A stretch of 64,000 bases of DNA, taken from Octopus vulgaris (lineage: Eukaryota). Location: contig OX597838.1 of assembly GCA_951406725.2 (NCBI GenBank), positions 25,544,001-25,608,000 of the forward strand, in the 5' to 3' direction. The notes under the pieces were generated by a model. That model was not told the origin of the DNA and did no database searches. It saw only the letters and a program-made list of their open reading frames with translations. A program made the position numbers and the translations under genes. This document shows positions 1 to 64,000 of the stretch, piece after piece (position 1 is the first letter of the stretch; each line of letters begins with the position of its first letter).

Positions 1-207
1 TTATCTCCCCTTATTGAGCGGAGCTGGTCCCAATTGCCATTTGGTAGTTGTGACATATCGTCCAGAAGCGGAGATAATTTCAATAAATCTACAATTTAAG
101 TTGTATGATATTTGCTATACCTGTATTTGTCTATGTTGTTCCTTGGCCACTCTGAATTATTTCTATTTCGTTTACCTCATTTTTGTTTCATATATATATG
201 TATATGT

Positions 208-272
<65 letters not shown>

Positions 273-991
273 ATATGTATGTATGTGTGTTATATTTAAA
301 ATGTGTGTATGTGTGTTATATTTAAAATGTGTGTATTTGTATATGTATGTATGTGTATACATAAAATGGAAATGTGCATAGATATAAGTGCAAGAACAAA
401 AATAAGAGTAAGAGAAAAAAAAAAGAGAAGGCAATTGGCCGCAGATGTTGTTATGATTGTATAGTTTGGAAGATCACTATTATGTGGTCCTGAGTTCAGT
501 CCCACTGCAAAGCACCTTTGGCCAACATCTTCTGCTAAAGCTTTGGCTCAGCACTAGTTTTGTGAGAGAAATTTGGCATAGAAAATCATGCAGGATCTCA
601 CCAAATAGAATGTACCAGTAATTTAATGGAGGGAAGCCTTGTCATAATGCCATACTGATCCTACCTCACAGTTGCATTAAGAGTAAATGTGTGTGTGTGT
701 GGGAAAAAGTCTCAGGATTATGGTAAGAGTACACATGTCTGTGGAATACTCGACCACTTTAACTATGAACCAAGGGAGGCTGTGTATGTTATTCAGTGGG
801 CTAACCCTATCATATTGATTCTAACTGAAAGATTAATTACAGGGTGCACATCCATGAAATATTCTCAGGATTTCACTGTGGAATACACGGCCTTTTTTAC
901 AACAGTATACACACACACACTCATCCAGCAGGTGTCTATTTGGACTATTAATTACACATCCATTTGTTTCTTCCAGTGTAATCTTATTCAG

Positions 992-1318
992 TGTAGGCAC
1001 ATAGCTAAGTGGACAGGGTATTCAGCTCACGAGTATAAGGCTTCAAGCTTGATTCCTGGTGACACTTTGGGTCCTTGAGCCAGCTACTTTCTTTCATGTT
1101 GCTCCTGTCCACTCAGCTGGCAAAAACCAAGTTGTGCATGTATTTCAAAAGGGCCACCCTTGTCACATTTCTGCGTCACGCTGAACCTCTTCTGAGAAGT
1201 ACATTAAGGGTACGCGTGTCTGTGGAGGGCTTAGCCACTTGCATGGTAATTTCACGAGCTGGCTGTTCTGTCGGGTCGGATCAACTGGAGTCCTCATTGT
1301 CATAACAAACTGAGTGCC
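992..1318 (+). mobile_element. tRNA-derived SINE, family C (Nin/Deu-like central domain)
   Basis: A/B-box-like head and GTCCACTCAGCTG core; reverse-complement homologue at 62507-62830 and partial copies at about 620-870 and 27880-28030. Confidence 0.7.
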
Positions 1319-1677
1319 AACCAATCATTCGACAAATCTCTCCAGTAATCAACAAAGAATCAGAAACACCATGTTTTATCTTCTCCTTTTATGTTTATGC
1401 ATATTTCCATTATACTTGTATATGCGTAAATTAATCAGTGTGTGTGTGTTTGTGTCCACACACACACACACACTCACACATGCAGTATATTTATTCAAGT
1501 ATAATGCAAGAAATTTAATCCAAGACATCAGGACTCAAAAGTGCTGGCTGACATTATACTGAAGTGTCAATAGAAAGTGAAAAAGTAAAAAGGATAAAAT
1601 AAAATAGAATATTGATTTTCTTTTTTTTTATCAGAAGTGTGGGTTCCACGGTGTTTGAGATTGCATTGAAGTTGAGT

Positions 1678-1734
<57 letters not shown>

Positions 1735-1864
1735 GTGTGCATGTATGTATGTACACACACATAATTTGAAAAAATTGTGTTTGAACAAAACGCTGGTTAC
1801 TAAAACATCATTATGCCTTCACTGTTGTTGTTATATATGTATGTGTGTGGGTGTATGTATGTCT

Positions 1865-1899
1865 GTATATATATACACACACACACATTTTAAATAAAA

Positions 1900-1937
<38 letters not shown>

Positions 1938-2009
1938 TTTTAAATAATAATTATTATATATATATATATACACACACACACATTTTAAATAATAATTATA
2001 TATATATAC

Positions 2010-2042
<33 letters not shown>

Positions 2043-2110
2043 TTTTAAATAATAATTATATATATATATATGTACACACACACACACACACACATTTTAA
2101 GTAATAATTA
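1865..2110. repeat. Compound minisatellite: CATTTTAAATAATAATTA-(TA)n-(CA)n, ~55-60 nt units, 4-5 copies
   Basis: Core repeats at about 1885, 1936, 1981, 2041 and 2093. Confidence 0.85.
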
Positions 2111-2334
2111 AAACAGTTGTTTATCATGTTAAGTTGGTTGGTTCTGTGGAATGTGGTTTGTTGTTGTCTTTCAGCATCAGGATTAACCTTAACTGAGCAT
2201 ACCTGTCATTTGAGGAATTCCACCCCTGACCATCCCATCCACTTTCTCCTATCCAGTCATCTAGCCCTGCATTACCCAAATGCATTCTTGTGTATTTAAG
2301 GGGTTTCTTTTTTTTTTTTTTTTTTTGCTATGTA

Positions 2335-2520
2335 AGTAACACTCAGTCCACTCTGTAAAGTCAGTGTTGTTAGGAAGGGCATCCAGCTGTAAAAACCCTG
2401 CCAAAACAGACAGTGAAGACTGGGGCAGTGTTCTGCCTAGCCAGCCCCTGTCAAACCATCCAACCCAAGTCAACATGGAAAACAGACGTTAAATGATGAT
2501 GATGATGATAATAATAATGA
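2335..2520 (+). mobile_element. 3' part of SINE/RTE-tail family D ending in (GAT)n
   Basis: GTTAGGAAGGGCATCCAGCTGT...CCATCCAACCC...CATGGAAAA...(GAT)n; related copies at about 12095-12285 and 14880-14970. Confidence 0.65.
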
Positions 2521-2959
2521 TGGTTTCCTGTTGTTCTTTGCTGGTTTATTTGCAATTCAGTCTGCTAGCCTCCGACTCCCTTTAGGCACAGGATTTATTT
2601 AAGCTTTAGACAAGAGTCACTGGTTCATGTGACATCAGGACACATCCACACCCTGGTGGCCCTTTCCGACACATGTCTGTGGGCCATTCTTCCTCTGAGT
2701 CATAGGACCATCTTTTGCTACTTGACCCATAACTTAAGAGGTACTAACTAACACCCTAGTCCTGAGTAAAACTGGAGGTAGTTGAGACAAGGGAATAATT
2801 CCATACTCTCTAAAACCCCTGAAATGGGACCACACCATCAGATACAATTTTTTGAGTCAACCAGGACATTCATTTATCGTTCATGTTTGTCCATTTGAGT
2901 GATGAGGGCCATCTAATCATTCTAAGAACTGATGACTTATGAGTTGCCTTTATTTAAAA

Positions 2960-3204
2960 CAGTGGTTTTCACCCAGGGCGGCCATATTGGGAGCCCATAT
3001 AAGATTTTGTTGTTCAACCTTAAATGCAGTAAATTACTTCTACAGCGCACAAAATATTTTAGCAATATTTTTATACAATTCCCAATAATATTTAATTATA
3101 AAAATATAAAGGGATTTTGTTAAACATCTAATGGTTATGGGGGTCCAGTAGAATAAATTAGGAGTCAAAGGGGTTCATGGACAAAAAATGGTTAAGTGTC
3201 ACTG
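2960..3204. mobile_element. hAT-like MITE
   Basis: CAGTGGTTTTCACC...GGTTAAGTGTCACTG termini with degenerate 8-bp flanks (ATTTAAAA/GTTTAAAG); the same 3' end recurs at about 7595-7662. Confidence 0.55.
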
Positions 3205-3992
3205 GTTTAAAGTGGAGAAGTGTTGTGTACTGTCAGCTTCACTCTCTTGTCTGTCACCATTTTCAGTCCAATGGCAAGACCAGGTCAAGATGATGGGAGA
3301 TGGAGACAGATGCAGTGGATGGACAAGATGTCTTACTTGACTCATCTTGCTCTCTGCACTCTCTGATGCATGGTTTCAGCCACTTTCCTCTCCATTGAAC
3401 CATGAAAGTTTCTTCCGCAGAGTCCACCAGACCCAGTCTTCATTAACATAGGTAGGCAAGCCCTAGTTTGCTAATTAACTCATAGCTGGAGCCCTGACAG
3501 GTAAGAATAGACTTGGGAATATTTGTGGCCAAGAGGTGGTTCCACGATCCTTAAAATCCCAGAATTACCAAATGAGAGCCCCTCAACAGGATGCAGTTGA
3601 CACACTGCATCCCAGGACACACTGCAGTGTAATTACACTGAGGCCCTCAACAATCTGACAATCTTCATTAACTCTGGAACTCCTGAACCAAGGCCCCATT
3701 GCTGAAACGGTCTCCATTAACATTGAAAAAGTCATTTTTCTCTCTTTAGTTTTAACCTCAACCCACTCATTCCACACCAACCATCCATTCCACCTACTTT
3801 CATTGAACAGAATAAATAAAAGATACATAAATAAGTAAAATAAACACAAAAACAAACATACATGAAGAAGTAATGTTGTTTTTTTAAATTTAAAACTTAT
3901 TCTTGTTTTTAACACCCCCCCTGCCATTTAATTACTCATTATCTGTATTTCTCTTATAGTTCCCTCTCTCTCTACTTTAATGTTTTGACCAG

Positions 3993-4031
<39 letters not shown>

Positions 4032-4635
4032 TTGTTGTTGTTATAGAATGGTGTATTGGCAGTAACTGGCAGTGTTCCCACAAAACTCCTTGTGGTATTC
4101 AGTTACATCCCTTTAAGTTTTGAGTTCCTGGCATTTTGTTTTTTTATGTCTGGATTCCCTTATCAGCTGCCGCTTCACAATGTAATATAAATGAAATGAA
4201 GCTAATATCCACATTCTTCTACCTAATGACTTTATCATCACACTTAACTGTCTTGAAGTAGATAATGCAATAATCTTTTCTTTTTTTTTTTCTTATGTGA
4301 TACTCATAAATACCACAAACCCTGATTAAAAAAAAAAAACTAGCTATAACAGAAATAAAAAAAAAATTATAAACCTATGAAAATATTGCATTTTAACAGT
4401 AATAAAACTGAATCACCACACACATACACGTGTATATTTGTGTTTGTGTGTGTGAATTAGTTAGGAGGAAGATCAATGCTGTTGATGCTCCATTCCATCT
4501 ATGCAAGCACACAAAAAAGTGGACATCAAAATGATGAGGAAGAGGAGGTCTTTATTCCATTGAAATAGCTGTCAAGCATGATTGAATTATGATTTATTAG
4601 TCAAATCTATGATTTCTCTACTTGATTTTATATAC

Positions 4636-5004
4636 AACAAGAGCGCTCAGAGAGTGCAAACCTCTGCCAAGGCAACACAAACTTCCTCTCAATGATTAGC
4701 CAGAGATGATTTTTAAAATGAGAATATCTGAAATAAACTCGACTGTTCTCACAAACGAGATATTAAAAATGAACCTGACCACTCTCAAAAATTGAGTAAA
4801 AAAAAAAAACCGGAAAAATAATCCAGAATCCTTGTCCGGTACTGGATTGATCCCAAAATCTAATCAGTTTGTGCCGGTCACAGGGCTAAACATCCCTGAA
4901 AGTTTCAAATGAATCCATCCAGCAGTCTTTGAGATATCTTGTCCACGGACAAACAAGCAAACAACTGAAAACAATACCTCCACCTTAGCGAAGGTGGAGG
5001 TAAT
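4636..5004 (-). mobile_element. Helentron-associated non-autonomous element (HINE/DINE-1-like architecture)
   Basis: Minus strand starts ATTACCTCCACCTTCGCTAAGGTGGAGG (5' subTIR plus inverted repeat) and ends GGCAGAGG subTIR, a GCACTC-TCT-GAGCGC stem-loop and TCTTGTT. Confidence 0.6.
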
Positions 5005-5487
5005 TAATAATCTGGTCTGATGGTTTTGATTGCAGATGTTGAGTGACAGCACACTAAGACATATAAAATATGTACAGAAAAACATCTTGCTTCTGCACAC
5101 ACGCTCTCTCTCTGTCTCTTCCTTTCTCTTGCCTCCTCTCTTCTCTCTCTCTCACACACACACACACGTGCGTGCGTGCACACACACACTGAAGGAATCA
5201 GTGAAATTAGTATATTTTGTCACTCCACACCCTTCATAACAACAACAATGGCTGTATATTAATAATAATAATAATAATAACAATAAAATTAATTGTTTCT
5301 GTTTCTATTTCAGGTCTACTGTTGTTGTTGTTGTTGTTTTGATTGTTAATACAACATATTGATGATAATGTTACTAATGATGATTTTCTTTGCTGCAGTT
5401 TAGATGAGGAGATAGAATTCCTCTTCAGCATCCTCTCTTTTCCTCCCTCCTGTCTTTTTGTCCTTTCTCAACATCCTTTCTTCATCT

Positions 5488-5792
5488 TCCACCTCCACTC
5501 ATACTCTCTGCCTACCTCCACTCATACTCTCTGCCTACCTCCACTCATACTCTCTGCTTACCTCCACTCTTCCTCTCTGTCTACCTCCACTCATATGCTT
5601 TACCCATCTCCACTCAGTCTCTCTGTTTACCTCTACTCAAACTCTCTACCTCCACTCATACTCTCTACCTCAACTCATTTTCTCTGTCTACCTCTACTCA
5701 AACTCTCTACCTTCACTCATACTTTCTGCCTACCGCCACTCATCCTTCTCAGTCTATCCTCACTCATTCTTTTTGTCTACCTCCACTCATAC
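5488..5792. repeat. Minisatellite, ~23-nt unit CTACCTCCACTCATACTCTCTGC, ~13 degenerate copies
   Basis: Direct inspection of tandem units; explains ORFs 5343-5864 and 5458-5874. Confidence 0.9.
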
Positions 5793-6318
5793 TTCTTCCC
5801 TTCACTTCACTTTGCCCCTCCCCACAATAAACAACAAACTGTTTCCACAAAACACACCAGATAAATCTTGCTGAAATTTCACCTGACCATCTCAATAAAA
5901 CCAGGACAGGGTCCAGTCCCTGTTGCAGTGTGGTGCCTTACATGCCAGTGGAGTGCATAAGGCCTCTTATGTTAGACCGGTCAAAAAAAAACAAAGGCCA
6001 GACCAATATGGACTACCCCTTACCAGACATAAAAAATGGATTTGCATAGGACCAACACCCCTATCTAGATAAAGAAAAAGCAAAGTTACAGAAATCCTTT
6101 GATGACAAAGTCAAAACCAGCAAGGCTTTGGACCCTAGAGTTGAGAAGTCAAGGACAATGGAGAAAAGTCATCAATGGCCTCTGCTTCGTAAGCAAAAGG
6201 CTTAAGTAAAACCTTTAAAAAGTGCTGGACACTTAGAATAATGTTATCCCAATTTTACTGTCTTCATAAAAGGTGGAGTGTTCAAAGATGGAGTGTCTTC
6301 ATTAGTAGGTTTACTGGT

Positions 6319-6820
6319 AAGGCTGCAAGCTGGCAGAATTGTTAGCATGCCGGGTGAAATGATTAGCATTATTTCATCTGCTGTTACGTTCTAAGTTCAA
6401 ATTCCACCAAGGTCCACTTTGCCTTTCATCCTTTCGGGTTTGATAAAATTAGTACCAGTTATGCGCTGGGGTCGATGTAATTGATTTAATCCCTTCCCCC
6501 AAACTTGGAGCCTTGTGCTTCCAGTCAAAAGGATTATTAGGTTTACTGGTAAGACGACAAGCTGGCAGAATCGGTAGCTTACCAAACAAAATGCTGAATG
6601 CCATTTCATCCCTCTTTACATCAAGTTCAACTTTACCTTTGAGCTTTTCGGATTTGATGGTCAACCCAGGGCTATAGTAGAAGACACTTGCCAGGGGTGC
6701 CTCACAGTGGGACTGAACCCAAGACCACGTGGTTGAACTTAGTACCAGTTATGCACTGGGGATCGATATAATCGACCCCCCCCCCGGAATTGTTGACCTT
6801 GTGTCTAAACTTAAAACCAT
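6319..6820 (+). mobile_element. Tandem family B SINE copies, interrupted by a short inverted family A fragment (about 6665-6735)
   Basis: GCTGGCAGAAT A-box-like and GTTCAAATTCC B-box heads; CTTTGCCTTTCATCCTTT...AGTACCAG...GGGGTCGAT body; AGGATTATTA tail. Confidence 0.8.
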
Positions 6821-7214
6821 TTTTATATTTACTGGGTTAAGGCTGGCTTATGGTGAAACAACAAGGAGGAAAGGTAATGTGGTCTTAAACTTGTTGTCTG
6901 CATAAAAGTTAGGGTGTTCTTGGATGGAATGTCTTTGATCACAAGGTCTACTGGATCAAGATTGACCTGTGGCTAAACAACAACAAAATAACTCCAAATT
7001 CTATTATTGCTACAATATGATGTTTTTCTTTGCTATGTGGAGAGGTTGGGTGGATTTTGGTGTTGAATGGGGTGTCAGTGGGGAAGCCAATTACTTAGCT
7101 GAACTTTGTGTCGCCTTGGGTAGCCCTTGGGTACCTTGTCTTCACTCACCAGGCTTTTACAAAAAGTACAACATATTGCAGCACAGTGATTTTTTTCCTC
7201 TTAAAGTTATATCT

Positions 7215-7480
7215 CAGGTGTGGATGTATAGTTAAAAAGCTTGCTTCCCAACCATGTGGTCTTGGGTTCAGTCCCACTGTGAAGCACCCTCGGCAAGTGT
7301 CTTCTACTGTAGCCCTGGGTTAACCAAAACCTTTGGTTGATGGAAACTGAGAAGAGTCCATAATGTGTGTGTATGCCCACCACAATCACTTGACATTTAG
7401 TGTTGACCTGTTTATGCTCTCTGTAACCTAGTGGTTCAGCAATAGAAACTGATGGAATAAATACTGGGTTTGATTCATTC
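7215..7480 (+). mobile_element. tRNA-derived SINE, family A
   Basis: GGTTCAGTCCCACTG B-box region and GGCAAGTGTCTTCTACT core shared with 13704, 22387 and 28546. Confidence 0.75.
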
Positions 7481-8150
7481 AATATAGTTCAGTATATTTC
7501 TGGCCATTGCAAACCCATGCAAATGAATGGATGGAAAATGAGATAGGAGTTTTGAAATGAGTTTCTGTAAAACTATTTTTTAAACATCAAATAGCCATGG
7601 GGCTCCACCAAAAACAGGGATCAAAGGGGTCCACGGATGAAAAAAATGGTTAAGCACCACTGCTCTAAATGGTTACTCCACCGGCTACAAAAAGCATCCA
7701 TATCACTATTGTATGATACTCTATGCTATGTCTGAATCAAGGGTGAAGGGGTCACATCGTTTCATAGGCCAAGTGGATAAGGGCTAAGCTTGGGGTTAAA
7801 CAACTATATATAGCACCACCATCACCACAGCTCTCATTCTTTTTATCTTTTCCCTTTCCTCTTCCATCCTTGCCCATCTATCCTGTTCATCAACCACACA
7901 TCATGCACCCCTGTGGCAGTTTCTTTAATCTTCCTTTGTTTCAGCAGCAGAAAAACAACAACAAGCACAACAAATGACCACCACCACAGTTGTCACCTAC
8001 CACAACAACAACGATGGCAACTGTAACGCTGATGCAAACAACAACAATAACAACAACAATGATATCGATGATGATGATGATGTTAATGATGGATTTCCAA
8101 TGTTTTTTTTTCTTTAATTTAAATTGTTTTCTCCCCTTGACCATCTTGAA

Positions 8151-8235
8151 ACTAATTCTCTCTTTTTTTTTTCTCTTCTCTTTTCTCTTCTCCCTCTCTC
8201 TCTCTCTCTCTCAAACTCTCACTCACTCTCTCTCT
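8151..8235 (+). promoter_or_regulatory. Candidate distant branch point (ACTAAT) plus long polypyrimidine tract for exon 6A
   Basis: ACTAAT at 8151-8156 is directly followed by a ~60-nt almost pure C/T tract; no AG dinucleotide from 7990 to 8482. Confidence 0.55.
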
Positions 8236-8484
8236 GTCATGCACACACACACACACACATGTGAACATCCACTCACACCGATATCAATACCGTGTGTGTG
8301 TACTCCTGTGTGTATGTGTGTGTGTATGTATGCGTATGTCTCTCTCTCTTTCTCTCTCTACATATCTCTCTGTCTATCACTCTCTCTCCTATTTATCTAT
8401 CTATCTATCCTTCTGTGTCTTGCTCTGTCGCTGGGTCTTCCTGCTCTCCCCAACCGTCCGTCCGCCCGTCCGTCTTGTCACCAG

Positions 8485-8593
8485 TATTCTACAATATCAC
8501 GTAAATTTGTTGAAGTCATGAATGATTACAACACAACACAGATAGACTACAGGGACCGGTGTAAAGCACGCATAAAGAGGCAAATGGAGATAA
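8485..8593 (+). CDS. STX1: Syntaxin-1 exon 6A (mutually exclusive copy A; Habc helix c / linker start), [36 protein letters not shown]+1 nt
   Basis: CAG acceptor at 8482-8484 and GTAAGG donor at 8594; 109 nt, phase 0 to phase 1, same as vertebrate STX1A exon 6; peptide clearly homologous to STX1A residues 120-155. Confidence 0.93.
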
Positions 8594-10861
8594 GTAAGGC
8601 TACAATAGATTTGGATTTCACCTTCTTCTCTTTTCTCTTCACTTTTAATTCACTTTTTTCTTTCTTTCTTTCTTCACGTCACCTAGCTGTAGACTACTTT
8701 CTCTAGATGGATGTCCAAGCGTGTGTGGATACGTATGTGTGTCTGTTTGATATGGTGTGCATATGACTCTGTGTGTATGTATATATGTGTGTGTTGGTGT
8801 GGGTGTTCAACCCATGCCAGCATGAAAAATGGACAGTAAATGATAGTGTATGTGTGTATATATATGATGCTTGTGTGTGTGCAGGTGTATGTATGTGTAT
8901 TTGTGTATACCTGCTGGTATAACACATGCCATATACAATATGCCCAATAATAATTAAGAAGTACAGAGTATTGAAAAGATTCAGGACCTTTGTTCTGTCT
9001 TTGTTGGGAGGGGCCCCACATATATCTGAAGTAATGGGGAAACAAAATAAACTAAAACCAATCCTTTCATTATAATAAGGGACCAAGAAACAGAGACTTT
9101 GATAGAAGCTGGAGAATGATGGATGATTAAATATCTTGTGAGATTTCTTTTTATGTCCCTCTATGTTATAAGTTCAATTCCTACCAGGACTGAGTTTGTT
9201 TTCTATCCTTGGTGAAATAAGATAGCAGCATTGTGGGCCTCGTGGAGGTGATGGCAAGTGACCAAGATCAGCAGTATACTGTGCTTGAGAAGTGAAATTG
9301 CGGTTGTGGCTAATGCCAGTGGCACTTAATTAACACCTGTGCTGATGGCATGTAAAAAGCACCCATTACACTCTCTTGAAAAACCGTATCTGTGAAAATT
9401 CAAGGATGATAGTAAGTGAGAACAATCAGGCTGGATGTGAGATGGCCGTCATCTGACAAGATGAGGCAAACATCATTAACACACAATTCTCCATCTGAGA
9501 TTCTTAGGTGAATAGGTGCACGCACTCGGGTGCATGCAGCAACAGCTCGACTAACACACCAACTCAACCACATATTTACAAACACCGGGAATTCTCATAA
9601 CTCAAAATGTATTGTCGCTTTGTTAATAACTGGCTTGAACTCTCTCAAGTCAAAGAAAAATCATACATACCAGCCAATTCACCCAAAAATCACCATCAGA
9701 TCACCCTACCCTCTACTATCTTATTCGGTAGTGTGATTCCTGAACATAAACACAAAAGATGGGATGGCCACGATTTATGAGTCTTTTAGATACAAGCCTG
9801 ATCTATTAGTGCTGATCTGGGACTCAACAAGGAATTAAGAATTGCTCTGCACAGAGTTCTGAAATGCAAATTAGAGTTATCTCCCTTAGATTATAAACCT
9901 TTTCTCCCTGCAACAAAGCCTAATTCATTCTCTGTACTTAATGAATCACACACACAGATGTACATCTTTTTAAGTACATATATTCGTACATATGTATTTA
10001 TGTGTGTGTGTGTATGCGAATGCGTGTTTGTGTTTCTTTTCTCTTACACCATTTTTTTCTCTTTATTTTTCCTTTCACTTTTTCTCTTCTCACGAAATAT
10101 AACTTGGCAATATACCTATTTATATGTTTTTATACTAACGTACACACACACACACGAAAATACGTGTATCTATATATGCAAAGCTCTGTGTGCTTGTGTA
10201 TATGTATATATATATATACACACATACATACTTACATATATATACACACACACGCACATACACTTGCACAGCCAAACATACATATATGCACACATGTTTT
10301 AGCTGTGGATCTCCTATATCACTCTTCTGTTATATATGTGACTGTTTAAACATGCATGTTCACACATACACATACTCATGCATTTTATTAATTACTGCAT
10401 TTCATCATCATCATCACCATCACGTTATTTCTATTTTCCTACAGCATTTCTATTTGTGTGTGTGTGTGTGTGCAATGCAGCACGCATACACACCTAAGCA
10501 TTTGTACATGCACATACAGACACCTTCTCACAGTTTCTTATGATTCTGTTTGTAGCGGTCACCAGTGTCCAGACCCTGTCCATCTATCCATCCTCCCTCT
10601 ATATCAGAGCCACTTCCATTTACTTCCTTATTCTTGATGTTAATCTTCTTTTTCTGATTTCTTTTTTACCACTTTTTTTTTTCACTGACTCCACATGGAG
10701 AAAAAAAAAGAGTCTTTAATTTGAATGCCTATTTTGTTGTAATTGTTGTTGTTACTATTATTATCATTTTTACTATCGTTATTATCATTATTATTATTAG
10801 TAGTAGTATTATTTTATTACTATTATTATTGTTGTTGTTTGCTGGACTGATAACTTCATTT

Positions 10862-10904
<43 letters not shown>

Positions 10905-11609
10905 CATTTAGGTAGATAGTTATTTCATTTGTGTTTATGTTATTGACAGTAACTTCGAAGTTTAGAATAGTAGAAAGGAGAGTAGGAGGGGACAGGGTGG
11001 GGGAGAGAAATCTGTTCAAATGGGAGATGGCAGTGCCATAGGTTTAGTATCCAGAAAAGTAATATTAATAACGACACACAATTTGACAGTATTTTATTTG
11101 GGATGGATGTGAGTGTAAAGTAGAAGAGGTTTATGAATGGAGTTAATGCTAAAATGGAGATAATTCGGAGAGGTGGTTAAAGCATTTGGGGTGTGTCTGA
11201 AGGGTGCAATAATTTCACTTCTGAGATAAAGCACGGTGCATCCATTGCAAAACTCTATCCACTTAATACTCTACAAACCCCTACCTGTTAACTTATTGCA
11301 CACTTCAGCTGCCCTAAACCTCCATCTATCTCATCTTAATTGTTAACCCTTTCTCCTAATTCCCTCTTTCTAGACAGATGCATAAACTTACACCTGAAAT
11401 TGCCCTCTCATTTGGATTCAGTTTCTCCCCTCTACAACATAGAATGAATACTTAGGGTTTGCCTTAGACCCAGCTTCCAAGTTGCTGTCAATAGATTTTA
11501 TCATCAATATTAGACTACACTTTTGTATTGGCTTCTTTATTCAAGCAATACACATTGTTATTCTATGCATATAAAGATACTTATTTTCAACTATATATAT
11601 GTATATGTA

Positions 11610-11655
<46 letters not shown>

Positions 11656-12894
11656 TACACATATGCATATATGTGTGTACATAAGGTGTAAGTTGTATCA
11701 ACAAAGAGGTATGTCTCCCTTCTTTTTTCTTTGTTTTATTTTTAATTGTTTTTATTTTAATTTGAGATTATATTAATTTTTCAGTTTAATTAAAATATAT
11801 TTGTGGGTATTTATACATGTGTGTGTGTATGTATGAGAGAAAAGTTGTTTTTTTTTTTTTTGTAGTGGAAAGACAGGAAGTTGCTCAGTATGACCTTATG
11901 TAAGAAATGTGTAGTGTTTGATAGTTTTGTCATCTGTTAAATAAACAGGTTTAGACATCTGGCAGTCAACCCCTTTTTTTTTCAGAGGGTTTTTATTTTA
12001 GATGAAAATAAAATCCTGCCCAAAATTAAGGTTTTTTTTTTGTTATTACATTACACGTTTTGTGTTCTTTTCTCATCTTGCAAAATATTTGGTGACCCCA
12101 CTAGTGCCTGTGGCATGAAAAATAGCACCCAGTACACTCTGTAAAGTAGTTGGCGTTAGGAAAGGTCTGCAGTGACAGAAACCAAGCTAAAGCTCATATT
12201 GGAGTTTGGCACAGCTCATAGGATGCTGTCAAACCATCCAATCCATGTCAGCATAGAAAATGGAACACTAAATGATGATGAGGATGTGGTGCCCGTATGA
12301 CTGCTTTTTACATGGCACACCAACATGGGTGCTTTCTATGTGCCACTGGCATGGGTGCTTTTTATATGGCACCAGTATCAGCTGGTTCACCAGGTAACTT
12401 GGAAAACAAGGACATCTCAGCTGAAAGAGGAAGAGGAATGGGGAAGAAATGGCCATGTGCCAGGTAAGAGGTATGGGTAAGAGAGACGGTCAGGGTTAAC
12501 TGTCACATATAATTCTTCACATTTCTAATACAAGGATGTATTGAGTACATTTCTAGTTTTGTACAGTGTGTGTGTGTGTGTGAATGTATATATGTGTATG
12601 TTGTATACCCACATACGTTTTGATACATGCAATACACTCTACAAGATTTTATTTTTTGTTTAATCCAGGATTGTTTTATTTACTTCTCCCTCCATAAATC
12701 CTTTTTAATAACTGACCTTCCCGCCTCCCACCTTGTTATTTCATTCCCTCAATTTCACAACCCCCACTACGCTGCCAATGTTTCCTCACCTACATATGTG
12801 TGTGTGTGTAATATTACATGGAACTCTCAGTGTAACTTATGTAACTATAAGTAAATGAAAAGTTTAGTGTGTATAATACACACACACACGTTAA

Positions 12895-12978
12895 TAGCTC
12901 TGAAGAGGCTATAGAGGGTGTTGCACAAGCACTCAGCTCCAGTGCACTGCTTCTTATAGAAGAAACAGCTGTAAGCTA
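12895..12978 (+). ncRNA. Hammerhead-ribozyme-like motif (type I, Penelope-type), probably decayed
   Basis: TAGCT-CTGAAGA-[stem II]-GAAAC-AGCT-GTA-AGCTA; perfect 5-bp stem I and palindromic stem III; stem II closing pairs mismatched. Confidence 0.55.
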
Positions 12979-13282
12979 ATGAAATTGATTATGTGGCTCC
13001 TGTTCCTTTATCATTCAGTAACTGACATAGTCACATGTGTGTGTGTGTGTGTATATCTATCTATCTATCATATATAAATAGAGAGAGATAGATAGATAGA
13101 TAGATATAGATGTAAGCATGTATGTATGTGTCTGTACACACACATATACACACATATATGCACTCACACACATAACCACTTATTATAATGATGCTCTAAC
13201 TCATCCTCCCTCCCTCCCTGCCTCCCATCTTAGTGCCCAGGCTTTTTCTTTTTTTTTCATTTTCCTTTCTCTCCTGCTCCAG

Positions 13283-13391
13283 CACGCCACTCTTTCCCGT
13301 AAGTTTGTCGAGGTTATGAATGATTACAACACTTGTCAGATAGACTACAGAGAGAGATGCAAGGGCCGTATACAACGTCAATTGGAGATCA
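13283..13391 (+). CDS. STX1: Syntaxin-1 exon 6B (mutually exclusive copy B), [36 protein letters not shown]+1 nt
   Basis: Polypyrimidine tract plus CAG at 13280-13282; GTAAGA donor at 13392; 109 nt with same phases as copy A; closer to the conserved HSTLSRKF...[13 protein letters not shown] consensus. Confidence 0.96.
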
Positions 13392-13503
13392 GTAAGAGAT
13401 ATTGGAACAAACTTTCATAAACTGTTTTACTCTCTCTCTCTCTATCTATCTATATCTCTCTTTCTCTCGCTCTGCCACCATCCCCACCTTCTTTCATATA
13501 TGC

Positions 13504-13557
<54 letters not shown>

Positions 13558-13703
13558 TATTGTATGTTCATCCATAATCTAAATGTATGTCACTTTGGTA
13601 TTATGTGTATATGTATGTATAAGAGTAGGTTTGTGTATATATGTATAAAATGTGTGTGTTTGTGGGTATATTTATATACAGCTATATGTGTGTTTTATAG
13701 ATA

Positions 13704-14100
13704 GGCACAGGTGTGGCTGTGTGGTAAGAAGTTTGCTTCGCAGCCACATGGTTCAGGGTTCAGTCCCACTGCAAGGCACCTTGGGCAAGTGTCTTCCACT
13801 ATAGCCTCAAGCTGACCAAAGCTATGTGAGTGGATTTGGTATACAGAAACTGAAAGAATCCCATCATATATGTATATATATTTATGTGTGTGTTTTTGTG
13901 TTTATGTTTGTTCCTGCCACCATTGCTTTACAATGTTGATGTGTTTACATTCCATAACTTAGCAGTTCGGCAAAAGAGACTGATAGAATAAGTACCAGGC
14001 TTACAAAGAATAAGTCCTGGGTTGACTTTTTTCGACTGCAAGGCAGTGCTCCAGCATGGCTGCAGTGAAATGACTAAAACAAGTAAAAGAATAAAAGAAT
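13704..14100 (+). mobile_element. Full-length tRNA-derived SINE, family A
   Basis: GGCACAGGTGTGGCTGTGTGGTAAG head, GGTTCAGTCCCAC B box, internal TA/TG tract and ...GACTAAAACAAGTAAAAGAATAAAAG tail. Confidence 0.85.
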
Positions 14101-14312
14101 ATATATATATACATATATAAATCTGTTGATTCACCAGAAGTGATAAATTACAGGACTCAATACAAATGCGAAAATACTTGCTTCAAGCTTTTGATTTCAT
14201 TTCTGGTGTCATTCACAAAGGTTTTCAAACAGTAGAACATAAGGATCAGCATTTCCTTCAAATTTTCATTCCATATTTCAAAAAATATTCAGACAATGAA
14301 AACCAGGCTTGG

Positions 14313-14357
14313 TTTATCAGCTGATGATTGGAAACGAGAAACTCTGAGTACTAGAAA
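14313..14357 (+). ncRNA. Compact hammerhead-ribozyme-like motif
   Basis: TCAG-CTGATGA-TTG(GAAA)CGA-GAAA-CTCTGAG-TA-CTAG; full core, 3-bp stem II with GAAA tetraloop, weak stem I. Confidence 0.45.
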
Positions 14358-15692
14358 TCAGAACCTTTCATTTATAATGTATTATATATATATATATTAT
14401 ACAGTAAGAACAAGAACCCTTGGATGAAAATTCTTAAATCTTTTAATCCATTGCTACATATGTTTCCACAAACCACATGTTTTTTTTTGTTGCATTCCCT
14501 ATCCATATAAGTGCACTCAAAAACGTTTTACATAAATGAACTTAAAGGATATATGAGGCAGAATGGTTAAGAAGATTGCTTCCCTACCATGGGATTTTGT
14601 GTTCAATCCCATTCTATAGAACCTTTGGGGAGTGTCTTCTGCTAGTCTCCAGCCATCTGATATCTTGTAAGAAAAGATTTGGCAGATGATAACCAATTGA
14701 AGCACATTGGGTATACATGCATGTGCATGCGCGCGTGTGTGTGAGAGAGAGAGTATGTTTGTATCTCTTTGTCTTGACGTCATGTGATACTTGTGTCACT
14801 GTCATACAAGCAATATCATTCATTTTCCAATATTCTGTGAGAACCTGTCTGGCCATGGGGAAATATTACCTTGCTTCAAGACCAGTGAGGGTTGGTGACA
14901 GGAAAGGCAACCCACTGTAGATGCCCAGCTTATGCAAGCATGGTAAAGTAGATGTTGAGATGATGATGCTGTGTATGTATATTTTTATATATAACCATGC
15001 AGCATATTACTTGTCATCGCATACGACTTATCAGAATGTTACTGTTGTTCTTGTGTGTGTGTATTATATATATATATACACACATTTATATATTTATGTG
15101 TGTATGTGTGAGGTTGTTTATACGTTTGTGTATATTGATGTATGTCTGTGTTCTTTATTATTTCATTTTATGAAATATGTGTAGCTATATGTATATCACG
15201 CATGAAGTGTATTTGTATTATATATTTGTGGGATGCATACGCACATACATTCATACTCTCACTCACCTGTACACATGTATATTAGAGTGGAATCTCCCAT
15301 TGGCTTCAGTGTATGAGGGTCCAAACAGTCAATATTATAGCTGTTAGTCTTCACACAGATGACTGGTTTTCACACTTTCGGTGCAATTTGGAAATGTTGA
15401 TAGCTAACTGGTAGACTGAATGTGCATCCTGATAGCAAATCAGAAATTTCTAAGTTCCCATGCATCCATATATATATATATATATAGATATATATGCCAT
15501 GTAACTGGATGGTTGTTAATGTTTCTGAATTCATCCATCCTTTGAGGGATCTTGTTCTTGATCCTGTGGAATGTCCCAAAACCATTCTACTTATGAAGCA
15601 AAAGCAAGCTTGGTGATGTGGCCAATTTAAATGCTAACAGCACATCCATGCAATAAGTTGCACTAGGTTACATGTTACCAGTACATATATAC

Positions 15693-15741
<49 letters not shown>

Positions 15742-15744
15742 GTT

Positions 15745-15925
15745 GATGGTAATTCTTTGTGCCAGAAGAAGAGTTCAAAGCCCTCGAGCAGCTATGTAAA
15801 CCAATCCTTGGGCAACAGGCTGTGGCACACATGGGGCAAATATGTAGGCTTTGGTCAGCTGGGGCTGGTGTAGCAATGACTCCTTCTTTGGCATTTTTCA
15901 TGTGCTACAATTGTTCTGGCCCCTT
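15745..15925 (-). mobile_element. 3' fragment of RTE-clade LINE (C-terminal zinc-finger remnant)
   Basis: Minus-strand peptide HICPMCATACCPRIGLHSCSR resembles the CxxC...SRIGLxSHxRxH motif at RTE ORF ends. Confidence 0.55.
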
Positions 15926-16456
15926 CTGTAGGTTGCATATATACACATACACAAATGCATATATATATATATATATATATTTATTTATATGTGTGAGTGC
16001 CAGCATGTGTATATACATTTTGTGCTCTTCCTACAGCATTAAGAGTATTTTAGCTCTTATTTCTAACAATGTTGGTGCTCAGCATCCTTAGCCATACTTG
16101 GTGACGTTTGAATTTTTCCTTAATGGCATCACATTGCACTTGACTGTTTATATTAATTTTTAGTTTATATACACACATATTTACATATACACACCCCTAT
16201 AGATATTTTGTCTGCCTGTTTTGTTGTGATCGTCAGATATGTGTTTTTTTTCTCGTTTCATCCACATTTTCCCTTCCAAATCTCATCTGTCCTCTTCCGG
16301 TGGTAAGAGTAGAGAGTTACCAAGTCCGCCTTCCTCTCTCTTGTCTCTCGCTTCAACAATTGTACAGTCTAACTGTTTTCTGGCGGTGCTTTTATGTATG
16401 TCGCTTAATAATCATATCTCCCCACTTTTACTAAACCCCTCCTGCCTTTCTCTTCC

Positions 16457-16457
<1 letters not shown>

Positions 16458-16489
<32 letters not shown>

Positions 16490-16721
16490 ATATGTATGTA
16501 TATATATATATATGTATATGTATGTATATGTATGTATATATATATATATATGTATGTATGTATATATATTTGTATATATATATATATATGTATGTATATA
16601 TATATATATATATTATATATATATATATGTATGTATATATATATATATATGTATGTATATATATATATATATATGTATGTATATATATATATATATATGT
16701 ATGTATATATATATATGTATG

Positions 16722-16754
<33 letters not shown>

Positions 16755-16836
16755 ATATATATATATGTATGTATATATATATATATGTATGTATATATAT
16801 ATATGTATGTATATATATATATGTATGTATGTATAT

Positions 16837-16877
<41 letters not shown>

Positions 16878-16899
16878 TATGTATGTATATATATATATG

Positions 16900-16934
<35 letters not shown>
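16458..16934. repeat. ~480-bp (TA)n/(TATG)n compound microsatellite
   Basis: Direct inspection; source of several long YI/CM-rich spurious ORFs. Confidence 0.97.
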
Positions 16935-16937
<3 letters not shown>

Positions 16938-17053
16938 CTGTCTTCCCTTCCATCCCTGCTCAGCATTGTTTTTTGTTTTGATTTTGCATGGAACTTTGAA
17001 ATATTTATTTATCATTTTCATCAATATTATTATTATTATTATTATTATTATTT

Positions 17054-17416
17054 GGCAATCTTTCGTTTTGACTCAGAAAAAGTAAACAATGGATTCGGTA
17101 GTTTCCTTGACCATGTGTTGTCTTGTCAACTGGCAGTTGACAATGGGAAGAGAAAGCTTATGAGTTGTGCGTGCTTGTTCCTCTGTATGTATGTGGTTTT
17201 TGTTTGCGTGTGTGTGTGTGTGAGAGCACGCATGTGTGCGTACTTGTTCCTCTGTGTGTTTCACACTCACACATACAAACGAGAACAAGCACACACACAA
17301 ACAAGAACAAGCATGCATGCACAGCTCACTTAGCTTTTCTGCCCTTTGTCAACTGTCAGTCATGGAGACTACCGAATCCATTGTTTACATTTTTCAAGCC
17401 AAAATGAAAGATTGCT
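17054..17416. mobile_element. Foldback/MITE-like element with ~100-bp terminal inverted repeats
   Basis: GCAATCTTTCGTTTTG...GTAAACAATGGATTCGGTAGT pairs with ACTACCGAATCCATTGTTTAC...CAAAATGAAAGATTGC. Confidence 0.8.
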
Positions 17417-17744
17417 GTTATCATTTGTTATCTTAGGTAGAAGGCCTGAAATGTATCAATATCTTCAGGACGTGACTCATACTGCTTTTTCTCTGATCCC
17501 GGATGGATGAAAAGCAAATAGTGGACCTCAGCAAGATGTGAATTCAGAACAAAGAATCGTAATGATTACCACACACCTTGTGGTGTTTTCTTCCAGTGCT
17601 TTACACTACAGTTCGAATCCTGCTCTGGTTGGCTTAAGCCTTTAATCTCTCCTCGGTCAATAAGATACAATTCTAATGAAGTACTAAGGGCAGCTTAGTT
17701 GTCCATTTCCTTGTCTTGAATTTCAGATCTGGTGCCCCTATATC

Positions 17745-18060
17745 AGACATGAGCTGGCAGGATCCTTAGCTTGCTGGAGAAAATGCCTAGTAGCATTTCA
17801 CCTGTCTTTACATTCTGAGTTCAAATTCCGCTGAGGTCAATTTTGCCTTTCATCCTTTTGGGGGTTGATGAAATAAATACCAGTTTAGCACTGGGGTCGA
17901 AGTAATCAACTAGCCACTTCACTCAAAATTTCAGGCCTTGTACCTATAACAGAAAGGGTTATTATTATTATTATTATCATTATTATTATTATTATTATTA
18001 TCATTTACATTATTATTTATATTATTATTATTATTATTTTGATTATTACTGTTATCTTTA
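17745..18060 (+). mobile_element. Family B SINE with long (ATT)n tail
   Basis: Full head, body and tail motif set followed by ATT repeats. Confidence 0.8.
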
Positions 18061-21000
18061 TTATTCATTGTTTGAGAAATACATCGATTGTTTCCTTTCA
18101 TTATCAATTATTATTATTTTTATTATTATGATTTGTAATATTATAATTGTTTCATTAATGAAGATTTCTAATCAAAATTAAATTTATACTAATTTTTAAA
18201 AAACTCTAATTCGTGATGTAGAGACATTTCGATTGGTTGTTTTTTTTGTGTTTAATTATTTAATATTTTTGTTGTTTTTTTTTTATATTCACAAGTTATT
18301 TTTGTAAATTAAGAAAATTATAAAGAAAAAAACAATCCTTTATTTTCTTTTATATTTCTTTATTCATAATTCTTTTTTTTTCTGTTATTTTTTTCAACTT
18401 TACCAATTTTCAAACATAATTTTTCATACTTTCACCTTCTCTCTCTGTCTTCCCACTCCCCCATTCACACCATATGACATCATTGTTATCCCCCCTCCCA
18501 CAACTCTACCATCACCCAGCTTTGCTTCCAGGCTCCACTATCACTATGGGAATCCCCACAACTCCTGCCATGACCACTACCACAAATCACCGCAACCATT
18601 ATGATTTTCATCATCACAACCACCAGTCATCATCATCATCATCAACATCGTTACCACTGCTGCCATCAGGATTATCATCATCATCTCCATGAGTATCATC
18701 ATCATCATCATCATCACCAATAATACCACAAAGGCTGTGAGCTGGCAGAATTACTACCATGCTGGAAAAATTGCTTAACAGCGTTTCTTCCGTCTTTATG
18801 TTCTGATTTCAAATTCTGCTGAGGTCAACTGTGCCTTACATCCTTCTGCGGTTGAGGCCCTGTGTCTATAGTAGAGAGGATTGTCTATAATACAAATGCT
18901 ATTGTCATGACCACCACCACCACCACTTCCCTCATCATCATCATCATCATCATCAGTGTATATTCTTTCAGTTATTGGGATTTTTGCCTCTTCATTCGAA
19001 CACTTTCCTTGAATCCCCTTTTATTTTCTGTCCCTATCTATTTGCTTACTGATCCCTTTACATTGCATAATCCCACTGCATCTTTCACTCTTCCCCCTCC
19101 CCTCACACACTCTCTCTCTCTCTCCTGACCCTTGGTATTTTCCATGACAAGTCATTCCTACTGTTGAGTTGTATTCTGTGCTCCCTGTCCATTTCTTATG
19201 GACCGAGGGGTGTAGTTATATTTAAACCTGACATGTTGTACCTTATATATGCTATGTACAGACCCAGTCTAGCACCTCAGCATCCCGTCACCCCACCGCA
19301 TCCCAGCTGTAACTATCATTGATCAATTTCAGTGATTGATTGATTCTTTAAATGAGACTAATATAGGTTCTTTAATGTTTAATAATGACCAGTTCCTCTC
19401 TTTCTCTTTCTTTCTCTCTCTGAGTTCCCAAACTATCCCTGCCTTTTTGTCTTTAATTTTACACCCCACTCTATCAAATCTTTCATATAATATGCTAATA
19501 CTAATAAAGGATTACTTAAATACTATATAATTTATTATATATGTATTTTTAAATATTCTCACACAAACACACTCATGACCAAATATCAATGCTAAATCTT
19601 ATTATTTTAATCACATTCTTCTGAATTTCAGTTTTTCTATATTTGTCATGATAAAAAAAAAGTAAAGAAAAAGAAGCAACAATATAAATATATAATATTG
19701 CTCATGTTATTTGAACCTCAATCTTTTGATTTACATAACCATTTTCCCACACACTTTGCTTTCCAATTTTTACTTTATGAAATTCTTGGAATTTCACCTT
19801 TCACTTTTAAATTTTTAGGTCTATTTTTTCATTCTCTATAGACATGGTGGGTTCGTGGCAGAATTGGTAGAGCCTCAAAGTACTCTGTAATATTTCCCCT
19901 TATGATTTGATTCAAATCCTACTGTGACCAACTCTGTCTTTTATCCTACTGAGGTCTGTAAGATGATAAATAACAGTAAAATTACTCTATATGCAGCATT
20001 CAAACCCTTGGCTAGAAAGTTCAACCAACTCTTCACATAAAGGAGATGATCTAGTATGACCTTGGCCCAAAGACTAAATATTTGAAATATTTAGCTACAA
20101 TATCTCTTTGTATTCTGAGATCAAATCTCAAAAGGGCCAACTATAACTTCCACCCTTCTGGGGTTAATAAAATAAAGTACCAGTCAAGATGAGTAAACTA
20201 TTACTTAACTTGTAACAAAAATTCAAAAAGAAGTCAAGTGACTTCTACTATAGTCTGAAGATGACCAAAGGTTTGTGAGTGGATTTGATGGATGGAAATT
20301 GTTAGAAGCCTGTTGTGTGTGTGTACACACAGACACACACACACATATATTTGTGTACGTTTGTCCTCGAGGGTTTTGCAATTTTTTGCTGAATGGACTG
20401 CACAGATGATTTGTTTATGGTGATTGAATGTTTGTGTTGTACATTACCTCACTCCCTCCATCAAATTGATATTAGCTGTACAGAGGCACAATGTGCCACA
20501 AATCAGATCGCAGTGATCACAAAGCAACATGAGGTGAAGGGTTTTGCTCAAGAACACAACACACCATCCAATCCAGGAATTGAAACCATGATCTTGCAAT
20601 CATGACTACAACACCTGAAACACTAACCTCTAGGACATATGTATGGATATATGTACCACACACATGTGATTTTCATATACAACAGACCAGAGCACTCAGT
20701 GTCAGCTTTGTGGAGTTTATTAAACTATAGTATAATACAGTCAACAGCAAATTCTATGATGCTATGAATCATTCTGTTAGGTTACGTCATTATTCTGTAA
20801 TTCACTTATCAAGTAGACAGATATCCTGTGAGTGCTTGAAATAAAATTGAAGTTTCTGAATTTCCATTTTTGTTCAAAACTGTTCATAAGCTATTTGGAC
20901 ACCAGATAAGTGAATTATACATTTATGTCGCAATGTCATGAAATGGATTCCAGTATTCACTATTGATTGAACAGATATATATATATATCTATAAAATTAC

Positions 21001-21179
21001 ATTTGTTTTTATTCTGAGCTGATGCTTCCCTCTGTTGCTACTCAATTTTCATAATTATTTCAGCTTTGAATAAATTTATAAGACTCTAGAGGTCTAAAGA
21101 GGCATCTAAATATGTACAAAAAGCACAACGAGATAAAATTCAGAAATGAGACACATTTGCAATATTTGTGCAAAGTTTT

Positions 21180-21398
21180 AAGGCAGCAAGCTGGCAGAAA
21201 CATTAGCACACCAGGCGAAATGCTTAGCGGTATTTTGCTTGTCTTTACATTCTGAGTTCAAATTCTGCTGAGGCCGATTTTGCCTTTCATCCTTTTGGGG
21301 TTGATAAATTAAATACTATTTGCATACTGAGGTCGATCTAATCGACTGGTCCCCTCCCCCAAAATTTTGCGCCTTGTGCCTAGAGTAGAAAAGAATAT
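21180..21398 (+). mobile_element. Family B SINE
   Basis: AAGGCAGCAAGCTGGCAGAA...GTTCAAATTCTGC...CCTTGTGCCTAGAGTAGAAAAGAATATT. Confidence 0.85.
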
Positions 21399-22386
21399 TT
21401 GTATAAATATATATATATATATATGTAACATTGCCAAAAGACAAGCAGACAGAATGAGACATTGGTTAATGTTATTCATTCCTAGAACTCTGTTACTTTG
21501 GGTCCCCACCACCAGGAAGAATAATTGTGAGAAATTACTGACTCTGACTGCCCACACCACCACCACCACTACATTGTCAATTAACCTATTTCCCCTCACC
21601 ATCACACTGTTTCCTACAAACATTTCTTCTTTCTGTGGACAAATGGTTATGTTTATATCATTTTTTTCATTTCCATTTATATGTAAAACGTGTATGTATT
21701 GATGTATATGTATGTATAGAAGATGGCCCCAAAATGTGGATCCATAGGAAGTTTGCCATATATGTATATATTCTTTTACTTGTTTCAGTCATTTGATTGT
21801 GGCCATGCTGGAGCACCAGCTTGAAGGGGTATTTTTTAGTCAAACAAATTGACCCTAGGACTTATTTTTAAGCCTATTATTTATTCTGTTGACCTCTTTT
21901 GCTGAATTGCTAAGTTACAGGAATGTAAACCCACCAACACTGGTTGTCAAGGAGTGATGGGGTAGACAAACACAGACACAGAGAGAAAGGAGGGAGGGAG
22001 GGAGGGAGAGAGAGGAACATTAAAATGTCTGATATTAAAAAAGGTGAGAATCAAGTCAATGATGCCAAATAGGCCTCACCAGAATGTTTGTGCCAAAATG
22101 TCTTAGAGCCACATGGATCAAATGTTTCCATGAAGCTGTATCAAGAGATAAGCTATGTTGAATGGTTATTTCAAATCTCTGGACTTTAATTAAATGCATT
22201 TTCATCTAATATTTTCCCCCTTGTGTTTGGTAGACAATAATCTACCAAGTCAGTAGTTTGCAGGAATCAACCCAGAACCCAGAATTATTGGTGCACTGAA
22301 AGAGGTAGACATATCCACTTGCAACGGCATGAGTATATAGGAAAAGATCAAAAGTTACTAAGTCAATGGGCTTGAAAATATTCAGA

Positions 22387-22741
22387 TAGTAGCTTGCTTA
22401 CCAACCACATGGTTCCAGGTTCAGTCCTACTGTGTGGCACCTTGGGCAAGTGTCTTCTATTATAGCCCCGGGCCGACCAAAACCTTGTGAATGGATTTGG
22501 TAGATGGAAACTGAAAAGAAGCCCGTCATGTATATGTATATATATGTGTGTGTGTTTGTATGTCTGTGTTTGTCCCATCAACATCACTTGATAACTGATG
22601 CTGGTGTGTTTACGCAAAAGCGACCGATAGAATAAGTACTAGGCTTACAAAGAATAAGTCCTGGGGTCAATTTGCTTGACTAAAGGCGGTGCTCTAGCAT
22701 GGCCGCAGTCGAATGACTGAAACAAGTAAATGAGTAAAAGA
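22387..22741 (+). mobile_element. Family A SINE (5'-truncated, low divergence)
   Basis: Near identity with 28546-28908. Confidence 0.85.
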
Positions 22742-24467
22742 TGTCAAAGGTCACCAATTTGAGAACTTAATGTAAATTTCTGAAATTTAACTCTTCAGTG
22801 TTCAAATTATTCTGCCAAACGTAAAGCTTATTTAATTACATTGCTTAGAATTAATGATACATTATCTCATAGCATTGGAATTTCAATGATGTAGTCGTAT
22901 ATTTTTTGTAATACATTGTCGACAAGATGTGAGAGGCCAAATCTGGCCAGTTTGAGCATAAAAAAGGTAGAATATTTGGGCCAGATATGGCTAGTTTAAA
23001 TGCTAAAGGTTTAAGCAAATTATTTGTTCTCTTTTTATGGATTCAAACTTTTGAGCCATCTTGTTTACCTGTATGTAAACACATATATCTGATAGTATGT
23101 GTGTGTCTGTGTCTATTAGTTGCTTTTTGTACAAAAAAAAAAGAAGTTAAAAAAAATAAGAAACTTGAGTATGCTTGGTATTTGCTCATTGTGCAGAATA
23201 TTGTGAAGAAGTGTTTTTGTGCTTTGTGGTAACTACTTACAAATTGTGCTGTGCTGGGGACCAGTATATCAAAGAAGAGAGCCAGTGTTTCCTCTGTGTG
23301 TCATAAACCACAACTAAAAGAGGTTGAGGTAGGATTTGCTCTCAGACTTCGTAAAAGCCTCATCAGCAATGATTACCAACGCCAAACAGATCCATAGATT
23401 GGTGTGGGGAGGAGGTTATTGCCTGAGTAGTGCAAAAGTGTCATTTCCGAGGAATAGGGGATTACTATCAAATGGTAGCTGCAGCAATGCACTGTTACAG
23501 CACATTCCCCCATACTACTGCTACTACTACTACTTATAAATTTTTCACTTAAATTTACCTTTCATTTACCAATGAGCGCAGCTCTCTCTACAAGAATGAT
23601 TGTATAAATTCTTTGAGTTCAGACAAGTACAGTTCTGTATTGTTAGTGACCATACTCACATGTATAACATAGAAACATACATGTTTGTATGCATATGTTT
23701 GTGTGGTAACTTGTTACAAACTCCTGTAGTATATTTACTTTACTCTCACTGATGAGTGCTACTATCTTTGTATGAAGCAGCTGAGTGTACAAAATCTTTA
23801 AGCATGATGGGGTTTGTGTCACTGCTTAACACACACAAAAGCTTACATACATGTGAGAGAGTGTAGTGGGTACTTTTACGTACCGCCGGCACGAGGCCAC
23901 TCAGGCTGTTCTGGCAATGACCATGCTCAAAAGGTGTTTTTTGACAGTGGCTAAGAGGGTTTCTGCACTCCTCAGAACCCCAGAACTGCCTAAATAGGGC
24001 CCCAGTACCAGATGCAGTTAAAGGCATCAAACACATGCATACTTACATATATATGTATGCATTCCTCCTATGAAGAGTTCATTTCTGTTTTGTTGTCATT
24101 AACATCACATTCTTAAACATCCATCATCTTTCTGTGTTATAGCAAAACTACACTGGGGGAGATTTTTTTTTTTTTTTTTGGTTTCTATTTCCGTTGGGTT
24201 GTGTAACCATACAATGGCTTCCTTGTTCCCAGGCTATGACAAGAGAGACTGAAACATGCTCAGAGTGGTGGTAATCAACCGACCAGGCAGGATTATTACA
24301 AATAAATTGTTTTATACTGCACCAGGTCATTCATCTGTTCCATAAATCTATTCATTCAGGGCTCACCTGATTGTTAAAAAACAAATGATGACTTTGGAGC
24401 CAATTCACCCTTTCTTCTCCTCTTCATTGTTACTAAGAAGAAAATTATTAAATAGAAATCTGTTTAA

Positions 24468-24687
24468 CCCTTTAGCATTCATATTTCTTTATAAAATGCA
24501 ATGCTTGTTTATTCCCGTCATTTTGAATTAATCACAGATTATCTTGTAGCATCAAGATTTCAACAGTGTGTTTGTTTATTTTGAGAATAACATTGTAGGG
24601 TAGGTGTGAGAGGCTGGATCTGAGCAGCTTTAATATAAAACAGGTGAAATATTTGGACCAGAGATGGTTGGATTAAATGCTAAAGGG
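24468..24687. mobile_element. piggyBac-like MITE
   Basis: TTAA-CCCTTTAGCATT...AATGCTAAAGGG-TTAA; related copies at about 22788-23013 and, inverted, 53720-53945. Confidence 0.8.
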
Positions 24688-24775
24688 TTAATGTTTCTCT
24701 GCTTTTCTCATCTTCATCATTGCATTAACAATGCACATCTGGTTGAGAATTCTTAGTAAAATTTTACACTATTAA

Positions 24776-24996
24776 CCTTTCTGTTATCAACCCGGCTGAA
24801 ACTGTCTCTGGCTCTGAGTACAAATGTCTTGTTTTCATGAGTTTTGAACTAAAATCTTCCACCAAACCTTAGTCATAATTTATGTTCCTAACACTAACTT
24901 AATGATGACTAAGTTATTTTACTAAATTCCTTGTTATATTTAAAATTAATTGAAAGAAACACAGAGCATCTCAAAATAAATACAGTAACAAAAGGG
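24776..24996. mobile_element. Second piggyBac-like MITE family
   Basis: TTAA-CCTTTCTGTTA...TAACAAAAGGG-TTAA termini. Confidence 0.7.
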
Positions 24997-27535
24997 TTAA
25001 TGCTGATATAAAAGTGGCAAGCTGAGAGAATCATTTGCATATCTGACAAAATGCTGAACAGCATTTCATCTGGTTCTTTACATCCTGAGTTCAATCCTGC
25101 TGAGATCAACTTTACCTTTCATTCCTTCAGGATTGATAAAAATAAAGTACCAGTGACATACTGGGGTCAATGTAGTCAACATGCCACCTCTCCTCTAAAA
25201 GAAACAATTTGCTGATCATGAATCCTGCCCTTTCAGCGCAGTGAATGTTGTGATCTTGGTTACTGACACACCACAGAGACTGGGTAACTGGCCCTGTGAG
25301 GCCTAGGGCTAAAAAAAAAAAGAAATACTGATATATTGCTTGTTCTTTTTTGTTGTATATTTTTGTGTTTTTCATTGTTCTTATTTTTCTCTTTCTCTCT
25401 TCCAATCCATTGTAAAAATTGTACATTTTGTTCCACAGCTTTTGTTCATTATTGAAATGTATTTCCCATTCTCCCCACCATCACCTTGTTTCTATGTTCG
25501 GCTCTGATATTGGTAAAATATAACCATCCTCTTCATTGTCACCCTCCTCCTCTTCATCCTCCTCCATGTTTGAGATGTTCATATTCCAATGTGGATAAAT
25601 TTTGTTTTTCTTTCATCTCTGGTCTCTGAAGTGTTCATTTTGTTTTTGTTTTACACCCAATTTAACTTTTGCTATTGTTGCTATAATTGCTTTTATTAAT
25701 TAATAATTTTTTTGTCATTTTCATGTGGATGGGGTGGGGGTGCTGTTTCTTTTTTTAAAAATGCTTTTGTTTTTAAGTCTCTCCCCAAACATCACTACCC
25801 TCCCTCCCTTCCATTTTGTATTTTTTTTTTTTTACCTGATGCTGCTTTCTGTATCAGTGGTGACCGCTAAGTGTGTGATCAGGTACCTGTTTATAGGCCA
25901 CCCCTTTCTCACCCACATCAGACATTCGCCATTATCATTTTTTTTACTATTCAATATAAAAAAATACAATTTCTCTCTTCCCTTCTATCTTTCTTTCTCT
26001 CTCTCTCTCTTTCCCACCTCTGTCTTTCACCCCTGCTCTCTCTGTCCGTCTCTCTCTCCCTCCCACCTTCTCTATCTTTTTCTTCCTCTCCCTCTCAAAC
26101 CCAGGCTGTCTCACTGTAGATAGAGATCCTCTGGGCTGTTGAACTGGCAAAATTATTTCCATGCTGGACAAATGCTTAGCAACACTTCATTCTGACTCCT
26201 TCGTGTTCCGAGGTCAGATGCCACCAAGGTAGACTTTGACTTTACATCCTTTCAAGGTTGATTAAATAAGTATTAGTTGAACCCTGGGGGTTTGAAGTAA
26301 TCAACTTGCTTGTCCCCTCAAGATTAGAAAGAACTATAGAGATTCAGTGATAAGCAATTTCTCCACTCCTTCCGTCTTCCCATCGTTCATTCCATGCCCT
26401 CCACTTACCTTCTGTCATATTCCTCAGGCTGAACTCTTCTTAACATCCTATCTTGCTTGTACTTGTGGTGGTATTCACTCTGGGTTGGTTGAGTCAGCTG
26501 CAACCAAGGAGTACACCAAATCCCTCCTGAATGATAAACATATCCAGTGGCTGGCCCTAACGTTCCAGCAGGCAAAGTAATGCTTCTGCCCGCACCCCAA
26601 AAATCCAGCTTACAAACTGGACAAATGCTACAGTGGGAGATCAAGTGCATTGGACAACGTGGACACCATAGCCGTAGTCATTCGTTGTTGAGGTGTAAGG
26701 TTCATGTTTGGGGTTTCAGGGTGATTACAAGCTCCTGTGTGGCCTCCAGTCACATGAATACACACTTTGGTATTGTGTGTTCCATGGCAGCTCATCATGC
26801 TGTCACAGAAAATTTGCTGACCAAGTCACTGTTGATTATTGGAGCAGATGTATCATGGGTTTGAAGCAGGAGATACACATGCTAGTTAACCTATAACTGG
26901 GACCCTAATGGGCACTACTACTCCAGCTCAGAGTTGACCTGGGAACAGTAGGGGTTAAGAGGTGATTCTACATTCCTCAAAGCCCTGGGACTTCCATTCC
27001 AAAGACTTCTGTTACTATTTAGTGAGGAAGGAGTGTGATGCTGATGACCCTTTTAGGGTCTCTGAAACTAGTGGGAAGGAAGGTAGGTATCTCCCAAACT
27101 GGAGACCTGGACCATCAAATGCTTACAACAGAGTGCACTCCACTGAAGGAACCCAAGGTGTTTGGGGGTGAGCAGGTGATTAAACCCTACGATCCAAATA
27201 GGTCATTGTAAGATTTGACCTAAGAACATAAAGAGCCTCAACAAATATTACAAGACACTCTGACCAATATTCTGCCATTTACTCCAGTTCATCACCCTAC
27301 ACACTTATTTATCAACCCCAGAAGGACAAATGATGAAGTTTATGTTGGGTGGAAATTGAACTCAAAGTGCAAGAACCCCAAGAATAAATACCACAAGGTA
27401 TTTTGTTGAATGTTCTGTTACCAATCTCACCACAGTATTAGCAGCAGTCTCATGGTCTCCCTCTGCTGTAGTCACTGTCAAGACAGATAAGCAATCAGGA
27501 TTGTGAATTGATAGGTAGTACAGTGAAGAAAGCAT

Positions 27536-27746
27536 ATTGTATTTTTCAGCATAAAACTCAAATTATTCAGACCAAAATTTATAACCAAAAATGGTAGGTT
27601 GACTTCTACACTAAAACGGCTTTGGAGGACCAAAAATTCCATGTGAAAGGCAGCAGAATTTGGCAAGATAACCATGATGTTTGAATGTTTACACTACATG
27701 TGAACACTATATACTATGTTGACTTGTGTGCCACAAGATACAGTGA
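27536..27746. mobile_element. Tc1/pogo-like MITE
   Basis: Internal homology (CTTTGGAGGACCAAAAA...GTGAAA..CAGCAG) with 31028-31236; degenerate TIRs. Confidence 0.55.
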
Positions 27747-28096
27747 CCTGCCACTCTACACCCTATATGTTCTTGATTAAAATGTTTTAATAGAAATATC
27801 AGCTGAATCTCCCTCAAAATAACACCCTGCTCTGTTTAAAGATAGAAGAAAGTTACATTGGCTGATATAGTCTTAAACAGGCACTCCGTTTGTTCTGATG
27901 ACTATGGTTTCAATTGATGTAATCAACAGAACAGTCTATTCTTCAAATTAATGTGCAAAGGACTGAACACTCTGAAGACACGCATACCCTTAATGTAGTT
28001 CTCAGAGAGATTCAACATGACACAATCATGAGCTGAATACTGCAACCACTTAACTATGTATTTTCACTAAGGTAGTCTTATTCCCTTAAGGGATGA

Positions 28097-28416
28097 GTAA
28101 GGACTGGCCAACCTGAGGCCTGTGGCCTGCAGACTTTTATCTTGCAGCCCACTTGATACTTTCTTGAAATGCGTTTATTTAAACAAACATTTAAAAAATT
28201 TTGTCAAAAATTAAAGATTGTGATGAAAAATATAAAACCAAAATACTACTGTTTTTTGCAATGATATTTCATTTTGAATCAACGATGGTTCATTCATTAT
28301 TGTAATAACAGCATGAGAAAGCAAAATGCTTTCAGTTCTGTTAGTATACAAGTGGCCCTCAAAAAACTTTCTGTGATTAAAGTGGTCCACAATATATTTC
28401 GAGTTGGCCAGGCCTG
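28097..28416. mobile_element. hAT-like MITE
   Basis: GGACTGGCCAACCT...AGTTGGCCAGGCCTG inverted ends with GTGGCCC subterminal motifs. Confidence 0.5.
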
Positions 28417-28545
28417 CCTTAGCTCAACAACTGGCTTACATGTCAGTGTTAATAACCAAGGCTTATTGTCTGATTACTTCACTGGAGTCAATCAAGAAAC
28501 AACATATTTTATTATTGTTGTTGGCTAGCAGAATCGTGAATATGT

Positions 28546-28908
28546 CACAGGAGTGGCTGTGTGGTAAGTGGCTTGCTTACCAACCACATGGTTCCGGGTT
28601 CAGTCCCACTGCATGGCACCTTGGGCAAGTGTCTTCTACTATAGACTCGGGCCAACCAAAGCCTTGTGAATGGACTTGGCAGACGGAAACTGAAAGAAGC
28701 CTGTCATATATATGTACATATATGTGTTTGTCCCCCCAACATTGCTTAACAACAGATGCTGGTGTGTTTACGTCCCCGTAATTTAGCGGTTCAGCAAAAG
28801 AGACCGATAGAATAAGTACTAGGCTTACAAAGAATAAGTCCTGGGGTCGATTTGCTTCACTAAAGGTGGTGCTCCAGCATGGCCACAGTCAAATGACTGA
28901 AACAAGCA
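28546..28908 (+). mobile_element. Full-length family A SINE
   Basis: CAGGAGTGGCTGTGTGGTAAG...GGTTCCGGGTTCAGTCCCACTG...ATGACTGAAACAAG. Confidence 0.88.
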
Positions 28909-29348
28909 AATCCTCACAAAGTTTCGTCCTCCTCCCTCAACCATCTTCCTATTCTCTTCTCCTCCACCTCAAACCTTGGTCCCTGATCACACACACACAC
29001 ATACACACATCTATCTTCATATATTGCTGATGTTGTCATTGTTGTATGACTACATGTTTTATCTTTACAGTTTCTGTATTGTAAGTATTACCTGTTGCTT
29101 GACATCTAGATTTAGTTTCAAAACTCACCAGTCACAACCCAACACACACACACGCATACATATATACTCATACATATACACTCAATTATATTGATCAATT
29201 ATTGGTTCTTCTTAGAAAACTTGCTTTTTTTCACCCTCATATTTATATGAATTATAGGTATGTATGCATAAGCACATATACATACAGACACATATGTTTA
29301 TATATTTGCATGTGTCTATCTCCCTATATATGCTTTTATGTATGTATG

Positions 29349-29384
<36 letters not shown>

Positions 29385-29433
29385 ATCTTTGTTTTGTTAT
29401 GGACATTTCCTAATTCTTGTTCTGTTCTTGCAG

Positions 29434-29507
29434 CTGGCCGTACTACAACTAATGAAGAACTAGAAGACATGTTAGAATCTGGGAATCCAGCCATTTTCAC
29501 ACAAGGG
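29434..29507 (+). CDS. STX1: Syntaxin-1 exon 7 (linker), (T)GRTTTNEELEDMLESGNPAIFTQG
   Basis: CTAAT branch-like motif, pyrimidine tract and GCAG acceptor; GTATGT donor; 74 nt, phase 1 to 0; contains the LE pair equivalent to L165/E166. Confidence 0.97.
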
Positions 29508-29527
29508 GTATGTATTTATTGTTATTC

Positions 29528-29746
29528 CTGGCAGAATCATTAGCACGCTGGGCACAATGCTCAGTAGCATTTCATCTTTCTTTACATTCTGAGTTCAAAT
29601 TCTGCTGAGGTCGACTTTGCCTTTTTTTTCCTTTAGGAGTTGATAAATTAAATACCAGTGAAACACTGGGGGTCGATATAATCAACTGGTCTACTCCCAC
29701 CAAATTTCAGGCCTTGTGCCATTAGTAGAAAGGATTATTATTATTA
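29528..29746 (+). mobile_element. Family B SINE ~20 nt downstream of the exon 7 donor
   Basis: CTGGCAGAATCATTAGCA...GTTCAAATTCTGC...AGTAGAAAGGATTATTATT. Confidence 0.85.
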
Positions 29747-29908
29747 TGTTTGCTAAAATGATGATCTGGCAGAATCCATAGCTCCTTTCTCACCACTTTG
29801 TCCCACATCTTCCTGGGTCTACTCCTTTCACATGTTCCCTCTACAATATCATCATTATTGTTATCAAATGCTGCCAGGGTCAACTTTGAAAGGGTTATTA
29901 TTATTATT

Positions 29909-30442
29909 GAGTGAGAGAGCAGTGCATACCATCAAAGTGACACTGGGGTAAAATATACGAAGCCCAGTATACCCATCATGACTACCCGTCTGATAAGGGT
30001 ACACCAGGCACATGCATCACAATCATATGTGCATGACATGGTGATCTCATATCAAGATAATCAGTGCATGACCTTGCAGGTGGGGGCCCAGTTAGAATTT
30101 TCTTCAGGTCAAGTAGCCCATCCCGTTCAAAAGGTCCCTGAAGAGGTTTGTTTGAGGATGATAAACGAAACACCCATTTCCAGAAGTGAATTATTTAAAG
30201 CCCAAAGAATCCTTCTCAACACATGGCTATGATGCTCCCCCACTACTTCTGCTCGTGATCAGAGATGCACATATCGTCAGCCACTAAGGGACATGCTCAA
30301 CTGGTTAAGGTCAAACAACTGACAAGCAAATCTGTGGTATTGAGCAGAATATTTGCTGTAGCCCATCTTTTATACCAAGACAAAACAATGTACATGATAA
30401 CACTTCCAACCAGTTAACGTCAAAAGCCATGAGAGCCACTGC
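29909..30442. mobile_element. Low-divergence interspersed repeat inserted in an (ATT)n tail; possibly the 3' UTR of a microsatellite-targeting LINE
   Basis: CpG-retaining block bounded on both sides by GAAAGG(G/A)TTATTATT; family not identified. Confidence 0.45.
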
Positions 30443-30805
30443 TTAGAAAGGATTATTATTACTATTATTATTATTATATGCTTAGAAAGGATTTTTTATT
30501 TTTTTATTTTAATTAAAAAATTTTTTTTATTTATCATTTCATTATTATATGTAAACCCCCAAACTTTATGTCTGTTGCTGTATTGCCGCACCTAATCTTT
30601 CACCTTCGTGGCAAATAAATGAAATCATTATTATTATTAAATGCTTAGAAAGAGTTATTAGTGCACTGGACAAAATGCTTCGTAGCATTTCTTCAGTTTC
30701 AATCCATTTTGAATTCAATGAAGAATTTAGTAAAATAACTTTGTTGTTTGATGGTTTCTTGTAATCCTTGCTTAATTTCTGTTTCTTTTTGTTTCTCTCT
30801 TTCAG

Positions 30806-30943
30806 ATAATAATGGAGACCCAACAAGCTAGGCAGACATTAGCAGATATTGAGGCCCGACATGAGGATATTATCAAATTAGAAAATAGTATAAGGGAACT
30901 ACACGACATGTTTATGGACATGGCTATGTTAGTAGAGAGCCAG
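30806..30943 (+). CDS. STX1: Syntaxin-1 exon 8 (SNARE motif N-terminal half to zero-layer Q), [46 protein letters not shown]
   Basis: TTTCAG acceptor, CAG/GTAGGG donor, 138 nt; unmistakable Qa-SNARE H3 sequence. Confidence 0.98.
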
Positions 30944-31027
30944 GTAGGGAAGTTTTTATATATATATATATATATTTGTGTGTGTGTGTGTGTGCATATT
31001 AGCAGTTTTTGCTTATTGGGGTTGGCT

Positions 31028-31236
31028 ACCATATTTTCCAGCATACAAGTCAGATTTTACTGGCCAAAATTTACAACCCCTTCATAAAACAGGTAAGCTG
31101 AATTATACACTAAGACGACTTTGGAGGACCAAAAAATCCCTGTGAAATGCAGCAGGATTTGGAAAGATGGTATTGATGCTTGAATGTTTGTACTATGTTT
31201 ACACTAAATACTATGCTGGCTTGTATGCTGGTAAAT
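31028..31236. mobile_element. Tc1/pogo-like MITE
   Basis: TTTTCCAGCATACAAGTCAG is inverted to CTGGCTTGTATGCTGGTAAA; homologous to 27536-27746. Confidence 0.6.
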
Positions 31237-32121
31237 AGAGTTTATTGGTTGAGAGCCATGGAGAGCAGTTCATGCATACATACATATATGATGGATATCT
31301 CTCATGAACAACAAATAGGGGTTCAGTCATGTACTATGGACATGAATGTGTCTCTTGAGACCTGCTGGTGCCTTGCAATTTTTTGGCAAGGAGAACAAGT
31401 TCAAGACTTGGCTTGCTCTATTGTTTTTGGATCATTTACTATGTGCTCTCTTGAGTGAATGGCAAGGATGCTTTGCTTTGTGCCACAAAACCACAATAGC
31501 ATGTTAAGTTTCCATTTAGAGGAGCAATGTTTTACCAGCATGCCTTCATATATATATATATAGGGAGAGTTTATGAAAAAAACAAATGACGAAGACAGGT
31601 GGTGTACAAAACAAACAGATGCATAATGCTCTGGAACAGAAAAAGTCTTTTACGTTTCGAGCCTATATATATATATATAATTTGAGGACAATTATAATCC
31701 TCATTAACATAAACAGATAGTACATGAGAGAGCGAGAGAGTATGTGTGTGCAAGAAATATATTTTGTGGTCTGAGAACTTTAGAAACAACAGGCAAAGAT
31801 GTTTTTTTTCTCATACATGCTCACATATATATGTATACATGCATGCTCCCACTTGTACAGATGCATAAACAGACACATACACACCCATTCAGATGTCTCT
31901 CAGAATTTGGAAAAGAGTTTAAAATGGACTCGGATTGTAAACAAAATACCTCACTCAAACAGATTGCTTCACTCAAGTGCAGTGTCCTGCTCCAACACAA
32001 TGCCTCACTCATACAGAACACCTCTCTAAGACAGAATGCCTCACACAAACAAAAACACCCCACCACGACCACCACCACTAATATTTCATTCCTTCTTTTC
32101 TTACCTTTTCTGTAACCTCAG

Positions 32122-32232
32122 GGTGAGATGATTGATCGAATAGAATATAATGTTGAAGCAGCAGTTGACTATATAGAAACAGCAAAAATGGATACAAGGA
32201 AAGCTGTGAAATACCAAAGTAAAGCCAGACAG
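32122..32232 (+). CDS. STX1: Syntaxin-1 exon 9 (SNARE motif C-terminal half), [37 protein letters not shown]
   Basis: CTCAG acceptor, CAG/GTAAGC donor, 111 nt; absent from the ORF track but read directly from the sequence. Confidence 0.98.
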
Positions 32233-32473
32233 GTAAGCTCACCTTTTTGGTTTTTTTTCCTTCTTTCAGACTATCTTGTCTCTTCTTCTTTCTATACTTA
32301 GAAAACTTTCTACTGCTCATTTTGTAATATATATATATATCTACAATATATTATATATCACATATATATAATATGTTTTCCCAATTTTGAAAGATTATTA
32401 TATTTATTACTATTATGCTCTTAAACAAACGTGTTAAGTTTCCATTCTTGCTCTTCTGTTTTTTTTACTTCAG

Positions 32474-32488
32474 AAAGTCAACTTCTAG
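32474..32488 (+). CDS. Candidate short alternative terminal exon KVNF* (TM-less isoform)
   Basis: About 30-nt pyrimidine tract plus CTTCAG, then AAA GTC AAC TTC TAG in phase 0; no transcript evidence. Confidence 0.3.
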   Translation, partial: KVNF

Positions 32489-32594
32489 AAAATTCTATCT
32501 TTTAATGTTTTAAATATTAGGTAACATAGATCTTTTTGTCTTGTCCCCTTTCTCTTATTTCTGTCTGTTGTATTTTGCTTCTTCATTCCAAAAA

Positions 32595-32935
32595 AGCATT
32601 AATCTTCATCTTTAATCCTCAAGTGTTAATCATCATATTTATACTTCTTTGTGAAACATCATCTTTAATCTTCAACCTTATTCATCATTAATCATCATGC
32701 TTAAACATTATCTTTAATCCATGTTTAATCTTTGACTTTTACCCTCATTTTTAAATAACTTTGTTGTTAATCTTCAGCTTTAATCCTCTTATTTAATCTT
32801 CATCGTTTATCCACATCTTTAATTATCTTCATTAATCATCACCTTTAAATCTCATCTTTAATCTTCAGCTTTTATCCTTGTCTTTAATCCTCATCTTTAA
32901 TAATTAATCGTCCTCTTGAATCTTTCCTGATGTGA
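32595..32935. repeat. Cryptic tandem repeat of CATCTTTAATC(T/C)T-like units
   Basis: Many TTAATC and TCATC motifs at about 12-15 nt spacing. Confidence 0.75.
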
Positions 32936-33372
32936 GCTGATATTTTCCTTTCAAATATGTATCATTCTGTATCTTGTATATCTTTGTCCATGTCACCTGT
33001 TTTAACTATTAATTCCGAAATAACTGCGATGTTTGTTTACCTTAATCCCTCTAATCCTTTCTTGTTTATGATGAATCTCTAATCGAGTCAGTTTCCTGTT
33101 AATCCTTACCTTGTTATTGTTCTCTTCTCATCATACTGAGATTCTTGAGTTTTTTATATTTTGTTTTTTACTTTTTAAATTCTTTGACCATGTTAAAGAA
33201 ATCGGACTTTCACAGTGGTCAATACCAATTCCTGTTGAAACTGTTAGGTCTGATGAATTTTGAGCTTTTGATAAATTCCTCCCAAAGGAGTCAGGGTGTT
33301 TCTGCATATTTTTGTATTCAGTTTGTAAGATTCTCAAAGTGAATTTGTATGTTGAAACAAATCTTCTGGTAA

Positions 33373-33732
33373 CTAGGGAGGGTCGTTATGCCAGTAAAGA
33401 TTAGACACATGCACTGGTTCAGTACCACTTCTTTATTTTACCAACTAACTATTCAATGTTTTTTTTTCTTTTAATGTGTTGATTGAACAGCCAATCAGTT
33501 GTTAGTTTTCTCAGTCAGAGTCCTTTCATTGCTATTTGCAACCTCATTAATGACATGCCCTCACTCTTCAAGGTTATTGATGAGGTCACAAATAATGACG
33601 AAAGGACTCTGACAGATTGATTGTTCAGTCAACACACTAAACAAACCATTGAACAGTTAGTTGGTAAAATAAAGAAGTGTTACTGAACCAGTGCATGTGT
33701 TTAATTTTTATTGACATAATGACCCTCCCTAG
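33373..33732. mobile_element. Foldback MITE, near-palindromic over ~175-bp arms
   Basis: CTAGGGAGGGTC...GACCCTCCCTAG ends; ACACATGCACTGGTTCAGTA pairs with TACTGAACCAGTGCATGTGT. Confidence 0.88.
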
Positions 33733-33749
33733 ACACAAGATTTGTCTTT

Positions 33750-33804
33750 CCATAGTTGGCAAGAAATTGTAACCAAATCTCTCTCAAATCTCACCTGTCT
33801 GTCA

Positions 33805-33852
<48 letters not shown>

Positions 33853-33978
33853 TACGTATTATATTATGCTGCCCAGGATGCATTGTGTAAAATATAAGAT
33901 AGGATGTTCATGGCTGTTGCATCTCTGAATTGTAGGTCTTCTGGATCAGGGCTGATGAGGGGGCTAAACAGCAACAAA
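33750..33978 (+). mobile_element. Interspersed repeat family E (SINE-like 3' part ending GGGCTAAACAAC)
   Basis: CCAAATCTCYCTCAAATC...GATCAGGGCTGA...GGCTAAACA; related copies at about 6900-6985, 9755-9830, 35290-35430, 40215-40370, 44500-44662 and 52995-53170. Confidence 0.6.
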
Positions 33979-36900
33979 TGACAATAAATGCATGAGCTAA
34001 TGAAAGCCCATTTATGTGTTTGCCAACTTGCTCAAAAAGGGATTCAAATGAATCACTCTCAAACCACACTCTATTAGCTTAAAAGAAAAGTTGATGATGT
34101 TGGCAGTTTCTACATGTCTGAAGATCATTAGGGTGGGCAGGGTGTCTTTAAGTGGTTATATAAACCAATCTTTGACACTGCATGACTTTTCTTAATGTCT
34201 GTGCTTAGTAATTTTAAAGAAAGAGTTAGTCCACACAATTTGATCATTGGAGGTTTGGCCAGAGTGGCTCAGCAGATTAAGATGGCTGTGGTGATCAGCA
34301 AGCTGTAGGTTTTACTTTGAAGTGGCTTTTCCTCTGATGAATTACCTTGTAGGGCTGGAGTTGCCAGAAGGGTGACAAAGAGGGCACTGGACTGCATGAG
34401 GGCCTCTACTTCTTGGTTTGCTGTTGAGGTTGACTTCCTTAGCCTTTTCCCTTCTCAAGGCACTCATAAGGCAGTAAAAGTTTGTACTTAAGAGTTTGTC
34501 CCATAACATGCAAATTAACCCACAGCTGGGATCCTGACAGGTATTTCTACACCAGATCAGAGTAGGCCTTGGAACACTAGTGACTAAGAAGTGTTTCCAC
34601 ACTCCCCAAAACCCTGGGATTTCTGAACCAGGACCGCACTACCAGATGAAGTTTAGAATCTTATTCAGGACAAAAAAAGTTAATGTCATTCTAAATACAA
34701 CAATTGAATAAAAGGCTGTCTTGGTAGCCATGTGAATAAAAGTGTTTGTACGCAATAACATACATAAAGGTGGAGGGTTCAATATCTGCTAGGAATTTTA
34801 AAAGAGTCTTAATTGTGTTAGGCACATGTATGGCTATGTGGTCAAGGAGCTTGCTTTACAACCATGTGGTTTGGGGTTCAGTCTCACTGTACAGCAACGT
34901 GATCCCGCATGCCAACCAATGTTTTGGGAATGAGTTTAGTTGATAGAAACTGTGTAAAAGCCCATTGTGTGCATGCTACCTACAGCTTCACAACTGGTGT
35001 TGGTTTGTGTATGTCCTCATGACTTAGCAGTTCATTAAAAGGGATGATAGAATAAGTGCCAGACCCATAAAATAAGTACAAGATTTGATTTGTTCCTTGA
35101 ACCTTTCATAGGCGGTGGCCCTGCATGACTGAAACAAGTTAAAGATAAAAGATGTAATTACACCCTTAATATCTTTAATCATAAATCTACTAATCTAGGG
35201 CTGAGATAACAACAAATGAATTGCCACCACACCACCAACATCAACACTAGAAATATGGAACTACTACTACTAGTCTCTATGTAGTCACTCAGCCTACTAG
35301 ATACAACAGTCAAATCTCCCTCAAATCATGCCCTATCATCTTCAAGAATAGAAAGAGACAAAATAATGAAACCCTAGATGCAAATTGTCTGCAACAAAGT
35401 TGGAATGGTCTTGGTTGGAATCTCTTTTATTACTGCAAGTCATTAACTGTATCTGGCCTGTTAATGGAATGATGTGGGTGAAGTTGAGATTTCTGAAGAC
35501 TGTTATGGTATAATGACCACCACTACTGAATGACTATCACTTGGTTAACATACATGGCCAACTGGTCATGAGCAGAACATTATGGGTTTGATTCTAGACT
35601 GGGCAATGCATTGTATCTTTGAGCAAGGCTCTCTATTTCATTTTGCTCTGGTGTACTCAGCTGAAATTAAGTACCAGCTGAGTACTGGTGCACTTCATTC
35701 TCTCTCTCTCTCTTTATTTATCTGTTCCCCTTCTCTCCCTATATTTTTATTCTATCTCCCTCCCTCTTTCTTTTTCCTTTCCCTCTCTTGTCTTTTTCCT
35801 CTCTATCTCTCTCCCTATTTCTCTCTTCCCCACTTCTCTTCCTTGTCCTCTCCTCTCTTTCTAACAATCAAATCCACAATGTTCTTCTGGGACAAAAGTG
35901 GTAGAGTCCAAGAGGACATCTATCTTTGTTCATGACTACATAGGCATCAACAACAGTTAGCAAAAGCATAGTACTTATGACTTAGTTATGCTCTCTTACC
36001 AGTGATGCTATGCTCTTTATTTTAACTTTTACCCAAAATTCCATACTTATCAATTTCTACAGGAATCGGTACCTTCAGATCTTCAGGCTGATTGTGTATT
36101 GAATGAATCAAAAGTTCTAGCAAGAACAAATCTCATTTCCCTTCTCTCTTTTTTTATTTTTAAAGTTCTTTTCAGATTTAACTCCAACTTATATTAACAG
36201 ACTGCTTGCTCTCTCTCTCTCGGTCTCTCAACATTCCAGCATTTAATCAGTTTATTTACTTGTCTCTGTCAGACAATGGCTTATAGTAGATTCTAGATAT
36301 ATATATATATATATATGCATGCATACATATGTGTGTGTATGTGTTTACTATCTCAAAAGTTGGCAGTCCTCTTTGTGCTTTGCCCTGATCTGGGGTGTCA
36401 AATTGGCAGAGTCATGAGAACATTGGTTAGAATGTCATGTGTTGTTCTAGCTCTCTGCAGCCTGAGTTCAAATCATGCCTTTGAAGCTTGGTAAATAAAC
36501 TACAAGTTCAGGAGTGTGGACAGGTAGAATGTTAAAATGTTGCATGAAAAGTCTTGTGATGCTTGCTTTGACTTTGTGCATTCTGAGTTCAAATGCTACT
36601 TCTTGTCACTGAGAGAGAACAAAAAAAATAATAAATAAACAGATTCTTTGAGATACAGCAAAAATGTTGATAGGTTTAGAATGTCCTAAGAATGTGCTCA
36701 AGTATTTCAGCTGATCACTTCAATACCATCACACCAGCTGGTCAGAGAGAACACATGAGGACTTTTGATCCTCAGCACTCATCAATTGAATATATATATA
36801 TACAATGTAGTATTTTATAAATAAGCTTGAGAGGAATAATATGGTGTGTGTCTTTTCTGATGATTGCTGGAATTATCTTAACTCCCAGAATGAAACCGAT

Positions 36901-37297
36901 TGATAAAGTGTCTGATATGAAAATACAATAGTGGAGTCTATTAATAATAATAATATACCCACTCAATTAACCAGTGTATGAGTGTCTGTTTATTCCAACT
37001 TATGGAGTTTTAGATAACTGTGTATATATATACATACATAATATATATATATAGTTGTATCATTTAATTTAAAGACAAGATAAAGTAAAGCTTACTAGTG
37101 ATTAGATGTTAATTATTTTCATATATTTAATCAGTTATGATTCAAACCCTGGCTTTGTTTTAACCCTTTTAAATGATCAATGTTTAAACTCAAACATTTA
37201 AAATTATCTTAATGCAGTTATTTATGGTATCAGTTATCACACTTCACTTAATTGAAGAATATTTTAAATACATAAAATTTCTCATTTGTAAATCATA

Positions 37298-37863
37298 CTA
37301 AATGTACACACATTGTTAGAAGCCTTCATGTCTTTGGACTGTAAAAATTGTGAGGCAAAAATCTTTTCATATACATGTGTTAAAAACACAGTAAATATCA
37401 GAGTGAGATAAACATTGTTGCTGTAGACTCACAAGAATGACAGACATTTTTTATTCTTCTTGAGGTTTGTCAATGCAATTCACCTGATTGTCACCTGCTT
37501 AACAAAATTCATGTTTTGAGTATATAAGAAATAGTGAAAACATTCGCTGGTGTTGTGGAAGCTTGCTGGGCAACAGAAAAACTTTGTATACATAATTGAA
37601 ACAGCATTAAATTAAAATTGCCATCTATGTATTATACTAAATGTATATGCACTGTTGAAAAGGCATAATGCTGTTTAATTAAGATAAAAGTCTCTTCATT
37701 GACTTGTGTTAAAAACAATGCATCTGTTGTTCTCATGAGTCACTGTGGCTATAATGTTTCTCTCACTACAATATATGTTGTTTTTAATACATGTCTATGA
37801 GGAGATTTTATCTCAAGACTATTCCACAACATCATACCTTCTAATGGTGTAATGTACATTAAG
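37298..37863. mobile_element. Degenerate foldback element with ~170-bp inverted arms
   Basis: AATGTACA...TTAGAAG...TCATATACATGTGTTAAAAACA is inverted to TGTTTTTAATACATGTCTATGA...CTTCTAA...TGTACATT. Confidence 0.7.
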
Positions 37864-38648
37864 CACAATACTCAGATGCTTTTGTTAGCTTCTGATTACT
37901 CGAACACCAATCTGCATTATAGTATTTCTTTTGGACACTGCTCAAAACAACAACAGCAGTCATTTTCCTTCTCTTCAACAATATGCAGTGAATGTTTCAA
38001 GTCCATACTTTTAATAATTATTCTCAGCTGCCTTGACTTAGGGTGGTCAAATAGCCATCAATTTCACAAAAGCTGACCACAGCATGGTGACTAACAGTTA
38101 CTGAGCATCCAATTTGAGTAGCTCTGGCTCAAAACTTACTTAACCTCAACTCTAATGATTGGCTTATTTCTTTTACTCATCATGACAGATGCAAGAATCC
38201 AATGTTGAAATTAAAGTATTTTTTTCTAAAATTTTCTTGAAAAATTAGGTGACATTCATTTTTGTAATTTAATTGGTACCGACTTTAATTGTATTATGCT
38301 AATTAAAATGTTTGTGTTTAAACTTACATCACCTTAAGAAAAGAGCGAAATGTTTACTTTTCATTCATAAATGGTTTGAATTATTGAGTGATTAAATAAA
38401 CAGAAATAATTAACACTTATTTATTGGCATACATTTGTCTTTAAATCATATAGATGTATGCCTATACACACACAAACACACATATATATACATATATAAA
38501 ACAATTGAATATATTATACATATATATGTGTGTATATATCACAACTAAATATGTTATATATATTATTGTATGTATATGTGTATATACATGCATGTGTTGG
38601 GGTGTGTATACATACATAATTGTATGTTTGTGTGGGTATGTATATGTC

Positions 38649-38698
<50 letters not shown>

Positions 38699-39329
38699 TA
38701 TATATTGTACATAACCCATCCACACAGAAATGGACATAGATAATTTAGCATTGTCAGATTTCATTCAAACTGTTGCTGGAGCACTCTTGCAAATTTGTCT
38801 GGTGGTCTGCCGATGCCAAATCTATAGCAGCAGCAGCTGTAGTCTGTTGCAGTAGCTACACTGGAATAATTCATGCTGTCATTGTAGCAACTACATCACT
38901 GCAACGGTAATATTACCACCCACGTCCTTGCTGTTGTTCCTTTTTTAATTGTTGTTCTTTTCCTTGTTTGTGGGGTATCAATGCTTCTCTTGGCCAAAAT
39001 TTTTAAGTCCTCAGCCTCCTGTTTCCTTTATATTCCTCAACAGAGTTTACTAACTCGACTGAACCACTTCACAGCAATTTCTAGTCAGGGTTTCAAATCC
39101 CTTGGCTTGCAGCTATCTACCCTTTCACACCTATACATACATATTTATATAATTATATCATCAATTGGAATTTTCTCATGAAATTATTTGTATTTTTTTA
39201 AAATAATTATCTTTTACATCTTTTATTTTGTTTAAAACTGAGATGATTTCATAAAGACTTTTAAGTACTGGGGGAAGGTGGGGTGGCTTTCATTCCTCCC
39301 CCACCACCATACAATAGCTTGGGTGTGGG

Positions 39330-40125
39330 TCAGCTTATCCTTCCATTCTTTTGAGGTCACTAAAAGTTCAGGGGTTGCCTAGATCAATATACTGTACTCA
39401 TGTCCCTAAATGTACTCAATTTAGAAATTATTATTATTAAAGCTTAAGGCAGTGGGCTGGCAGTCATTAGCACATCAGGCAAAATGCTTAGCAGCATTTC
39501 ATTTGTCTTTATGTTGTAAGTTCAAATTCCACTGAGGTCAACTTTGCCTTTCAGGTTTGATAAAATAAGTACCAGTTGAGGGTTGGGGTTGATGTAATGG
39601 ACTTAGCTCCTCCCCCAAATTTCCTATAGTAGAAAGAATTATTATTATTATTAAGGCGGCAAGCTGGCAGGATCGTTAGCATGCCGGATGAAATGCTTAG
39701 CGGTATTTCACCCATTGTTACATTCTGAGTTCAATTTCCGCCAGGTCAACTTTGCCCTTCATCCTTTCAGGGTCAATAAATTAAGTACCTGCTGAGTACT
39801 GGGATCGGTGTAATCGACTATTCCCCTCCTCCAAATTTAAGGCCTTGTGCCTATAGTAGAAAGGATTATTATTATTAAAGCTTAAGGCAGTGATCTGGTA
39901 GAACCATTATCATGTCAGACAAAATGCCACTAAGCATTTTGTTGCTTAGTGGCATTTTGTCAGTGTTTACTTTCTGGGTTCAAATGCTGCCAAGGTCAAC
40001 TTTGTCTTTCATCCTTTCAAAGTCAATAAAATAAGTACCAGTTGAACTCTGGGGTTGATGTAATTGACTAGCCCCTCCCCACAAAATCAGGTTTTGTGCC
40101 TATAGTAGAAAGGATGGTTATTATT
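39330..40125 (+). mobile_element. Head-to-tail array of ~4 family B SINEs joined by (ATT)n
   Basis: Repeated AAGGC(A/G)G..CTGGCAG heads at about 39446, 39654 and 39885, after ATT tracts. Confidence 0.85.
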
Positions 40126-40999
40126 TATTATTGTGTCTTCCAAAAGTACTTTGCTTATCTTCCTACTTTTCCACAGATATTAATTTATGAGTCTTGAGAG
40201 GGAGTATCTATCAAACCACTTTTTACTGTCTTTTAATTACGAAGGACATACTGGATACACTTGTTCCTTGATGCACTTGTCTAAATAATGACAGTGATGT
40301 TCATAGATAGACTGCTTTTGATCAAAGGTATGCTTTGATCAGATCTGATCTGAGACAAAATAATAGCAACATTTCTGTGACTCCGTTTCTATCCGTCCAT
40401 CTTTTCTGCCTACTATTTCTAGGAGGGATTTGGCAGGGTGGAGTCCTTAGGCACTTCTTTCATAAGGTCCTATCAAAACTAGCCATCATTATAATTTTTG
40501 TAAACTGAAGATAGCAGATTCAACTTTTTAATTTTTACCAACCACTTTTCTTCAGAGAAATGGAATCTTGAAGCTGATTCCATCTCAGTTTTATGAAATC
40601 AAAAATTTTTAAGCTCAAAAAAAAAAAAAAAAAATAAATAAATAAATAAATGAATAAAAAAGCAAAAACACTTGAAAGTAAAAATGGCTTATACCAAAGA
40701 AAATTCCCATTTGTTTATGTAAATATATAAATATATCATCCTAACCATGGCTTGTCATGTTTCCAGCATGTCTGTGTTCCTAACTTTTTTTGTTTTTTTG
40801 TTTGTTCCTTAATATTTGTTCGGTGTTGTCTCACTCAAATCTTTTTCTTTCACACTCTTCTCATTTGTTCATTCATTCGCTCATTCACTCATTATATAAC
40901 CGTTTATTAAAAATAATATTTGAAATTTCCAAGGCTGTTAATCTCATCTTTACTGTGTATATTTTACAATATTTTCAACATCACATTTTCACTGACACA

Positions 41000-41385
41000 G
41001 CATCCAGTCACCACAAATGGGGTTCCTCCAAAGGATCTCTGGACTAACATTACTCAAGTATAGTTCAGAGATCAGGGAGTCTCTCCATATCAAGCTGCTA
41101 TTTCTCTGCTTGGAGAGGTCACAACTCCAGTACCATGAACATGCCATTAGAATATTGCAGCAAAGAATTGCAAAACAAATTCTTCAAGCTGAATCAACAG
41201 GCAGGAGAACTAGGGGTAGATCAAGAACAAGTTGGTTGGATAATATCCATAGCTTCAACTGGTCATGCTCAGGAATCCAGCTAGAATGTGTCACGATGGT
41301 TCCTTCTGATTGTATCTTGAGGTACCTGTGGATTCTGCTCCTGTGACTCACCCAGGAATAATTATGGAGAAGAGGAATAAATGAT
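41000..41385 (+). mobile_element. 3' end of RTE-clade LINE
   Basis: MGFLQRISGLTL..SSEIRESL..LERSQLQY.EHAIRI...TGRRTRGRSRTSWLDNI matches the RTE C-terminal pattern (RSQLRWxGHVxRM...GxRxRGRPRxRWxD). Confidence 0.8.
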
Positions 41386-41589
41386 GGTTGTCTTATTCCT
41401 TGATGTACGTCTAGGCTGCTAAACTAAGAAGTTTTTGTTTTCTTATTAAAAGTACTAATGATCCTGACCATTCTACTTGGTTTAGATAAAAATATCAGGA
41501 ACCAGTTTTTGTATTAATGAATAACACATCAGATTGGTGATTATAGTGCTGATGTAAATATCATAACAAAAGGATAAAGTGTAGATATA

Positions 41590-41823
41590 CAGGGTTGGCC
41601 AAAAGTCAGCCGACAGTAAATCAAAATTCCATAAATATTTAATATTCAATTTTATTTATTCATTCCAATTATGAATGTTTAATAATTGAATGCTGTGAGT
41701 TAAAATCAGTTTTTTTTTCAACATTTGTCTATTTATTAGTGAAGTCTCATAAAATAATTTTTTGTTTTAATCTTGGAATTAAATGGTTTTGATTTATTGT
41801 CAGATGAGTTTTGGCCATCCCTG
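41590..41823. mobile_element. Tc1/mariner MITE
   Basis: TA-CAGGGTTGGCCAAAAGTCA...TGAGTTTTGGCCATCCCTG-TA. Confidence 0.85.
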
Positions 41824-42184
41824 TATAATGAGGTGGTGTAGATATATTATAATGGTGGGGGGGTGGGGGCATAGTGTGAATATAAATATTATAATGATGG
41901 GTGCTATAGTGTAGATATATATAATGAGGTGGGTGTAGATTACGAGGGGTGTAGATATAAATATTGTAAATATACACTATAAAAACCGAGGTCAATTAGT
42001 TTGGAAATTTACAAATTTATTGACCATAACTCATCTCAGACTTTTAATTATTTCTACTTGTTTAGTGTTGCACTTCTGGTTTGATATTTGCTGCTAATTG
42101 TTGTTGTTGCTTTTGTTGAACACTTTTTGTTGTTTTTCTTTAATATATTATTATTATTATTATTATTATAATAGTAATAGTTTA

Positions 42185-43710
42185 GTAGAATCATTAGAGT
42201 GACAGACAAAACATCTTGCAGTATTTCTTCTATTCCTTCACATCCTCAGTTCAAATCCCACTGAGGTTGACTTCACCTTTCATCCTTTCAGGGGCGATAT
42301 AAAGTACCAGTCGGTCACTGGGGGATTGATATAATCACCTTCCCTCTCCTCCCCTTTAAAATTGTTGACCTTGTGCCAAACTTTGAAGCAGTTATTAAGG
42401 CAGCAAGCTGGCAGAGCTGTTAGCATGCTGGACAAAACAGCAGCAGTTTGTCCAGTCTTGTGTTCTAAGTTCAAAATCCACCAAGGTTGACTTTGCTTTT
42501 CAATCTTTCAGAGTCGATAAAATAAGTACCAGTTGAGTACTGGGGTTGATGTAATCGACTTAGCCCCCTTCCTCCAGAATTGCTGGTCTTGTGCTTACAG
42601 TCAAATGGATTATTATTATTATTATTATTTCTCTTTTGCTCAGCTTCTAATGATGGAGATGTATTAAGGTGTTAGCTACCAGTGCACTGAAGTAACCCTT
42701 TATATTTCAAGCACCTTCCAGAGTAATTGAACTGTTCCAAATACAGGTGTCTTCTGCAAGTGCACCATCTGTATTACAACCTCTTTATGTTTAATGAACT
42801 TTTCAAGATCTTGACTTACTGTTCCTAGGGCTCCAACAAAAAGTGGTTTTACTATCACCTTTTTCAGTGACCACGACTTTTTAACCTCCCAAGTTATCCA
42901 GTCATATCTATTGACTCATTATTATTATTAGGGTCATAAGTCAGCAGAATATTTAGTGTCAGACAAGATGACTTGTATTTTTTCCAGCCCCTTACACTCT
43001 GAAAGGTCAGTTTTGACCTTCATTCCTCAAGGCTTGATAAAATAAGGTACCAGCAAGTAATAGGGTTGATTTAATCAACAAACTCCTTTCCCAAATTCAT
43101 TGTCTTGTGCCGTTCTTAGAAACAATAAAGGCAGTAGATTGACAGAACCATTAGAGTATTAGGCAGACTCTTGCTACTATTTCTTCTGGCTCTTCATGTT
43201 TTGAGATCAAATCCTGCCAGGGTCAGCTTTGCTTCTCATCCTTTCAATGTCAATAGAAGAAAGTATCAATCAAGTAGCAGAGTTGATTTAATTTAACTAA
43301 CCCCTTTCTTCGTGATTTCAGGCCTTGTGCCAGCATGTGCAAGAATTATTATTATTATTCTGCCAAAGTCAATTTTGCCGTTCATCTTTTCAGAGTCAAT
43401 TAAATAAGTACCAATTATGCACTAGGGTCGATGTAATCAATTTAACCCCTTCCCCCAAATTTGAGGCCTTGTGCCTCCAGTAGAAAGGATTATTATTATT
43501 ATTAAGCATGCCGGACAAAATGCTTAGCAGCATTTCGTCTGCCTTGATGTTCTGAGTTCAAATTCTGCCAAGGTTGACTTTGACTTTCATCTTTTCAGGG
43601 TCAATAAATTAAGTACCAGTAAAGCAATGGGGTCGATGTAATCAACTAGTCCCCTCCCCCAAAATTTCAGGCTTTGTGCCTTTATTAGAAAGGATTATTA
43701 TTATTATCGT
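42185..43710 (+). mobile_element. Array of ~6 family B SINEs with an embedded R4/Dong-like fragment
   Basis: Successive heads and tails separated by ATT tracts. Confidence 0.85.
42630..42917 (-). mobile_element. 3' fragment of R4/Dong-like (RLE) non-LTR retrotransposon
   Basis: Minus strand reads VGALGTVSQDLEKF...HLQKTPVFGTVQLLWKVLE, matching the (V/I)GALG...LQK..LLGTA.ILR.VL C-terminus; flanked by ATT repeats. Confidence 0.7.
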
Positions 43711-44162
43711 GAAGATACTGTATTGGCAGGATCAGTGGAGCAACAGACAGAACACTGTACTGATATTCAAGACGTTTTATGTTTGAAAAATTGTTCATAA
43801 ACTACAGTTTCCAGCTGCTAGATTTTCTCGAGGCATTTCTCTATCCATGGCAGTAGTCAGATACCAACTGACAATGTCCATGCAGTGGGGGTAACCCCCA
43901 AACTATTTAGTTTCAAAGCAGACTTCTTAATTACGTGGCCATAACTGCATGCACACACACACACACACACTTATTGAAAAATGAATGCAAACTGTAGTGG
44001 GAAGGGAGAATAGTGAATTAACCTAATAATTCTATATTTTAATTGTTAATTAACTAACTTACTAATTAATGTTTCAAAATTTTATGTAATCATTGGTAAA
44101 TATTTTGTCTGTCCATCAATCTATGTATCTATTTTTCTATCTACCTGTTCCTATACCTACTT

Positions 44163-44205
<43 letters not shown>

Positions 44206-44996
44206 ATAATAATTTAGAAATGTCTTTATATTTAATTTTTTTCATTTAGATTTATATATATTTTTTTCATTTATTCTCGCCTATTTTCAATGTTGCATGT
44301 AATTGTTGTAATTGATGTTGTATGCTATATATATAAATACATGCACACACATCCACTCACATATGCATGCACACAGCACAGTATACAATCGCTCACACAT
44401 GCACACAGATACACTCAGGCACAACATACATACCCATTCATACGCAATAAACACAGTACACACAGATGAGTAAATGAGAGAAGTCTCTACATTAATGCTC
44501 AGCATTGGTAGAAATAAGAGCCAAATCTCCTTAGAACTGTAACCTTGTGTCTTAACAAAAGGATGGACACATAACTAACTCCTGGATATGTGAAAAGATC
44601 AGATAACCATGATTGGAATGACTGGTTGTAGGCCTGCTTGATTTCAGTTGACCTGGGGTTAAATGCTTGCCAACATCCACACACATCCATATATGTATAT
44701 ACGTACATATACTCAAATGCAGACATTTACATGCATGTACACTTATACAGACAATTTTATGTAAATTATCAGATATTTTATTCATAACAAATTAAGTCTT
44801 TATATATATATATATATATGCACATGCATACAAAGGGTAGGAGGAGTTTTTGTCAAGGTGGCTCAAACTAATAGGTATGATTTCTGAGTGCTCAAATAGT
44901 TGTGCCTCTAAAATTCCGGTTTGAACAGCAATTGAAGTTGTGGTATGTGATTGTCTTGTTCAAAGAACTGCTAGAAGTGGCTTCCCCTTGAGTTGG

Positions 44997-45136
44997 TAGG
45001 TTAAAGTAGTGAGGAAAGGCAAACAACTAGGCAAGACTTAACAAGGACATTTAATTTTATATAAATTAGCTGCATAACAAATTGTCCTTATCATGTCTTG
45101 CCTAATTTGTTAGCCTTACCTAACCACTTTAACCTA
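44997..45136. repeat. Inverted repeat (~55-bp arms) ~310 nt upstream of exon 10a
   Basis: TAGGTTAAAGT...TAGGCAAGAC...AAGGACA pairs with TGTCCTT...GTCTTGCCTA...ACTTTAACCTA. Confidence 0.8.
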
Positions 45137-45447
45137 TACACACACACACACACATGAATACATGGAAAGCTTGTTTCTTTTATAAAAATTCATGCATACA
45201 TACATTGTATGCAATGTATGTTGTGCATTAAATATAAAATTAATCATGCAAATGTAGTCACACACATACATGTATATACCCACACATGCTCTCTGCATAA
45301 ACAAACATACACACCAAAGTCACCCATATACATACATTCTCATACATTCATATACCATACATATGCACAAACACACACACAGTATGTATTTTAAAAGTCA
45401 CCTGCTTTGTTTATATTTTATTTTATTTTGTTTTATTTTATTTTCAG

Positions 45448-45522
45448 AAAAAAATCATCATTATCGTCGTCGTAATTTTGTTACTAGGTCTTTTGATTGG
45501 TCTGGCCTTTGGTCTTAGCTAG
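45448..45522 (+). CDS. STX1: Syntaxin-1 alternative terminal exon 10a (TM anchor), KKIIIIVVVILLLGLLIGLAFGLS*
   Basis: Long U-rich tract plus TTTCAG acceptor; phase 0; KK followed by about 21 hydrophobic residues and a stop, the typical syntaxin tail-anchor layout. Confidence 0.88.
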   Translation, partial: KKIIIIVVVILLLGLLIGLAFGLS

Positions 45523-45849
45523 TCTTTCTTTGTGTCCTCATCTATCACGTCTATCTGCGCTCCTCTACACACTTCAATGAGGATTGCACCCGTTATCTGC
45601 ACTGAATATTCCTACGTCTGTCCGACAACCCAGTGGCTTGCTGTCAGGCAGGCAACCTACTTGGTTACATGGTTACCTCGAAAACAATGCTATGTTTTGT
45701 TTTGTTATGTTTGACCACCTCTGTCTGTCTGTGTCTCTTCTCATGTCTGTCTGTCTGACTGCTTGTCCCTCTGTCTGTTTGTCCCTGTGTCAATCTGTTT
45801 ACTATGCAATCATTTTGCATGATTGTACCTTTGATTGTTTTGCTGTGTG

Positions 45850-47583
45850 AGTGGATTGATAGAATTGAAATAATACCTTGTGGTGTTTGTTGTGGCTTTT
45901 TATGTTCTGAGTTCAAATCAGCTGAGGGTCAACTTTACTTTATATCCTTCCAGGGTTGATAAAATGAAGTACTAATCAGGTATTGGGCTCATATAATTGA
46001 CTGTTCCTTACCCTTTATAAGAAAATATTATTATTATCATTGTTGTTATTATTATCATTATTACTAAGGCTGAAGGCAGCAAGCCGGCAGAATCATTAGC
46101 ATGCTGGGCAAAATGCTTAGCAGTATTTCATCTGCTGCTACGTTCTGGGTTCAAATTTGCCTTTTATCCTTTCAGGGTTAATAAATTAAGTACCAGTTGA
46201 GTACTGGGGTTAATGTAATTGACTAGTCCCCTCCCCCCAAATTTCAGGCCTTGTGCCTATAGTAGAAAGGATTAATAAGGCAGTGAGCTGGCAGAATCGT
46301 TAGCAAGCTAAGCAAAGGGCTTAGTGGCATTTTGTCTGGCCTTATGTTCTGAGTTCAAATTCTGCTTTCATCCCTTTGGGGGTCAATAGAATAAGTACCA
46401 GTTGAATACTGGGGTCAATGTTATCACCTAGTCCCCCTCCACAAAAAACTTCAGGCCTTGTGCTTATAATAGAAAAGATTATTATTGTTATATTTAAGGT
46501 GGTGTGCTGGCAGAATTGTTTTAAGCACATTGGACAAAATGCTCAGAAGTATTTCTTCCAGTGTTTTTACATTCTGAGTTCAATTTCTGCAAAGGTCGAC
46601 TTTGCCTTTCATCCTTTCAGAGTTGATAAAATAAATACCAGTGAAGTACTTGGGGGGGGGGGGGGGGTCGATGTAATCAACCTCCCCTTCCTCTCCATAA
46701 CTGTTGGCCATGTGTCAAAATTTGAAACCATCATTATTATTTCTGATGTCATTAATGTACCAGCTGTTCTCTTCACTGTGAACTAAGATGGTATATTCTA
46801 TTCAAGTCTTGACGGCTTTGCAGAGACTCTTTGCAACGCCAAGTGATGCTGTTTTCTGGATGTGCTCTGTTTTCATTTTTATGCCTGTCTTTTTCAACCA
46901 GTTTTTAATCTCTTTGCTTATTATACCTAAGGCACCAACTATTATTGACACTCTATATACACCCTATTATTATTGCTAAAGCAGCAAGCTGGCAGAATCG
47001 TTAGCACACCAGACAAACTGCTTAACAGTATTTCTTCCCTCCTTATGTTCCGAGGTCAAATTCTGTGAAGGTCAACTTTGCCTTTCATCCTTAAGCACAG
47101 GGGTCGATGTAATCAACTAGCTCCCTCCCACAAAATTTCAGGCCTTGTGCCTATATTAGAAAGGATTATTGTTATTATTACTATTATGATAGCAAGCTGG
47201 TAGAGTTGTTTGCGCATTAGACAAAAGACTTAGCGGCATCACTTTAGATTTTCCGAGTTCAAATGCTACCTAGGTCAACTTTACCTTTCCCTTCCAGTTA
47301 AGTTTTGGGGGCCAATGTAATCAACAACTCCTCTTAAAACTGCTGGCTTTGTGCCAAAAGTTTGAAAGGATTATTATTATTATTATAGAAGGCAGTGAGC
47401 TGGTAGAAATGTTAGCACGCCAGGTGAAATCCTTAGTGTTATTTTGTCTGTCTATACATTCTGAGTTCAAATTCCACCAAGGTCAACTTTGGCTTTCTGG
47501 GTTGATAAATTAAGTACCAATTATCCTCCACCTCTCTCAATATTTCAGGCCTTGTGTCTATAGTAGAAAGGATTATTATTATT
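45850..47583 (+). mobile_element. Array of ~7 family B SINEs with an embedded R4/Dong-like fragment
   Basis: Heads at about 45850, 46074, 46278, 46497, 46978, 47190 and 47389, mostly after ATT tracts. Confidence 0.85.
46742..46947 (-). mobile_element. Second R4/Dong-like 3' fragment
   Basis: Minus strand reads IIVGALGIISKEIKNWLKKTGIKMKTEHIQKTASLGVAKSLCKAV*. Confidence 0.7.
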
Positions 47584-47687
47584 GGGTGATTGGCAAAATT
47601 AGATACTAAGTTGAAAGTTTTCTACAGTGAAATTTACCTGTCATCCTCCTACAATTGACTTCATCAACTGAACTCCACCTCACCCTG

Positions 47688-47960
47688 GGCCAACCACATG
47701 GTTCTGGGTTCAGTTTCACTGTGTGTCATCCTTGGCAAGTGTCTTCATCAGACCAACAAAAGCCTTGTGAATAGATTTGGTAAATAGAAACTGGAAGAAG
47801 CCATTTGTATGTGTGTGTCTACCACTTCCTGACAACCAATGTTGGTTTATGTTCCTTCATCAGCCTTTAAAAAAATAAGTACTGAGGTTGATTTGTTGAA
47901 CTAAATTCTTTGAGGTGGTACTCCAGCATAGCTGCAGTCTAATGACTGAAACAAGTAAAA
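47688..47960 (+). mobile_element. Family A SINE (degenerate)
   Basis: CCAACCACATGGTTCTGGGTTCAG...GGCAAGTGTCTTC...ATGACTGAAACAAGTAAAA. Confidence 0.75.
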
Positions 47961-48818
47961 TGATTATATATACACACGCTAGTATTAAGAATGTGGACAA
48001 CAAAGAGGGCTATGTACTAAATAGTGGATAAGATAAATTCTTGCTGTATTGGAATTATCTTCCATTAGAGAGAAACTAAACAAACACCTAATGCTGAGCC
48101 TTCCCTGCCCTCTGCAACCTCTGTCTCTTATGGCAGCTGTCTTTCTCCTCTCCCTACATCCTATGTATATATTTTTCTTGTATTATACCCACTCCCCCAC
48201 ATCTATATATCCCTGTGTTGCTAAAGTACGTTTTGGGGCTACTAAGTTGTATGATTGTGTGCATAAATGTATGTATGTGAATGTTTGTACTTGTCATACA
48301 TATGTGTATAGTTGTGTTTGTATATATAAATGAATGCCTATTGCTTTCTGTTGTCTATATGTATTGTATAATCACACACACACACACACAGAGATTTCTG
48401 TGTGTATGTGTATCTATGTAAATGTCATATGCATGTATATAGTTTTGTGTATATATATAAATAAATATACACATATTACACTCTGTATTGTATAGTCACA
48501 TTCTCATACACACAAATTTCTGTGTGTGTGTGTGGCAGGATTATGTTGCATGAAATTACCAATATAAATAAAATACAAATCTGGGGTGGGGGGAATCAAG
48601 ACTATAATTAAAAAGTAAATTCTAACGACAAGCTTGAAAAAAACCCCCAGAAAATAACCCCTCCCTACAACACTAAATGAATTCTTCCCTTTCCTTATTG
48701 CACACTACTTTAAATTATGTCAGCCAAATATCTACTAGAAGAAAACTTATGTGGAAACATTCTTGAAGTTAATATTCAGTGATCAATAACGAATGAGCAT
48801 ATACAGAATGCATTAGTT

Positions 48819-48992
48819 TATAATTAAAATGAAGGAGAGATAAAATTCAAATTGATGTTACAATTGTTTTAGCAATTGAACATTTTTATTCTATGCAACA
48901 TATATAAATGTTGTATAGAATAAAAAATGTTCATTTACTCTAAACAATTGTAACATCAATTTGAATTTTATCTCTTTTCCATTTTAATTATA
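48819..48992. repeat. Near-perfect 174-nt palindrome/hairpin
   Basis: AGAGATAAAATTCAAATTGATGTTACAATTGTTT is exactly inverted to AAACAATTGTAACATCAATTTGAATTTTATCTCT. Confidence 0.92.
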
Positions 48993-49175
48993 TATATCAT
49001 TATTCGCTCTGCGAAGCATATTTTATGCCTGTTGGATTTATGAAAGACTTCCGTTCATAATCTATTGGAGTTTAACTGATGTTTATTCAGTTAACTGAAT
49101 ACAATACGAACCAGGTTCTTACATGAAGTGTTATTGAGGTGATAGCCTGGACTATAATTACCCCCTCAAATGTAG

Positions 49176-49215
<40 letters not shown>

Positions 49216-49327
49216 GGTGGTTGTCTATTCCTTATGCAGAGTTTGACCACCTCCTGTACCTACACCTTAGCACCATCATGGCATCTGATGTGATTTTTTT
49301 AAACCAGACAATGTTCTGAAAAGACAC

Positions 49328-49364
<37 letters not shown>

Positions 49365-50182
49365 TACATACACACATAATTGTGGTTTTGCATATTGCAT
49401 ACATATACTCTACAATCTGCACCACTTTTTTTTAACAGAGGAGAGCATCCTCTATCTATCCACCCACCCACCACCAATTGATTTCCAGCAGAGAATCCTT
49501 ACCTCTTCTCCAATATCAAATCCTTCTGGATAAGCAAGAATATCTGAGTAAAACACCCTCCCATAACCTGATTATTGACAAGTTAAATTTGCTTTTTTTT
49601 TTTAAGGAATTCCATGCAGTGGGATTGGTGGTGGGGGGGATTGGGCATTTTTTAAGAAGAAAAGGGGTCATTTAAAAATAATATAAAGTAAAAAAAAAAA
49701 AGGTTTTTAATTGAAGAAATCCTTCCCCTCCTTCAATCTTTTCTCAAAATAAAAACAAAAAGAACAGCCTCAACAACGAGTACAGGAAAAGAAGACTTGG
49801 AGAGCAAGCAGGTAAACTTATGGAGAACATGAGTGAGAGAGATGGAGATGTTGATAGAGAGAGACAAGACTAAGTTTAACAGTTGAAACTTTGTTTTAGA
49901 AAAAAATCATTGACATTTTGTTTTATATATATGTGTATATATATATATATATACACACACACACATACATACGTGCACACACACACATATATTAGAATTA
50001 GTATACAGAAATGCATATATGCTTCTGTATATATATATATATATGTGTGTATAGCTAAATAAGCAAATGAAGAGGTGTATGTGTGTGAATATATGGATAT
50101 ACCCAAATTTGTGTACGAAGAGAGTGTGTGTGTGTATGTATATATATAATGATAATATATATATACATATATGCATATATAG

Positions 50183-50645
50183 GTACAGGATGTCACCAAC
50201 TGTAAACAACATGAAGTATGAAAATGCAAACGAGAGAAAAAATGGAAAACAGGACAAGTAACACAAAGAACAACCCTTCATCAGTTGTCAGCTGTCTATC
50301 TACCCCTCATTTCGAGCATTCAACAACAATATGAGTCTTTGGAGACAGTTGGGTCGTTCTTTGTGTTACTTGTCCTGTTTTCCATTTTTTTCTCTCTCAC
50401 TGTTTGCATAATCAACTCATTTGTTTTCATAATTCATGTTGGAAAACAGAACAAGTAATACAAAGAACAACCCAACTGTCTTCAAAGACTCATATTGTCG
50501 TTGAATGCTTGAAATGAGGAGTAGATAGACAGCCGATAACTGATGAAGGGTCGTTCTTTGTGTTACTTGTCCAGTTTCCAATATTTTTTCTCTCGTTGGT
50601 TGCGTATTCAACTCGTTTGTTTTTGTACTTCATGACATCCTGTAC
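50183..50645. mobile_element. Nested inverted-repeat element (two self-complementary halves that are also inverted copies of each other)
   Basis: GTACAGGATGTCA/TGACATCCTGTAC ends; GGAAAACAGGACAAGTAACACAAAGAAC occurs twice in each orientation. Confidence 0.8.
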
Positions 50646-51495
50646 TCATACGTGCATATATATATACACATATATTATTATTTAATTGAATGACACACAT
50701 CTATTTCCAAGTAAGTTTACATATACACACACACATTCATAATGAATGCATGCGTATGTGTTTGTGTGTTACTATATGTATGATTGCGTGTGTATCTACA
50801 TATATGTAGATATACATTATAAATATATATATATAATGATAGATGCATATATGTAATGTACATGTAGTGAATGTGTATATAAATCCATATATATGCATAT
50901 ATATATATATATAATGAAATTATGCATACTATATATATATATATATATGTGTGTGTATATGACTATGATGAATGTATACATGTGTCTATGATAAATTTGA
51001 AAGAAGAAAGTGAAGAAAAAATTTTTCAAATAATAATTATAATTTATAAAATTGGATGAAATATTTTATGTGAATAAAAATTAACAAATAAAACATATGA
51101 AATGTGAAGTCTTTGGTTCAGTTTAAACTGGTTTGATCCGATTTGAAATCTATTTTGAATGAACTATTTTTGCTTTACCCATTTGTATTTTAATTCCCTT
51201 GTAAAAAAAAAAAAAGACTGTTAATCATTCCTTTTATGTGTGTGTTTTTAATTATTTCATTTTCTTAATAAAAACAATGCAAGTTTTAAAAACAGTACTT
51301 ATCAATGGATTGTATTGGTACCATGTATTCCAGAATTAGGGCCTCTTCTTCGGGAAATTTTCTCCCTGGAATATTGAAATGCAGGGTATAAAGTACAAAC
51401 TATTGATCTGTATTATTATGACTTATCTTGTTTTAACTTTATGAAACAAAACAAATATATATCAGACATTGCTTCATGTGAACTATTAATGTATA

Positions 51496-51699
51496 CAGTG
51501 TGGGCCAAAAGTCATGCACCAATTCATTTGACATTTTATTTATACAGCATTATCATTAGTTATTCACGTTTGTTCATCATGTACAAGTACATGTGTATTC
51601 ATCATTATTTTATTTGTTTTATTGAATTTTAGAAAATCTGAAGGAAGTTTTTGTTCTAGAGCATATTGAATTTTTGTGCATGACTTTTGGCCCACCCTG
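51496..51699. mobile_element. Tc1/mariner MITE
   Basis: TA-CAGTGTGGGCCAAAAGTCATGCAC...GTGCATGACTTTTGGCCCACCCTG-TA. Confidence 0.85.
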
Positions 51700-51979
51700 T
51701 ATATATAATAAAATCTGTTAGTTGTCTATGAGTCAGGAAAGAAGAACACTATCAAGAAATTTCAAGCAGTCTATTCTGAATTATGGCATATAACCAGTGG
51801 TTTCTCATCTACTATTGCACTTGACAATAGTGAAGAAAATGTGTCCAAAAAGCCTTCTGGCTGGAAGCATGTAGCCTCTTTACTGATGGAGGTAAATATA
51901 CAGTCTAAGTCAGTTTGATGGTGGGAGTCCTAAAAGTGACCAAGACTGTATTTTTACCTCCATTAGTAAGGGCAAATCA

Positions 51980-52274
51980 ACCCCAGGACTTATTCTTTGT
52001 AAACCTAGTACTTATTCTATTGGTCTCTTTTGCCGAACTACTAAGGTACAGACATGTAAACACACCAGCATTGTTTGTCAAGTGATGTTAGGGGGGACAC
52101 ACAAACATATACACACACATGCATATATATATATATATATATACATACACACACACGATGGGCTTCTTTCAGTTTCTGTCTACCAAATCCACTCACAAGG
52201 CTTTAGTCAGTCTGAGGCTATAGTAGAAGACACTTGCCCAAGGTGCCATGCAGTGGGATTGAACCCAGAACCAT
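51980..52274 (-). mobile_element. Family A SINE in reverse orientation
   Basis: Reverse complement of the 22387/28546 sequence (GAAGACACTTGCCCAAGGTGCC...GAACCC). Confidence 0.85.
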
Positions 52275-52578
52275 AATGATTTTGCAAAAAGTACTTGATA
52301 CAGTCTCAATATTTGAAGAAAAATTTTCTTGAAATAAAAAATTATTAAATATATAAAAAACTCTTTAAAAAGAAATATGAAATTAATATTTTGGAAGCAA
52401 GCTGTTGTATTGTCTGTTTATGGGGTAAAACCCTGTAACACTTGTTTGTAAAACCTGATAGCAAAAGCTCTTACACACACAATATGAAAACCTCTTCCTA
52501 ACAGAATATGTCTTTTTTCTTTATTATATAATTAATCATTTTTAGTTAAAAAAACATCTTTATATATTTGTGTATTTA

Positions 52579-52844
52579 TTGGGTTGTCCCATAAATAATG
52601 CGGGTTTTTTTAATACTTTATTTGTTTTTCAAAGTTAAGATAAATAAAATTCTTTTTTACAATGCTCTTCTATCTGGTAGACTTGCAAGTCCCTCTTCCA
52701 AAATACACTTGTCCATGATGAAAAATACTCCTCCAGTACTGTTCTGATCTCATCTACAGAATTTATATTTTTTCCATCCAAATGATTTTGAAGACTACAG
52801 AATAAATGATAATCGGAAGGAGCATTATTTATGAGATGACCCAA
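52579..52844 (-). mobile_element. Internally deleted mariner element
   Basis: TA-TTGGGTTGTCCCATAAATAATGC / GCATTATTTATGAGATGACCCAA-TA TIRs; minus-strand APSDYHLFCSLQNHLDGK matches the mariner (YSPDL)APSDYHLF motif. Confidence 0.88.
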
Positions 52845-52856
52845 TATATGTGTGTG

Positions 52857-52915
<59 letters not shown>

Positions 52916-55900
52916 TATTTATATGTATATGTGTGTGTGTATGTGTATATATATATATATACTGTTGTTAATAATGACATTAACATAACTATTTCATTCC
53001 AGTAGCAAAATCACCCTCAAATTACACCCCATCTTAGAAATAGAAGGATAATATAGTCCTAGATATACTACATCTAAATATAAAAGCAAAAAAAAACAAA
53101 AAAACAGGTTGATCATGGCTGGAACACTTTTGACCATCAATCTACCTGATCAGGGCTGAACTGAGCTAAAAAATAAACTATGATGGAACTTATAGATACT
53201 CAATAAACTATGATGGAACTTATAGATGCTCAATAACAGTCTGGATTGTAGAGAAAAAGAATGCATCATGCTCAGTCTTCCACATGTGGTATTACCCTGT
53301 TAAGCTACGACATATCAAATTATACAGAATGATATATATATATAGGTGGAGTCACGGCTGTATGGTTAAGAAGATCACTTCCCAACCACATGATATCAGG
53401 TTCCGCATGGCACTTTGGACAAGCATCATTTATGATATGTGCATGGATGGGTGGTGTCTGTGTCTCCTTCTCTTGATATGACACAATAGTTGTAAATGAG
53501 CATCACATTCACACAAGCAGTAGCTTTCATGTCCAATCTTCCATGAAAACATGACTGGCCTTTGGGAAATATTATCTTGCATGTATATCATTGAAACATG
53601 TACACATTGTGAATTGCAAAATAGATACAAATATATGTTTGGTTTGAGTCTACAGATGAAGTGGGAAACAAGGTAAAGTTCTTTGTGGTATTTACTATGC
53701 ATAGAATTTGGTAGTATTGATCCATGAGCATTTAAACCAGCCATATCCAATCCAAACATATCTACCTGTTTCATGTTCAAACCAACCAGATTTTGCCTCT
53801 CCCACTGACCCTACAATGTCATTCTAAAAGTTAAACAATCACAGCATTAAAATCTCCAAGCTACAAGTTAATGCATGATTAATTCAAAACAGTGAGAATC
53901 TATAAGCATTACATTTGACAGAGTAATCTGCATGCTAAAGGGTTAAACTGGCTGAAGTGCTTAGTCTACCTACAAAAAACAGGAACAATTCCCATGACAA
54001 GCTTCCACATAGTTTTTATTTGCCAAATTCCACTAAAAATTGCTTTGGTTTCAAGACTATGGTATAAGACTTTCTCAACATTCATCACAAGTGGGATATT
54101 GAACCCCAAACCACATATTTGTAAAGCCAACCCCTTAACTATCTGGCAATGTTCGTAATTCGGACTGAGTTCTAAGATTGAATTTTGTCTGACATTCTTC
54201 TTAAGTTTAATGTGAGGCTGCATGACCCAATGGTTCAAGTGTTGCACTCATGATTGCAAGATTGTAGTTTCAATTCCCAGACTGGGAATTTCCCACTGCT
54301 TCAGTCTGCTCAGCTGTAAATGAGTGACTCTGCAATGGACCGGCACCCAGTTCAGGATGGGGTGTCATCTTGATCACTTATATGCTGTGGAAACCAAATA
54401 ACTGACCCTATGTGTTCCTATGACTTGCGACAGTTCTTGCTTATGTCTAAGGTTAATAAAATAAAATACCAGTAATATTCTAGTGTTTGATATAAAAGAC
54501 CTTACCTCCACCCCCAAAAATTCTGTCTTGAAATTGTTGATGTTGTTTATATTGTTTTTGCTATTATTAATGTTCATTTCTTATCCTTGATATTATCACC
54601 ATTGACTTTTGTTGTTAATGATTAATAAGTCATTTGTCATACTTCACAAAGATATATATGTATAAAATGTGTTTATATATATATATATATATATGTAAAT
54701 GTATGTGTGTGTATATATATATGTAAATGTGTATATATGTATGTGTGTGTATATATATATGTAAATGTGTATATATGTATGTGTGTGTATATATATATGT
54801 AAATGTGTATATATGTAAATGTGTGTATATATATATAGATTTTTTCCTCCATCTCTAATGTCATGGTACTGCCATGATATTGTGACGGATGGTTCAGGTA
54901 CATGGTAACAGTGAACAAGATAACGATGCAACCATAATAACAATGTAACAATCCAGCAATCTCGAGAACCAGCAATCAATATTCCAAACAAACTAACCAT
55001 CCGACACCTTCCAACTTCACTGCAAACTCAACTCAAAGTAACACAGAAACTTCACTCTGACCGCTACTATTTATCATCACTTAATCCAGTCTATTTCTCG
55101 CAAGGGGGTGTTGTGACTCATCACAACATTATATATATATAGATAGATAGATACATACATACACACACACACTATAAATGTTTTACTTTTATTGCAAGTT
55201 TATATAAAAACAATTCAACATTAAATTGAAGAATTAAATTTTTCTTCTGTAGACAATATATTTATTATACTTCTACAAGATGAAGGATGACAGTGACATC
55301 AAAATTTTGACCTGCTAGTCTTCATTAGAAGTTTAAAATTCACTGTCACCCCTCTTATAAAAGCTTGATAAATAAACACACACACACACACACAATTTGT
55401 CAACCAGCTTCACAAGCCATTGGCAGTGGTAGTAGATACTTGCTCAAAGTCCTATGCAATGGGATGGAACTTGAACTTATATGGTCACAAAGCAAACTTC
55501 ATTCTGCTATGTTGTTTATAGTAAGCAGAAGAATCTGGGGAAAAAAAAACAGGTGTTGAACTGTGTCAACAATTTGGGAGATATAAGCTGTTAATTAGTG
55601 AAATAAATTGGTTTGTTGTGAGGGGAAAAGAGGGGGAGAAAGTCTATTGTTTCAGTAGTACTATTTGTTGGAGAGTAATGTTTTCTGATGGTACTGGATA
55701 GCTAGATAGATTGGGAATAGTGAAGAATAAGGGATTGAGAGATCACAAGATAACTGTTGCACAGCTGTTAAAGAAGGGAGATAATAAGAATTGTATCAAA
55801 TTTTGGCACAAAGCCTGTAATTTTAGTAGGAGAGGATTAGTTGATTACATCATCATCATGAACAACCCCAGGACATAACTGTCTCATGTCGTAGGACTGA

Positions 55901-58091
55901 TAGCGTTTAATACCTGGTCTCCATGGGGTATGAGCAACTGAGATGACAAACTTCCTCGTGGACAGGACACCAGTCCACTGCAGGGCTTATTTGCAACTTA
56001 ATGGACTGGAACAAAGTGAAATGAAATGTTTTTGTCAAGAATACAATGCACCACCTGGTCAGGTAATTGAAACCATAACTTTGCAGCTGAGTGCAACACC
56101 CTAGCTACTAGGCCATGCACCCCCCATGATAAGTGATTACAAACTAAAATTTGATTTTAACTTCTGTAAGTGGGAAAAAACTTTAAATAACATCCAGTGG
56201 TGAGCTTTAGCTTGGGATTTTAAGTTTTGGAGAGTATAAAGCTACCCCTTAATCACCCCCATTTCTAGATCCACCTTGGCTATGGGTGGTAGTGTCTGTC
56301 AAAAGCCCCACATGGGTCAAATAGCAGAAAATGGTCCTGTGGCTTTGGTATAAAGGGCTCAGAGTAGGGCTGGTCCCTGGATGTGTTACATAGACCTACT
56401 GGTGTATGGACATGCTTTGAATGTTGTGGTAACCAATCACCTTGCCTAAGCGTTAAATAGACCCCTGTGCCCCAAGGGTAAGCCTGAGTGAGCATGTTAC
56501 TTGCAGAGAAAACTAAATAATCCAGCAGAAGGTGACAGGGAACCACTGCTGTATCTTTCTCGGAAAAAAATAATCTTGAATTTATCTCCTTTACTTGGAG
56601 GTCCTTGAGCACTGACTCCTGTTGGCATGGCACAGAGAGTGAGAGGTGAGATGGGAAGGAAGGCAGAGAGGTGGGGAGAGACAGATGAGGAGGAAGGCAG
56701 AGAGAATGTGAAGATGGGAGAAAAGGAGAGAGAGACATGTATTAACTGTCATTTTTGTCTATCAGTATTGCAGTTCAAATCAAGGGAACTATCTACTCAT
56801 TGTATCAATAGCATAAGTAGCTGAGTATACCACACACATTTATACACTCTTTAACATAATCCTTAAGCAAAATCAGTAGCACAAGGCTGATTCTTTGGTT
56901 CACTGCCACAGCCTGCACACTTTGTTCCATTTACCCAATGTCACATGCAAAGCTATTGAAGAAGACAGGGTACCATACAGTAAGATTGAACCTTTGAACT
57001 AATGACTGCAAAGCAAACACCTTAACCATTTGGCCATATCTACACCTGATAATTTCCAATAACCAAGGCCATTGTCAGCTCAGATGGTCCTCTTAAAATT
57101 AATGAAAATACATGACTTGGCTAGTAGTCTACTTTTGGCCATATCCCTTCATGATTGTTAAGTGTTGCCATTATTCTTCATCCATGGCTGAGAACATAAG
57201 TTTCAGACAAAGTACTGGGGTTGATACATCACTGACAAAAACTCCCTCAGTGATACCTTAGCATGGCTGCCATCCAATTACTGAAACCAATAATGGACTT
57301 ACCACCAGTTGAGAGAGTAGAAGTTTAAAGCTTATTACCTGTGATCAGTTACACCTAGTGCCAAGATTTCATTTAGGCAACTTTTTAGTTTTGTTTTTAA
57401 TTTAGTTTATGAAACAGCAGCATAAGAAGCTTAATTAATGAAGTAGGGAGTGACATTGCTGTACTTAGAGACATCTCTTTTTAAGGGAACAATTCTGCTC
57501 TTTGTCTTTCTGAATCTGACAAAAATTTGCAGCTGGAGTATTGAGGGTGATCTAATTGAAGTAACCTATCTCAAAAATTTGTGCTTCTGGCTTTGTATCC
57601 TGAGTTCAAATTCCACCAGTGACCTGAAGGAACAGCCACATACAAATAGCTATTGGTTGTGACCGGTAGCAATGGAGGAAGTATATTTTTGGTAGGGACG
57701 GTTGAAGAATTTTACAGATGTGAGAAAGCTTAAGAATGGGAATATTAAAAATAACAAGGAAAAATTTACAATCGTTGTAATGTATGTATCAGTGACATAT
57801 ATAATACACACACACATCATAGACATGTATGTGTGTATATATATATATACACACGTATAAGCATATATATTTATACATATACATACACACACAAATATAA
57901 ATGGTTATGTACCTGTATATACCTATCTCTTTATACATATATATACATATATATATATATATCCACGTAAATTATATTTTAATGTTCATCTAATCATCTA
58001 AATGTACTCATAAAACACACATATATACACATGTGTGTCTGTGTGTATGTATGTGTGCATATATGCATATATATATATATATATATATATA

Positions 58092-58954
58092 CAGGTTGTC
58101 CCAAAAGTCACTGATGGGTTTCAACATCTAATAACTTCCTTAATTTTACAAATAAATGCATGAAATGTTGATACAATATAAAAGACATAATGGAAATTAA
58201 TATGCACAAATCAAATTTTGAAACACCACTACATCACATATGAAAAATGACATTGCTTAAATGGCAGCCATTTTCAGCTTCACACACCCTTGCTCTTTTC
58301 AAAACTTGCACCTTCAAGAGTTTCAGACCCTACTTCTCTGATTTCTCTATTGATGTTTTCCTTCAGTTGCACCAGGGTCTCTGGTTTGTTGACACAAACC
58401 CTCTCCTTCAGATATCCCCAGAAGAAAAAAATCCAGGCTAGTCAAGTGTGAGGAAAATGAAGGCCAGTTGACATTGCCATAGTGGGAGATTATTCTCTCT
58501 CCAAAGCACTGCTGTAGCAACTGTATTGTTTCTCTTGTGATATGAACAGTTGCCCTCGTCTTGCTGGAACCATGTGTGAGGTCCACTTTGAGTGGCAAGG
58601 CGCAAAAAGGTCTCAGCCACGGATACCTGAAAGAGAGGGTTTATGTCAACAAACTGGAGACCCTGGTGCAACTGAAGGAGAACATCAATAGAGAAATCAG
58701 AGAAGTAGGATCTGAAACTCTTGAGGGTGTTATGGTGCAAGTTTTGGAAAGAGCACAGGCATACAAAGCCGGAAATGGCTGCCATTTAAGTGATGTCATT
58801 TTTCATATGTGATGTAGGGGTGTTGCAAAATTTAACTTATGCATATTAATTTCCATTATGTTCTTTATATTGTATCAAAATTTCGTGCATTTATTTGTAA
58901 AGTTAAGCAAGTTATTAAAAATTGAAAACCATCAGTGACTTTTGGGACACCCTG
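58092..58954. mobile_element. Tc1/mariner-superfamily derivative built from two inverted 3' ends
   Basis: CAGGTTGTCCCAAAAGTCACTGATGG TIRs extended to ~330-bp arms; transposase remnants WFQQD...FGERIISHYGNVNWP..S.HLTSLDFFL (minus) and GYLKERVYVNKLETLVQLKENI (plus). Confidence 0.9.
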
Positions 58955-59550
58955 CATATAATTGTAGTTACATATCAATGGCCTAATACAACTTTGCAAC
59001 TCACAAGACATTTACTTTATCTGGAGTCCCTCACAACTTTATCCAGATTCTTTGGGGGCATAAACTATAAGGATACAGATGTGTTGACCTCCACATGAAA
59101 TATCCTGTAAGTTGCAAATGCCATGGAGGTGAAACAACTACCCATTGCTATTGAACACATTAATGCTTTATACTTTGCTGACATCTTAGCCTGTACTATT
59201 GTTGTGCATGTGTATATACATATATATATATATATATAATGTATTTGCTTATATATTGTTTATATTTAAATGCATTTATACACACACACACACACATTCT
59301 AATGTTTCTTCATATATATATATATAAATATATATACATATATATATATGTGCACACATAATATATGCATATATATATACACATATATATACACATATAT
59401 ATATATATATACATATATATACACACACACGTGTATATATATAAATATATATTATACATATATACATATGTGTGTGCACATATGTTAAGTTTCATATTCA
59501 GATACGTTCCTGTATGTGTGTAGAGAGAGAGAGAGAAAGAGAGAGGGAGA

Positions 59551-59916
59551 GAGATAATGATGCAAATAAACAAATGAATCTGCTTAGGCTAGATATACAT
59601 ACATATATACATGTAATTACAGAGAAAACAAAGACTGGAAATGTTCAGACAATGAATATTTATGTATAAATATATAAATATTTGTATATTAACAGAGTAA
59701 AGTTACAAAGATACAGAAAACTAAGGGGAGAAGGTATGTTGTTACAGGTCTGACAGCTGTTTCTCCCTTTAATTTTCTGTCTTTGTTATTATATAAATAT
59801 CTATATAATTATACAGGAATATTCATTGTCTGAATAGCTTCAGTCTTTGTTTTCTCTCTATTGTGTTTTTTACATCTAGCCCAAAGGTTTCATTTGTTTA
59901 TTTGCATCATTATCTC
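59551..59916. mobile_element. Foldback element with ~170-bp arms and a partial hammerhead (GAAAC-AGCT-GTC) on the minus strand at the loop
   Basis: GAGATAATGATGCAAATAAACAAATGAA is inverted to TTCATTTGTTTATTTGCATCATTATCTC; the loop contains TGACAGCTGTTTC. Confidence 0.75.
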
Positions 59917-60622
59917 CAAATCTGCTCACCTGGATTTCTCATATACCCATCCTTTACCTCACAGACTTAGTACTCGGTTAAGATTTGAGAGTTAAGTTCA
60001 AATGATTTGAGCGCTATACAGTGTTTTCTATATTGAACATCTCTGGATCTCTCTCTCTCTCTGTATATTTATATATATTTATAAATATATATCATACAAG
60101 CATGGAACACTTACGTCCAGTATATGGATTTTCTTGACGGTGTCAGATATAATTTTTTCTAATTTACAGCTACTGATTGTTAGCTGTCGTACATGTCAAT
60201 TACAGGAAAGGAACATTGTCAGTGCAACTTAACAAAAATTGCCATGTCACCAAACCATTCACCTGTTGAAGGGGTACAACTCTACTTGATTTAATTATGA
60301 GATTTCAGTAAAAACAAAAATTGTTACATGGAGTTAAAATTAAAAATGAAAAAAAAAAAAAACAACACATATATATTGCGGGGTTAAATACTTAGGGGTT
60401 ACACTGATAGTGTTTTTTTTTCCTCTAATAGACATGTATGTCAGCTAATGAACTGTAGTTGTAAATCATGAAAATTATCCAATGCTGCTGGGAAAATCCA
60501 AGAACTAGACATACATGTTCTATGCTTGTGTTACATATTAAATGTCATCCTTTATTCCAATGCTATTCTAAGTTTTGTAAAGTCTATTTCTTTTGTTGTT
60601 ACACATGTGGTTTGTCGGCATG

Positions 60623-60658
<36 letters not shown>

Positions 60659-60988
60659 CATACACACACATTTACATAAAGTTAAATATATGCCCAGTCA
60701 TAGAATGACCAATGGTTTCACATCCGTAAAACATTTAGCTTAATTGATGACTCAGACTCTTATGATTGAGGGCATAGAATCTGACAAGTCGTCTATAAAG
60801 CCAAGAGCTTTATGGGTGCAAAACCATTGGTCATGCTATGACCATATATCTAACTTCATGTAAATACATTACTGCTCTAACTTTTAGAGTGTGCTTCTTT
60901 TTCAGACAAACACACACACACATATATATATTTGTATGTATGGAAAAATGCTCTTTTATACAGGTTTCATTAAAAATACAATTATCCT

Positions 60989-63240
60989 CCAGTTTTATCT
61001 GTTTTTATTACAGATTTTTCATATTTTCATCTTAGTTTATTGCAGTTAGTTCAGAAAAATAAAGCTCCTCAATGCATATTCAATAATTTCAGACATTTAC
61101 AGTTTCATTTGCAAGAATTGAAACAGACATGGTGTCCACATTACTTCTTATAGGCGGGTCAAATTTTTGTAAACTTTTCACCACAAACAAGATCCCTTTA
61201 CTTTCCATGTGCTTATATACAGTTCAGTAAAATAAAAACTACAAAAACAAAACAACTCCCCCCCAGTTCATAATATCCCAAATACCTACACATTCAGTTC
61301 CTATGAAGAATACACACTAGAGAAATATAGTACAAGGTCATCTGAGGAATTCATACAGATTTTAGAAGAAACCAATACGTCAGATACCATCTCCTCTATA
61401 TGTGTAGAAAGCTTGTTCACTAACGTCCTAGTGACAGAAACCATAGAAATAATATTGAAGAATGTATATGAACTCCAAAAAAAATATAATAATTTAGGTA
61501 TTAAAATATACTCAAGATGGGAACAACTGAAGTACCTTTTCACTACCTGTAAACTAATTTAATCAAGCAAACAAATGGACTACCCATAGGTTAGCTTTTA
61601 GGACTTATATTTGTGGCATTCTGCTTATTCACAATAGAGAACAGAATAATAACAAAACATAAGTACATAATATACACAAACTATATATATTTTATTCTTG
61701 TGGTAATGGATACATTATAGGTTACTGAAAGACTAAAAGAAGACTCAGAAAACAACTCTGTATTTAAAATATAACAGCCAGAATGATACAAATAAGACCC
61801 AGTTTTTAGTGAAAAGAGAAACAGATACATTGCTACAGTATACACCAAAGAATCAGACAAATGCATATAGCTGCTTAGAGAAAGCCTACACAACTATAAG
61901 ATGTTAGTAGTAAAATCACTCCTAAAAAGAGCATTTAATTTCTCATTCACAAACAAAACACTAGAGAAAGAAATCCATGGAATAAACAAGCATTAATTAC
62001 AACAATGGATATTTCAGATGATGCAAGAGAAGAATACAGGCACAAATACAACAAACACACAGTGTATGCTGAACAGATGTATACAAATCACACACAAAAT
62101 TTATATGAATCAAATGCATAAGAAATATCAAACAGATAAATACATAATCAAAAACCTTGTAATAATAGAACACAGAATGCATCACACTCAATCATAAATT
62201 AATGATTTACTTCCAGAACACACAAACCAAACTTTTCTTTATCAATAACACACCACAAGCATGTAAGCCTGAGAACAAGCTACTAATGACCAACATAATC
62301 TACAAATTGTAAACCTGGAAGTGGAGAACCTCGGGACTCCAGCTGTTACATTGGACATACTAATATAACACTTTCTCTTAGACCTACCATGCATTTACAA
62401 GGAACAAATCACAACCCACTACGTCACAGACAGCAAAACAAAGTTGGATAAAAAAAAAAAAATCAGAGGAGAATACATGCTTATTGTATGAACTTCCTCA
62501 CAAAACTAGCACTCTGTCGGTTACAATGACAAGGGTTCCAGTTGATCCGATTAACGGAACAGCTTGCTCATGAAATTAACATGTAAATGGCTGAGCTGAG
62601 CACTCCACAAACATATGTGTCCTTAACATAGTTCTCAGGGAGTTTCAGCATGAGAAAGAATGTAACAAAGCTGGCCCTTTTAAATACAGGTACTACTCAT
62701 TTTTGTCAGCTGAGTGGACTGGAGCAATGTGAAAAAAAAGTGTCTTGCTGAAAGACACATGTTGCTGGGAATTGAACTCACAGCTTTATGATTGTGAGCC
62801 AATTATCCTAACCGTTAAGCCATATGCCTCACAAAAATAGAAGATTAATCACAGATACCATGCTCATATCACAACACAATGCCAAAATAAACACAAGCAA
62901 TACACACATCAAAAAAAAAAATGTAACAGGTGCCTACTGACAGGAAAACTTAATGGTAAAAAAAAAATTGAAAGAAATCTACATAAATTTGACCACAACA
63001 AAAATTTACATAAATACTGATGTGGAAGCCTAACTGCCTTAATTAACTTTGGCTGAATCTACAAAAACTCAGCCAGTTTGTAAGAAGCAACACAGACACC
63101 AAATGTATTTCAGTTCTTGGAAATGAGACTGTGAAGATCTGGAAATGTTGAATATGAATTTTGCAGCTTCATTATTCCAAACTAATCACAAGAAACTGAG
63201 AGGAAAATATGAAAAATGTCTTATAAAACAATAAAACTGG
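60989..63240 (+). pseudogene. Decayed Penelope-like retroelement (RT plus GIY-YIG) with an inverted terminal repeat
   Basis: RT motifs VESLFTNVLVTETIEIILKNVY (about 61404) and KQTNGLPIG* (about 61565); endonuclease motifs NIIYK...CYIGHTNITLSLRPTMHLQG (about 62292-62403); 60989-61174 is an inverted copy of 63058-63240. Confidence 0.82.
62507..62830 (-). mobile_element. Family C SINE nested in the Penelope-like element
   Basis: Reverse-complement homologue of 992-1318. Confidence 0.8.
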
Positions 63241-63471
63241 AACACAGTTATGATTTTAATCAAGCCTAAACACACACATTATATATATATATATATATAC
63301 ACACATACATACATACACACAAATGTATATTATTAAATGTTCATGATTTCATATTTAACATTCATGTTTAAATGCTTGTATATATAATATTTAATTCATC
63401 AATGAAATGCTTATTTCTGTGTATATGCAAGTTTTTGTATGTTGCAAATATGTATGTTTGTGTATGTGCAC

Positions 63472-63536
<65 letters not shown>

Positions 63537-63610
63537 GGCATATATATACATATACACATTTATTTATGTATTTTTTCTATATTTTTTTCTTTCTCCTTTC
63601 TCTTTTGCAG

Positions 63611-63691
63611 AAGAAAATCGCTATCCTGGTTTGTCTGATCATTTTGGTTTTAGTTATCATTTCGACAGTGGGCGGAGTTTTTGGTGGTTGA
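63611..63691 (+). CDS. STX1: Syntaxin-1 alternative terminal exon 10b (TM anchor), KKIAILVCLIILVLVIISTVGGVFGG*
   Basis: Pyrimidine tract plus TTGCAG; phase 0; resembles the vertebrate STX1A TM segment (KKIMIIICCVILGIIIASTIGGIFG), including Cys at the C271-equivalent position. Confidence 0.96.
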   Translation, partial: KKIAILVCLIILVLVIISTVGGVFGG

Positions 63692-63845
63692 GGGTTGAAG
63701 GGGTCAGCATTATGTTTTCACCTGAACCTATCAAACCTTCTCCAACCCACTGTCACTTCACTTTTTACTCTCCTTCTTTCTCTCTCTTTCTCACATACAT
63801 TCACACACACATGCATACCTACATACACTGAACACATACGCACAC

Positions 63846-63887
<42 letters not shown>

Positions 63888-63899
63888 TACGTGTGTACG

Positions 63900-63931
<32 letters not shown>

Positions 63932-64000
63932 ACATATATATATACATATATATATTATATATACATATATATATTATATATACATATATATATTATATAT

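What the first reader, a model, noticed from the sequence alone, without database searches (positions are those of the whole stretch)
45448..63691. Two alternative transmembrane anchors 18 kb apart
Exon 10a (KKIIIIVVVILLLGLLIGLAFGLS) lacks the Cys equivalent to the palmitoylated C271, is two residues shorter and carries a GxxxGxxxG glycine zipper. Exon 10b (KKIAILVCLIILVLVIISTVGGVFGG) is the conventional type. Each brings its own 3' UTR. Alternative C-termini are known for C. elegans unc-64 and vertebrate syntaxin-2/3. Combined with exons 6A/6B this gives at least four isoforms from one gene, possibly covering roles split among paralogues in vertebrates. Exon 10a is easily missed and is not in frame in the ORF track.
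Basis: partly seen in the sequence, partly recalled or inferred. Interest (0 to 1): 0.72.

Follow-up and report, generated by a model that had tools for sequence, protein, structure and literature searches.

The report
Octopus syntaxin-1 has two membrane anchors
The octopus gene for the membrane-fusion protein syntaxin-1 has two alternative membrane-anchor exons that resemble the epithelial and the nerve-type anchors of vertebrate syntaxin-3, so one gene likely supplies both a synaptic and a general-secretion form, through an old splicing switch already dated to early bilaterian animals and already annotated in related octopuses.

Summary
Both exons are real. Exon 10a (45448-45522) is joined to exon 9 in single spliced contigs of two studies. 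The 10a protein is already in RefSeq for O. sinensis and O. bimaculoides; the 10b anchor nearly matches deposited squid syntaxin. The two anchors belong to ancient classes. 10a scores with vertebrate STX3A/STX2-type anchors, 10b with STX1A/STX3B-type anchors (0 of 500 shuffles as extreme). The intron position and exon order match human STX3. 24 of 28 protostome species with two or more tails hold one of each class. The conserved difference is apolar core length (about 20 versus 15 residues), so 10a is shorter overall but has the longer core. The full glycine zipper is an Octopus-only substitution on an old AxxxGxxxG motif, and most protostome 10a-type anchors keep the cysteine. Contig ends suggest the 6A/6B and 10a/10b choices are not strictly coupled. 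Tissue specificity and function are untested. PMC8373072 already dates the STX2/STX3 event to Bilateria, and this scan noted the same switch in fish and arthropod DNA. Verdict: new member of a known kind, low-moderate interest.

The parts
8485..8593 (+). Exon 6A (109 nt), one of two mutually exclusive exons for the end of the Habc domain (YSTISRKF type)
   Evidence: present in P0014, P0016 and squid O46345
13283..13391 (+). Exon 6B (109 nt, 78 of 109 nt identical to 6A; HATLSRKF type, closer to rat STX1A)
   Evidence: present in P0017
29434..29507 (+). Exon 7 (74 nt), linker
30806..30943 (+). Exon 8 (138 nt), N-terminal half of the SNARE motif
32122..32232 (+). [quoted passage not shown]
45448..45522 (+). 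Exon 10a coding part: Cys-free anchor, 24 aa, 21-residue apolar run, STX3A/STX2-type class
45523..47569 (+). 3' UTR of the 10a isoform (at least to 47569; end not mapped; UG-rich start, then dispersed repeats)
   Evidence: table 8 (X3, X5, X10)
63611..63691 (+). Exon 10b coding part: Cys8 anchor, 26 aa, 15-residue apolar run then STVGG, STX1A/STX3B-type class
   Evidence: its junction in this species inferred from a contig end in X10

Best explanation
This octopus syntaxin-1 gene has two alternative last exons that encode different membrane anchors, and they are likely the octopus copies of an ancient bilaterian pair, with 10b likely the synaptic anchor and 10a likely the anchor for non-neuronal or constitutive secretion. 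Shown: the exon 9 donor is spliced to 10a in transcripts, and both anchors are on record as protein models or deposited sequences in cephalopods. Inferred: when the proximal acceptor (45448) is used, the transcript ends in the 10a UTR; when it is skipped, exon 9 joins 10b 18 kb further on. The choice differs between samples (contig ends) and is likely tissue-regulated. The cytoplasmic part, including the KARQKK juxtamembrane stretch, is the same, so the switch would act through the membrane. 10b has a short apolar core (15) and a palmitoylatable Cys, like STX1A/STX3B. 10a has a longer core (21) and no Cys, like STX3A. By analogy with mammalian work this would sort the isoforms into different membrane domains (hydrophobic mismatch) and give 10b more spontaneous and synchronous release.
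For: Junction: in X3 (study P2) and X5 (study P3) one contig runs exon 8, exon 9, then exactly 27 letters (= 45448-45474), then 45475 onward (table 8, records 16 and 22). In X10 (study P5) the exon 8-9 contig stops 2 letters past exon 9, where 10a and 10b first differ (both start AA). Records: P0014 (6A+10a) = XP_029650845.1 and XP_052832644.1; squid O46345 carries 10b. Classes: 10a scores 62.4 against vertebrate STX3 A-type tails and 34.2 against B-type; 10b scores 35.4 and 78.9; 0 of 500 shuffles as extreme for either. Across 78 non-cephalopod protostome tails, the octopus and vertebrate classifiers agree at rho 0.887 (100 shuffles: mean 0.414, max 0.634). Median apolar run is 15 for B and 20 for A in both protostomes and vertebrates. 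Cys8 is in 38 of 38 protostome B and 21 of 21 vertebrate B tails. AU tests reject a vertebrate-only clade (p 0.0245) and a cephalopod-only clade (p 0.0337). Human STX3 has the same exon boundary and the same order, A-type before B-type. Function by analogy: PMC9183232 passages, PMC4313621 passages, PMC11476516 passages.
Against: No tissue labels were available, so neuronal versus non-neuronal use is not shown. The tree has only 27 columns, an unsettled bootstrap and low-complexity sequence, and both p values are modest. The non-B class is diverse: with the stricter rule (one tail below 0, one above) only 14 of 28 species qualify, and the cut-off of 17 was chosen after seeing the scores. The grouping of 10a with vertebrate A tails (81/92, open fork) may partly reflect shared Cys loss. 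In C. elegans the proximal exon is the neuronal one and the two anchors share their first 11 residues, so it does not fit this pattern. Most species pairs are automatic gene models.
Confidence: 0.68

Rival explanations
1. The two exons are real, but the resemblance to vertebrate STX3A/3B is convergent: terminal exons were duplicated separately in several lineages and drifted to similar long-core and short-core anchors.
For: Short hydrophobic sequences converge easily; shuffled tails still give rho about 0.41. Cys loss in A-type anchors is patchy across lineages. C. elegans unc-64 has a different layout.
Against: Same intron position and order as human STX3. Shared specific motifs (GLSVG-like versus ST[IV]GG-like). 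AU tests reject lineage-only clades. PMC8373072 dates the STX2/STX3 events to Bilateria.
Confidence: 0.12
2. The exons are an ancient pair, but in octopus the main point of the switch is the 3' UTR (mRNA stability, transport or editing), and the two anchors are functionally interchangeable.
For: Each exon brings its own UTR; the 10a UTR is at least 2 kb and its first part is shared with runs of other organisms at 64-85% of sampled words. In C. elegans either isoform rescues axon regrowth when overexpressed.
Against: The anchor difference (core 15 versus 20, Cys8 in all B tails) is kept across phyla. In the same C. elegans study only isoform A rescued locomotion. STX1A and STX3A anchors are not equivalent in neurons.
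Confidence: 0.12
3. 10a is an octopus innovation whose glycine zipper drives oligomerisation or a pore-like function.
For: The full GxxxGxxxG is found only in Octopus among 130 tails examined (83 protostome, 47 vertebrate STX3), and the anchor is identical in the window and two named Octopus species.
Against: It is one Ala-to-Gly step from the AxxxGxxxG present in 26 of 26 vertebrate A tails and 10 of 45 protostome non-B tails. The cuttlefish counterpart has no Gly (P0245). 10b and 26 of 38 B tails also carry GxxxG.
Confidence: 0.06
4. 10a is a chance hydrophobic ORF or an unspliced-RNA artefact.
For: The intron is full of ATT repeats that translate to poly-Ile, and run X1 holds intronic contigs.
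Against: Exon 9-10a junction contigs in two studies with exact spacing, RefSeq models in two species, homologous anchors across molluscs.
Confidence: 0.01

Closest known systems
Vertebrate STX3A / STX3B (exons 9A/9B, 10A/10B; PMC11476516 and PMC9183232 passages; PMC8373072 supplement rows)
   Same: Two alternative terminal anchor exons starting at the same codon, in the same order: Cys-free long-core anchor first, Cys-bearing STX1-like anchor second. STX3A is epithelial/non-neuronal, STX3B is synaptic (retina).
   Different: STX3 also swaps exon 9 (second half of the SNARE motif); octopus has one exon 9 and instead swaps exon 6. Octopus 10a is about 3 residues shorter than STX3A and 10b has one Cys, not two.
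Vertebrate STX2 C-terminal splice pair (event 205 in PMC8373072)
   Same: Alternative terminal anchor exons, dated to Bilateria; one has the GLSVG motif that 10a resembles (P0180 scores -26.2, 10a -28.2).
   Different: Neither STX2 anchor is of the STX1 type. The second STX2 anchor (LATTLS type) matches oyster tails (18 of 25 identical to P0173, counted by eye) and has no counterpart found in octopus.
RefSeq Octopus syntaxin isoforms (XP_029650845.1, XP_052832644.1) and squid s-syntaxin (O46345)
   Same: Identical 10a protein on record; 10b differs from squid at 2 of 26 residues.
   Different: None of the three O. vulgaris models retrieved has 10a, and no stored protein has 6B+10a.
C. elegans unc-64 exons 8a/8b (PMC4946901 passages)
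   Same: One syntaxin-1 gene, two anchors, neuronal versus non-neuronal use, set by a CELF protein.
   Different: [quoted passage not shown]

Membership tests
Syntaxin-1 subfamily of plasma-membrane Qa-SNAREs | Habc domain (PF00804) plus SNARE motif (PF05739) plus C-terminal anchor | tested here: met
   both domains above cut-off in P0014 and P0016, whose last 168-170 aa the window encodes exactly
Syntaxin-1 subfamily of plasma-membrane Qa-SNAREs | Closest solved relatives are syntaxin-1 | tested here: met
   rat STX1A E 6e-116, squid s-syntaxin E 3e-99, yeast Sso2 E 3e-21
Alternative last exons (tandem duplicated exon substitution) | Both exons have splice acceptors, keep the frame and carry their own stop | tested here: met
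Alternative last exons (tandem duplicated exon substitution) | Exon 9 is spliced to 10a in RNA | tested here: met
   single contigs in X3 and X5 (2 of 4 runs laid); X10 fits by its overlap length; X1 shows no junction among the listed pieces
Alternative last exons (tandem duplicated exon substitution) | Exon 9 is spliced to 10b in RNA of this species | tested here: inconclusive
   Indirect only: contig end in X10, gene models and the squid record
Alternative last exons (tandem duplicated exon substitution) | Separate poly(A) sites | not testable with these tools
   Contigs cannot show ends; candidate AATAAA hexamers listed
STX3A/STX2-type (GLSVG) anchor class, for 10a | Closer to vertebrate A than B tails; long apolar core; small-xxx-GxxxG; proximal position | tested here: met
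   (nearest row STX3 P0290, 67% over 24 columns); support is modest and a 3-residue gap is needed
STX1A/STX3B-type (STIGG) anchor class, for 10b | Cys at position 8, 15-residue core, ST[IV]GG, distal position | tested here: met
   (22 of 23 B rows in one group, 94/86)
STX1A/STX3B-type (STIGG) anchor class, for 10b | Neuronal expression and palmitoylation | not testable with these tools
   Runs carry no tissue labels
Glycine-zipper oligomerising helices | GxxxGxxxG conserved among orthologues | tested here: not met
   1 of 45 protostome non-B tails, 0 of 26 vertebrate A tails; cuttlefish P0245 has no Gly

The most novel reading that the evidence does not exclude
The bilaterian ancestor's single syntaxin-1 gene carried three anchor exons (GLSVG, LATTLS and STIGG types; all three appear among Mytilus galloprovincialis models) that act as a membrane-thickness and palmitoylation switch, 20 versus 15 apolar residues. 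Vertebrate STX1, STX2 and STX3 shared them out after gene duplication. Octopus keeps two, and has removed the palmitoylation site from the long anchor independently of vertebrates, so that one gene toggles between a palmitoylated synaptic t-SNARE and an unpalmitoylated epithelial one.
Probability: 0.4. Interest if true: 0.5.

Novelty: new member of a known kind. Interest (0 to 1): 0.3.

Why it matters
If the class mapping holds, cephalopods and other molluscs offer a clean natural experiment: two t-SNAREs identical except for the anchor, at synapses that are classic models of release. It would test whether anchor length and palmitoylation alone separate synaptic from constitutive fusion, and it would explain vertebrate STX1/2/3 partly as a sharing-out of ancestral splice forms. 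The exon itself is already annotated in sister species, and the age of the switch is in print, so the gain is an added case and a sharper mechanism, not a new system.

Tried and rejected
No RNA holder was listed as such; the laid contigs count as RNA only because they join exons. A third anchor exon in octopus: none found among 1399 candidate ORFs from exon 9 to 59 kb past the window end. A duplicated exon 9 as in insects and STX3: none found with 10 queries. A second syntaxin-1-type gene in G000: exon 8 has one match; the other strong SNARE hits are a syntaxin-5 (Pfam), a similar exon and one that I read from recall as syntaxin-16. Only 150 of 72981 candidates were scored, so a divergent paralogue is not excluded. 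Which exon 6 variant lies in the X3 and X10 contigs could not be read, so coupling rests on contig ends only. A first splice check used a wrong exon 7 boundary and failed; it was corrected. The first shuffle control for classifier agreement used only 8 tails per class and was redone with all. UG-rich sequence after 10a as a CELF site: 64 TGT per kb against a window median of 28, 90th percentile 57, maximum 88, and largely simple repeat, so only a lead. No fold or complex was predicted, because a short hydrophobic helix would not give a decisive score. Papers on octopus or squid syntaxin anchor isoforms or on the class mapping: none seen in the listings of 10 searches; the library lacks most subscription journals, where older squid, STX2 and SNARE-evolution papers would be. 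PMC9741552 had no STX hits in its text or its one held supplement. PMC9282427 showed nothing on syntaxin isoforms in the 12 of 24 passages shown.
Full report
Observation. The window holds the 3' part of a syntaxin-1 gene on the + strand. The encoded protein is identical to Octopus records, so the animal is an Octopus. Exons in the window are 6A (8485-8593), 6B (13283-13391), 7 (29434-29507), 8 (30806-30943), 9 (32122-32232), 10a (45448-45522 plus UTR) and 10b (63611-63691 plus UTR). Two earlier exons lie 8 and 16 kb upstream of the window. Among 1399 AG-anchored short ORFs from exon 9 to 59 kb past the window end, only 10a and 10b stand out as syntaxin anchors.

RNA evidence. I laid 4 of the 20 runs that hold the 10a region on 30600-47600. 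In X3 and X5, from two studies, a single contig carries exon 8, exon 9 and then sequence from 45475 on. The gap in contig coordinates is 27 letters, exactly 45448-45474, which the tool did not align. X1 showed intronic contigs and no junction among the listed pieces. In X10 the exon 8-9 contig ends two letters past exon 9, where 10a (AAA) and 10b (AAG) first differ, and a second contig carries 10a with a 55-letter overhang (27 + 28). I read this as both anchors being present in X10; it is an inference from how such contigs break. The X5 contig ends 74 letters before the match to exon 8, one base into exon 6, where 6A and 6B first differ. So X5 seems to hold both exon 6 variants ahead of a 10a-only path, X10 one exon 6 variant with both anchors, and X3 one of each. 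This argues against strict coupling, but contigs drop rare forms and I could not read which exon 6 lies in X3 or X10. Among squid- or cuttlefish-like records, 3 of 3 full-length 10b-type proteins have 6A (P0121, P0160, P0167) and the two full-length Sepia-type proteins listed have 6B (P0144, P0246), a hint of a tissue-level bias in small numbers. Contigs cover the 10a UTR to at least 47569.

Already on record. The 6A+10a protein is RefSeq XP_029650845.1 (O. sinensis) and XP_052832644.1 (O. bimaculoides). 6A+10b and 6B+10b are also on record, and squid O46345 carries 10b. No stored protein has 6B+10a.

What the two anchors are. I extracted anchors from fetched proteins. Vertebrate STX3: 67 of 118 proteins had an anchor, giving 47 unique tails, 26 of the GLSVG (A) type and 21 of the STIG (B) type. 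Protostomes: 83 tails from a hand-named subset; unnamed rows and rows without an anchor were left out. Octopus 10a scores 62.4 against A and 34.2 against B; 10b scores 35.4 and 78.9; none of 500 shuffles was as extreme. Ranking 78 non-cephalopod tails by likeness to 10b versus 10a and to STX3 B versus A gives rho 0.887, against a shuffle mean of 0.414 and maximum of 0.634. With a cut-off of 17, chosen after seeing the scores, 24 of 28 species with two or more tails have one B and at least one non-B tail. With a strict sign rule only 14 of 28 do, because the non-B class is diverse. A tree of 52 tails over 27 columns puts 22 of 23 B rows together (94/86) and needs 2 label changes against 17 for shuffles. 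AU tests reject a vertebrate-only clade (p 0.0245) and a cephalopod-only clade (p 0.0337) and do not reject a B clade (p 0.283); the bootstrap had not settled. Human STX3 has its anchor exons starting at the same codon, A type before B type (supplement rows of PMC8373072), as in octopus. Most species pairs are automatic models, and I did not check that each pair comes from one gene.

Cys8 is in 38 of 38 protostome B tails and 21 of 21 vertebrate B tails, but also in 36 of 45 protostome non-B tails, and in 0 of 26 vertebrate A tails. Its loss in 10a therefore looks lineage-specific and parallel to STX3A. The full GxxxGxxxG is in 1 of 45 non-B tails, while small-xxx-GxxxG is in 26 of 26 vertebrate A tails; the cuttlefish tail has no Gly. 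The feature shared across phyla is the apolar run: median 15 in B and 20 in A in both protostomes and vertebrates, 15 and 21 in octopus.

Mechanism. Shown: alternative splicing to 10a, and sequence classes. Inferred: tissue-regulated choice of last exon, with 10b synaptic. The named Aplysia and Lymnaea syntaxin records and the squid record are all B type; that they were cloned from nervous tissue is my recall. By analogy: STX1A is palmitoylated on C271/C272, loss of both nearly abolishes spontaneous release, STX3A lacks these Cys, and swapping in the STX1A anchor restores synchronous release (PMC9183232, passages). Anchors differing by one or two residues segregate into different membrane domains (PMC4313621, passages). 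STX3A is epithelial and STX3B retinal-synaptic (PMC11476516, passages). In C. elegans a CELF protein sets the unc-64A/B choice, but the layout differs (PMC4946901, passages). No second syntaxin-1-type gene turned up in G000, which fits one gene doing both jobs, but the search is not exhaustive.

Novelty. PMC8373072 (passages; supplement rows) already lists the STX2 and STX3 C-terminal exon substitutions as dating to Bilateria, with Daphnia as the example. I came to that paper through earlier notes of this scan, which report the same kind of switch in cartilaginous fish and an arthropod; those notes are unchecked except where I cite my own calls. I saw no paper on the octopus case, the class-by-class mapping or the 15/20 core difference in 10 searches of an open-access library; older subscription papers could hold them. 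Verdict: real, ordinary in kind, a new member with a modestly sharper evolutionary and mechanistic reading. Interest 0.3.

Noticed in passing
window 63628/63629 and L002:6178-6216 (about 5.2 kb past the window end): A deposited model (P0013, CAI9740853.1) leaves exon 10b after six codons at a weak CTG|GTTTGT donor and ends in a 12-aa non-anchor tail that is encoded exactly downstream behind an AG. It would be a soluble, anchorless form; likely a prediction artefact, not tested with RNA.
   Followed up: partly
window 63608-63613: The 10b acceptor is a tandem CAG AAG; use of the second AG would drop one Lys from the juxtamembrane stretch.
   Followed up: no
window 8485-8593 and 13283-13391: The exon 6A type (YSTISRKF) also occurs in records of a nemertean, an annelid and a flatworm, alongside the 6B type in Lineus, so this pair seems old within Spiralia; I saw it in no arthropod or vertebrate row printed.
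   Followed up: partly
window 32221-32232: The juxtamembrane stretch reads KARQKK in octopus and squid, one basic residue fewer than STX1A's KARRKK, in both isoforms.
   Followed up: no
P0136/P0152, P0138/P0155/P0166 (Mytilus); P0173, P0175 (oysters): Mytilus galloprovincialis models show three anchors, and oyster tails closely match the second human STX2 anchor, suggesting a third ancestral class that octopus lacks.
   Followed up: partly
window 45523-46022: UG-rich stretch right after the 10a stop (64 TGT per kb, above the window's 90th percentile of 57), a possible CELF-type site; largely simple repeat.
   Followed up: partly
L014:925-2046 (-) and L016:304-510 (+): G000 has an intronless syntaxin-5 ORF on one contig and a similar syntaxin-5-like last exon on another, possibly a retrocopy and its parent.
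   Followed up: no
window 39105-40238, 41940-44207, 45909-47600: A highly abundant dispersed repeat family fills intron 9 and the 10a UTR (summed contig depths in the thousands).
   Followed up: no
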